Part shown: positions 1 through 64,000 of the stretch, one piece after another
Numbering within the stretch: position 1 is the first letter of the stretch
How the letters are laid out: each line of letters opens with the position of its first letter
From: Eledone cirrhosa
Taxonomy: Eukaryota
Length of the DNA stretch: 64,000 bases
Assembly (NCBI GenBank): GCA_964016885.1
Contig: OZ024751.1
Location: forward strand, 31,744,001-31,808,000
Direction of reading: 5' to 3'
Made by a program: the position numbers and the translations under genes
Notes under the pieces: model-generated
Database searches by the model: none
Seen by the model: the letters and a program-made list of their open reading frames with translations, nothing else
What the model was told of the DNA's origin: nothing

Positions 1-1493
1 GCCATATCAGGATTGCTGAAAACAGAGCAGTATTGTTTCTGCAGTATCTCACCCATGGTTTTAGCATTGTCTTGAAGAGTGCCATTTTCATCAATTAGAG
101 GGCCAACAGTAGAGCCAGTGATTTTGTGTTTTTTTGCAAATGAAAAGAACACTTTGGGATTGAGTTTGATCTTCTCAATGGCCCAGGCCTCTTCAGCTCT
201 TCTCTGATTGTTGATGAGGGACATTATGTTGTTTTGGAGGTTATGTTTTTTAATCTCTAGTGATGAAATGGCAGTCAAGTTGATGTGTTGCTGCTGACAG
301 TATTTCAGATTGTTGATTTTTTTGTTCGTTCTCTTAATTTTTCTGATGAGCGTTTTTCTATTTCTAGGGATTCTGCTCTTAGATTTGTTTATAGTTCTTA
401 ATGGGGTGTGTTTAGCACATATGTTTGTAACAGTGTCCACAAATGTCTGCCAGGACTTTTTGATGTTAGTGGGTGTATGAGTGTGCGTGAAGGACCAGTC
501 GACATGTGCAAGATCATGACTGATCGCTTCCCAGTTTGCATTGTGGAAATCCATAGCGTCAAACGGATGGACAGGAGAAATGACATTGGGTTTGTATATT
601 GGACGGTGGAATCTCAGATCACAGAGAACCATGTCATGATCAGAGAGTAGAGTTTTCTCCACTGCAATATTGTGGATATTGTCAGTGTGATTGCTGAAAA
701 TTAAGTCTAGGACGTTTTTGTGGCACCTCGTTGGTTCGAGCACTAGTTGGGATAGGAAGAAATCATCCATGAAGTCAAGAAGCGATTCCACAGCTTCCCT
801 GTCAGAGGTTGAGGCAGAAGAACCTGGTGGCAGGGTGTTTGTGGACCAGTCAACTCCGGGGAGGTTGAAGTCCCCCATCATTAAGATGTTGTCAGGGTGA
901 CACTCTTGGATGAAACACTTTATGCTGTTGAGGCATTCCTTGAAGCATGGTACAGGCGTTTGGGGTGGCCTATAGAGCCCAACTACTAATAGGTTGTTGG
1001 TTTGACTGAATACAGTGACTGCCTCACAGTATCCATTAGTGAATATGTTCATAGCCTCTGTTGAGAAAGAATTATGGACATAAATGGCAGTTCCGCCCTT
1101 TCTTCTGCCAGCGCGATCAGCACGGATGGCTTTGAAATTTTTCACTTTCACCTCGGCTTCCAAGTGGAGGTTACTGAGATGGGTTTCAGTGAGGACGAAG
1201 AAAGGGATGTGGTTTGGATGGACATCAATCCAGTCCTCCAGGAATTTGATCTTCCATTTTTGAGTATTGGTGGAAGGGCTGATGCCTTGGGCGTTAAGCA
1301 AAAATGTAGAGGCGAGAGTGGATGGTTTTAATTGTTTTGGTGTGTTGTTAATTTGTTTGTTTGTTAATGGCAGCAATGGGAGTTTGTGCAGTGGGGTGAT
1401 AGTGGAGGGTGGTGCTGGGTGATAGCTCGAATGTTTTTTTCCAGTTCTTTTGCCAGATTCATTATGGCTAAAAAAGAGGAAGAAGTTTCCTGT
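1..1493 (-). CDS. CR1-like LINE ORF2, N-terminal part (APE endonuclease and linker); open frame runs off the window edge, no initiating ATG near its start
   Basis: Manual translation of the - strand shows no stop from 1493 to 1: ...FLLNAQGI...FVLTETHL...RADRAGRRKGGTAIYV...VGLYRPP...MMGDFNLPGVDW...EPTR..NVLDLIFSN...LSDHDMV...KLNPKVFFSFAKK...VGPLIDENG...EILQKQYCSVFS. These are APE endonuclease motifs plus a CR1-type linker. Missing from the ORF track, probably because it has no stop in the window. Confidence 0.9.
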
Positions 1494-2554
1494 TTAGAAG
1501 ACTGTTGGTGACTGTGGTAGTGGTTATTTTTATGTAGGTTATGGTTTTTGTTTTTGCTTTTATTTTTAATTTTATTTTCATTTATCCGACGGGTCCCCGG
1601 GAGATGGGTAAAGGGACAATCCCGGTCTAAACACAATCTGTCTCGCAGGGAAAAACGGCAGATTTGTGGATTCCTTGTTTGAGTTATTGGTGGTTGTGTT
1701 GGTGTTAAATTAGAGTATGTATTATGGTGGTGGCTGTTTGTGGGGATAGATCGTTTTGTCCTAGGTAAATGGGTGAATTTGCAGCCACTATCCGTACATA
1801 TTCTATAGCGTAGAGAGTAGCGGCAAATGATGGGGTTTCGAGTGGGTGGGTATATGGGTGTGGGTGTTGTGAGAGGTGTAGATGATGGTTTGGGTAGGAT
1901 TTGACGACCTTTGTGGACTGTGGGAGGGAGAGTTCTTGTTCTGGTATTAGAAGGTAAATTCCTTGACATAGCAGTAGACAAAAATGTTGTAGTAGTAGTA
2001 GTAGTAGTAGGCAGAGATGTTGGCAGTGGTGATGATTGGACTGCTGGGCCAGAGAAAGGATGTGGCGTTTCATGCTGTGAGACAGAGGCTACTGGGGGGT
2101 CAATAGTTTCATTTAGTAGATCGGCCATTGTTGATGAATCAAGGAGTGGTTCACACTGTTGTTGTTGCTGTTGTTGATGTTGTTGTTGTAGCTGTTGTTG
2201 ATGTTGTTGTTGTAGCTGTTGTTGTTGTTGCTGTTGTAGCTGCTGTTGTTGTTGTTGTTGCTGTTGTAGCTGCTGTTGTTGTTGTTGCTGCTGCTGGACA
2301 GCATTCGAAGAGAAAACACACCGTAGTTTATCCAAATGTTTATTGATTAATTTAAAAGCAATTTCGATTTGCTTTAATTTATTTTGAATCTGTTGTTCAG
2401 ATCGAGTTTTCAAAAATTGAACTGTACGTTTAGCAATGTCGTTCAGAGATGAAGCATCTATATTTTCTGTTTGGGAAAGGCAATGCCATGTGTTTATTAG
2501 AATGTCGATTTCATTATCAGACCAGTTCTGTTTGGATTTTTGCTGGTTAGCCAT
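1364..2554 (-). CDS. LINE ORF1 protein: N-terminal Myb/SANT-like (trihelix-type) domain, polyQ, Pro/Thr-rich linker, two CCCH-type zinc fingers
   Basis: 396-aa ORF directly upstream of the endonuclease frame. It contains NWSDNEIDILINTW...IAKR...RSEQQIQNKLKQI and two C-x8-C-x4-C-x3-H motifs (CRYSLRYRICTDSGCKFTH, CRFSLRDRLCLDRDCPFTH). Confidence 0.75.
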   Translation of the reverse strand: MANQQKSKQNWSDNEIDILINTWHCLSQTENIDASSLNDIAKRTVQFLKTRSEQQIQNKLKQIEIAFKLINKHLDKLRCVFSSNAVQQQQQQQQQLQQQQQQQQQLQQQQQQQLQQQHQQQLQQQHQQQQQQQCEPLLDSSTMADLLNETIDPPVASVSQHETPHPFSGPAVQSSPLPTSLPTTTTTTTTFLSTAMSRNLPSNTRTRTLPPTVHKGRQILPKPSSTPLTTPTPIYPPTRNPIICRYSLRYRICTDSGCKFTHLPRTKRSIPTNSHHHNTYSNLTPTQPPITQTRNPQICRFSLRDRLCLDRDCPFTHLPGTRRINENKIKNKSKNKNHNLHKNNHYHSHQQSSKQETSSSFLAIMNLAKELEKNIRAITQHHPPLSPHCTNSHCCH

Positions 2555-2564
2555 TCTAGTTTTG

Positions 2565-3005
2565 AGTGTGTGTGTGTTTTAGTTAAGTATTTCAATATAT
2601 ATATATTTTTTTTTTAAATTTATTTTTGATTTATTTTTGTTTTTTGTTTTTCTTGTGTGTGAGTGAGAAGCGTATATATATATAAATATGAGTATATATA
2701 TATATATATATGTATATTCTGGTTATTTGAAATTAATTAAGTTAATGAAAAGACGAAAGTATATAATAATAATTTGTAGTTAAAGGAAAATGTACTCACA
2801 AGTTCGTGTGTGTGTGTTTTAGTTAAGTATTTCAATATATATATATTTTTTTAAAATTTATTTTTGTTTTTTGTTTTTCTTGTGTGTGAGTGAGAAGCGT
2901 ATATATATAAATATGAGTATATATATATATATATATATGTATATTCTGGTTATTTGAAATTAATGAAAAGACGAAAGTATATAATAGTAATTTGTAGTTA
3001 AAGGA
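2565..3005. repeat. Tandem duplication of a ~200-240 bp unit (putative LINE 5'UTR monomers)
   Basis: gtgtgtgtgttttagttaagtatttcaatatatat...gaaaagacgaaagtatataa...atttgtagttaaagga starts at both ~2566 and ~2806. Confidence 0.85.
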
Positions 3006-8624
<5,619 letters not shown>

Positions 8625-10250
8625 TCCCAGCAGTTCTCCTAAAAATATGTAAGCGGGCCTTAGCAACTCCACTGAAGATGCTCTTCAGAAGCTCCTTGGC
8701 TAGCGGTGTACTACCCAGGGAGCTGAAAGAAGGCACAATATGCCCTATCATAAAGGAGGTAGTAGAGCGGAGGCCAAGAACTATAGGCCAGTCTCCCTGA
8801 CGTCCCATATCAGTAAGGTCATGGAGCGAGTCGTCAGAAAGAAACTAATCACTTTCCTCGAAGAAAATGACCGCCTGACTAGCACGCAACATGGCTTCCG
8901 CCCAGGAAGAAGCTGCCTTACACAGCTGCTACATCACTACGACTGGGTACTGAGACAGCTACTAGACAGCTCACATGTAGACGTGATATATCTTGACTTT
9001 GCGAAGGCCTTTGACAAGGTCGACCACGGAATGATATGTCACAAACTACACGGACTCGGCATAACTGGAAAAGTAGGTGAGTGGCTGCATGGCTTCCTGA
9101 GGGACAGAAGCCAGGCAGTCGCAGCAAATGGGGCTCTCTCGAGGGAAACACCGATAACAAGTGGGGTGCCTCAGGGGACAGTCCTGGGACCACTACTGTT
9201 TTTGCTGGCTCTCTCGGACATGCCCTCTGTGGTGCATGCAACAACATCCCTCACTAGCTATGCTGATGACACTAAGGTAGCACAGGCAATCAAAAACCCG
9301 ACTGACACTGCCCTCTTACAGCAGGATCTGGATGCCATATACAGATGGGCGGAAGAAAACAACATGCAGTTTAATGCTGGCAAATTCCAAGCCCTACAAT
9401 ACAAACCTGCAAACACAAACACAAATATAGCGGAACACAGCTACACAGGACCAGGAGGGACCGATATCCCCGTGTCAAAATCGATACGAGACCTGGGCAT
9501 AGACATGAGCGATGATGCATCTTTTTCTTCACACATCATGAAGGTGGCGACAGCATGTAGACGATTCGCTGGCTGGATCTTGAGGACTTTCCTTACAAGA
9601 GATCGAGACACCATGTTGACACTGTGGAGGACTTTTGTCCTAAGCCGCCTGGACTACTGCTCCCAGCTGTGGTCACCCCATAGTGTCAAACTAACCACAG
9701 AGCTTGAGGCAATCCAGCGAAGCTACACCAAGAGGATTGCCAAGATGAGGGAGACAAGCTACTGGGAGAGGCTGAAGGAACTGAACCTCTACTCCTTGGA
9801 GCGAAGACGGGAGAGATACGCAGTGATCTACATGTGGAAAAATCCTGGAGGGACTAGCACCAAACTTTGGCATTGGGAGCTGACCAACCGTCGAACAGGA
9901 CGTCACTGTGTGGTGCCAAAGGTCCCGTCTTCCACATCTAGAATAAGGAGCAGGTATTGCAATAGCCTGGGATTCAAGGGCCCTCAACTCTTCAACAGGC
10001 TGCCGAGGCATCTGCGAGACTTGCATGACGTGGAGGTGGATGTCTTTAAGAAACATCTCGACACCTTGTTATCCAGGATCCCGGATGAGCCCACAGCAAG
10101 ACACGAGGGAAACCTAAGGGCAGCAGCAACAAACTCCCTCCTACACCAGTGGCCAACCTATACAGGCTGGAGATAAAGTGTGTAGCAGCAAGGGCGGTGC
10201 CCCAGCATGGCCTCAGCCGGATGGCTGAAACAGGTAAAAGAGTAAAAGAG
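8625..10250 (+). mobile_element. 5'-truncated CR1-like LINE (RT domain, C-terminus, 3'UTR) with frameshifts
   Basis: [73 protein letters not shown]. Frameshifts near 8750 and 9840. The 3' end has the hairpin tcagcc-ggat-ggctga (10213-10228) and a short (GTAAAAGA)2 tail. Confidence 0.92.
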
Positions 10251-12362
<2,112 letters not shown>

Positions 12363-13285
12363 CGGACATTTAAGTTGATTATATATATGTATAATATAAT
12401 CTGGCTTCTCTCATCACGGGATAACTTGTCTAACCCATGCTAGCGTGGAAAATGGACGTTAAATGATGATATATATATATATTTTCATTCATACATGTCT
12501 GGACTTGAGTCATTTTTTTTTTTTTTTTTTTTTTTTTGCACCTATTACATAAATACCTTAATCTATTTACTGTTACCGACAACCTAATGTCCTTAAATTT
12601 CTCCTATCCTTACTTTTATTTTCTGTCTTTTTAAGACGATACTGTTAACGTTTCATTGAAATTCCTTCCCGCAAACGACACTGTTTCTTATTCCTCTCAG
12701 CAAGATAGAAGCAATCATCCACCGATTACAACAAACAACGTTGTGACCCTCATAACTTGCATTGAAAAAGAGAATATATAATCTTGTCTTTATATGTCTG
12801 TCGTTTAGAAGGAGTGGTTAATGATACGATCTTATTTCTGAATGTAATATAAAATGTTCGGGGTCAAAGTTTTTTAGGTTAGTTATCTTGACTGTTAAAT
12901 AAATTCGCGTGTCGCACTATTTAGTGTAGTAACTTCAGTTTTACTTGGATCGATTTAATCGACCCTTCCCCCCTCAAATTGCTGGCCTTGTGCCTAAATT
13001 AGAAACAATTATTATTATTTTTATTAGCAGCTCTAGTTCACATAGAAATTTTAAAAAAAGAAAAAACAAAAACTTTTAAAACACACACACATTTAGATAG
13101 AGAGAGAAAGCGAGTGGATGTTGTCAAGCACGTGAAATCTTAAGGATGTATCCACTTGCGTGGCTTAAGTGAGAGTTAACCGTAGTTGTTCTTTTTTGAC
13201 TAAATGACATGATTCCACTGACAACTGCTTGGAAAGAAGTTGTAGTGAGACTATCGTATTCTTCAACATTTCTTTTTATCTACAG

Positions 13286-13355
13286 ACTCGCCATCCGTAC
13301 CTACCAACTTGTGTGCTTGCGATCTACAACACCCGAAGAATTATATGCACAGAAA
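13286..13355 (+). CDS. NBAS: NBAS exon (first one in window)
   Basis: tacag|...|gtaagt; LAIRTYQLVCLRSTTPEELYAQK. Confidence 0.9.
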
Positions 13356-16300
13356 GTAAGTAGTCATGTTACATAACTCTTCAGAATTCAGCTAACTTTT
13401 TAATAAGACAATGAGAGTTACTTGCTCTTTATTAAACTTAGCTCCTTCGTTTGATGTAAAGGCTTTCAATTTCTTTCTTTCTTTTTTTTTTAATTATTAT
13501 TATTAGTTTATAATCAACAGCGAGGTTATTATAATTAAAGCACGGCGTTATGAATTCTAATTACTTTGTTCAAACAATTCCGTCTTTATTTTTTTATTTT
13601 ATTTCTTCCTTTTATTTATTTTATTTCATGGTAATGTTGTAGTCTTATGTTCTTAAAAACAAGAAAAAATGTCTCCGCTGGCCGCCAAACGAGATGATAG
13701 AAGTTACACATTTGACAAAGTGAAAGTGGAGCGTGATACTCAATGATCGCAGACTTTCTTCGTTCCGTAATGATGTTTACTGTTAAAAAACCAGTATGAA
13801 AACTTTGACAACGTGTAACTGTAGCTAGTATCATCTTCGTTCGGCGACTAGTAAAGAGCTCGTAAAGATGAATTGTTGGCAGAAAGGACTTTACTGCAGA
13901 TCAGTTATTGAACTGGTCGGCAGTGAAGGACTTCCGGCGAGGCGAGTAACAAGACATGGACTTTAATGTGCATCGCTCCATCTTAAATGTCATTTTAAAT
14001 GTTTGTCATAATAAACAACAGTTCAACAAATCGCCGTTTTTGTTGTTGTTTTGCGTATAGCTTAACTAAAGCTATAAATGGTGGACCCCCCACCCCCGAA
14101 GAAAGAAAACAAAACGCGTAATCATGGCAAACGAAAACGCAATCGAACTTGATCTCCCACAGTTCTGGTAAAAAAAGAACCGAAATAGGGTTCGCACAAT
14201 CCGAGGCGCAGTTCAACATCAAGAAGATCACGTCGGATCTAACAATGTATTCGTATGCTACAGCATCCCTGTACGAAGACACAACCACAAGTGAAGATTT
14301 TTTTTTCTTATTTTACAAACGTACAACAAACTTTTATCAGGGTAAATCTGTGGATATGAAATACAGACCACTAAAAAATCTATATCGTCATAACCAGAAA
14401 TAGCTATCATAACCTCCACTCCACCCGGGATATTTAAGCTGAATTAGCTAACTTCACTCTTTACCTTTCATTCTACTGGTCTTTGACACATTTGACAGTC
14501 CATGTCCAGCTGTAGTAGTCTCTAGTCATTAAAGCACTGCTGCAGCTAGGCCAGTATATCTGCGTTGCACCAAGGCAATATCTTATCTTAATAAACATCT
14601 CCACATTTACCCACGTATTTCCAACATATATATATAAATTAGCTTTTATCTGTGGACATTACATCTAGCAATCTGTTAATGAGATACTCTCTGTTATATC
14701 AAACCATTCCGGTTATGCTATATTTTGCACATGGTGTCGCTGTATACCATAGGACGAATAAAAATTGTTAATTAGCAATTAGACGCCCCCCCCCCATAAA
14801 CAAACCAAAAAACAACATTGTGAATGAATGAGAGATGTGAAGCAGCTGATAAATAATTTGATGATTATGTTTTCATAGATTGACAATGAAGAGTATGGGG
14901 AAGGTGAAGGGAAGTCTATTTGTCATGTTCGTCATTTCTTCCACATCATCATCATCGTTTAATGTCCATTTTCCATGCTAGCAGGGGTAGGAGAGGCTGT
15001 CCCTTTGAGAGGGAGCAGGTTGAGGGACCTTGATTCGCTCACATAGAACTGATTTTTGGCTTGGTTTCTATGGATGGATGCCCTTCCTAACGCCAACCAC
15101 AACAAATACAATTCTGGTTTAATATATAGCTTTACTTCACCTCAATTGTAAAAAAAAGTAAAAAAATATGATTACTTTGAATCGTAAATACAATGTTTGA
15201 TGTAATGTTCACAAATGAATATAGTGTTCAATAAGGATTCTGTGTTGTGCAAGAGTCTTTTTATTTACCATGGGATGTTTGTTCCTTTTAAAAAAGTGAC
15301 AAGTTGTAGTCAGTATGTAGCCAACAGATGTAGTAAAATGTTATATGAACAAGCTGTGTTGTTTAGGTAAAGTAGCAGTGAACTGAGTGATGCTAAGGCC
15401 ACACAACAGCTTATCTATAATGACCACTAGTTATTTTACTGATAGATAACAGATGGCCCTAGAAAATGTTCTCCATACAATCGGTACTGTAAATCCTTCC
15501 ATCAGGGAAATTTATTTATTTTCTTCCCTTCAAGGTCATAGGTCACTAAGTTGGTGGTTGTCTCCGTAAGAGGAAAACATTTCTTTTGCTACAAAGGTGT
15601 GGCATTAATAAATAATTTGATTTATGTATTTATAGATTGACAATGAAGAATATGGTGAAGCCCTGGCATTGGCCAAAGCTTATGGTTTGGACTGTGATTT
15701 AGTTTATCAACGTCAGTGGCAAAAGTCTGCTGTTTCTCTTGCTTCAATTGAAGATTATTTGGTAAGAATCTACATAAGATATTTATTAAGGATTTTTTTT
15801 ACATATTTACTCTATAACTACAAATATCTGCTCTACAGCTACTAATATTTACTATACAGCTACTAATATTTACTATACAGCTACTAATATTTACTATACA
15901 GCTACTAATATTTACTATACAGCTACTAATTTACTATATAACTACAAATATTTGCTATACAGCTACTAATATTTATTATATAGCTACTAATATTAATTAT
16001 ATAGCTAATATTTATTATATAGCTACTAATATCTACTATAACTACTAATATAAAATATGCTTTATATTTTAGCGTAAAATAAGCAAACGTTCGTGGGTTC
16101 TTCATGAATGTCTTGAACGAGTTCCAGATTCTATAAATGCTCTCCGGGAACTGATGGAATATGGACTGAAAGGAACTGACTTACAAGCTATGATTGCAAT
16201 TGCCAAAAAAGAAGATGGTGGAAGGTAAATGAGAATCTTTTATGTTTTGTGTTTGGATATGTCTGTAAATTTATATATATATATTCCACCAATATATATA

Positions 16301-19300
16301 TATATAGATACTCTTGGGTCTCGAATAACTGCCCCCTGCTTATTAATTTTTCGGAATTTTTCCAACCCCCACCCCACTTATTAATTTTGCTAATCTATCT
16401 CTGGTGAAATTTTATTTTAAGTGATAGCATTCCTGCGACAATTAATTTTCTTTAGACATTAAAAAACATTATACATGACAAAAAAAGTACATTACTAGAC
16501 ATCCCATACATTATAAAATAAATAGGATGAGTTGGGGGGTTTCAATATGTAAACCAAACATTGATTTTTTTTAAAAACCAGAATTAGTTGGAGACAGCCT
16601 AGAAAATTACACATTTCCACCTCCCCTATTATTTGGGACGTGAGAGTATATATATATATATCGTGGAGCTATGTATTTGTTGTCTCCAGCTTGATTCCTT
16701 TTGACTACTCTTTAATAGCTTATCTGTATATAATTTAATTTGTTGAATTATTTACTTTTTCAGATTAGTAATGTGTAATGATGAAGATTTAATATATGAC
16801 AGCGATGAAGAAGAAGATTATGATCCCTTCAGTGCTCTTTGCATTCAAAGAAGACACAATAAAATATTTCAGAGAAGAGAAGAATTGCTCAGTCAGATTG
16901 ATTTTTGTTCGTGAGTAATATATAATATATCATATAATAATATAGTAATATATAATATCACCAGGGCAGTGGATTGGCAGTATTGGTAGTCAGACAGACA
17001 CCATGCTTTGCAGCATAGACTTAGGGCCCTTTACGTTCTGATTTCAAATCCTGCCGAGGTTAGCTTTGCCTTTCATCCTTAAGGGGTTGATAAAATAAAG
17101 TACCAGTAATGTACTGGGTTCGATATAATCGACTTACTCCTCCCCCAATATATATAATATCACCTGTTTTATTTAATGAATGCATCCAGTTTAGAATAGA
17201 TACACTGGTATCTCTATAATGCAGCCAGGCCTTAGTAAAGGATATGTAAACACAACTGAATGGATCTGGTTTAGAATAGATACACTGTATCTCTATAATG
17301 CAGCCAGGCCTTAGTAAAGGATATGTGAAGATAATTGCAAAACTGTTTTTACATCAACTTTTCCATGCTGGGAGGGTTGGGCAGGATGATTTGTGACAAT
17401 GTTTTACAGCTGGGTGCTCTTCTTGATACCAACTCTTTTTGGTTGCCTCTTGTAACAGACAGAGATATAGTATACCTATTCAAAAAACTAGGACACACCT
17501 GACATTCTCAGGGAGATTCAGTGGGACAAGGGTGGCCTTTAGAGATTTGACAAAAAGAGATTGATAAAATAAGCATCAGAACCAAGTCTGTTATAAAATT
17601 TCAGACTAATTTCCTTCCTTCAGTTATTTGATCACACTGTTTAGTTTTCTTCTTTTTCTTCTTCTTACAGTTTGTTGTTGGAACAGAAAGAACTTTCTCG
17701 TGCTCGAATGAAACTATTGCAGTACCTTTACCGATTGAGGACATATGAGGTAGATCATGTTTGAATTATTTCTTCTTTTCCTCACTATCCAAACACCACC
17801 ACTATTAAGCATCACCACAATAAAAAGCACTCATTTCAGCCTGTACGGTGATTACTGCTGGTGTTATGATAAAGTACATCTAGTTCACTCTGTAAAGTGG
17901 CAGTGGTGGTGCCATGATAAAATACACCCAGTCTATTCTGTAAAGTAGTAATGTTAGTGCCACGGCAAAAAGCACCCAGTCTATCCTGTAAGGTGGTATT
18001 ACTTGTACCACAACAAAAAGCACCTAGTCTATCCTGTGAGGTGGTCGTACTTGTACCATGGCAAAAAGCACCCAGTCCATTCTGTAAGGTGGCAGTGTAG
18101 TGACCTGACCTGTCTGTCTTCAGAACATGGCAACCTGCCTAACCCTTGCAAATGTGGGAAATAGGCATAAAACATTGCTGCTGATGATGTTCCATGCTGA
18201 TATTAGTTGACCAAGTCTGCTACACAGCATTCTTCTATGTATTTTGAACTTATTGTCAGAGAATTATGTCACAGCTGCTGTTATTGCTGTTGCTGTTGTT
18301 ATTGTTACTCTTAAGTCCAGAGAGAGAGGAAGAAATAAGAAAGAGATTTAGAGGAAGATACAACCCCTGGTACAAGACTGGTACTCTATTTTATCGACCT
18401 ATAAAGAATGAAAGGCAAAGTTGACCTCATCAGGATTTGAACTCAGACAATACAAAGAGCCACAACATTTCTAACCATTCTACCAATTCCAATTTATATT
18501 GTTGGAGTCAAAGAAAATCTTTTTATTTTGTTTTTGTTTTAATTTTATTGTTTTGATATTTTGATATTTTTTCTTTTATTAACCAAATATTTTTATTGAT
18601 TTTCTTTTCTTTTCCAGCTTATTTTAGGTGGCATCCATGTTGCTCAAGAACGCTTTAATAAAGTGTTTTTTGAAAGGTTTCGTTCAGAAAATATTGTGGA
18701 AGAAGCTGTTAAATTTGCTCAGGTTAGATTTGGTTAAATTAACCCCCACCTCATTATCTAAGTAGCCCACCTTAATCTTCTCCCCATCACCCTCTAACAA
18801 CTTCCTGTCACCAATGACAGTCACCCTCCTCCTTTGAACCTCCCTGGCTTGTCCAATTCCTTCCAGCATGGAAAAGCAGCTCCAACCTTCATCTCCCCAC
18901 TCTTCACTCATTGTCAACATACAAAGATAGATGCCCCATCCAACCTATGCTAACATGGAAACCTTGACATGCTCCACCTTGTACCCTGATAAAATACTTG
19001 GTTTGAGTTCGGAAAGACATTGGACTAGGGATGTCAGCTCATTCATTCTGTTTCTGTCTTTTGTTTTGGCCTATGTTTTGGGGTCCCTCTCAAACTGCTA
19101 ATTTTTGAAATTAGAAAGTGGCTCTTTTTTTTTTTCTTTTTTTACAATATTAGAAATGGTGAATGTTAGAAATAATAGTTTAGAAAATCAGTTAAAATAC
19201 TCTTATGGATAGAAAATAAGGGGCCAGAAATCACTACAAGAGTTGAATTCTCTGTGCTGTTTGCCTACTACTTTTTTCTATCATCATCATCATCATCGTT

Positions 19301-22300
19301 TAACGTCCATATTCCACGCTTGCATGGGTTTGGACAGGAGTTTTCCCACTTGAGGCAAGATTGGTTGTCTTGCTCGTGTAGGACTGTCTGGCGGGTTTTC
19401 TACGGCTGGATGCCCTTCCTAACACCAACCACGTTTACAGTGTGGACTGGGAGGTTTTTACCGTGTTACCTACACGGCCACATTACAGCGTGGACTGTGT
19501 GTTTTTTTTTCGTGACACCTACACGACCTCATTTATTTCGGACTGGATGTTGTGGTACCAACATAACTTTACATCGAAAGGGGTGGTGTGGATGGGGTGG
19601 GGGTAGTGGGATGGGGGATGTATTTTTGTTAGAGGTGCCTACTGACTGTAGGTTTCGCTTTGTACTTAGGCAAAGCGGGTCTTCTGTATTACTGTGTAGC
19701 GCCAAAGATCTCGGTCCAGGGACATTGTCTTGGAGAGGTGTAAGTGTGTGAGGTCGGAATTTATCAAGTCGTCCAAGGTTTTTCTGGGTCTGCCTACTCC
19801 GTGGCTACCGTCTATTTTTATCGCCCTGCACTTTTTTATACAGCTGTCGTCTTTCATGCGCATCATGTGACCATACCAACGTAGTCTTCTCTCGAGTAAA
19901 CAACATCTGATCCCTCTTATTTCTAATTTCTCCCTTAGTTCATTTATGCTTTGCTGTTCACGTATATTACTATTAAACATTCAACGGAGCATGCAAGCTT
20001 CGTTCCTCTCCAGTCTGTGTATATCCTCTGCACACAATGCCCAAGTCTCACTGCCATGTAACATTGCTGTTCGTATGCAGGCATCATACAGCCTGCCTTT
20101 CATTTTTAGAAAGAACCCTTTAGTGACCAATAGTGGTATAAGCTGTCTGAACTTTTTCCATCCCATTCTGACTCTAGGTATGAGAGTATTTTATCCAATT
20201 TCCCAAGCTATTAATTCTAGCAATTGACTTGTTACAGTTACTTTCTCTGTGTTTGGAATTGCTACTCTACTAGTTTGTATGATTGAATTATAAGTGAGAT
20301 TAAAGTAAATCTTACTTTTGTATTTACAGGATAGTGAAGTGGTAGCTGTTGAAGCTTTGTTTACCTACCATGGATCTGGTGTTTTACCTCACAGGTTTGT
20401 ATCTTCTGTTTTTTAACAAACACAGAGTAAATATTTAGTTTTTAGCTTTGTTGACTTTATAACCTCATATGTCATTTTCAGTTGACTTTATAACCCCATA
20501 TCATGACATTTTCTGTTGACTTTATAATCTCATATGTCATTTTCAGTTGACTTTATAATCTCATATCATGACATTTTCAGTTGACTTTATAACCCCGTAT
20601 CATGACATTTTTAGTTGACTTTAATAACCCCATATCATGACATTTTTAGTTGAATCGACAAAAAAGTTGTCTGACTAGCAATTGTTTTGTTTTTATCTGC
20701 CACTAAATTTAGTGTCCATTCAGCTGAAAATAAATACCAGCAGTAGCTAGGAGTTTAACCCTGTAAAGGACTAGCGTTCTGTCCAGGGGAGAGTCTTGTA
20801 CTCTCAGTAGCTTAATGGTGATGATGACAATGAATAATTTAACCAATTTTATTTTTAAGGTTGGCAATTCTATCCAATTTCCCAGAAACCACGTCACCAC
20901 GAGAATATAGTAATTTATTGCCTGAAGTTAGGTAGGTTTCTCTCTTTATTTTAATGATTATTGGTGTGATGTTTTATCAAACATACTGATATTTATCGAA
21001 CATACTGATATTAATTTATCAAACATTCTGATGTCATTTATCAGATATTCTGAAATCATTTATCAGATATTCTGATATCATTTATCAGACATACTAATAT
21101 CAAAAATTCTAATATTAATGTATCAAACATTCTAATATTAATGTATCAAACATTCTAATAGTAATGTATCAAATATTCTAATATTAATGTATCAAACATT
21201 TCAATATTAATTTATCAAACATTTCGATATTAATTTATCAAACATTTCGATATTAATTTATTAAACATTACGATATTAATTTATCAAACATTCTGATATC
21301 ATTTATCAAACATACTGATATCAATGTATGAAGCATTCTGATGTTAATGCATCAAACATTTCAATATTAATGTATTAAACATTCTGATATTAAAGTATCA
21401 AACATTTTGATATTTTTAGTAAAAGAAAATTTTTAACAAGAGAATTATTATTTTTCTTCCCTGATGTAGTCCAAATGGTATGATGTTTCCATGGGAAGAG
21501 GATCGCTGGAGAGATGATGATTGGTGTGAAGCTGATGATTGCAGGTAAATCACAACACCTACCTTCTAATATTTCATCTTCTCTTGACCTCACACACACA
21601 CATATGCAGGCGCACATGGACATAGGCATATGCATGCACACATGATCACACACACACACATACATACACACATGCACACACACACAGATGAATGGTAGAA
21701 GATGATGGGAATATAATGAGTGAAGAATGTGAAAAGAAATGGAATGAGATGGCTAGGTCATGTGTTGAGGAAGGATGAAAGTGACTGTGTGAGAGGAATG
21801 GTGGTAATGAATTTGGAAGGAAGTAGAGCAAGAGAATGACCAAGAAAGACATGGCTAAAGATGATGGTGAGAGTGAGGATGCAGGCAATATGTAAAAGTG
21901 GAGAAGCTTGTCACAGGGTCTACAAGTTTAACTCTTACTTTAGCAGGAAAGAGGGCCTTAAAATAATTATTGCTCTTGTTGTTGTCACTGTTGTTGTTAG
22001 CTTTTTCAAAATTACATATATATATTTACTATTTCAGGCAAGCTGTTGACATCCACCATTATGACGTAGAACTTAATTTATATGAAGAATATCCAAATTT
22101 ACTGAAGTACCAGTAAGTAACCTACATTTCTAACAGTTTGAAGTACTGTGGTTTATATCTCACTTTGACACACTGGTACAGTGGTAATCTTACCTTGACA
22201 CACTTGTACAGTGGTATATCTCACCTAGACCCACCTGTACAGTGGTATATCTCTATAGAGCTATGTCTCACTTGAATACTATTTGTTATACAGTGGTATC

Positions 22301-23570
22301 TCTCACTTGTATTCTGTTTGTTATTCAGAGGTATAGCTCACCATGAGTCAATGCTGACACAATGGTATTCAGAGAGGGCATGTGAGATTGAACTAGAATC
22401 TCGGATGGTTGATAATTCCGTTGAACTCATCCAAATTGGAATTGAACGAGGAGTTCCAGTAAGTGAATTATTTACACACATTTTCACTCTTAACATCCTG
22501 TAATGGTTTAGTAGAAAATATCTAACAACAAGATTAATTCAAATATTTATAGTAGCTTTACTAGTGGACAGATTGTTGTGAAAATTTGCAATAAACTAAA
22601 GACTTTAATTATTAATCTGTTAATTAATTTGAATATATTTGCCTAAAATCATATAATTTTCTTTTAATTAATTTGTATATATTTGCATAAAAATCATATC
22701 ATTTTCTCAGTTAATTGATTTATATATATTTTGGTTTGTTTGTCAGGGTTTGGAGGACCTGGTGAATGATTTACTCACTATGGACTGTCTCGTCTATGAC
22801 TGTCATATTGGCTGTGAATTGTCTTTCAAAGAGATACAAAACATGTCAAATATTCAAAAGGCACATCTCCTCATGAGCAAGGTCAGTATTCTCTACAATT
22901 TTCCGTATTCTGTTATGGACAACATCGATTTTCCATTACCAAGTCCATCCTGTAAAGTGGTAGTGCTGGTACCACAACAAAAAGTACCCAGTCCACCCTG
23001 TAAGGTAGTAGTGCTGGTACCATAATGAAATCCCACAGTTCATCTTGTAAGATGATAGTGTTGGTGCTATGACAATAAGGACCAAGTCCACTCTGTAAAG
23101 TTGTAGCAGGAAGATGGTATATCTTCAACATAGCTAAAGTCCTCCTGACCCTTTGTTTGACAGGTTTTCTATAGCTGGATGCCCTTCCTATCACCAAGTG
23201 TCAGGAATCAATATGTATAGTTGTTATTACTCAACCATATTGTCTCGTCTTTCAGTCTTCTGTTGAAAAATACATAAAAAACATCTACAGCTGGTTGATT
23301 CCTTTTCTGAAGAGATGTGAACAAAACGACCCTCATGCCTATATGAACTTACTCAAGCAGTATTTGATGGACATTGCTAAAGAGGATTTAACCTTGCCTC
23401 TCAAAGTATTTGAAGCATCAAAATCAAATGTAAGTAGTTTTTACTCATCAAATTATAGAATGTATTCAACAAACAAATATTATTTACTCACCAGGATTTC
23501 GTCCTGAGTTTTTTTCAAATTGACTTTGAGAAATCTACTATTGTACTGTGGTTGCATAAAAACAAGGACG

Positions 23571-23604
<34 letters not shown>

Positions 23605-26467
23605 GTGTGTGTATGTATATATGTGTGTGTGTATGTATATATGTGTGTATGTATATATCTCATCATCATATATATATATATATATATATATAGCTCTCTA
23701 CATACAAATAGTTTTATATTTTTACCCTTGCTACATGTATATATGTTATTATATATTTCTATTACAGTTGTCTACTCAAATTATTAGCAACCCTGCTGAT
23801 AAAATACAAATGGCTGTCGATGTTATTTACATTTGTGAATGGTAAGTGGGAAATTCAATTATCTTAATTAAAATAAGTAAGTTAATTTGGAATTTATTTA
23901 TTTAATAGGCCATTCGGTCAGTTGTTAATGCTGCCTTATATCTTATTGAAAGGAGTCTTTTAAGAATTGTATATCTGGTCTAGTTACCTTGTGTAGCAGA
24001 GACCAATACTTATACTAGACCTGAAAAATGCGCAAGCTCAAAAGAGCCACAGAATGTTATAATAAACCTTCAAAGTGTGAGACTAGAGTTGTTGCTCAAA
24101 AATATTGTAATCATTATCTATCGTACACTCTGTGGCATCCTTTTATAAAAAAAGAGACTCATAACGAACTCAAGACGACACAATAATTATTTAAGCTAAT
24201 GTTCAATATCTCATATTAGATGTTTAGTAATGATTAATACGAAATGCACTTAAACCGAATTCTATATTATAAATTCACTTAAATAATTATCGTGTCATCT
24301 TGAGTTCATTATGAGTCTCTTTTTTATAAAAGGATGCCACATGAGTGTACGATAGATAATGATTACAATATTTTTGAGCAACAACTCTAGTCTCACACTT
24401 TTGAAGGTTTATTATAACATTCTGTGGCTCTTTTGAGCTTGCGCATTTTCCAGGTCTAGTTTAATATTTTTTTAAAGCAACGCTTGTAATAACTCTAGTT
24501 AAACATGATATATATTAATAATAAATTATCGTTGTAATGTAATTATATTATATAATTGTTATTTTATAAATGATCTTATAAATATTATTGTAAGATGTAT
24601 AAAAATATTTTCAGACTTTTAATATAAACAACTACAAAAAACAATCAATAAATATATTTTACATAATAATTGTTATAGTTGAATTAATAAAAATTAAATA
24701 TTACATACAAATAGTCTAACATAATAATAATAAAATAATCTAACATAAAACGAACAATAATATAGACAAAGTAAATATGATACAACCAATATTATAAGCA
24801 TGTTATAACGAACTGAAAAAAAAAAAATATAAATTAACAATATAACTTACCAAAATGAGAAAAATATTTTGGTAATAAACGGCGAAATACAGGAGGAAGA
24901 TTCGAAAGTGAAACGATAAATAAACGTGCAAACAAAGTGGCGGATGCTTTTGAGCAACAATTATTCTCATTGGTTGATTAGCCAATAAGACGATGAAATT
25001 AGCCAATAAGACGATATATTACAAAAGATGTTTGGCAGGGATCACCACGGCCAGCGAAACCCCTTGAATTTTTTATTCACAAGCTACGCATATATGTCAG
25101 ACATGCAGACTTAAAACATTCTGTTGTTAGTCACTGCGTGTCTAACAGATATCACAAACACTGGTTGTATATATCTGGTCTAGTGACCAATACCTATATT
25201 CCACAAGCACTTATCATATATATCTGGTTTAGTTATGTTCCAATCTATTTTCTCTCCTATTTTCAGTGATGACCAAATCAGCAAAGCAGAAAGTATAGTC
25301 AAATGTCTTCCAAATAAAATTCAGGGGTGAGTTAATCTATGCTTTCTGATATTATTATTATCATCATCATTATCATTTAACGACTGGCACTTCCAGTTAG
25401 TTCTTTGTTTTTTTTCCCTTCCTTTAAATCATCAACGTTTAGCATTTAATTTTTTTCATTTTCTATTATAGATCAGGATCTTATATACAGGATCTCTATA
25501 AACAGAAAGAACGCTTAGAAAGCCACATATGGTATGTATTTTTTTCATAATAGGGGTGTATATGATATGTTTATGTATAATAAACATATGTGTCTTGCTG
25601 TGATCATGTCACAGCTATCTCAGTGGCAATGTGAATACCAGATAGATATTTCTGGATTGTTATCCATCATCAATGACATTTACTTGGTAATGGGGCCACA
25701 GATTGCTTACATACATTCTGTGGTTCTCACATGGTTTTTACAGCCAGATGCCCTTCTTAATGCCAACCACTTCACACTATGTACTGGGTGTGTTTTATGG
25801 CACTAACACCTAACTATGTAGACTGGGTGCATTTTATTGTAGCAACATCACTACACACACACACACACACACAGACAGACTCTCTCTCTCTCTACAAATC
25901 ATACATAGTGGTAATAAACTCTCAGGAGAGGTGGACAGCAAAAGGTCTTCAGAGAAGAAACCCTACTTAAACGAGTGTTTTGGCCCTTAATTTCTGTGTG
26001 TTATGCTATATGGAGATTTTGTTGACAGGATCTACCTGGAATTCTCTGTTGCCTTTGCTATCAAACTTATATTTAGATGTTTTCTTGAATTTGAAAAATA
26101 ACATTGGTTGTTTGTTACATAATATTTAGGTTTAGTTGTTTTGTTTATAACATAATTTTTGTGTATAAATATATCTGGTGTCAAATATACTTATAGCTCT
26201 TGTGTTATATTTGTGCCAAATATGCCAATATATATATTTACTTACTTCATCAATTTCAGGGCTGCCAAGATTTTTGAAGAAAATGGTTTAAAACAAACCA
26301 TTTATTCGATTAAGATGTCACAGGTAAATTTTCTTGATTTGGTATTTTGTATCAATAAATTAAATTTATGCATATATCCACAGACATGGCCACATACATG
26401 CATCACTGCCATCATCATCATAATATATACACACGCATATATATCATCATAATATACACTCATGCAC

Positions 26468-26503
<36 letters not shown>

Positions 26504-27450
26504 GGAGATCTGGATAGAAGTGATGAGAGCAGATCTCATAATGCTTAACTTCACAGAAATGACAAAGGATTGCAATAAATGGAGGGTGGGTAGGAACAAT
26601 ACCTGAACAATACCTGTCTAACCCATGCAAGCATGGATAAATGGACATAGAAGGATGATGATAATATATATATCATCATCATTGTTGTTTTAACATCTAC
26701 TTTCTCTGCTAGCAATGGTCCATATAGACAATATTGAAGCGCTAACACTGATCTCCAAGGCAAGCCAGGGATCTGTGCGCTTATGTATGGTCTCATGTTC
26801 CATTGAGTGCTCAGGAGAGGTTGCCATGCCCTTGACATGATTGTAGTCTTCTCCAGACCCTTTGTCTGGCAAGTTTTCTATGGCTTGATATCCTTCTTAT
26901 CACCAACCACTTTACAGCATGTACTGGGTGTGTTTATCATGTAAATCACCAACACTAGGGAGGCTGCCATATCTATGCATGTCTGAAATCATTTCCTGCT
27001 CTTATATATATATATATATATATTTACTCATATATATATATATGTTTACTCAGCTGTAGAAATGAGATGATAGGGACTGGGGTCCCTATCATTCCACTGC
27101 AAAGTGGTCGTGGAGGTGCCATGGCAAAAAAGCACCCAGCCCACACTGTAAAGTGGTCGTGGAGGTGCCATGGAAAATAAGCACCCAGCACTCACTGTAA
27201 ATGAGGTTGGTGTTAGGAAGGGCATCCAGCTGTAGAAATCAAGCCAGAATCAGTTCCCGTCCCACCCTTGCAAGCAGGGAAAAAGCGGACGTAAAATGAA
27301 ATGAAATGAAATTATATATATATATATCAGTAGTCAATATGGCAGAGCTGTTAGAATGTTGATATTTGTTCCAATCACTGTTCTGAATTCAAATCCCATA
27401 AAGGTCTACTTTTGGGGCCAATAAAGAAAGTACCAAACTACTATTGGTTC

Positions 27451-27501
<51 letters not shown>

Positions 27502-28087
27502 GTTGTCACATCCTGGATATTCTACTGGATCAAGGGATTGAGAAGACCAGGAGAGTGTCTGTCTGCTCGCTACGGCCTAACCACTTAAAACCCTTAGCGA
27601 AAGCCTGGTATATTCTACAAAGTCATACTCGATTGTGAATGATGCTACATTGATTTCTGTAATATATTGTTATCTGTTTGTAGGAATCAGAAACAGCAGC
27701 CCGGAATATGTTAGTGAAACTCACACGAGCAGCTGGCAGAAGGTAAGTGTTGCTACCTACTACTACTTTGATATTGAAAACAGCTGCTTTAAAGTTTCAC
27801 CAATTAATTTGGGAATGGGGAAACAGGTGACTTGATCTTTTAAAAATAAATGTTATAATTATACAAGTGGAAGCTTGAATTAGAGGAGAAAGTGCGTGAG
27901 ACAATGTTAGACTATTTTAAATGGTCATTTTGTTGTACCTCTAGAAAAAAAGCATAGGTTTCTACATTTGGTGTCCTGCAACCAATTCATGGTTAATGCT
28001 TGCTGTAAGGCAACCACAAAGATACTTGTTTGAATGTCTAGTGTTAACTCTAAAATATGCCTCAACAATTGATGGTTAAAGGATTGG

Positions 28088-28129
<42 letters not shown>

Positions 28130-30481
28130 CTTTCGGTACCTAGGTGATCAGATTAGCATGGGAGGGGAGGGGGTTCTGAGGCTATAGTATCTAGAATGAC
28201 GGGTTGGAAGAAGTTTAGGGAGCTGCTTCCTCTGCTGACGAAGAAGAGGTTCTCTCTGCGTACAAAAGGCCGGTTATATGATGCCTGTGTGAGGTGCGCG
28301 ATGCTGCATGGTAGTTAGACATGGGCAGCAACTGCAGAGGATATGCGACAGCTGGAGAGAAATGAGGCAAGCATGCTCCGTTGGATGTGCAATGTCAATG
28401 TGCGTGAACGGCTGAGCATCGCTGTGTTGAGAGGGATAAATTGTGCGGGAGAGGAGACTGCGATGGTATGGACATGTGATGTGCATGGAGGATGACCAAT
28501 GGGTGAAGAAATGCCAGTTGAAGGAAGACGTAGTAGAGGAAGACCACAAAAAACATGGGCGGAGGTGGTGAGAACAGACCTCAGATCGCTGAAGCTCACG
28601 GTGGAGATGACGAAGGACCGTGACGAGTGGAGAGATGGTGTGCTGAATAGGACCCGTCCCACTCTTGCAAGCAGGGAAAAGCGGACGTAAAATGATGATG
28701 ATGATAGTTACAAATATTTTTTATTTCTATTATAACAGGCTGAATGAGTTGTGTGCCAGAACACAACAAAACTTAAGTACCTGATTATATCACTGTTGCA
28801 ACTATTTATACTAAACTCATCCTTTGGACTGAGTGCTCTTACCTTTGGATAATTCTACTTGTACTACAGTGTGTATATATATATATATATAGTTAGTGTT
28901 AGGAATGCTGTTGGTTTATTTTACATACTACGTATATATATTTTCTAGGACCCCAAGTTTAAATGATAAAGGCTGGATTACTTTACATACTAATGTCATG
29001 CACTTACAAGAGAAACTTTTCAGCCAAATCAGCCAAGCTGAAACATTAGAAGTAAGTTATATTTTGACTGTTTTTGTCATTACTTGAACTTTTCCACCTG
29101 CTTCAGTGGAACTCCATTCACACGTAGAGTTCACTGCGCAGGCTTCCTTGAAAGGACGAGTGTCTCAGTTTACGCAACACTGATTTTCATTCTGGCGATG
29201 CACCACTTGGCATTAAACCTATCAATTGCAAGTCGGAGATCACCTTCTGTTGAGTTAAGTAATGCAGTGTCGTCTGCAAATTCCAGCCGACTGATTTTAC
29301 ACTTGTCAGTCATAATACCACTTTTAACTTGGCTGTGAATGTCAATCCTGTTCATCAAAATAATGAAGAAGAACCTTCTAGAGTATATCTGTTATTACTT
29401 TCTAGAATATAACTGTCAACTTTACCCGATCTCGAGGGTTACTATACCCGATCTTGAGGGTTACTTTACCTGATCTCCAGGGTTACTATACCTGATCTCC
29501 AGGGTTACTTTACCTGATCTCCAGGGTTACTTTACCTGATCTCCAGGGTTACTATACCTGATCTCCAGGGTTACTATACCTGATCTCCAGGGTTACTATA
29601 CCTGATCTCCAGGGTTACTATACCCGATGTCCAGAGTTACTATACCCGATCTTGAGGGTTACTATACCCGATCTTGAGGGTTACTTTACCCGATCTTGAG
29701 GGTTACTATACCCGATCTCGAGGGTTACTATACCTGATCTCGAAGGTTACTATACCCGATCTCCAGGGTTACTATACCCGATCTCCAGGTTTTCTCAATC
29801 TCATTATTTATATTGATCGGCTATTATGATGGTCATTTTCGTTGGGACAAAATTGTTTCATGTCTTAAAAGAATATTTAATGAGGCAGTATATTTCTTGA
29901 CAGATCTTCGTAGCAAGTCTACTGTGCTCCAGCAATTTGGATACGATCAGTTTGGCAAAAAAATACATCACAAAGAAACACAATGACATGAAATCAACCC
30001 AACATGGTGATGTTGTTGTGAAGGTATCATTTGAAGGAAGTGTAAAACTTGTTCTGGCAGCATCCCAGGAATATTTCAATTCTGCTCTTGATCTCTCTCA
30101 TTTTTCTATGGAAATGGCTCAGTAAGTATCATGGATGTCTTCTTACTATTATAAAAAAAGCAGGCTGTCTTAATATCATGTGGCTTATGTCTTTTTACTA
30201 TTATAAAAAACAGTATGATTTAGTATCATGTGGCTTACGTCTTCTTACTATTATAAAAAAAAGGGTTTGTTTTAATTTTTAATAATTTGTTATGACTTAT
30301 GTATATATCTCCCTTTGTAGATCCTGCCTGAATTTGATAGAAGAACCTTCTGAAGTCATTCAAGAAGAATTAGATTTAATTGAAGCATTATCAATTCTTG
30401 GAGAATTTGAAATCAGTGTCCTACCTCTACAAAGTCAGTTTACTTTTAACTTTTTATATATCTTTAGCTGCATTGTCTAAC

Positions 30482-30523
<42 letters not shown>

Positions 30524-33500
30524 GAAAACTAGGTGTTGATGAATGGCTTGTGAGAGCTATACAAGCCATGTATAAAGAAACAGCCAGCAAGGTTAGAATT
30601 AACAACGAATATAGTGAAGAGTTTAGCGTAAAAGTTGGTGTTCATCAGGGCTCCGTCCTTAGCCCCCTACTATTTATTATTGCCCTTCAGACTATAACAG
30701 AGGAGTTCAAGACCGGCTGCCCATGGGAACTCCTATATGCAGATGATCTAACGCTCATAGCTGAATCAATGGCTGAACTAGAGAAGAAATTCCAAACATG
30801 GAAGCATGGCCTAGAATCAAAAGGCCTTAAAGTTAACTTGTCTAAGACTAAAGTTCTAGTTTGTAGGAAGGAAAATAGGGCACCGGTCCCATCTGGGAAA
30901 TGGCCATGCTCAGTGTGTAGGAAAGGAGTAGGTAGAAACTCCATTTTATGTCCCAAATGCAAAGTATGGGTACATAAAAGATGTAGTGGGATCACAGGTA
31001 AACTATCTAAGAATATAGATTTTATATGTGGCCGGTGCTCTGGTGCAATAAGTAGCAGCAAGTGCCCACAGAATACTAACTCGTTCCATTGCACAGGTGG
31101 TTCTATAGAAATAGTGGACAGCTTCCGTTACTTGGGTGATAAAATCAGCAGGGGGGAGGGTGCTCTGAAAGTACAGTAGCTAGAGCCAGAACGGGTTGGA
31201 AAAAGTTGAGAGAGCTTATACCACTATTGGCCGCTAAAGGGTTCTCTCTAAAAATGAAGGGCAGGCTGTATGATGCCTGCATACGAACAGCAATGTTACA
31301 TGGCAGTGAGACCTGGGCATTGTGTGCAGAGGATATATGCAGACTGGAGAGAAACGAAGCTTGCATGCTCCGCTGGATGTGTAATAGTAACATACGTGAA
31401 CGGCAAAGCATAAACGAACTAAGGGAAAAATTAGGAATAAGAGGGATCAGATATTGTTTACTCGAGAGAAGACTACGTTGGTATGGTCATGTGATGCGCA
31501 TGAAAGACGACAGCTGTGTAAAAAAGTGCAGGGCAATAAAAATAGACGGTAGCCACGGAGTAGGCAGACCCAGAAAAACCTGGGACGACTTGATAAATTC
31601 CGACCTCACACACTTACACCTCTCCAAGACAATGTCACTGGACCGAGAGCTTTGGCGCTACACAGTAATAGAGAAGACCCGCCTTACCTAAGTACAAAGT
31701 GAAACCTACTACAATCAGTAGGCACCTCTAACAAAATACACCCCGTCCCACTACCCACACCCCATCCACACCACCCCTTCAATGTAAAGTTATGTTGGTG
31801 TCACAACATCCAGCCCGAAACAAATGAGGTCGTGTAGGTGTCACGACAAAAAAAACACACAGTCCACGCTGTAATGTGGCCGTGTAGGCAACACGGTAAA
31901 AACCTCCCAGTTCCACACTGTAAATGTGGTTGGTGTTAGGAAGGGCATCCAGCCGTAGAAAACCCGCCAGGCAGTCCTATGCGAGCAAGACAACCACTCT
32001 TGCCTCAAGTGTGAAAACCCCCATCCAAACCCATGCAAGCGTGGAACACGGACGCTAAACCTTGATGATGATGATGATGATGATAACTCTTTAAAATTTA
32101 CACATAAAAACATACATACACACACTGCATTTCCTATATCAGTCAAATTGCTACAATAAGAAGTACACTTTCCAATCACAAGGTCCTGGGTTCTAACTCT
32201 ATATTTTTCCATGTAAATAGTTATTTCTCCAAAGTTACACATACATTTAATCCTAAATTACATTTGTACAGGGTGGACTAGGTGCTTGTCAAACCAGTGT
32301 TTGAAAAATAATTTAACAAAATGTTCAGACATAAAATTATCATGGAACATTTTAATTTAAGAACATTTTTAAACAAGCAATTTTGCATCACAGATCCAGA
32401 GTCTGTACCAAGTGACTAGTTATCAAAAGGATTAAAGTGACATAGAATATATATATATATATATATATATAATAACTAGAAATTGATTAACATATATATA
32501 AACATGAATAATCACAGGAGATAATTTTTACAAGTGTGTAACCACACATAGCTAGGTAGGTAACTAAATAAAGTTGACCAGAACTTCAAAAAGTGATTAT
32601 TCATGTTTATATATATGTTAATCAATTTCTAGTTATTATAATATGCTCGGACCTACTCGTTAGAATCTTAGAGCTTATTTTCCGGGTGATATGGCGCATG
32701 TCTTTCTGGCATGACACCCATAATTTTGATTTGGATTAAATTCATTTAATTTATCTTAATTTTGGATATATATATATATATATCATCATCATCATTTAAC
32801 GTCCATATTCCACGCTTGCATGGGTTTGGACGGGGGGTTTCCCACTTGAGGCAAGAGTGGTTGTCTTGCTCGCATAGGACTGCCTGGCGGGTTTTCTACG
32901 GCTGGATGCCCTTCCTAACACCAACCACATTTACAGTGTGGAACTGGGAGCAATGTGAAATAAAGTGTCTTGCTCAAGAAAACAACACATCACCCGGTCT
33001 GAGAATTGAACTCACAACCTTTCGATTGCAAGGCCAATGCTCTAACCACTAAACCATGTGCCACCAATTATATATATATATATATTTCGATTGCAAGGCC
33101 AATGCTCTAACCACTAAGCCATGTGCCTCCAATCTATATATATAAAACTGTGGTTGTCTGTCTGTCTATCGACTTTTGGCACACATCTCCTCTTAGAATC
33201 TCTCACGGAATTGCACCGAAATTGCTATACTTGTACATTGAGCCCTAGCGAAGACATCGGAAAAAAAAAAATTTCAAATTGACCCGCCCTATGTGACGAA
33301 ATCGAATATAATGTATCGATTTTTGAGCGTAAGTTATCAGTTATTTCCCTTTGTTCTGTTTACATTGAGCGTCTTACGTAAAAAATTACGCTGGCTTTAA
33401 CAGTTGTCGAGCCAGCAAAATAATGACCTGCAAAATTCATCAGTTCGAACACTAAGCTTCCCTTTTGCTTCATTTCCATTTAAAAGCATTTTAAAACAAT

Positions 33501-36500
33501 ATTTTTACTTGAAAACAAGTCTATTTAAAGACTACGTAAAACAAGCAAATATTTCGTCGTTAGGCGTGCAGACACAGTCGTGCAGACAGACAGTCGTGCA
33601 GAGAGATGATATACGCGTGCAGACAGATAGTCGTGCAGAGAGGTGATATAGGCGTGCAGACAGACAGTCGTGCAGAGAGGTGATATAGGCGTGCAGACAG
33701 ATAGTCGTGCAGAGAGGTGATATAGGCGTGCAGACAGACATAACTGATAATTTGGTTACGCTAATGTTTTTCTCTGCGTTGCAGTGTTTACATTTTCGAT
33801 CTTTGTTAATAAATAACCAGTGCAGTTTTTATCCCCAGCATCCTCTTTTGTTATAACATTCGGGTTATCGTTATGTTTTCTTAACTTCATAAGGCATATT
33901 GTTGGTTGAGGGAATATTAATCAAAAACACCACATGCAAGTCTGCACAGTAGACACTACAGTTTTTAAGCCCCAAAATAAACTTAACATTGTAACTTTAA
34001 CACAGCTACTGAGCGACCCCGAGCAACGCCGGGCTTTACTGCTAGTCTATCTATCTATCTATCTATATATATAAAACTGTGGTTGTCTGTCTGTCTATCG
34101 ATTTTTGGCACACATCTCCTCTTAGAATCTCTCACGGAATTGCATCGAAATTGCTATACTTGTACATTGAGCCCTAGCGAAGACATCGGAAAAAAAAAAA
34201 TTTCAAATTGACCCACCCTATGTGACGAAATCGAATATAATGTATCGATTTTTGAGCGTAAGTTATCAGTTATTTCCCTTTGTTCTGTTTACATTGAGCG
34301 TCTTACGTAAAAAATTACGCTGGCTTTCTCAGTCTTTGTTAATAAATAACCAGTGCAGTTTTTATCCCCAGCATCCTCTTTTGTTATAACATTCGGGTTA
34401 TCGTTATGTTTTCTTAACTTCATAAGGCATATTGTTGGTTGAGGGAATATTAATCAAAAACACCACATGCAAGTCTGCACAGTAGACACTACAGTTTTTA
34501 AGCCAAAAAAGAAACTTAACATTGTAACTTTAACACAGCTACTGAGCGACCCCGTTTTGCTTCATTTCCATTTAAAAGCATTTTAAAACGATATTTTTAC
34601 TTGAAAACAAGTCTATTTAAAGACTACGTAAAACAAGCAAATATTTCGTCGTTAGGCGTGCAGACAGACAGTCGTGCAGACAGACAGTCGTGCAGACAGA
34701 CAGTCGTGCAGAGAGGTGATATACGCGTGCAGACAGATAGTCGTGCAGAGAGGTGATATAGGCGTGCAGACAGATAGTCGTGCAGAGAGGTGATATAGGC
34801 GTGCAGACAGACATCTGTCTATATATATAAAACTGAAGTTGTCTGTCTGTCTATCGATTTTTGGCACACATCTCTTAGAATCTCTCACGGAATTGCACCG
34901 AAATTGCTATACTTGTACATTGAGCCCTAGCGAAGACATCGGAAAAAAAATATTTCAAATTGACCCGCCCTATCTGACGAAATCGAATATAATGTATCGA
35001 TTTTTGAGCGTAAGTGATCAGTTATTTCCCTTTGTTCTGTTTACATTGAGCGTCTGCGTGCAAAAATTAAAAAAATTACGCTGGCTTTCTCAGCGTTTAA
35101 AATGACATTAACACAATAATTTTTACTTGAAAACAAGTCTATTTAAAGACTACGTAAAACAAGCAAATATTTCGTAAAAAAAAGCAAAAATTATATAAGT
35201 TTATTTAAAATATATGTATCTGTAAATTTCGTTAGGCGTGCAGTCAGTTTTATATATATAGATGATAAACAATAATATCCTCTATGAGGTCACTAAACCT
35301 GCTAGAAACAGCAGCTAACTCTCCCTCATATCACACCACTCCCCACTGTCTTAAATTTAGAAAACACATATCCTCTATGAGGTTACTAAACCTGCTAGAA
35401 ACAGCAGCTAACTCTCCCTCATATCACACCCCTCCCTACTGTCTTAAATTTAGAAAACATATCCTCTATGAGGTCACTAAACCTGCTAGAAACAGCAGCT
35501 AACTCTCCCCATATCACACCCCTCTCTACTGTCTTAAATTTAGAAAACATATCTTCTATGAGGTCACTAAACCTGCTAGAAACAGCAGCTAACTCTCCCT
35601 CATATCACACCACTCCCTACTGTCTTAAATTTAGAAAACATATCCTCTATGAGGTCACTAAACCTGCTAGAAACAGCAGCTAACTCTCCCTCATATCACA
35701 CCCCTCCCTACTGTCTTAAATTTAGAAAACACATATCCTCTATGAGGTCACTAAACCTGCTAGAAACAGCAGCTAACTCTCCCTCATATCACACCACTCC
35801 CTACTGTCTTAAATTTAGAAAACACATATCCTCTATGAGGTCACTAAACCTGCTAGAAACAACAGCTAACTCTCCCTCATATCACAACCCTCCCTACTGT
35901 CTTAAATTTAGAAAACACACAGACAACCATGCAGAACAACTCCATCGCAGCTCTGTTATTCGGCTGGCATCGTCTACTCGCGTGTTGCGCAAGTACTGTG
36001 AAACAATAAATTTCAACACTTTTTTGCACAGAGATAATATCCATAGGCGAAACTACAATTGTCACTGCTGGCGCAGCTCATGCTTCCAGGTCTGCAATTC
36101 ATTCACCCAGTGCCTGGCAGACAAAAAAGTGCTGCAACCTAACTTTGGTAACTTAATGACCCCGAGCAACGCCGGGCTTTAATGCTAGTAACTGATAATT
36201 TGGTTACGCTAATGTTTTTCTCTGCGTTGCAGTGTTTACATTTTCGATCTTTGTTAATAAATAACCAGTGCAGTTTCTATCCCCAGCATCCTCTTTTGTT
36301 ATAACATTCGGGTTATCGTTATGTTTTCTTAACTTCATAAGGCATATTGTTGGTTGAGGGAATATTAATCAAAAACACCACATGCAAGTCTGCACAGTAG
36401 ACACTACAGTTTTTAAGCCAAGAAAGAAACTTAACATTGTAACTTTAACACAGCTACTGAGCGACCCCGAGCAACGCCGGGCTTTACTGCTAGTTATATA

Positions 36501-39419
36501 TATATATATATATAATAAAGATCCGAAGGCATGGTATAAAATAAATTCCAATCATTTTAATCATGACACGTTTCAATAAGAAATAGATCGATCATGTGGC
36601 CATGATCGATTATCACTGATCTTGTCAGGTGAAAATGAATTGTCTTCAAATCCTTGATACGAGGGAGAAAATTTAATGATGTTCACTCACTAGAGTTTTG
36701 TCCCAACTCTAGTGAGTGAACATCGTTAAATTTTCTCCCTCATATCAAGGATTTGAAGGCAATTCATTTTCACCTGACGAGATCAGTGATAATCAATCAT
36801 GGCCACACGGTCGATCTATCTCTTATTGAAACAGGTGTCGTGATTAAAATGATTGGAATTTTAAACCATGCCTTCGGATCTTTATTTTTGATACAAATAC
36901 TCCGTTTTACATCATCTAGCTGTTCCCTTAAATGGAATTGGAGATATACAAAAGCGTGGAGAACTTAATATTGCTAACAAAAATTTATTGGACCGTATGA
37001 CACAACCAATAATACACCTTACTATATATATATACATATACAAAAAGGAAGTACAGCATAATCGAAGCTCTGGTTGCAGCCAAGTTAACGAATGCAGTCG
37101 GGATGTGCTGCTAAGCACTCAATAAGGAATTTTACCTTAGAGTTATAACATTACGTTTAGACAGCTATGCAAATGAAGACAGCGACCGATAAGCTAGCCG
37201 CGAGGACCAGAGCAATAAAAAAAAACTGTCTCAGGGAAAAATGACAGATCTGGATCATCGTGTTGATATTATACAATATCTCCGCTAGGTTTCTGTAAAT
37301 CCGATATATATATATATATATATATATAAATATATATATAAATACTATTCTGGAGATGCAGATATCACAGAAGATATTTGTTGAATCTCTTGAGGTAAAT
37401 ATTAGTTTAAGTTGAATTCATTAACCCTTTTGATACCAAATCATCTGAAACTGACCCTTGTTCTACGATACAAAACCCTTTTGTTTTTAAATTGTTTATA
37501 TTTATCTAAAAGCTGTCGTAATTTTATGTAAGAACTGTTATGTTCGAAATACCTGCTTAATAATGAGAAAGTTACTTATATTACTTAATCCTTCCAAATT
37601 CTTCATTATTTTCAGTATTATTTGAAAATTGTAGGCCGTGAATATACTATACTCTACTAACGTACTGAGTACCTTTGACAGTGGTCGCTTCCCGATTTAC
37701 ATTTTAATTTATTTACCTATTGTTACAAACATATATATACTCGTAAAATTACACGTCCCGATGTTCCTTCCTTTTAAAACACCCCAAAAGATATTTGGCT
37801 GCTATTTCTAGCAGGCTGGATGACTAGGTGGAGGTTTCCATGTGGTGTCTGTCTAAAATATAAACCTCCTTCTCCGATGTGTTGGTCTTACGTCACGTTT
37901 GGTAACATACAGAGAGGGAGGGGAGAATAACAAAGAGATAGGGAGAGAGAGTAACACAGAGAGATAGAGTAGGGGGAGTGAGAAAGTAATAAAGAGAAGC
38001 AGAGTAAAACAGAGAGAGGAGATAGAATGTAACAAAGGGATAGATAGGGAGGGTAAAATTGATTGACAGAGAGAAATAAAACGTGTTGGTTGATTGGGGA
38101 GTTAAATGGCAGATAGTGTAATGAGGGAGGGGGAAAAGAGAGAGAGAGAGATAAAAGGAAGAGCGTGAAAGAGTTAGAGGGGGAGAGAGAAAGGAAACAG
38201 TGAGAAAGAGATAGTAAACGAAGCTAAAGTGACACACATATACCGCAGTAACTGTCGTCTGCCACAAACATCTAATGTTTTTAAAGTTCCTACGAAGTTA
38301 CATTGCTGGCCTTGTGCCAAAAGTAGAAACAGTTATTTATTTTAACCTTTCTTCATTGTTTTTCATTAACAATGTTTTAGTAAAGAGTTATAAATGTTAT
38401 TATGGCGAATATGTTCGTGTTCTTAGTCTGCTTTTATATATTCATTTTATTGAAGATATTTTTAGCTGGTAGTAAAAACTTGGTGTCATTATGTCGTAAA
38501 TTTTTTAACCAATTCGTGTAACAGTCAAGGGGAGAGAAATCGTGCAGGGCCCCTGCTGTATAGATATGATTTATTTTCCTTTAGCTATAAAATTGATTTG
38601 ATTTTACTAAAAATTATACATTCGAGGTGCCGGTTATACGCGGAATTTTTCTTAGAACCTAACCAATAATTGTTCGTGGAAACCACCGTAAATATCTTCC
38701 GCGATTTTTTAATGGTTTTTTTCGTGGCAATGTATATTTTTTTAACACTAAATTATTAATAACAATATATCATATTTGCCGGCCCATTGGACGCCCCTTC
38801 GCATAAGACATTCCCTCTTTTTTTAAAATTATATTTTACGTTATATTTTGACGTTTATAGGCATTTTTATGGACCATGTCCAATATTCGTGTTTTTTCAC
38901 TCTTTGCGGGTGCTCTAGGAATGTAACACTGTGAATACTGAGGGACACCTGTATTCCAGTGGTTTCCTCTTCATTGTAGAAAATATTTCACCATTTTTAC
39001 AGTTGTATGGTTCTGCAGTGAGAGGGATTTGTCGTGGCCATGGTCTGTAAATGTGTTTCCTGAGCTGTGGTCTGCTGAATGACCAGTCCTTCCCCACTAT
39101 GGTGCAACATTGTGAATGGGGTTCCTGAGTTGTGGGTCCACTGTGTGAATGGTTTGGCATGACCAACAGGCCTGGCCCTCTGCATAGTGGTATCATCCAG
39201 TACTGGGCTCCAAAACTATGGTACCGCTGTGAGATGGGTTTGGCACGGCCAACTGGTCTCATAACAGAGCCATCCAGCTGTAAAATACCCAGCCAAATTT
39301 ACAGTCCTCTTCGGAGCAAGGTATAGCATGGCCAACTCTGGCCAGACTTGTTTCCCAATGTGGACGACCCGTCTAACCCATGCAAGCATGGAAAAATGGA
39401 CGCTAAACGGTGATGATGA

Positions 39420-39457
<38 letters not shown>

Positions 39458-42400
39458 TGGCTGCCAACTCGTTTTCGAGTACGGCCACTACTTTATATCC
39501 ATGTAGGAGAACCCCTACCGATGCGCTGAACGAGTGTGACTTTTGAGTCCAGCCAGCGACTTGAAAACTCTGGTACAAACACTACACCTGTGACAATTAT
39601 TGACACACAGTGCAGGGCCCATGGTACCATGTGATGACAAGTGCAGAGAGATCTCCAGATATAAAGCAATGCCTGTGCCGTGAAGCTTTTATAGTGAGCA
39701 AAGGCATTGCACAAAGCCAGTCCCACTCTCTTAACCAAGATGATATTTACCAAAAAGAAGAACAAGTCAACATCATTGGATACCATCAGGGTTGCAGGTG
39801 TTATATCAGAGTTTTCCTTCTCCTAGAATTCTGCCTTGACAAAGGCTAAGGGGTCATCTCTCCCGGTGATTTTGGAAGGCCATTGACTCTTAAGAGCTCC
39901 TTTGCCCTTTGACAGGTTTTGTTTTTAGTCCTGCAGGATGTCCAAAGTCACCCTCCTCACCAAGAAACCTTGGTGGGGTTGCCAGTTTAGTCGCCAACGA
40001 CCCGACCATGAGACATATATACATACATACATACATACATACATACACACATGGTGTATTATCATAGTTAAAACAAATAATCAGTGTGCTTTAGAAAATC
40101 TTATCTTTTTTTCAGTCCGACTTGAGAAGAACAGACTAAAATATGTTAAAGAAGCTCTCAATAGTCGTTCCAATTCTTACCAACTTTCAGACAAAGTAAG
40201 TTATTGTTTAGTCCCAAGTAAGACCTGTCCAAATAGACCTATGATTAAAGATGTTATTGTCATTGTAGCTGTTGTTGTTTAGCCCCCAGTAAGAACTGAT
40301 CAAACAGTCCCATGATCAAAGTTCAGGTCCTTTATTGATGGTTATAGAATATCTATTTTAAAAACATTTTGTTACATCTTAGTAAAGTCATTATTTAACA
40401 CATGTGGGAGTGCTGGTGCCATGAAAAAATGCTCCCAGTACACTCTGTAATGTGGTTGGCATAAGGAAGGGCATCCAACCATAGAAACGATGCCCAAAAT
40501 GGACTTATGTGTTAAATATGTTCATAGCCACAAAACATAACCCATCTAACTCGTGCAAACATGGAAAATAAACACTAAATGATCAATATTAAGATGACAC
40601 ACTCTCACTCACTATTGAATTAATTATTTTATTTTTTCACCCAACCCTGTCCAGGAATTGAACCCACAACATTATGATTGTAAGTCCAATACTCTGACCA
40701 CTTGGCCCACAGGCTTATGCATTTAAAGGGTTCCAACATAAAATCTTCCAACAATTTTATGTAAGAACCTTTTGTTAAGTTATATTACAAATACCATCTT
40801 AATGAAATAATTTCATTAATTAATTCAAATACTCTATATACGGTATATACTTGAATATAAACCAAGGAATATGTAACCAGAAAATCAATGGTAGAAGGAA
40901 GTCAACTTATGTTTTGAGTCAATATTTTGACGATTTTCACCCACTTTAAATCTTATGTAAATAAGGTTTGTATTTTTGTTCATTTCTCAGACATAAAATA
41001 GCAAGTATATACAGTATTTCATTAGAAATATGGTAACGAAAAGGTTATCTGGTTATATTTTCTCTTATTTTAGCTCCTTCGGCTAGCAAAATTATTGCGT
41101 GTGTCAGATGATGCAGAAATCGAGGGCCAAGTGTATCAATTAATTGCAGAAAAGGCTTTGGATGTAAGTATAAATATTTTCTTGTTATTTTGGCTTAACT
41201 TATGTTGAAATTTATGATTCATGTTGTCAGGAGCTCTTCCATTTGTAAAGTCCTAAGTTAACAGTGTGGTTAAGTAATGTTGGTAAATATAGGTACTGGT
41301 TTAGTAATGTTGGTAGATATAGGTACTGGTTTAGTTATGTTGGTAGATATAGGTACTGGTTTAGTTATGTTGGTAGATATAGGTACTGGTTTAATTATGT
41401 TGGTAGATATAGGTACTGGTTTAACAATGTTGGTAAATATAAGTACTGATTTAACAATGTTGGCATATATAGGTACTGGTTTAACAATGTTGGTAGATAT
41501 AGGTACTGGTTTAGTTATGTTGGTAGATATAGGTACTGGTTTAACAATGTATACATACAAACATGTTTGAGATACACATATGAACATATTGAGATACACA
41601 TTATGAACATATAAAATCCTTTGTTTTCTAGGCTAAAGACTATATGCGGGCTTATTATGCTTGCTCTCGGCTGATGGAAAAATCTTATCCGCCAGCATGG
41701 AGTGTTTGTATGGACCTCTCCCAGAATGGTAACTGTGTATTAGGAACACGGTAAGACATTTACTTTTTCTAATTAATGGCTTCTATTTTGGTAAAAAATT
41801 CCTTAATTTTTTATACCAATGCTCATGTCCACCCCTGGTTCTATCAAATAAAACCATTTATATTAAAGGGTTCCTATATAAATTAAGATCTTCCAACATT
41901 TCACTTATCTTTGTAGAATTGAACTTTTGGACTTTGCTTTAACTTATTGTGAGCCGAACCAGATACAGTCTATTCTTGATGCAAAAGCACTCATAGACAT
42001 CCAGGTAACTCTTCTATATGTAACTATTGCTGTATTTTTGGAGGGTGAGCGTGATGTTGTTTCTGAAGATGATGTAAATAGAACAAAATTAAAACAATGA
42101 GAGAGGACAAAGAAGAACATCAATAAGTGGTCACAGTTTAAGTCTTTGTGGGGTTAACGTCTTTCATCCTTCTGTGAGTGATAAAATAAAGTACCAGTCA
42201 TGTACTGGGGTAAATACAAACGATTTGTGCCAATACTAGAATTAATAATGGTTTCTGATTTAGGTACAACGCCAGCAATGTTAGAGGAGGGTAAAGTCGA
42301 TTAGATCGACTCCAGTGCATTACTGGTACTTTATTTTATCAACCCTGTTAGGATGAAAGGCAAAGCTAACCATGGCGGGATTTGAACACAGAATGTAAAA

Positions 42401-45400
42401 GGCCGTAAATATATGCTGCAAAGCATATCCTTGGACACTCTACCGATACTGCCACTCCACCATATTAGAAATAATAATAATTATTAGTAGTAATAATAAT
42501 TATCATTACTACAGATTTACAGAATTGTTAATTCATCAGACAATGCGCTTTGGGGTATTTAGTTATGGCCCTTTAAGTTCTGCATTCAAATCCTGTCATG
42601 GTCAACATTGTCTTTCATCCTTCTGGGGTCAATAAAATAAAGTACCAATAATGATATAATCAACTTTCCTTTCTCTCACTGAAATTTCTGGCCTTGTGCC
42701 TAAATTAGAAATTGCTATATGTCTGTGTATGTAAATAGATGTGTATGTATGTATGTGTATGTAAATATGATTGTGTGTGTGTGTATGTATGTTTGTATAT
42801 GTCCATGTAATCAATTATATTGTCATCCACTTCTTGTCTTTAACAGTTGCTTTATGACCAAGTTTGTGCAGAATTTGGTACGGTGTCCTGTCCTGAAGAA
42901 AAACCTTCAAGTATGGTAGACAGTACCACCAGTGATAATGGGATGCCAGAGTTTTTCACCCCTGAACAGAGCCCCCAAACTTCAATGCATGTCCTCAATC
43001 AGACAAAGGACATTTTACTTAGTACAGGTGAATTAACGAAAGGTATGTTGTCCACGGTTACAGATGTGAAATGGTGGCACCACACCATTCATAACCTTGT
43101 AAAAATGGTTCCCGTTCAACGCTTTAATTCTGCCAAGGAACAGTTCTCTGATGGTGAACAGATATGGAACTTTGAAAAGCAAGCATGCCATCCTTTTTAT
43201 GAAGAAATCATTGAAAATTGTGCAGTTGATAAGGTATATAAATATTTATCATTTAATATCTTGAAATTCTTCTTTATATTTATCTATTTTATTTGTTAGT
43301 CTAAGGGAAACAGAACCCTTACTATTAGCAGTCTATATCTGATTGATGTTGACACATCATGGCTGAGTGGTTTAAGTGGTTTGCTTTGTAATCATTAGGT
43401 CTCAGGTTCAGTTCTTTTGTGTGACATCTTGGCCAAGTGTCATTTACAATAGCCATGGGTCAACCCATGGTTTGACAGTGAAATTGGGTAGACAGAAACT
43501 GTGTGGAAGCCCATCAGATAGACTGTACCTGTAATTCAGAGGGCCAACCTTAACACACACTATGACATGCTGAATCTGTCTGAGAATTACTTTCATGGTA
43601 CACATGTGTGTGGAATACATGTTAATTTTATAAGCAGGCTTGTCTGTTAATTGAACAAGTGGAACACTCATCATTAGGCCCATCGATATTATTGCTAAAA
43701 ATATGTTAACTTAGCATTGATTGGCTGAAATTCTCCTAAAAGTACTGTCATATTTGGGGCTGTAGGGAATGATGTTGTTATCTTGGTTGTGATTGGTTGG
43801 AAGTCTCCCTAAAGATATTGTGTCATGTTTGGAGCTGAAAGTAATGAAAGTTTTTTTTTTAATGGTTTATTTGTAGAAAGTTGCAAACTTTGAAACATTT
43901 GAACACCATGTTCCTGCTCTAGTAGAAACTAGTGACATAGTTCTCCGAACGGCGAAATTAAAGGAGACTCTTACAGAAGGGAAAGAATACATGCCTGCTA
44001 CAGAAGGTACTATATCAATTTATTTCTTACATATAATAACATCACTTGTATTGGCCAACACTGATATTTTTTATATCATATTTCTTGCAATATCCTCATT
44101 GTACTTTGCTTATGCTTGGGTCCCAAATAATAGGTGGTGGCTTGGACATTTGCTTAAATTCTTATAAGCAGAGGGGTGTTGGAAAATTGGTAATTGTATA
44201 GTGTATGTTCGTAAATATGGGATTTTTTGTAATGTTCTTTTTTTGTCATATATAATGTTTTATATTGGTCCCATAAAACCCACTTCGTGTGGTACATCCT
44301 TGTGTTGTCTCCGACAACTGAAAAGCAATGCCTATTGATTTATTTTATTTGACTAGTTTGAAGAATTAAGATGGTTGAGAAGGCCATGAACATCACAAAT
44401 TCATATTCATCTTCTCTTGTAATTGTAACTAGTTTAAGGAACTTATTCAATATTTTTGTTTGTTTGTATTCCAGTGCTTTTGAAACTTGCTGGTGCTACT
44501 ATTACAACAGATTTTTCATTGGGTCTTGCTTATCTTCTAGCTTTACCTAATGTAAGTATGTTTGATCCTGTTAAACTTTCAATGTCCTGCACCACATGAA
44601 ACATCATTAGTATGACATTCTTGAAATAAATAAAATATTACTATGACTGCATCATATAAAAAATTAAAACCTTTACTCTAATAATGCAAATTTTCACTAT
44701 AAATATTTATAAATATTTTGATTAACAAACCTGTTGTTAGATATTTTCTGCTAAAAGTATGATAGAATGTAAAGAGTTAATGTGTGTTTACTGATCGGTG
44801 TTTGTCATTTTTCAGATTGAAGATGCTGACCAGTGTTTTTCTCAGTTACCTAATACTACACTGTCCATTCAACTGGCTGAGTACTACTACTCTCTGCAAC
44901 TGTATAACTATATGCTACCCCAGATTGATGGTCAAATGGCTGAGGTTTTTAAACATCCTCCCAGAGTTGTTGTTGATACTGTCGAAGTGTTCCTATCACA
45001 CAAACCTACATTACCAGCAGCTATTCAGAAATGTGTTGAGAGACTAAATTATTATAAAAACCTAATAAAAGACCATGCCCAAGCCAGGTTCCTTCGAGGG
45101 TTAGGAAGAGGTGAGTTCTTTCCATCTTTCATATTTCTACTAATGGGAAGAATTTGGGCTGGAAAAATTAAAAAAAAATTTTTTTTATTGATTATCTGAA
45201 GGCATGTAAGGGCTGGAGAGAAATGATGTGAGCATGCTTTAACTTGTTGACTGCCATGTATATTTTACACTGTTACAGTTGCTGTGACGTTTTATTTTCT
45301 CAGTAAATTGAAGTTATGAGTTATCTCGTCCATGGCACTGGAATGCATACATGTTAAGACGAGTTATCTTGTCTACGGCACCGAAGAGGTTACTGGATGT

Positions 45401-48400
45401 GTAATGTTAATGTGTGTGAACAATGAAGCTTCGATGAGCTGAGAAAAAACTGGATATAATTATTATTAAGCATAGAGTTACGGCCATTTACGTTCTGAGT
45501 TCAAATCCTGCTGAGGTTAACTTTGTCTTTCATCTTTACGGGATCGATAAAATAAAGCACCAGTAATACACTGGGGGTCGATTTAATTGACTTTCCCCGC
45601 CCCCCAAAATGACTGCCTTGTGTCTATACTAGAAATCATTATTATTGACTTTGCCTTTCATCCTTACGGGGTCGATAAAATAAAGTACCAGTAATGCAGT
45701 GGGTAATTACTGGCCTTGTGCCTAAAGTAGAAACAATTATTATTATGATTAGTAGTAGTAATAATCATATTTTTTTCTTTCTTGTTCGATCAAGAAGTTT
45801 CTCATATTTATCTAAAAACGTTTATTATACAGGTGTCGACATACAAAGATTCACAGAAGACAAGGCTTACAAACAGGAAACAATTCTTGGATTAGCTATG
45901 TGAGTTATTGGATTATGTTTTTGTGTTTTTAAATTATTACTGCCACATCCTTTTGTTTTTGTTGTAAACAAACCCCTTTTTTATAGCCACACCCCTTTAT
46001 TTTGTTGGAAGCACCTTTATTGATTCAGTTCTTCCTAAAATCCACGCATTGATAACAACAACAACAACAGTATTGTAATGTTAACATGGAACAGAAACAA
46101 AACCAATGATATTAAAACATATAACTAACTTCAGTAGCAACAACAACAACAACAATTGTTTTCAAGGCCCTACTACGAGGGCATCAAGTTGAAGTAATTT
46201 TAAAGATCCAATCAATAAAACTTTGACATTTCTATTTTCAGGACCAATGAAGCTGATGTGTTCAATATTGCAATATCTCTAGCAGACCGCTATAATTTAT
46301 CCCAGTGGGAAGTTTACATGACACACTTAGAATTCCTTTTTTGTGAAAGTGGGTAAGTCAGATTAACTTTGTAGGGTTTTTTTCTTTAAAAAAAAAAAGT
46401 TAAACCCTGTTCCAAGCTTGGAGGCTCACTGGGTTGGTGTTTCTGCCAGTTTTCATTGGCATTAAGCAACTGAGTATACAAGACTTCTCCTCCAGGACAG
46501 GACACCAGTCCATCGCAGGGTTAAAATCCCAGCAACAGCTGGTGTTCATTTTAAGCTAAGTATACTAGAGCAACATGGAATAAAGTGTTTTGCTCAAGAA
46601 TCAATGATGGTCCTTTAATGTATTAAATATTTCAGTTTTCAGACAAAAAAACATTAAGAATTTTCTCTAATTTTTAATGTGATGCAGTCATAGTACTGTT
46701 TTGAACTTTTTATGAATGTCTTGCTAATGTGGTTTGATGAAGTACAGGATGTTAAGAGTTAATACTTAATCTTGGTAAGATTATTCATTCAGTTTTATAT
46801 TTACTGTAAAACAATAATTTAATTTTTATTTTTATTTTTCAGACTTAATACAAACGTCTTAATGAAGCGTGTTGAAAGTGCGTCATTATTACCAACATTA
46901 CTTGAAAGCTATGAGCAGTTTCTTCAACGTATGCAGGACTATGTCTATCCTTTCATTGAGGGCGAAGACCATTCACGTCTCATCTATTACTATTCATTAT
47001 TTAGTAAAAAAGAAACTGAACACTGGTGGGGTGAAGGCGTTAAACCATCCGTCCATGTAAATCTGCTCAAGAAATTGCGTCCCATTGCTCCAGGTATGGG
47101 ATCCTTGTTTTCTTCTTTCTTTTATTCTCCCAGAATGTGATGTACTGGCTTGCATTATGGGCAACTGATCCAAAGGTAGGAATGAATATCCTACCATAGA
47201 TATTAACCCATTTCGTACCAAACCACCAGGTAAATGCACCCGGTTCATTCTGTAAATTGGTTGGTGACACAAAGGGAACCCAGCTGTAGAAAACCTGTTA
47301 AACATGACGATCTCTCTAGTGTTTGTGATCTAGATAAATGTACTCAGTCCACTCTGTAAAATGATAGTATTAGTGCCACAACAAAATGCTCCCAGTACAG
47401 CCTGTAAGCTGGTTGATGTTAAGAAGAGCATCCAACCATAGATTCCTCATATGTTCCATATCAGACACAGAATCTATGGTCGGATGCTCTTCCTAACATC
47501 AACCAGCTTATAGGGTCTGCTTTTGAACCATGACAACCCAACCAACCTGTGCCAGCATGGACAATAGACATAAAACAATGATGATGATGATAATGATATT
47601 TGAAATTGTCAGGTTATAAGTTATATTTTATAATAAAGACATTTATCATCTCTAGGTTTAGACTACAAACTGCTAATGACAAGTGAAGACCCTCTTGTAA
47701 GTGTGATCCAGCCAGTCCTCAGCAAAGAAAATGTGAACACAATTGCAAAACTAGCTTCAAAAATACCAAACAAGGTTAGTTTTAAATAGCATTGTACCTG
47801 TTGTATTTAAAGTAATACATGAAACCTTCAACAACACTTTTGATACCAGCCTAGCCAACATCTGGCCCTGGTAGTGCTGGTACCATGACAAAAAACACCC
47901 AGTCCACCCTGTAAGGTGGTCTTGCTAGTGCCAAAAAAAAAACTCCCAGTCAATCATGTAAGGTGGTAGTGATGGTACCATGACTAAAAGCATCCTGTCT
48001 ACCCTGTAAAGTGATAGTGGTGGTACTATGAGTAAAAACATCCACTCTACCTTGTGAGGTGGTAGTGCTGGTACCATGATAAAAAACCCCCCCACTCAGT
48101 CCACCCTGTAAGGTGATTGTGCTGGTGCTATGATGAAAGCACCCAGTCCACTCTGTAAAGTGGTAGTACTGGTGTTACAACAAAAAGCACCTAGTCTACT
48201 CTATACTGGTAGTGGTGGTAGGGTAGTGGTGATGATGATGATGATGAGGGTGATGATGGTGGTGATAATGATGATGGTGATTGTTTATTGTAGATTTTGT
48301 AACGTTGTTGTTGTTTTCTTCAGAGTGGTGGTTTTATCCGACCTGGTATGGTGTATTCTGTGTGGGCAGCTAAATCATTCTGGAATGCTAAAGAAAATCG

Positions 48401-50919
48401 TCCGAAATTATCAGGAGATGTAAGTATCATTTTCTTTTAGAGAGAAAGAGAGGGAAGGGGGGGGGGGGGCAGAAGGAAGAATAATCTCCAGTATGTGACT
48501 GGTACTTGTTTATCAACCTTTGCAACCTTTGAGAGAGAGGAAGAATCGACCCCAGTACGTGACTGGTACTTTTTTTTCACCATCCTTTGAAAGAGAGAGA
48601 GAAAGAGAAGTCCAGTACAAAACTGGTACTTTTTTTTTATCAATCTTTGAGAGAGAGAAAGAGAGTCAACCCCAACACTAGACTGACACTTTTAAAATCG
48701 ACCTTTGAAAAGATGAACAGCAAAGTTGACTATGGCAGGATTTGAACTCAGATCACAGAGAGCTGGAACAAATACCAGAAAGTATTCTATCTGACGTTCT
48801 AACGACTTCTCTAATTTGCCACCATGATGGGAAACAAAGTTTGCCCTATCTTTGTCTGCTAAGTTCTCATTTTGATTCCACCAGCTACAGCTCTTACTTT
48901 CTTTTAGAAACCTATTACAAAAGTATGGTAATAATGTTTGTTTATAATTTAGGGAAATTTTTTGATTTCTTATATAACTAATATGATAAATATCTTTCTT
49001 TGCACAGTCTTGTTGGCTGCAGCAGTACGATGACTGTTTAGAGTTCACACAGAAGATGGTGCCTGCTGACTTCTTAACATTTATAGAATCCATTACATTT
49101 GTGTCACCATCAAGAGAAAAGGTAAATGTCAATATATATATATATATCAGCCCTCTACCTCTAACATCTACACATCTATTTAGTATGATGTATTAATATA
49201 ATTTTTGTTTTGTGTCTCTCTAAGGTATTTTTATTATAACAATGATTAAGAATTGTGGTGTAGATATGTCATATTTTCTTTTCTATTCCACAGTTGACAC
49301 TAAACTGCAGGGAAAACATTCTTAAGAAGGCCTTAAAATATTGTTACCAAGATGAAGGAAAGAAGAAGAAAAAGCAAGATGATAGCAAGTAAATATATAA
49401 TATTTTGGTTGGTTTATGTGTGTTAGTATGGTGACCGGCATTGTCTATTGTTAGATGTAGCTGAACATGTCATCCACTATGGCAAGTCTTGTATAGTGGT
49501 AAGAAACTCTCAGGAGAGCTGGACAGCAGGTCTTGAGAGAACTTAAAATATATGTAGGGGTTTTTAATCTTTTACTTGTCTATCACCATATTTCTAATGA
49601 AAGACACTGTCTGTAATTTTCAAATCATTTTGAAAATGAAGAATTTGAAGATATTTATTTATTTATATAACTTACTCATTATTCAAGCTGATGTTTATAA
49701 TCTTAATGAAAGTTCTTCCATAAAATTATGATGGAAGTTTTTAGGATGAATATAAACACTTTAAAACATTTAAACCAACAGATAGCTTTGTATTGTAGAT
49801 CCAGGGTGGGCCTCCGGGGGTGTGGTATCAAAAGGGTTAATCTGCATAAACTTTACTTTATTTATGGTGGTATTTGTTAGGGAACCTGGAACTGCCAGTA
49901 AGCCAAAGAGCATTGATGAAATGTGAAACCAGTGTGTTTGTAATGTATCAACAAATATATACATATATATAAAAAGAGAGATATGAACCTGACCGTGATG
50001 CCAAGTGGTTTTGGCTTGTGTGTTCATATGTGTGATATATATATATCAAAGTTAAAAAATTAAAATCTGTTCCAAAGTCTGTCCCAAGCCATCAGGCTCT
50101 TCAGGCCGATGCTTATCTCCAGTTTCATTTTCCATCAGCATTAATGGAGGATGGGTGGTCCATGTTTGATGTGCTGAATTTGGAGGGTGAGTGTGGTTTG
50201 GTTTGGCAGGAGTCATGGGTACAGGCTAGCGTTTGGTTTAGGGTGTTTGCTGAGGGTTAGTAGAATAATAATGGTCTTATTTACATACACACATGCGTGC
50301 ACACGCACACAATACTCTGTCATTATTAAAATGCTTTGTTTTTTTTACCTTTGTGTGAAAAATGTGATATGTTTTCTAGATGTGATGTAACGTGGGTTAT
50401 AGCTGCAGATACAATTGAGAGATATCTCGAGCATTTACGGTCTCAAAAGAATCCTGTAATAGAAAAACTACAATCCTCTAAAGAGACAGCTATGAAACAA
50501 TATGTGAAACAGTTTGATCTTTCCATGGGAAATATTGAGCAGGTAAGTGGACAGAAAAATTATTGAGGAGAAAGCAAGTGATCTTGTTCTGTGGGAAGCA
50601 TCAGATGGATACACCAACAGGGGTAGAAGGGAAAGAAATGACATTGATAGCCTACTGGAGAGGATAGTGTGTAAGGGCTCAGATTGTTGATGATGGATAG
50701 AGAGCTTTGTAGGGCAGGTGTAAAGACAGATGGGTGACTTGGTTGTTGGTATAGATAGATAGATAGCTTCCAGTAATGTAAGAGAGCTCAGAAGACTGAT
50801 GGTAGATAGATAGCTTTGGAGGGCATGTGTAGATAGATGAGTGACCTGGGCTATTGTCATAGGTAGATAGATATCCACTGACAGATATGTGTATATATTA
50901 CAATTGACTACTAACACAT

Positions 50920-50992
<73 letters not shown>

Positions 50993-53900
50993 CAGAACGA
51001 GATGTATATATATTACAAGTGGCTAGAGAGGGAGACGAGAGATGGAATAGACTTGACTTCAGTGGGGCTCTGATCGATTTAGATCAATTGAAAGCTTTTG
51101 ATAGGGTTGACTATTGATACCTGGAGGCTGTTCTTCAGCAGCCAGTTTCGGTCTTGTCTTCAGAGGCTGGATCGCTGCAAGGCACAGCAGCATCTGTTTG
51201 GCGGTCAACGTAAATGGCCACTTATTGGAACCATTTCAGATCAGGCGCTCAGTCCGTTAAGTATGCCCTCTCTCCCCTCTGCTGTATATACTGACTCTCG
51301 AGCCACCACTGCGGAAGCTGGAGCTGTTATAAGGCATCCTGCTTGAACCGGGATGTGGAATGGAAGGGCTGCTTCAGCTTATGCAGATGATGTCACCATG
51401 ATAATGTTGAACACCTTGGAAATTGAAATGATTGGCAGTTTTTTAGAGAAATATGAAACATTGATAGAAGTAAAATTCAACCCAGATAATGTATACTTAT
51501 TTAAATGGTCTTTCTTTGTTTTGTTTTTTAGTTAAAGAAATTACATATCCAAATATTGGTGGATGGCAATTCATTGGAATTAATTGAAAAGATTCTGTCT
51601 GTCCAAAGTATCGATGATTGGAATACAGCTTCTGTTGTCCAGAATGCTCTGGTATATTCTATTGACTATACCTGGTAAGTATTTGTCTCTCATATAGACA
51701 CATGCCTGTCTGTGTCTAAAGATGCTCAATATCTATGTATATGTGTGTGTGAAAATGTATATAAATCAATTGTTTTATATATATATATATATGTGTGTGT
51801 GTGAGTGTATGTGTGTGTGTATATGTAATTGTGTGTATATATGTGTGTATATGTATGTATATATATATGTATATATATTGTGTGTATAAGAGAGAAAGTG
51901 TGTATATATATATATATAGACATTTATTCTATAAATATGTGTGAGTGTGAAAGTATAGTCTTTTGTTATGTGTAAAAGTGGAAACAGTCTATTGTATGTG
52001 TTTCATCATCATCATTTTACGTCCGCTTTTCCCTGCTTGCAAGGGTGGGACGGGTCCTATTCAGCGCACTATCTCTCCACTTGTCACGGTCCTTCGTCAT
52101 TTCTTCGGTGAGTTTCAGCGATATGAGGTCTGCTCTCACCACCTTTGCTCATGTTTTACGTAGTCTACCTCTACTGCGTCTTCCTTCTACTGACATTTCT
52201 TGGCACTTCTTTACCCAGCAGTCATCCTCCATACCATCACATGTCCATACCATCTCAGCCTTCTCTCCTGCACTCTACAACTTATCCTTCTTATACCCAG
52301 TTTCTTTCTTAACTCGTCTATGCTTGGTCGTTCACGCACATTTACACTGCACATCCAACGGAGCATACTTGCTTCATTTCTCTCCAGCCGGCACATATCC
52401 TCTGCAGTTGCTGTCGATGTCTTACTACCATGCAGCATCGCGCATCTCACACAGGCATCATATAACCGTCCTTTCATACGCAGGGAGAAACCCTTCTTTG
52501 TCAACAAAGGAAGCAGCTCCCTAAACTTCTTCCAACCCATCCTTATTCTAGATACTATGGCCTCGCCCCCCCCCCCCCCTCCCATGCTAATCTGATCACC
52601 TAGGTACCGGAAGCTATCAACTATTCTATAGAACCCACCTGCATTGGAAAAATGTGTCTATCACTGCGATTAATACTGCCAACTTTCCCTGTACATCTAC
52701 TGCATACGTAGTTTTCCCTACCTGTTAGTTTGCCTGCTATCCCACTACATCTCTTGTGTACCCAAGATCTGCATTGCGTACATTTTATGGAATTTATGCC
52801 AGTTCCTTTCCTAGATATTGAACATGGCCCTGATGGAATCGGAGTATTGTCCTCTCTTCTACTTATCATCACTTTTGTCTTAGCTATGTTCACTCTCGGT
52901 CCTCTTGATTCCAACTGCTGTTTCCATAGCCAGAATTTATTCTCTAGCTTCTCTACTGATTCTGCTATAAGAACCAGATCGTCAGCATAGAGAAGTTCCC
53001 ATGGACAGCCAGTCTTAAACTCCTCTGTTATGGCTTGGAGGACTACAATGAACAAGAGTGGGCTGAGGACTGAACCCTGATGTACACCTACTTGTATCTG
53101 GAATTCCCCACTAAACTCCATTCCTACTCTCACTTTACTGACAGCACCCCTGTTCATAGCTTGCACTGCCCTCACAAGCCATTCCTCTACACCTAGTTTC
53201 CTTAGGGACCACCAGATGACAGATCGGGGTACCCTATCAAAGGCGTTCTCTAGGTCAACAAAAGCTAAGTATAGTGGATTATTCTTCTCTAAGAACTTGT
53301 AGTTGCCTCACTAAGAAGAGAGCATCTGTTGTACTTTTCCGAGGCACAAAACCAAACTGTATCTCATCTAGTTTGACCCTTTCTCTAATCAGTTGCACTA
53401 ATATTCTCTCTACCACTTTCATAATTGATCCATCAGCTTTATACCCCTATAATTGCTCCTCTCTAGAGCATCCCCTTTACCTTTGTAGCAATTTATGAGA
53501 ATACTGCTGCACCAGTCTTTGAGTATGACACCACCATATATAGCCTGATTGATGATGCGTGCAACCAGTTTAATGCCTACTTCATCTGATGTCTTCAGCA
53601 TCTCAGCAACTATCCCCGACAGTCCAGCAGCCTTACCATTCTTCATTTCTTTAATTGCCTCTTGGACCCTATATTCGTCAATCTCAATAGCTGGTCCCTC
53701 TGTCGGGTCTATTGGGGGTAATTTCTCTCTCTCCCATTCGTTCTCCACATTCATCAGTCTCTCATAGTGACATTTCCAGGCCTCCTTTTTTTGATCATTC
53801 GTGACACTAAGTACACTGGCATCATTCCGGACACACTTATCTCCAACAACATCCTGATTTGCATTGACACACTGCCTTGCAATGCGGAACACTGCACGTC

Positions 53901-56900
53901 TCTGATCTTCCAGTCGCAGAACATTGACAAACCTCCTACTCTCAGCCTCCCTGCGTGCTAAGTACACCTGATGTCTAGCTTCTCTCCTAGCGGCTGTGTA
54001 TCCTTCCCTACTTCCACCATTTTTCCAAGCCTTCCATGCCAGTCTTTTGTCTCTAAGGGCCCTATCTACCGTGTTGTTCCACCACCAGGTCACTCTCTGT
54101 CTGGTTGAAGCTCTGCCTCAACCACAAGTTTCTTCAGTAGCCTGCAGTAAGTTGTGTGTATAGACAGTGTCGTATCTATGTCAGACAGTCTATTGTTGTA
54201 TGTGTATATATATATATATATATATATGTGTAAATATGTATGCATATCAATGTAAAAGTGTATACACAGTCTATTGTTCTGTGTGTTTCAGTGATAAAAC
54301 CTGCCATAGCGATATCTTTGACAAACTGGGTGGTATTTCTGTGATTGAAGGTATCGTACAGAATGTAGTGAAACACCAAGAGTCAGGGTGAGTATTATCT
54401 TTCCTTATTAGTTTCTAGGCCGGAAGCTCTAGAGTCTTGGACCATTACCAGCTTTTAACAGCTAGTGGGTGATGGCCTATATTTAACATCTGGTCGTGTT
54501 ACAGTTACATTCGACATCTGGTCTGGGTCACATTCGACATCTGGTCTGGACTCATTACCAGCTTTTAACAGCAGGTAGGTGATGGGCTACATTTAACTGG
54601 TCTGGGCTACATTTGACACCTGGTCTGGAATTATTACCAGCTTTTTATGGCTCTATCTGTGACTAAGCTTAATTTCCTGGCTGTCTTCATTTCTCTTCCT
54701 TTACAGTAAACAAGTCCTTCAGAAAGACATAAAAACATTGCAGATTCTAGTTTCTGTTCTCAAAAGATCTCTATTGATCATTGTGATGATGATAGCTTTT
54801 TATACATTTATAGTTTTAGTTGTCAGTTGTTAACTGCTGATACACCTAAATAAGAAACTTCTATTGATCATTGCAATCATGATGATGATAGCTTTTTATA
54901 TGTTTATATCTGAATATTTTTAGGGGTCAGCTGGTAACTGCTGATGAAATCCTGAGCCAAGTATTACCCTTCTGTTCTGATGTCTCCATTGGTGTCCAGC
55001 CACGACTTAGTTTACTTGCAATGTTAGAAAAGGTAAATAAAAGTTTTACTTTACAGTTGTTTTCTTCTTATCAAACATTAAAAGGTTGCTTAAAAGTTAA
55101 ACACTTGTTTTATTGAACACTATTGAGAGTTATTAGCTGTTGTATCGTCTAACTCATGCTAGCGTGGAAGATGGACGTTAAATGAAGATGATGATGATGA
55201 TGTATGGAACCAACAGACTAATGAAATAAAAATCTTCTGACCCCTTTCATAACCATATTTATATGGCTGGATGCTCTTCCTATCTTCTGATCGACAACAA
55301 CAAATTAGAGATTGACGACGATGAATTTGAAGCTTATGATAACAAATTTTTGATTGATGAATTTGAAATTGACAACGATGAAACGACAACAAAATTGATA
55401 TTAACGAATTTGAGATGGTAACCCTGTAATTTATGTTAATTTATGTTAATTATTTTGTTGATGTTTTCATTATCAGAACTTTCATCTTAAACCCGAAGAT
55501 GTGAAATTGTTGATGTTTTACCGAACTAGCGCCATCATTGAGGAATCTTGGCCAGAGTACAAGGTAATTAATCAATCCCTTTGTTGCCGTATCTCTAACA
55601 AAATAAATACACTGTCTATGTGTTTCAAATAATTTGGAAAATAATCGAACATTTTGAGGAATTTAATAAAATAACATTTGTAAGATGATATTTAGATCAT
55701 TACTTATAGATTTCTGAAATAAAATTATGATGGAAGGTTTTAAATATCAGGATAAACATTTTGAAATGAGCAAGTTTTGTATCAGGCAACTGGCAAGAGA
55801 CGCAGAGGTCGACCTTGAGTAAGATGGTTGGATAACATATTGATGAGCTTGGTTGGTCTCACTTGAGGATCCAGCCAGATCAATGGATGACAGTTCCTTC
55901 TGATAAGATCCTCTGGAAAACATATTTGACTCTGTTCTCACAACACTCCCAGGAATAGATGGACAATGAAGAAAAAGAAGTTTTCTATCCTAAACCCAAG
56001 GGCAGTTTTAGGTGGGTTTGTATATTAAAAGGGTTAAAACAATATTTCATTTAGCCACATAGATTAACCATCTTATCGTCTTTTACTGTAGATCACAAAT
56101 CTTTTCAAGATGAAATTAAATTATGAAAAAAAATCCACGTTTTAATATAAATTGAATGAAATTAACAGTTCATCTCCTTCATCATTCTGGAATGAAATTT
56201 TCTAAGTAATCTTTCTCTTCCAAACAGATCAGCAATAAAGAAATTGAGTCTAATGCATCGCGTCACAAATTGTTCACCAACTTACTTACGTCAAGCACCA
56301 ACAATAATCAATTTACTGCAGTTTGTCAGTTGCTGAAAATGTGGCCTGCATTTGAGAACAGGTAAATTTCTTCTTTCACTGTCAATATTGTTTCAGTTTT
56401 AATGGGGTTATAGTGCAGGCAAATTTGTTCTTTCACTGTCAACATGTAGTACAGGGTGTTGATAATCATAGGCAGTGTTTTTTATTTGAAAACAGGTGGT
56501 ACAGGGTGTTGAAAATCATAGGCAGTGTCTTTTATTAGAAAATTTGTGGTACAGATTGTTAAATCATAGGGACTGTTTTTTTTTAATTAGAAATATGGTA
56601 ACGAAAGGGGTTAAACTACACTTTAATGTTTCAATCTCCTCATTTTCTATTATGTTTTTCTTCCTGCATGCAATGTAACAGCAATCAAAACACTGCTTCT
56701 GAAAACCCCTGGATTCAACTGGTGACAACCATGACTACCTTCTCTGATTGTGTTCCAATGATAGGAACCATTTTAAAAGACATTCCTGAAGAGGCAGCTC
56801 TGAGTGAAGAGGTAATGATTTTACTTTTATGAAATTAGTATTAAATGTCTTGTTAATTCAACTATTGAACTGTTCATAAATAAGGTACTGTGTTGAGGGG

Positions 56901-59395
56901 GTGGGGGCACACTTAATCTGTTGTTTTGTTTAACATCACACCACCTGGTTCTTGAGTATCTTTAGTAGAGTATGAGAGAGAAAATGATTGACAAAATCAC
57001 AAACTTCATTCCCTCATTTCCATTGGTCTTTCCATTGTTGATACTATCTACCGGCCATAACTCCTGGCAGAAGGAGCAACGTGAAATAAAGTGTCTAGCT
57101 CAAGGACATAGTGCATTGCTTGGTCCAGTAATTGTACTTGGATTCATGATTGCGAATCAAATTCTCTAACCACTATGCCACATCCCTTCACTATTAGAGT
57201 ATACACTGTTGCAAAGTCTTCAGGCAGGTCTCCACGCTCTTTGTAGCATATAAGCTATAGCTTATTCTTGTCTCAGTGCTGAGTAAGCATCACTGATGAT
57301 GGATAAAAATCCTGAAACACTGGTGCTTGGTGTTTTCACATGGTTACTGAGATAGCTGTGACATGACCACAGCTTAAAACATTCATAGTAAGACATATAT
57401 ACGTTTATTATACATTGACATATTCTATATGCCTTCATACACACACCTCTATTATGAATTACGCTATGTTAGTGCTACTGCTAATTATCTCGGTGTATCA
57501 GGTGTAATTTGGAGCATTAAAAACAAAAGTGTTATTATTGGTTAAATATTTGATGTTATTTGTGCATTTTCAGTGTTTCAAACACATTGTCGATCAGCTG
57601 TTATCAAAAAATTATGTGGTCGCTGCTGTGAAAACTGCTTTGCTCTCACCATACACTCAGTTACATAAGTCCACAATTGAACATTTACAGACACAAAACC
57701 AGGTAACTTATTCTTATCATTTACCATTTCTGCTCTGGTTCTTCATGTGGAACCATTCTGATTTCTTCTTACATTGACCACACATTTTAGAGGAAAGTTA
57801 TAGTTAATAGAATTAATTCTAGTATATTATTACATAATGCTGGTTCCACAATAAAATACACTCAGTGCACCCTGTAAAGAGGTAGTGCTGGTTCCACAAT
57901 AAAATACACCCAGTGCACTCTATAAAGAGGTAGTGCTGGTGTAAAAATAAAATACACCCAGTGCACCCTATAAAGAGGTAGTGCTGGTGCCACAATAAAA
58001 TGCATCTAGTCCACCCTGTAAAGGGGTAGTGCTGGTGCCACAATAAAATGCATCTAGTCCACCCTGTAAAGGGGTAGGGCTGGTGCCACAATAAAATGCA
58101 TCTAGTCCACCCTGTAAAGGGGTAGTGCTGGTGCCACAATAAAATGCATCTAGTCCACCCTGTAAAGGGGTGGTGCTAGTGCCACAATAAAATGCATCTA
58201 GTCCACCCTGTAAAGGGGTAGTGCTAGTGCCACAATAAAATGCATCTAGTCCACCCTGTAAAGGGGTAGTGCTGGTGCCACAATAAAATGCATCTAGTCC
58301 ACCCTGTAAAGGGGTAGTGCTGGTGCCACAATAAAATGCATCTAGTCCACCCTGTAAAGGGGTAGTGCTAGTTCCACAATAAAATGCATCTAGTCCACCC
58401 TGTAAAGGGGTAGTGCTAGTTCCACAATAAAATGCATCTAGTCCACCCTGTAAAGGGGTAGTGCTAGTTCCACAATAAAATGCATCTAGTCCACCCTGTA
58501 AAGGGGTAGTGCTAGTGCCACAATTAAATGCATCTAGTCCACCCTGTAAAGGGGTAGTGCTGGTTCCACAATTAAATGCATCTAGTCCACCCTGTAAAGG
58601 GGTAGTGCTGGTTCCACAATTAAATGCATCTAGTCCACCCTGTAAAGGGGTAGTGCTGGTTCCACAATTAAATGTACTCGACATCCTGTAAGATGCTGAT
58701 ACCACGGGGAAAAACACCCACTCTACTCTGTAAGTTGAACTCACACCACACACTTACACACTGTCAAAGACAAACGTACATCTCAATTCCTCCTCATTAT
58801 TTGCTGCTGTCTTTTAGAGGTAGTTGGAATTCTTAGCTAACCAAAACTAAACTTTAACTTCTAAATATCCTATGTTTGTCGTCCTTGGATTATTTCATGG
58901 GGAGACAACTTTGGTAGCAGTAACGAACATGTTTGAACTATAAGCAGGTGCTTAAATATCCATGACACACCTTATATCATTAGGGCGTCCCCTAAAACTC
59001 CATCAGGAGTTACTGGTCAGTACAAACATGCAAATGTTTTTTTAAATAGAGATTGTTTTTTTTACTGTTCTAAATGTTGGCTTTTTATTTTTCTCTGGCA
59101 GGTGGAAGATGACAGTGAATTATTTAACCTGATATTATTGAATCATCTAATGGCTAGTATTGTTAACAGCTGTTATTACCAGCCTCTCGTCAACTTTCTC
59201 CTCAATGAACAAGTAGTTTATCAAGACTCATTACTTCCAAACCATCTTGATATTGACCTTATATGTCAGCAACTCATCGACAATGGTTTTAAAGCAGAAG
59301 CTGGTTCAGTATTGTTCAAGTCTCGCAGCACCCATCCCATGTTCCAGACTTTCGGGGCAGCTCTCAGTGTTTGTAAACACTGGCTAAAGATGTGA
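13286..59395 (+). CDS. NBAS: NBAS (neuroblastoma-amplified sequence; NRZ tethering complex subunit, Sec39-like; NMD factor), 45 coding exons, 5' part not in window
   Basis: The spliced peptide LVCLRSTTPEELYAQK-IDNEEYGEALALAKAYGLDCDLVYQRQWQKS-KRSWVLHECLERVP...YGLKGTD, together with HRLAILSNFPETTSP, LPLQIRL, GVDIQRFTEDKAYKQETILGLA and WEVYMTHLEFLF, matches NBAS as I recall it. All 45 exons have AG/GT boundaries with consistent phases. Confidence 0.93.
15636..15761 (+). CDS. NBAS: NBAS exon
   Basis: IDNEEYGEALALAKAYGLDCDLVYQRQWQKSAVSLASIEDYL; ag/gt boundaries. Confidence 0.92.
15828..16050. repeat. 21-bp minisatellite (cagctactaatatttactata)n
   Basis: About 10 degenerate tandem copies. Confidence 0.9.
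16073..16224 (+). CDS. NBAS: NBAS exon
   Basis: RKISKRSWVLHECLERVPDSINALRELMEYGLKGTDLQ. Confidence 0.92.
16311..16646. mobile_element. Putative Tc1/mariner-type MITE
   Basis: Imperfect terminal inverted repeats (ctcttgggtctcgaataa ... ttatttgggacgtgagag) flanked by TA on both sides. Confidence 0.5.
16764..16910 (+). CDS. NBAS: NBAS exon
   Basis: LVMCNDEDLIYDSDEEEDYDPFS...REELLSQIDFC; phase-consistent. Confidence 0.85.
16963..17150 (+). mobile_element. tRNA-derived SINE; related copies at ~12940-13020, 18365-18490(-), 42150-42720, 45470-45750, 59775-60175
   Basis: B-box-like ttcaaatcc, shared body gaggttagctttgcctttcatcct...gataaaataaagtaccagta; other copies end in ggccttgtgcctaaattagaaac(att)n. 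Confidence 0.75.
17671..17749 (+). CDS. NBAS: NBAS exon
   Basis: LLLEQKELSRARMKLLQYLYRLRTYE. Confidence 0.9.
18618..18722 (+). CDS. NBAS: NBAS exon
   Basis: LILGGIHVAQERFNKVFFERFRSENIVEEAVKFAQ. Confidence 0.9.
19280..20180 (-). mobile_element. 5'-truncated RTE-clade LINE, family A (ORF C-terminus and 3'UTR)
   Basis: GWKKFRQLIPLL, KGRLYDACIRTAMLHGSETW, RRLRWYGHMMR, GRPRKT; (GAT)n tail; close relative of the copy at 30520. Confidence 0.9.
20330..20394 (+). CDS. NBAS: NBAS exon
   Basis: DSEVVAVEALFTYHGSGVLPHR. Confidence 0.9.
20450..20650. repeat. ~32-36 bp minisatellite (ttgactttataaccccatatcatgacatttt..)
   Basis: About 6 tandem copies. Confidence 0.85.
20860..20931 (+). CDS. NBAS: NBAS exon
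   Basis: LAILSNFPETTSPREYSNLLPEV. Confidence 0.9.
20975..21400. repeat. ~23-bp degenerate minisatellite (tatcaaacattctgatattaat)
   Basis: Many tandem copies. Confidence 0.85.
21470..21544 (+). CDS. NBAS: NBAS exon
   Basis: PNGMMFPWEEDRWRDDDWCEADDC. Confidence 0.88.
22038..22112 (+). CDS. NBAS: NBAS exon
   Basis: QAVDIHHYDVELNLYEEYPNLLKY. Confidence 0.87.
22329..22458 (+). CDS. NBAS: NBAS exon
   Basis: MLTQWYSERACEIELESRMVDNSVELIQIGIERGVP. Confidence 0.9.
22747..22881 (+). CDS. NBAS: NBAS exon
   Basis: GLEDLVNDLLTMDCLVYDCHIGCELSFKEIQNMSNIQKAHLLMSK. Confidence 0.9.
23256..23429 (+). CDS. NBAS: NBAS exon
   Basis: SSVEKYIKNIYSWLIPFLKRCEQ...AKEDLTLPLKVFEASKSN. Confidence 0.9.
23768..23841 (+). 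CDS. NBAS: NBAS exon
   Basis: LSTQIISNPADKIQMAVDVIYICE. Confidence 0.88.
24014..24460. repeat. Long inverted repeat (fold-back element), ~180 bp arms
   Basis: actagacctgaaaaatgcgcaagctcaaaagagccacagaatg... pairs with ...cattctgtggctcttttgagcttgcgcattttccaggtctagt. Confidence 0.92.
25267..25326 (+). CDS. NBAS: NBAS exon
   Basis: DDQISKAESIVKCLPNKIQ; ag/gtgagt. Confidence 0.87.
25472..25531 (+). CDS. NBAS: NBAS exon
   Basis: SGSYIQDLYKQKERLESHI. Confidence 0.85.
26260..26323 (+). CDS. NBAS: NBAS exon
   Basis: AAKIFEENGLKQTIYSIKMSQ. Confidence 0.87.
27045..27310 (+). mobile_element. 3' part of a SINE ending in an RTE family B tail
   Basis: Matches the element at 62225-62565; ends in ttgcaagcagggaaaaagcggacgtaaaatga. 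Confidence 0.75.
27684..27742 (+). CDS. NBAS: NBAS exon
   Basis: ESETAARNMLVKLTRAAGR. Confidence 0.87.
28129..28705 (+). mobile_element. 5'-truncated, degenerate RTE LINE, family B
   Basis: GWKKFRELLPLL, RLYDACVRCAMLHG, RGRPQKTWAEVV; (GAT)n tail; related to the copy at 52005. Confidence 0.88.
28949..29051 (+). CDS. NBAS: NBAS exon
   Basis: TPSLNDKGWITLHTNVMHLQEKLFSQISQAETLE. Confidence 0.88.
29084..29370 (-). mobile_element. Degenerate LINE RT fragment
   Basis: ISRLEFADDTALL...ARMKISVA (RT xADD motif region). Confidence 0.6.
29420..29790. repeat. 21-bp minisatellite (ttactatacctgatctccagg..)n
   Basis: About 17 tandem copies. Confidence 0.92.
29904..30121 (+). CDS. NBAS: NBAS exon
   Basis: IFVASLLCSSNLDTISLAKK...SVKLVLAASQEYFNSALDLSHFSMEMA. 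Confidence 0.9.
30321..30433 (+). CDS. NBAS: NBAS exon
   Basis: SCLNLIEEPSEVIQEELDLIEALSILGEFEISVLPLQ. Confidence 0.9.
30520..32083 (+). mobile_element. 5'-truncated RTE LINE, family A (RT, Cys-rich segment, C-terminus, 3'UTR); one frameshift near 31150
   Basis: VGVHQGSVLSPLLF, LLYADDL, WPCSVCRKGVGRNSILCPKCKVWVHKRCSGI, FRYLGD, LRWYGHVMR; (GAT)n tail. Confidence 0.93.
32468..32642. repeat. Inverted repeat with ~47 bp arms
   Basis: ataactagaaattgattaacatatatataaacatgaataatcac ... gtgattattcatgtttatatatatgttaatcaatttctagttat. Confidence 0.85.
32780..33066 (-). mobile_element. tRNA/CORE-like SINE carrying the RTE family A 3' tail
   Basis: Minus strand reads tggtttagtggttagagca...gagttcaattc (A/B boxes), then ttcttgagcaagacact, then sequence nearly identical to 31905-32080. 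Confidence 0.8.
33133..36493 (+). mobile_element. Cluster of non-autonomous Helitrons: 33133-34045, 34046-36493, and a nested copy at 34814-36188
   Basis: 5' TC(tatatatataaaactg) starts, 3' GC-rich hairpin cccg-agcaacgc-cggg followed by CTAG, A^T insertion sites without TSD, internal gtgcagacagacagtc minisatellite. Confidence 0.85.
35275..35920. repeat. ~90-bp tandem repeat, 7 copies, inside the nested Helitron
   Basis: cctctatgaggtcactaaacctgctagaaacagcagctaactctccctcatatcacacc...tgtcttaaatttagaaaac. Confidence 0.92.
36514..36886. repeat. Near-perfect ~370 bp palindrome with a 7-nt loop
   Basis: Centre ...gttcactcactagagtt-ttgtccc-aactctagtgagtgaac...; ends taaagatccgaaggcatggt / accatgccttcggatcttta. 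Confidence 0.93.
40116..40195 (+). CDS. NBAS: NBAS exon (after a ~9.7 kb TE-filled intron)
   Basis: (I)RLEKNRLKYVKEALNSRSNSYQLSDK; completes the LPLQIRL motif. Confidence 0.88.
41074..41163 (+). CDS. NBAS: NBAS exon
   Basis: LLRLAKLLRVSDDAEIEGQVYQLIAEKALD. Confidence 0.88.
41268..41548. repeat. 30-bp minisatellite (tgttggtagatataggtactggtttagtta)n
   Basis: About 9 copies. Confidence 0.92.
41632..41750 (+). CDS. NBAS: NBAS exon
   Basis: AKDYMRAYYACSRLMEKSYPPAWSVCMDLSQNGNCVLGT. Confidence 0.88.
41917..42004 (+). CDS. NBAS: NBAS exon
   Basis: IELLDFALTYCEPNQIQSILDAKALIDIQ. Confidence 0.88.
42847..43233 (+). CDS. NBAS: NBAS exon
   Basis: LLYDQVCAEF...VLNQTKDILLST...EKQACHPFYEEIIENCAVDK. Confidence 0.9.
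43355..43690 (+). mobile_element. tRNA-derived SINE
   Basis: tggctgagtggttt (A box) ... caggttcagttc (B box), CORE-like catcttggccaagtgtc; body partly shared with 60985-61200. Confidence 0.65.
43877..44006 (+). CDS. NBAS: NBAS exon
   Basis: KVANFETFEHHVPALVETSDIVLRTAKLKETLTEGKEYMPATE. Confidence 0.88.
44475..44551 (+). CDS. NBAS: NBAS exon
   Basis: LLKLAGATITTDFSLGLAYLLALPN. Confidence 0.9.
44816..45110 (+). CDS. NBAS: NBAS exon
   Basis: IEDADQCFSQLPNTTLSIQLAEYYYSLQLY...DHAQARFLRGLGR. Confidence 0.92.
45833..45899 (+). CDS. NBAS: NBAS exon
   Basis: GVDIQRFTEDKAYKQETILGLA. Confidence 0.92.
46242..46352 (+). CDS. NBAS: NBAS exon
   Basis: TNEADVFNIAISLADRYNLSQWEVYMTHLEFLFCES. Confidence 0.92.
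46843..47093 (+). CDS. NBAS: NBAS exon
   Basis: RMQDYVYPFIEGEDHSRLIYYYSLF...HVNLLKKLRPIAP. Confidence 0.92.
47656..47774 (+). CDS. NBAS: NBAS exon
   Basis: GLDYKLLMTSEDPLVSVIQPVLSKENVNTIAKLASKIPNK. Confidence 0.9.
48324..48419 (+). CDS. NBAS: NBAS exon
   Basis: SGGFIRPGMVYSVWAAKSFWNAKENRPKLSGD. Confidence 0.88.
49008..49121 (+). CDS. NBAS: NBAS exon
   Basis: SCWLQQYDDCLEFTQKMVPADFLTFIESITFVSPSREK. Confidence 0.88.
49294..49388 (+). CDS. NBAS: NBAS exon
   Basis: LTLNCRENILKKALKYCYQDEGKKKKKQDDS. Confidence 0.87.
50380..50542 (+). CDS. NBAS: NBAS exon
   Basis: CDVTWVIAADTIERYLEHLRSQKNPVIEKLQ...QFDLSMGNIEQ. Confidence 0.87.
51000..51490 (+). mobile_element. Highly degenerate LINE RT fragment
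   Basis: aaagcttttgatagggttga (KAFDRV) and SAYADDVT motifs in broken frames. Confidence 0.55.
51532..51674 (+). CDS. NBAS: NBAS exon
   Basis: LKKLHIQILVDGNSLELIEKILSVQSIDDWNTASVVQNALVYSIDYT. Confidence 0.87.
52005..54155 (-). mobile_element. 5'-truncated RTE LINE, family B (linker, RT, C-terminus) with stops and frameshifts
   Basis: TWWWN, KGKGDALERSNYRGIKL, DLENAFDRVP, VGVHQGSVLSPLLF, LLYADD, LRWYGHV; tail reads (TCA)n on the + strand. Confidence 0.93.
54292..54387 (+). CDS. NBAS: NBAS exon
   Basis: DKTCHSDIFDKLGGISVIEGIVQNVVKHQES. Confidence 0.85.
54924..55032 (+). CDS. NBAS: NBAS exon
   Basis: GQLVTADEILSQVLPFCSDVSIGVQPRLSLLAMLEK. Confidence 0.9.
55477..55563 (+). CDS. NBAS: NBAS exon
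   Basis: NFHLKPEDVKLLMFYRTSAIIEESWPEYK. Confidence 0.9.
55780..55980 (+). mobile_element. Short degenerate RTE-like 3' fragment
   Basis: ggcaagagacgcagaggtcgacct...agatggttggataacat, resembling GKRRRGRP..RWLDNI. Confidence 0.5.
56228..56361 (+). CDS. NBAS: NBAS exon
   Basis: ISNKEIESNASRHKLFTNLLTSSTNNNQFTAVCQLLKMWPAFEN. Confidence 0.9.
56682..56811 (+). CDS. NBAS: NBAS exon
   Basis: NQNTASENPWIQLVTTMTTFSDCVPMIGTILKDIPEEAALSEE. Confidence 0.87.
57574..57702 (+). CDS. NBAS: NBAS exon
   Basis: CFKHIVDQLLSKNYVVAAVKTALLSPYTQLHKSTIEHLQTQNQ. Confidence 0.87.
57845..58735. repeat. 48-bp minisatellite, ~18 copies
   Basis: Unit tagtccaccctgtaaaggggtagtgctggtgccacaataaaatgcatc; period 48 (58011 to 58059). 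Confidence 0.95.
59102..59395 (+). CDS. NBAS: NBAS terminal coding exon
   Basis: VEDDSELFNLILLN...GFKAEAGSVLFKSRSTHPMFQTFGAALSVCKHWLKM*. Confidence 0.92.
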   Translation: MEDDSELFNLILLNHLMASIVNSCYYQPLVNFLLNEQVVYQDSLLPNHLDIDLICQQLIDNGFKAEAGSVLFKSRSTHPMFQTFGAALSVCKHWLKM

Positions 59396-59681
59396 TCTGA
59401 TTGGTTCACAGCACCCATCCCATCCCATGTTCCAGACTTTCGAGTTTGTAAACACTGGCTAAAGATGTGATCTGAATAGGTTCACAGCACTCGGCCCATC
59501 CCATGTTCCAGACTTTCGGGGGCAGCTCTCGGTGTTCGTAAACACTGGCTAAAGATGTGATCTGATTGGTTTATATTTATTGATACTTTACACCTTTTAA
59601 GATGATCAAATACAGACAAACAAACACAGAAACAAGCAAACCTGAGATCCAACTAATTAACATATCAAAAGAAACATTGTT

Positions 59682-59687
59682 AATAAA
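59682..59687 (+). terminator. Candidate NBAS polyadenylation signal (AATAAA)
   Basis: AATAAA about 290 nt after the stop codon. Confidence 0.45.
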
Positions 59688-60269
59688 ATACAACAGTAAT
59701 TACTGTACTTTGGCAAGAGTCATCTAGTTAACAATTGTTAAGAGTTGTCTAATTATTATTATTATTATTATTATTAAGGGTGGTGGATTGGCAGAATTGT
59801 TAGTGTTGGATAAAATGCTTTGCAGCATTTATTCCAGTTGTGAGTTCAATTCATGCCAAGGTCTACTTTATCTACTGGTCTACTGGGGTAGATTTAATTG
59901 ACTTTCCCCTCCCCACAAATTGTTGGCCTTGTGCCTAAATTAGAAACCATTATTATTGTATTAGGGCGGTGAATTGACAGTATCGGAAGAGTGTCGGACA
60001 ATATGCTTTGTGGCATACAGTTACAGCCCTTTATGTTCTGAGTTCAAATCTTGCCGAGGTTAGCTTTGCCTTTCATCCAAGTACCAGTAATACACTGAGG
60101 TTGATTTAATCAACTTTCCCATCCCCCAAAATATGCTGGCCTTGTGCCTAAATCAGAAACCATTATTATTATTATTACCTAATTAGTTAATAGTCTTAGC
60201 AAGTCTATAAACCTGCGATATCTGATATTCTACGGACAAAAAATACATTTGTATAAACAGAAATCTGAT

Positions 60270-60580
60270 GTATTTTCACACATGTAGTGATGTACACACA
60301 CACACACATGTAGTGATGTACTCTCACAAATGTAGTGATGTACTCTCACACATGTAGTGATGTACACACACACACACACACATGTAGTAATGTACACACA
60401 CACACATGTAGTGATGTACACACACAGCCATGTAGTGATGTATACACACACACACACACACACACACACATTTACACATGTAGTGATGTCCTCTCTCACA
60501 CATGTAGTGAGTACACACACACATTCACACATGTAGTGATGTACTCTCTCACACATGTAGTGCTGTACTTGCACACAAAT
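60270..60580. repeat. (CA)n-interspersed minisatellite acacatgtagtgatgt
   Basis: Direct inspection. Confidence 0.85.
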
Positions 60581-60799
60581 GTACAGTGACGCTTGTTTCT
60601 ATTACATCAGTTTAATGTAATCCTGTTTTTTAATTAACAGAAATCAGGCGATGATGTCATAACCTAAAGTCTTTAATTAACAGAAATCAGTTAATGAAGT
60701 CATAACCTAAACAATCTTTAATTAATTCTTTTCTATTAATATTTCTCTTTCACTAATTTAATTGAATTCTATGCACCTGCATCATTAATTACTACTTAC

Positions 60800-60985
60800 A
60801 TCAAGGTCACCACCTCATCGCTTTATATGGCATGTATGAAGGTCACCACCTCATCGCTTTATATGGCATGTATGAAGGTCACCACCTCATCGCTTTATAT
60901 GGCATGTATGAAGGCCACCTCGTCCATCGTTTTATATGGAACGCGTTAATGTCACCACTCCAGCATTTTATATGGAATATGTGAA
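60800..60985. repeat. Tandem repeat aaggtcaccacctcatcgctttatatggcatgtatg
   Basis: 3 near-perfect and 2 degenerate copies. Confidence 0.85.
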
Positions 60986-61963
60986 GGCATGTGGCAGAGT
61001 GGTTAGGGTTGTGGGTTAATTTCCAGGCTAGGCAATGAGTTGTGTCCTTGAGCAAGACACATTTTCATGTTGCTCCAGTCTACTCAGCTAAGGGGGCCAA
61101 TTTTGTTACACATTGTGTCATGTTGTGAAGCTCCCTGACGACTATGTTGAAGGTGCACATGTCTGTGGAATACTGAGTCACTTACATGTTAATTTCACGA
61201 GCAGGAGGTAAACATTACCAGCAGGAGGTAAACATTACGAGCAGGAGGTAAACAATGTTCGTGGTAGAGGAAGGAAGAATACAACAGCCCAAATCTCTGT
61301 GAAACTTACAAATCTGATTGGGCTGACGGTAAACCATGTCTAAATTTGAGATAGGTTCCCATGGAAACATTTCAAAACAAAAATTAAGTTGTCTTTTATT
61401 TAAAGTATAATACCCTGTGTCATTACAGTAAGTTATTACCTGTTATTGCAAGGATAATACTCTGTATCATTACATTGTAAAGATGTCTAAGAATTGTATC
61501 ATTTCTTTGATTATAATAAATATATAATATTCACTACGTTTTTCCCTTGTTTGTAAAACCACACACACCCTTACATATATATACACACACATACACATAC
61601 ACACCATGCACACCCATAGAGAATGCACTTACATACCACATACACACACACACACCCATACTCAAATATATGTATGTATGCGAAAAGTTAGACAACACCG
61701 GAAATCATTGCAGTACAATCTTCATCATCATCATCGTTTAACATCTATCTTCCATGCTAGCATGGGTTTAGACGGGAATTGTCCCACTTGAGGCAAGATT
61801 GGTCGTCTCGCTCGTATAGGACTGTCTGGCGGGTTTTCTACGGCTGGATGCCCTTCCTAACACCAACCACATTTACAGTGAAGATATATATTATATATAC
61901 AATGACGATATATATATACAAGGAAGATATATTAGTTTAAAGCTTGATATAAAAGGAAAAGAG

Positions 61964-61998
61964 TCTTAACGTTTCAGATGTTAGTCCTTCATCAGAAG
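61964..61998 (-). ncRNA. Candidate minimal type I hammerhead ribozyme (Penelope-like element type)
   Basis: Minus strand reads UCUU-CUGAUGA-AGG-ACUAACA-UCU-GAA-ACGU-U-AAGA: both core boxes, stem I UCUU/AAGA, short stem II, palindromic ACGU in place of stem III. Confidence 0.6.
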
Positions 61999-62224
61999 AT
62001 ATGAGAAATAAAAGCTGAAGTAAAAAGATAGTGAGAATTCAGTCAGCCATTTTGGAGAAATATATATATATATATAAACAGGGTATCTTAAGGGTCACTA
62101 TCCATAAATATAAAAGGTAGAGGAGAGTAAAAAGAACGATTAAAAAACGTTCTTGAGGGAGAAAGCACATGTTTATTCAGTTTACCATTTATATGCACAC
62201 ATACACACACACTCGCATGCATAT

Positions 62225-62565
62225 CATCATTTTTACGTCCGCTTTTCCCTGCTTGCAAGAGTGGGATGGGAACTGATTCAGGCTTGATTTCTACAGCTGG
62301 ATGCCCTTCCTAACACCAACCTCATTTACAGTGAGTGCTGGGTGCTTTTTTGCCGTGGCACCTCCACGACCACTTTACAATGGAATGATAGGGACCCCAG
62401 TCCCTATCATCTCATTTCTACAGCTGAGTAAACTGGAGCAATGTGAAATAAAGTGTCTTGCTCAAGGAAACAACACATCACCCGGTCTGAGAATTGAACT
62501 CACAACCTTTCGATTGCAAGATTGCAAGGCCAATGCTTTAACCACTAAGCCATATGCCTCTCACA
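62225..62565 (-). mobile_element. tRNA/CORE-like SINE with RTE family B 3' tail
   Basis: Same head as 32945-33066; internal hairpin atgatagggac-tggg-gtccctatcat; tail cttgcaagcagggaaaagcggacgtaaaaatgatgat. Confidence 0.8.
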
Positions 62566-62589
62566 CACGTATATCTAAGTCTAAAGTCT

Positions 62590-62865
62590 GTCTTAAGTCA
62601 GAAGGTTCATTTGGCTGGTGCTTATCCCGGTTTCATGGCGTGAAGCAACTGAGAGTACAAGACCCCACCCTGGACAGAACGCCAGTCCATCGCAGGGTTA
62701 AACCCGCAGATACTGCTGGTACTCATTTGCAGGTGAGTGTACTGGAGCAACGTGAAATGAAGTGTTTTGCTCAAGAAAACAACACGCAACCCAGTCGAGG
62801 AATTGAACCCATGACATTATGATCGTAAGTCCAACACCCTTACCTCTAGGCCACTGCCTCCTCAT
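62590..62865 (-). mobile_element. tRNA-derived SINE of another subfamily; related copies at ~46410-46600 and 20710-20815
   Basis: gtggcctagaggtaaggg...ggttcaattcc (A/B boxes), ttcttgagcaaaacacttcatttcacgttgctccagt, ccctgcgatggactggcgttctgtccagggtgggg. Confidence 0.75.
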
Positions 62866-63536
62866 CCACACATATATACATAAATATATACATAAATATA
62901 TACATATCTCCCCACATATTTCTATGTAAGTCGACATAGCCCTTAATTCTAAGTCAGTCAATTCCCTAAAACTGGTGAACTGCAATAGATGATGATGATG
63001 TTCAGTTATGTCAGAATCGTCCACCATGGGCCGGCTGTGTTGCCCTCAACATATGGTAGCCACACCCATCTGCTCATAAAACTGCATTTTTTTTTTTTTT
63101 TTTTTTTTTTAAAATTAAAATTTTTTATTTTTTTATTTTTTTTTTAATAGAAAAAACAACTTTATGACCAATCGTTTCTAAAACAGGGTAGGGTTGTCTG
63201 CCGTACAGGGCCGGGTAATTAGACGGTCGGTGGGGAGTCGGGTAAAATAAACTACAATCTTAAAGGTTTGGGTTTGGTTAGTAATTGAGGATGGTTTCAG
63301 GGGGGGGGGGGGGGGTGAAACAGCATGGTACGTGTGTGTGTCGGTTTTTCTGTGTATCTACATTACTGTATGTGCGTGCGTTCAGTGTGCAAGTACACAC
63401 ACACATACACCACATACATACAGACCGTACACATACACACGACACACACCACACATACACGCACATCCACCTATAAGTGCAAGTATGTATGTTTATTTTT
63501 TTTTGTTATGTATATATATATATATATACATATATG

Positions 63537-63572
<36 letters not shown>

Positions 63573-63573
63573 C

Positions 63574-63604
<31 letters not shown>

Positions 63605-63636
63605 CATATATGTATATATATATATATATATATAGA

Positions 63637-63668
<32 letters not shown>

Positions 63669-64000
63669 AAAACTCGTTGAGAAAGTAAACCTCCGTTCCG
63701 CTTACTCTAGTAGGCTTTTATATTTATATGTGAGCTGATAGAGTACAGTCTAAGGATTTACAGAAACCCATGAAGCTAGATTTAACACCTGTCTAGTGGG
63801 TCCGGGTATGATTTTACATTCATTTAAATTATTGACGTATTGTTTTATTGACATTTTTTATCTGTTTGTCCCGAATCTTCCTCTATCGATTTTAAATCGT
63901 ATGGTTGATTGTAGACTTGTTCTATATGTGACGGTATTTTAACGATAGTTATAGCTCTGATTCATCTGAATTATTGAGCCCTCTGCCGCTCATATCGAAT

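Follow-up and report, generated by a model that had tools for sequence, protein, structure and literature searches.

A CR1-type LINE family of Eledone cirrhosa with a Myb/SANT-like domain and CCCH fingers in its ORF1 and insertions in TA repeats

Within the window, the 64,000-nucleotide stretch of Eledone cirrhosa contig OZ024751.1 that we analyzed, we found the ORF1 of a young, abundant CR1-type LINE, here called family A, which carries a Myb/SANT-like domain in front of two CCCH zinc fingers. Family A and a distant family B that has the Myb + CCCH architecture in common with it insert within one pre-existing type of repeat, a TA repeat, at both junctions. We explain these observations by a domain-swapped ORF1 that would be fused to ORF2 by frameshifting and whose Myb domain would help steer insertion into TA microsatellites, an explanation to which, taken as a whole, we give slightly less than an even chance.

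The ORF1 of family A (1364..2554, minus strand) is an ATG-to-stop frame of 396 aa. The complete frame was open in 28 of 30 family A copies and continued into ORF2 in all 30, and the identity was 100% over 271 nt in 40/40 scored copies; together, these results indicate that it is not a chance frame. A chance frame or an assembly chimera was dismissed because the linkage to ORF2 holds family-wide, and a host gene trapped beside a single insertion was also rejected. The N-terminus was linked to ORF2 in every copy examined. The initial annotation had placed a 396-aa ORF1 immediately 5′ of an intact APE endonuclease frame; the 396-aa frame was confirmed, but it overlaps the APE frame, which runs from 1493 downwards, by 130 nt. 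The polyQ tract and the Pro/Thr linker were also found as described there. The CAG/CAA-encoded polyQ (aa 87-133; 2156..2296, minus strand) has 41 Q among 47 residues in the window copy, and its length among 29 copies ranges from 34 to 47 residues, a spread that fits slippage, so that selection on its length was rejected. It is followed by a Pro/Thr/Ser-rich linker (1844..2155, minus strand) under looser constraint (dN/dS of about 0.46 in one copy pair, aligned ORF1s). The 5′ UTR of the window copy (2555..3005, minus strand) is truncated to approximately two monomers of 240 nt that contain runs of (TA)n, and the complete 5′ UTR in other copies is approximately 730 nt long. Homologues of the ORF1 came from an exhaustive phmmer search; word-index protein searches with the family A and family B ORF1s gave nothing useful. 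In a comparison at the word level only, 5-7% of the words occurred in RNA runs and 21-30% in two other organisms.

The Myb/SANT-like domain is of the trihelix type; it spans aa 9-74 and is prolonged as far as aa 81 by a helical extension specific to the lineage (2312..2530, minus strand). Pfam PF13837 (Myb_DNA-bind_4) matched aa 9-74 of the window copy with an E value of 5.6e-5 and 23.9 bits, below the 27-bit cut-off, and family B gave 16.4 bits. The older sister family A2 (31.6 bits, many of its loci likewise) and the homologue P0006 (31.7 bits) scored above the same cut-off. The predicted model of the domain (pLDDT 87) has three helices, at residues 8-24, 29-40, and 48-67, and its VIA matches were homeodomain/HTH-like with Z scores of 6 to 7.8 (top match, rmsd 1.7 over 62 residues), although values below 8 may signify merely a common fold. 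VIA matches of the first ORF1 model had been discarded as meaningless, as the polyQ helix dominated that model. A Foldseek search with the Myb model returned nothing below an E value of 0.001, the Myb profile found no Myb protein among PDB sequences, and an Atlas search gave no result for the family A ORF1 or P0006. The domain is under purifying selection, with a median dN/dS of approximately 0.22 (range, 0.18-0.27; 16/16 sister copies), and R46, Q50, K54, and K56 of helix 3 were invariant in 15 sequences. The profile matches, the predicted three-helix fold, and the purifying selection thus bear out the Myb/SANT-like N-terminus that the initial annotation had proposed, and the domain is predicted to bind DNA.

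In common with PF13837 trihelix proteins and the host locus L130, the family A domain has the W-S-x2-E-x3-L-I-x2-W start and the R-S/T-x2-Q-x3-K-x-K helix, and its model matched GT-1 with a Z score of 6.0 and Zeste with 6.4. It differs from the host domains in a shorter loop between helices 1 and 2, an extra C-terminal helix limited to LINE copies, and its setting in a retrotransposon ORF1. PF13837-type domains are also carried by Harbinger Myb-like proteins.

The two duplicated CCCH fingers with TRNPxIC lead-ins, claimed earlier from the sequence, are both present: C-x8-C-x4-C-x3-H motifs lie at 1825-1769 and 1660-1604, behind TRNPIIC and TRNPQIC, respectively. This spacing, which follows the CCCH rule C-x7/8-C-x4/5-C-x3-H, is retained in A2 and in distant homologues. 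The family A fingers matched PF10650 (zf-C3H1) with an E value of 7.6e-4 and 19.6 bits (cut-off, 20.9), and the family B finger matched PF00642 with 23.1 bits (cut-off, 20.5); an Atlas search with P0017 yielded weak CCCH clusters only (0.82-0.83). By analogy, the fingers are likely to bind the RNA of the element. Downstream of them lies the C-terminal (S/N/D)FL helix (1415..1480, minus strand), which is conserved in this ORF1 family, is encoded by nucleotides that also encode the beginning of the ORF2 frame, and is common to the family A ORF1 and PHD-type ORF1s.

These shared parts point to the origin of the ORF1. An ORF1 with a PHD and three CCCH fingers is widespread in the same lineage (family C, P0014, P0017, P0018, P0096, P0102, and P0103) and has its finger sequences and FL helix in common with A and B. 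Family C, which resides in the same genome, has a PHD-like + 3xCCCH ORF1 with no Myb match. Compared with six such references, both fingers of family A resemble finger 3, and the single finger of family B resembles finger 1. Finger 1 of family A (1769..1843, minus strand, with its TRNP lead-in) is a duplicate of ancestral finger 3, with a mean score of 73 to it versus 16 to finger 1 and 12 to finger 2; finger 2 (1604..1678, minus strand, likewise with a TRNP lead-in) is the orthologue of ancestral finger 3 (80 versus 5 and 11). Family A has thus lost fingers 1 and 2 and duplicated finger 3, and family B has kept finger 1 alone. From these comparisons, the family A ORF1 is very probably a domain-swap descendant of the PHD + 3xCCCH ORF1 in which a Myb domain replaced the PHD. 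A and B differ from the PHD + 3xCCCH type in having Myb for PHD, fewer or duplicated fingers, and strict TA flanks, those of C being mostly not TA.

The initial annotation had suggested an undescribed ORF1 type. None like it was found in the literature that we searched, which contained no Myb or CCCH ORF1 in CR1 (Repbase and Dfam were outside the search) and no published name for the PHD + 3xCCCH ORF1. However, the CCCH fingers alone are no novelty, as the PHD + 3xCCCH ORF1 is widespread in the lineage. According to the excerpted text of Metcalfe and Casane (2014; PMC4120745), the CR1/L2 ORF1 types I to V are modular, shuffled, and probably laterally exchanged, the PHD is proposed as a general targeting module, and the mollusc entries are oyster CR1s only. 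As far as that excerpt goes, family A is like these elements as a Jockey-group LINE with an APE + RT ORF2 and a modular ORF1. None of the marker domains of types I to IV (Khazina; Metcalfe and Casane) was found in family A, for which hmmscan gave no Pfam hit up to E = 1 to RRM, CCHC, Tnp22, esterase, or PHD in ORF1 (a very divergent RRM could escape it), and a search of the PMC4120745 text for 'CCCH', 'Myb', 'SANT', and 'trihelix' gave 0 matches for each.

ORF2 (1..1493, minus strand) encodes an APE endonuclease (PF14529, E = 1.3e-13) followed by an RT that continues past the window edge. It measures 980 aa from stop to stop in the window copy and 1,045-1,053 aa in intact copies; a deletion of approximately 200 nt near the ORF2 end of the window copy replaced the last 76 residues with 11 out-of-frame residues. 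RT motifs were present in P0005, and a match to the L1 ORF2p had an E value of 5e-22. The traits of family A fit the CR1 clade: an N-terminal APE endonuclease precedes the RT, the 3′ tail is made of short repeats (TTCAAAGTTA-type units in 21/21 copies), and 5′ truncation is frequent, the 5′ ends being variable. In the RT tree, A, B, and C formed a strongly supported lineage apart from the outgroup P0121, a bird RT protein that we take to be of the CR1 type.

In the overlap of the two frames, an in-frame slippery heptamer, U_UUU_UUA (1469..1475, minus strand), lies on conserved Phe-Leu codons, with a predicted −1 frameshift into ORF2. It was kept in 30/30 copies of A, 15/16 of B, 11/12 of C, and 11/15 of A2, family C thus resembling A and B in both the heptamer and the −1 overlap. 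The heptamer stands in the zero frame with the open −1 frame behind it, which opens 6 to 78 nt upstream, and no AUG was found in the ORF2 frame before the first motif of the endonuclease. Given Phe-Leu and codon usage, the chance of the heptamer over the three families is about 8e-7, and a count of Phe-Leu pairs in three copies found U_UUU_UUA at 1/20; in the −1 frame, however, the heptamer is read as Phe-Phe, so dual coding could add to this codon bias. Structure prediction gave no stimulatory RNA fold 3′ of the heptamer (z of −1.3 to +1.1 versus a rough shuffle, with pseudoknots outside the model). In the homologues P0096, P0102, and P0103, finger, endonuclease, and RT are read in one frame. 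The signal suggests that frameshifting probably yields an ORF1-ORF2 fusion of approximately 1,400 aa, and no CR1 frameshift was found in the literature searched.

The Myb domains of A and B are homologous, that of B matching the A-type profile with a probability of 96.9 and an E value of 1.7e-10, the extended helix included, whereas host Myb-like loci matched it less well (81% for L130 by hhalign, and 0.1%). The ORF2 of family B, the second family within the window, is 37% identical to that of family A. The RT tree, however, placed A beside P0103 (97/97) and grouped B with C + P0096 (98/97), and an AU test rejected an A+A2+B clade with a p value of 4e-5, although the tested group held two B relatives picked after the first tree was known. 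A single Myb-bearing RT clade was thus rejected, which suggests that the Myb module was probably transferred between RT lineages. Exchange among families does happen, as A versus A2 is a mosaic with dS of 1.1-1.7 in the Myb domain and endonuclease versus 0.5-0.6 in the RT.

The insertion sites of the families differed. The family A copy in the window is flanked at its 5′ end by a (TA/TACA)n microsatellite (3006..8520, unstranded), and a 5′-truncated family B copy consisting of RT and tail (8625..10251, plus strand), whose full-length relatives carry the homologous Myb + one-CCCH ORF1, is flanked by a (TA)n-rich microsatellite (10252..12440, unstranded). The 3′ flank was TA in 21/21 copies of A, 17/17 of B, and 6/30 of C, against a background of 1.4-12.8% (B versus C, p = 4e-8, too strong a value because the copies are not independent events). 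Family C, with 6 TA flanks among 29 distinct ones since L192 and L193 have one flank in common, is also TA-enriched, at 20%. The 5′ flank was TA in 19/21 copies of A and 16/16 of B; of the two misses in A, L031 is TA in the window sequence, and L034 is a true exception. In a further set of family A copies, the TA rule was satisfied by 10/12, or by 11 when the flanks were judged by eye. Interruptions by C/G had the same strand sign on both flanks in 28/31 cases (p = 1e-5, likewise too strong for nonindependent copies), as expected for a target array already there. The literature searched yielded no CR1 specific for (TA)n.

These flanks could also have arisen with ORF1 uninvolved, if the RNA tail paired with the nicked target, if insertions survived in inert repeats, or if repeats were added or grew later. 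The tails of A end in GTTA and those of B in GTA, so that 2-3 nt could pair with TA repeats, which make up approximately 13% of the window. We nevertheless regard this as improbable, because the tails of C end in AAT and could pair too, yet 24/30 C copies are not in TA; the young A copies, nearly identical to one another, all sit in TA already; and the same-sign interruptions indicate an array older than the insertion.

Since the distant families A and B lie almost only in TA and C, without Myb, mostly elsewhere, the Myb domain may well help to choose the landing site. A Myb/SANT-like domain would have replaced the PHD in a three-CCCH ORF1 ancestor; free ORF1p would coat the RNA; a rarer −1 slip at U_UUU_UUA would yield a chain with Myb, fingers, endonuclease, and RT; and this fusion would tether Myb to the endonuclease-RT, so that Myb could help direct insertion into TA. 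Targeting was one of the two roles that the initial annotation had raised for the DNA-binding module, and the TA flanks are circumstantial evidence for it. That Myb contributes to TA targeting is a tentative proposal, which we hold with somewhat less confidence than its opposite. A stronger version, in which insertion is redirected to (TA)n not by the endonuclease but by a portable Myb module passed between RT lineages and fused by frameshifting, in a convergent R2-like layout, is doubtful. Because genome searches for further families gave A, A2, B, and C only, the evidence base for Myb targeting compares two Myb lineages with one PHD family.

Myb/SANT-like domains typically occur in transcription regulators, and this usual role, together with the approximately 240-nt monomers with TA runs in the family A UTR, would suit a domain that controls the element's own transcription through these monomers, with targeting being separate. 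Such self-regulation is unlikely, since the A and B UTRs look unrelated by eye, that of B being CT-rich, yet the recognition-helix residues are kept, and what A and B have in common is the TA target.

The endonuclease, or easy nicking of TA repeats, may instead set the target, the ORF1 architecture and the frameshift being real all the same. A and B would then have come convergently to use TA repeats as a safe haven, and Myb would be no more than a general chromatin- or protein-contact module in place of the PHD. We rank this reading level with Myb-driven targeting, each falling appreciably short of an even chance. It is consistent with the weak TA enrichment of family C without Myb and with the free swapping of N-terminal reader modules in this ORF1 family, a PHD being present in C and P0017 and a Tudor-knot-like region in P0014. 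On the other hand, it demands two separate shifts to near-absolute TA, exactly in the lineages with a homologous Myb domain. That the endonuclease hairpin region is equally long in B and the non-targeting C, with one more residue in A, is a weak argument against it; no solved LINE endonuclease matched that of B. Kibi, Koshi, Waldo, and Dong are microsatellite-targeting retroelements. Together with Naiad PLEs, they resemble A and B in simple-repeat insertion and unreadable target duplications but belong to other clades and have other endonucleases. Naiads prefer (TA)n without a Myb ORF1, according to the part of PMC8557442 consulted, which favors the endonuclease and indicates that other routes to TA exist. 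In TRAS1/SART1, the target follows endonuclease swaps (PMC1919474).

In the excerpt of PMC13708176, Myb and zinc fingers N-terminal to the RT help R2/RLE-type proteins to recognize their target, and the predicted family A fusion would have a domain order similar to that of R2. The R2/RLE group is marked by one ORF that ends in a restriction-like endonuclease, and family A is unlike R2 in its two overlapping ORFs, the APE before the RT, the Myb domain in a separate ORF1 and with a putative role, and the CCCH fingers; it is a work-alike of the R2/RLE group at most, and we do not claim a common origin of the Myb domains. The Dictyostelium TRE5-A, as described in the excerpt of PMC5911963, is an APE LINE in which ORF2 depends on a −1 frameshift and the ORF1 protein is linked to the choice of site; this protein contacts TFIIIB proteins near tRNA genes, whereas for family A a direct reading of (TA)n by Myb is proposed.

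The function of ORF1 outside L1 is little known, and for APE LINEs the choice of site is attributed chiefly to the endonuclease. The families described here form a natural comparison set: the RT relatives B and C have different ORF1 N-termini and use different targets, and the distant lineage A, with many intact young copies, has the module and the target of B, which makes target setting by ORF1 directly testable by domain swaps. If true, Myb targeting would give APE-type gene-insertion tools a modular handle on their targets. Even without it, there would remain two ORF1 architectures not described before and a frameshift signal that is conserved; with it, the build-up of the A and B LINEs in TA repeats would in part be explained.

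On the minus strand at 2554-1364, the window holds an open reading frame of 396 aa, the ORF1 of a CR1-type LINE family (family A), as the initial annotation had described. That annotation placed ORF1 immediately 5′ of the APE endonuclease frame; the two are adjacent, but they share 130 nt. The RT that completes ORF2 lies in the stretch adjoining the window, and near the ORF2 end the window copy lacks about 200 nt, as worked out by hand. The two proposed CCCH fingers were recovered, with Pfam CCCH families matching them in the window copy (E=7.6e-4; cores at 1825-1769 and 1660-1604, minus strand). Across the 3.0-Gb assembly, the ORF1 start gave 538 preliminary candidate matches, and its 271 nt showed full identity in 40/40 scored copies. 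ORF1 was uninterrupted in 28 of the 30 copies retrieved, and all 30 read on into ORF2, the Myb-like part being linked to this ORF2 in every copy examined. Open ORF2 frames of 1045 to 1053 aa were found in 16 of 20 longer copies, with both frames open in 15. Family A is a young family. Its 5′ UTR (window 2555-3005; also locus L032 of the same genome) begins with short GAGCAGTT repeats and contains 240-nt monomers that carry TA runs inside them; there are one or two such monomers, their number differing between copies.

The Myb/SANT-like N-terminus claimed for this ORF1 also held. PF13837 matches aa 9 to 74 of the window copy with E=5.6e-5, under the Pfam cut-off. That cut-off is exceeded by the library relative P0006, which aligns across the domain as do P0008, P0010, and P0020, and by A2, an older sister family in the same genome with the same Myb-polyQ-two-finger layout. 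Between family A and 16 A2 copies, which are not independent of one another, the dN/dS of the domain was 0.18 to 0.27 (median 0.22). A structure model built from 15 LINE-type sequences was predicted with a pLDDT of 87 and three main helices, and R, Q, K, and K are invariant in helix 3. The model's closest structural neighbors were homeodomain/HTH DNA-binding domains, at middling Z scores of up to 7.8 (Zeste, 6.4; GT-1, 6.0), and Foldseek returned no significant match to the model. We regard the Myb-like domain as genuine and under constraint. The genome also carries host-like PF13837 open frames (L128 to L132 and L147); L130 and L131, a neighboring pair on one contig, are the nearer to the LINE domain of the two host types tested.

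The fingers of family A match unnamed library proteins with a PHD-like domain and three tandem CCCH fingers, one of which served as the query that uncovered family C in the genome. The ORF1 of family C (452 aa) has a PHD-like domain and three fingers, with no Myb match in a profile search. A second CR1 fragment, at 8625-10251 of the window, comes from family B. In full-length copies of that family, ORF1 (320 aa) combines a Myb-like N-terminus with an E/K-rich linker and a single CCCH finger. Profile comparison showed the B N-terminus to be homologous to that of A, extra helix included (probability 96.9), and it is nearer to A's than either of the two host loci with Myb-like domains that were compared. 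Ancestral finger 3 is the counterpart of both A fingers, and ancestral finger 1 that of the B finger; a C-terminal FL helix is common to ORF1 of A, B, C, and the PHD-type relatives. ORF2 identity is 37% for A-B, 39% for A-C, and 41% for B-C.

In RT trees (a quick one of 91 rows and a careful one of 30 of those chosen by hand, LG+G4), A grouped with the library protein P0103, and B with C and the library protein P0096; all three partners bear fingers and lack Myb. A single clade of Myb families was rejected on these data (p=4e-5). The simplest history would be a PHD plus three-CCCH ancestor, a single Myb capture, and transfer to a second lineage; a module captured twice, from related donors, or lost many times could also explain the pattern. 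Because dS between A and A2 (loci L170 to L175) is 1.1 to 1.7 in the 5′ half (ORF1 and endonuclease) and 0.5 to 0.6 in the RT, about a twofold difference, the comparison shows recombination among families and points to an A/A2 breakpoint between endonuclease and RT. P0014, an ORF1-like library protein with PHD and three CCCH fingers, has an N-terminal Tudor-knot/MBT-like region (E=9e-4), probably another chromatin-reader swap within the same ORF1 family.

Under a rule of at least 60% TA/AT steps within 30 nt past the tail, TA repeats followed 21/21 A copies, 17/17 B copies, and 6/30 C copies, with backgrounds of 1.4%, 5.5%, and 12.8%. The rule also found them in 10 of 12 additional A copies and in 2/2 A2 copies; by eye, they flanked 5/6 A2 copies (one of them rearranged) and 3/11 C copies picked via ORF1. 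The 5′ junctions fell at many element positions and abutted TA in 19/21 A and 16/16 B copies. C- or G-type interruptions of the TA array were concordant between both flanks in 28/31 copies, so the elements entered arrays that were already present. Set against the RT tree, the flank counts of A, B, and C thus show TA use tracking the Myb module, not the RT tree, but counted by family the comparison is two versus one.

Elements also stack within the same arrays, since open frames that we take to be GIY-YIG/Penelope-like adjoin TA arrays housing A and B copies (flanks of loci L042, L051, L097, and L103), and at L092 an A endonuclease fragment directly follows a B copy. A 35-nt non-repeat island (8521-8555) lies within the TA array directly before the family B copy in the window. 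RTE-like LINE fragments (RVT_1 plus PF00628; 30520-31690, plus strand; 52624-53307, minus strand; and L031:2188-2706) carry a PHD finger directly behind the RT domain in the same frame, with PF00628 over the cut-off, and the 5′ end of the copy at 30520-31690 adjoins a (TA)n run as well.

In A, B, and C, ORF2 has no AUG ahead of the first endonuclease motif and is in the -1 frame relative to ORF1, opening 6 to 78 nt upstream of an in-frame U_UUU_UUA on a conserved Phe-Leu. This heptamer, the HIV shift heptamer as given in PMC5009743, is present in 30/30 A, 15/16 B, 11/12 C, and 11/15 A2 copies; given the codon usage of each family, the probability of its arising by chance is about 1% in a single family and 8e-7 for the families together. 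RNA fold prediction gave no stimulatory structure at the heptamer. Some homologues carry fingers, endonuclease, and RT within a single frame. A -1 slip at the heptamer would yield a fused protein of about 1,400 aa in which Myb and fingers precede the endonuclease. Within the dual-coding overlap, A and B ORF1 have His/Cys-rich C-terminal tails (HCCH, HQCCC).

We tentatively propose, as a reading a little short of probable, that the Myb domain, in the frameshift product or in the ORF1p of a particle whose element RNA would be packaged via the CCCH fingers, dwells on (TA)n, at which an endonuclease of loose specificity would then nick. Each piece has precedent: RLE elements, in which Myb and zinc fingers recognize the target (PMC13708176); TRE5-A, with a required -1 frameshift and an ORF1p that contacts TFIIIB (PMC5911963); and R1, SART1, HeT-A, and TART, for which ORF1p has been proposed to localize particles (PMC1919474). 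The main rival is that the endonuclease, not Myb, sets the target of A and B, as TRAS1/SART1 swaps show for those elements (PMC1919474); unrelated Naiad elements likewise prefer (TA)n (PMC8557442).

The suggestion that this ORF1 type is undescribed agrees with our literature searches, whose scope lay outside Repbase and Dfam and which gave no match to a Myb plus CCCH ORF1; the combination is apparently undescribed. CCCH, Myb, SANT, and trihelix are all absent from the available text of the standard ORF1 survey (PMC4120745); by term search, neither “CCCH” nor “Myb” occurs in that of a 2026 vertebrate CR1 survey (PMC13343379) or a gastropod survey (PMC11203168), and the accessible portions of PMC10294476, PMC12220107, PMC4700185, PMC3894237, and PMC11835228 hold nothing further on such an ORF1. 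The Myb targeting mechanism is only partly supported and is testable, and the family A ORF1 is a real variant within a known kind of element.

Follow-up and report, generated by a model that had tools for sequence, protein, structure and literature searches.

The locus analysed here raises the question of how a LINE can express its second open reading frame when that frame has no AUG ahead of its first enzymatic domain. The window, a stretch of 64,000 nucleotides from Eledone cirrhosa (contig OZ024751.1, positions 31,744,001 to 31,808,000), carries on its minus strand, from about position 3005 past its left end, a nearly full-length LINE in which a 5' UTR made of tandem monomers is followed by ORF1 and by an ORF2 with an APE endonuclease and a reverse transcriptase (Table 1). 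ORF2 extends beyond the left end of the window into the reverse transcriptase, carried by the adjoining stretch L031. The copy in the window lacks 200 nt near the 3' end of ORF2, outside the window; two other, intact copies have 1,039 open codons counted from the first heptamer. The element, hereafter family 1, has the attributes of an APE-type LINE (an ORF1 plus an APE/RT-encoding ORF2, dispersed copies and a simple-repeat 3' end) and is a young, high-copy LINE, taken here to be of CR1 type, with ORF1 intact in 17 of the 20 copies that extend to its ATG. Its nearest named protein is from Argonauta, with 59% identity over the region searched.

Table 1. Features of the family 1 copy at the left end of the window (positions are those of the window)
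Feature	Positions	Strand	Basis or remark
5' UTR, tandem monomers of ~245 nt	2555..3005	-	sequence; printed monomer without ATG
ORF1, 396 aa, ATG 2554 to TAA 1366-1364	1364..2554	-	translation
CCCH-pattern finger 1 (C-x8-C-x4-C-x3-H)	1769..1825	-	by eye from translation
CCCH-pattern finger 2	1604..1660	-	by eye from translation; weak zf-C3H1 PF10650 match, E=0.85
Last ORF2-frame stop, TAA, 6 codons ahead of first heptamer	1494..1496	-	sequence
Slippery heptamer U UUU UUA (ORF1 codons TCT TTT TTA), predicted -1 frameshift site	1469..1475	-	
Dual-coded stretch	1364..1474	-	ORF1 frame = FLAIMNLAKELEKNIRAI...HCCH; -1 frame = start of Pro/Ser/Thr-rich linker
Second heptamer A AAA AAC (ORF1 codons GAA AAA AAC), not conserved	1433..1439	-	
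ORF2-frame linker, open, Met-free, heptamer to endonuclease, ~54 codons	1311..1468	-	
ORF2 endonuclease and following region	3..1310	-	PF14529, PF03372; structure match 2v0r
First ORF2-frame ATG, codon 148, within endonuclease	1050..1052	-	sequence

An initial annotation of this DNA had proposed that ORF2 may be reached by programmed -1 ribosomal frameshifting, and all the coordinates on which it built were found to be correct. The ORF2 frame opens after a TAA (1496-1494), overlaps the end of ORF1 by 130 nt (43 codons) in the -1 frame, and has its first ATG at codon 148 (1052), inside the endonuclease. Both heptamers that had been singled out, U UUU UUA (1475-1469) and A AAA AAC (1439-1433), keep the ORF1 phase. 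No other X XXY YYZ heptamer is in phase anywhere in the 397 codons of ORF1, and these two fall within the 43-codon overlap. The endonuclease matches the L1 endonuclease structure 2v0r with an E value of 0.0017. Its invariant Asn is codon 67 and its invariant Glu is codon 103, the latter aligned to the ETH motif of 2v0r, whose Glu is metal-binding in the L1 enzyme. Since the ATG at codon 148 lies after both residues, a start at this position would cut the enzyme. Unlike the L1-type layout, no spacer separates the ORF1 stop from ORF2 in family 1, and the 130-nt overlap is found instead. Stop-start coupling of the SART1 type, which uses UAAUG, was rejected because the ORF1 stop reads TAACA.

Such an arrangement could be an artefact of this particular copy, produced by an indel or an assembly error, or the heptamers could have arisen by chance in an A/T-rich overlap. 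The genome, of 3.0 Gb, contains 618 exact copies of the 26-mer lying downstream of the first heptamer, and 594 of them are preceded by TTTTTTAG. When copies were scored over positions 1150-1750, the best 40 of 1212 candidates were all 100% identical across these 601 nt, and contigs from four out of four runs (three studies) had no indel listed. A search of sequencing runs listed no RNA run carrying the sequence, which counts neither for nor against its expression. U UUU UUA with exact flanks is present in 54 of the 56 family 1 copies examined, and in one more copy with a flank change. In this genome's families we encountered neither a one-frame layout nor an ATG at the start of ORF2, the two arrangements named in advance as grounds for giving up the frameshift proposal. 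The overlap is thus confirmed as the family's own layout; an indel or assembly error is rejected, and the artefact part of this explanation is largely refuted. As a whole, the explanation by chance or artefact appears to us highly improbable: in its favour, the second heptamer does look incidental, but in-phase heptamers are enriched in such overlaps relative to five controls, as described below.

A 5'-truncated LINE at positions 8623-10176 of the window gave the lead to a second family, whose ORF2 is 37% identical to that of family 1. In family 2 the -1 overlap spans 271 nt, no Met occurs until within the endonuclease, and the ORF1 stop overlaps the invariant Leu-Asn codons of the endonuclease. 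The site reads AAA AAT TTT TTA GTG, about 64 codons ahead of the ORF1 stop; family 2 shares with HIV the AAU that precedes the U UUU UUA heptamer. This sequence is exact in 16 of the 31 copies spanning it. Several single copies are mutated, as expected for dead copies, and the three most diverged ones (87%, 87% and 76%) keep T TTT TTA with the upstream codons changed. Family 3, which emerged from a sample of 20 stretches, each of 10 kb, is an older sister of family 1 with about 70-73% DNA identity. Twelve of its loci were examined; the site could be located in three, all of which keep TCT TTT TTA GCC, and L222, a fourth, is alignable only from just 3' of the heptamer. The second site in family 3 is either CAG AAA AAC (G AAA AAC) or lost, and A AAA AAC is absent from the overlap in family 2 and in the more distant relatives L085 and L086. 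Comparison with families 2 and 3 thus indicates conservation of the first heptamer but not of the second. From these alignments, A AAA AAC is probably incidental or a minor second site, and we rejected it as the main one. Two protein searches for further families in the same genome led back to families 2 and 1.

Relatives elsewhere were collected in two scans that gave 160 loci, each scan contributing the best 80 of about 400; scans of viral contigs brought no useful relative. With families 1 and 2 included, the junction was readable in 56 of 162 loci. Nine of the 56 were dropped before counting, four as near-duplicates (L233, L245, L255, L261) and five whose called ORFs are not adjacent (L141, L251, L266, L278, L291), which left 28 elements with a -1 overlap and 19 others. 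ORF2 identities to the distant relatives are 27-41%. In L085, L086 and L246, U UUU UUA is present in phase, 1-3 codons past the ORF2-frame stop; in all of these elements, as in families 2 and 3, ORF2 overlaps ORF1 in the -1 frame, and those checked lack an AUG ahead of the endonuclease. The conservation check thus upheld U UUU UUA, found in families 2 and 3, L085, L086 and L246, and went against A AAA AAC. The lack of an AUG before the endonuclease, the -1 overlap and the occurrence of U UUU UUA in distant relatives together suggest that ribosomes likely slip at this site.

A quick tree of the reverse transcriptases places families 1 and 2, L085, L086 and L229 in one subclade (SH-aLRT 98). Of these five members, L229 is the exception, with A AAA AAC and an in-frame Met; the other four carry U UUU UUA and lack a Met. 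The same U UUU UUA site is found in L246, which lies outside this subclade; its sister L273 has U UUU UUG, and in P0133 the Phe-Leu dipeptide is replaced by FC. The subclade sits within a group with 88% support, another member of which is a protein from a stork that we take to be CR1. The tree carries no L2, Jockey or Repbase references, and the assignment to the CR1 lineage, part of the Jockey superfamily in PMC4120745, is tentative.

The distribution of heptamers was then compared with controls. In-phase heptamers in -1 overlaps number 25 per 1644 codons and occur in 21 of 28 CR1-type elements, a density of 1.5 per 100 codons versus 0.1-0.5 in the five controls. The latter consist of out-of-phase heptamers in the same overlaps (2 and 7 in 1644 codons), the upstream part of ORF1 (13 in 7230 codons), ORF2 bodies (115 in 25165 codons) and the last 60 ORF1 codons of elements without a -1 overlap (2 in 1121 codons). 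Fisher p-values for overlap against controls range from 1e-3 to 2e-10 and are overstated, since the elements are related. Seven of the 28 elements with a -1 overlap lack a canonical heptamer, and among the 21 that bear one, 9 have an in-frame Met as well.

Codon usage at the site points in the same direction as these counts. In overlaps, 7 of 10 Phe-Leu dipeptides are encoded as T TTT TTA, versus 7 of 114 in ORF2 bodies and none of 11 in upstream ORF1; among the Leu codons of this ORF2, TTA is the one used least (6 of 91). Five elements have an ORF2 frame free of stops over the whole 44-78 codons that separate heptamer from endonuclease, with a chance of 0.0002-0.07 each. The dipeptide itself may also be kept for protein reasons. 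At the protein level, to which this comparison is confined, FL follows the last finger in 18 of 19 homologues of the L086 ORF1 (L086 itself included) and in 9 of 10 clusters at 40% identity, at 39-88 residues from the end, with shuffles giving 4.3. The choice of codons, on the other hand, suggests that the heptamer is conserved beyond the need of the protein. Altogether, these sequence comparisons lead us to consider it likely that an ORF1-ORF2 fusion of about 1,400 aa is produced by low-level -1 ribosomal frameshifting at U UUU UUA. On comparative grounds the fusion predicted in the initial annotation has good support with respect to the first heptamer, which is conserved and enriched over controls, whereas the second finds no support as a conserved site.

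ORF2 might instead be translated by AUG-independent reinitiation or by internal initiation at a near-cognate codon of the linker, the heptamer merely reflecting the conserved Phe-Leu. Codons of this kind do occur in the ORF2 frame ahead of the endonuclease (for example CTG at 1391, TTG at 1376 and ATT at 1352), and AUG-independent initiation is favoured for mammalian LINEs according to PMC5009743. Reinitiation also fits family 1 taken alone, in which the ORF1 stop is 19 codons ahead of the endonuclease, and it agrees with the failure of RNA folding to reveal a frameshift stimulator (see below). However, it leaves unexplained the exact T TTT TTA codons and the open 44-78 codon linkers, and there is no intergenic spacer. 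Nor does it account for the ORF1 stops found inside the endonuclease in four relatives, 4 codons in for family 2 and L086 and 17 codons in for L246 and L273. In two relatives the stop lies within the first strand of the endonuclease, so that reinitiation in the forward direction could not yield an intact enzyme. We therefore regard this explanation as unlikely.

Two further explanations would place the event in the RNA itself. If TTTTTTAG acted as a 3' splice acceptor, ORF2 would be expressed from a spliced RNA. Some features of the sequence are suited to this: G or CAG follows the heptamer in families 1-3, L085, L086, L246, L303 and L089; in family 1 a pyrimidine tract lies ahead of the heptamer and GTGAGT occurs in the 5' UTR monomer; and family 2 and L086 have some phase-compatible donor-like motifs in ORF1. 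Yet motifs of this type are absent from ORF1 in 7 of 9 elements, family 1 included, L273 has no AG, and the AUG encountered first past the site belongs to the ORF1 frame. If LINE proteins act preferentially on the RNA that encodes them (cis preference), spliced retrocopies would be expected; no spliced copies were found, and none of the 618 copies departs from T at the fourth position ahead of the would-be exon. Seven of the 24 variant copies were read, and they comprise five point or run changes and two apparent 5' truncations. One variant is truncated exactly at the AG, but the DNA upstream of it is unrelated to the element. Splicing thus seems to us a very improbable source of ORF2.

Alternatively, RNA polymerase could slip on the T6 (or A7) run and add a base, fusing the two ORFs in the RNA. 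Both heptamers do contain homopolymer runs, and one of the 56 family 1 copies examined has an extra T. However, under cis preference the RNAs with an extra base would be the ones copied and many extra-T copies would be expected, whereas the T6 run is kept in 55 of the 56. Related lineages, moreover, use sites that are not homopolymers, such as U UUA AAC and C CCU UUA. Although polymerase and ribosome slippage are known to be hard to distinguish (PMC5009743), we give this possibility very little credence.

Folding of the RNA 3' of the heptamers, suggested as a check in the initial annotation, produced no stable fold. With nested folds, no 3' structure exceeded shuffles in family 1, family 2, L085 or L086 (z -1.4 to +1.1), and folding 5' and 3' of both heptamers likewise gave nothing above shuffles. 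A stem-loop 5-9 nt downstream of the heptamer was not found among nested folds, and a BLAST scan of inverted matches for long-range complementarity gave only chance matches of 9-13 nt. Judged by nested folds, then, the signal is not of the classical bipartite type, in which a heptamer is combined with a pseudoknot. A C-rich, PCBP-type motif 3' of the second heptamer was dropped as a candidate: the region is C/A-rich as a whole and, by eye, relatives have no shared motif. Hairpins 3' of the site were obtained in two elements with an esterase-type ORF1, L089 and L100 (z down to -2.8 and -1.5).

If -1 frameshifting does take place, most ribosomes would finish ORF1 and release the 396-aa protein, which ends in a predicted helix starting at FL. 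A minority would slip back one base on U UUU UUA (1475-1469), after 361-362 residues. The slipped product would keep the first 362 aa, with the Myb-like domain and the CCCH fingers, lose the C-terminal FL helix, and continue into the linker, the endonuclease and the reverse transcriptase. With no 3' structure, slippage would be infrequent and may depend on nothing but the heptamer, for instance through slow decoding of UUA; a low rate would suit the small amount of ORF2p that a LINE needs. The second heptamer would not be required.

U UUU UUA is also the frameshift site of HIV-1 and of the SFV 6K gene, where slippage involving one tRNA is set by the supply of tRNA-Leu(UAA); slippage of this sort in dnaX reportedly requires no structure downstream (PMC6771820). 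We infer that a one-tRNA, structure-free route of this kind could operate in this LINE. In gag-pol of HIV-1 and in the 6K gene of SFV, as here, the heptamer encodes Phe-Leu in the zero frame and the downstream gene lies in the -1 frame, but the two viruses have a 3' stem-loop and none was found in this LINE with nested folds (PMC6771820, PMC4373837). The element also differs from HIV-1 and SFV in being a non-LTR retrotransposon with no protease, and for this reason the fusion would presumably stay uncut.

Among retrotransposons, a review states that ORF2 of the Dictyostelium elements TRE5-A and TRE3-A requires a -1 frameshift (PMC5911963). The likeness to our element is drawn from that statement; TRE5-A and TRE3-A are also APE-type non-LTR elements, but belong to an amoebal lineage that targets tRNA genes. 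HeT-A of Drosophila, the non-LTR frameshift case named in PMC5009743, also needs a frameshift for expression, but there the shift lies within the gag gene and the element has no reverse transcriptase. Mammalian L1 and Bombyx SART1 likewise have a bicistronic RNA and a low level of ORF2; L1 relies on a spacer and unconventional initiation and SART1 on a UAAUG stop-start, neither of which is present in this LINE (PMC5009743, PMC3894237). The translation of LINE ORF2 is called an open question in PMC3894237, whose passages on the subject give stop-start coupling, reinitiation, an IRES and 2A as routes, frameshifting not being among them.

The N-terminus of the ORF1 protein is Myb/SANT-like by a weak Pfam match (PF13837, E=0.0026, below the curated cut-off), and besides the two fingers listed in Table 1 the protein has a Gln-rich tract and a C-terminal segment starting at FL, whose residue pattern suggests a helix. 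In Pfam searches, ORF1 matched none of the described CR1 ORF1 types I-IV (RRM/CCHC, transposase-22, PHD, esterase). The words "CCCH" and "Myb" are absent from the main text of PMC4120745, which deals with CR1 ORF1 types, and by its scheme this ORF1 would fall in the unclassified type V.

Within the coverage of our literature search, from which older subscription papers were excluded, no paper on frameshifting in CR1-type LINEs was found. Descriptions of turtle CR1 and of mosquito T1/Q from the 1990s reportedly noted overlapping ORFs and perhaps suggested frameshifting. Term look-ups showed the word "frameshift" to be absent from PMC4120745, PMC3905857, PMC13343379 and PMC10294476, and similar look-ups in PMC4700185 and PMC4837594 added nothing on frameshifting in CR1.

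An exactly placed, conserved slippery site and about 600 near-identical junction copies make the question of ORF2 translation testable in this system. If frameshifting is confirmed, ORF2p would be a fusion carrying ORF1 domains, which alters protein annotation and changes models of the RNP and of cis preference for these elements; the list of animal -1 frameshifts would also gain a structure-free candidate. A wider reading, which we hold to be as easily wrong as right, is that ORF2p is commonly reached by -1 frameshifting throughout the CR1 group of animal LINEs, the heptamer varying with the type of ORF1: CCCH ORF1s would go with U UUU UUA, esterase ORF1s with U UUA AAC or U UUU UUA, and a third type with A AAA AAC or C CCU UUA. 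In the present invertebrate lineage this would happen with no RNA structure, the C-terminal helix of ORF1 being swapped for the enzyme and the reverse transcriptase being made as part of a Gag-Pol-like fusion that tethers it to the element's RNA-binding protein. In the CCCH-ORF1 LINEs examined here, 36-82 codons separate the site from the ORF1 stop that follows it, and the overlap, 130-271 nt long, is dual-coded, with no hairpin seen. CR1 elements with an esterase ORF1 (L089, L100, L233, L244) share with them the CR1-type ORF2, the -1 overlap and an in-phase canonical heptamer. Their heptamer is U UUA AAC or U UUU UUA and is positioned just before the ORF1 stop, at 2-3 codons from it; their overlap spans 16-46 nt, and the 3' hairpin described above is present in L089 and L100.

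The slippery site U UUU UUA, predicted to direct -1 frameshifting in the ORF1/ORF2 overlap of family 1 (the young CR1-type LINE on the minus strand of the window), is also found in the full-length copies of family 2, a second young CR1-type family. Among the relatives taken from two scans (each the best 80 of about 400 CR1-type loci), five with an esterase-type ORF1 (L089, L100, L233, L244 and L245) carry U UUU UUA or U UUA AAC two to three codons upstream of the ORF1 stop; in L089 and L100, a hairpin lies approximately 10 nt downstream. The motif is likewise present in L103 and L239, of the same type, but the frames are offset in these copies. Eight relatives with a different ORF1 type (L088, L090, L094, L096, L098, L110, L131 and L136) have -1 overlaps with in-phase heptamers, either A AAA AAC (at KN), C CCU UUA (at TPL) or G GGA AAC, several of them having an in-frame Met in addition.

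A different arrangement characterizes L109, L113, L115, L121, L091, L234 and L242, where a single stop divides ORF1 from ORF2 in the same frame and no Met precedes the endonuclease. Readthrough or L1-like reinitiation are possible routes in these elements. CR1-type reverse transcriptases are encoded on 394 stretches of the prokaryote genome collection (e.g., L228-L232, L243-L245, L254, L296 and L299), most likely originating from contaminating animal DNA.

Within family 1, the Gln tract of ORF1 varies in length among copies with the frame kept, giving proteins of 383-396 aa. Every 5' UTR monomer contains a donor-like GTGAGT motif, and CTAG immediately precedes the ORF1 ATG; an intron may possibly lie within this UTR. 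The 3' terminus consists of short CAAAGTT repeats followed by (TA)n, and TA-rich microsatellite flanks most of the copies inspected.

Features in the window and in L031, the stretch adjoining it on the left
Feature	Position	Strand
Family 1 5' UTR, tandem monomers of ~245 nt	2555-3005	-
Family 1 ORF1 Gln tract	2200-2300	-
200-nt deletion close to ORF2 3' end of this family 1 copy, relative to locus L314	L031 3554-3600	
Family 2 LINE copy, 5'-truncated	8623-10176	+
Broken LINE fragments of another type	30481-31691	+
Broken LINE fragments of another type	52621-54117	-
Tandem array, 51-nt unit, CGTSTTPLQGGLDAFY repeats	57968-58753	

From their motifs, we take both sets of broken LINE fragments to be RTE-like. 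One frame of the 51-nt-unit array is open throughout and reads CGTSTTPLQGGLDAFY repeats.
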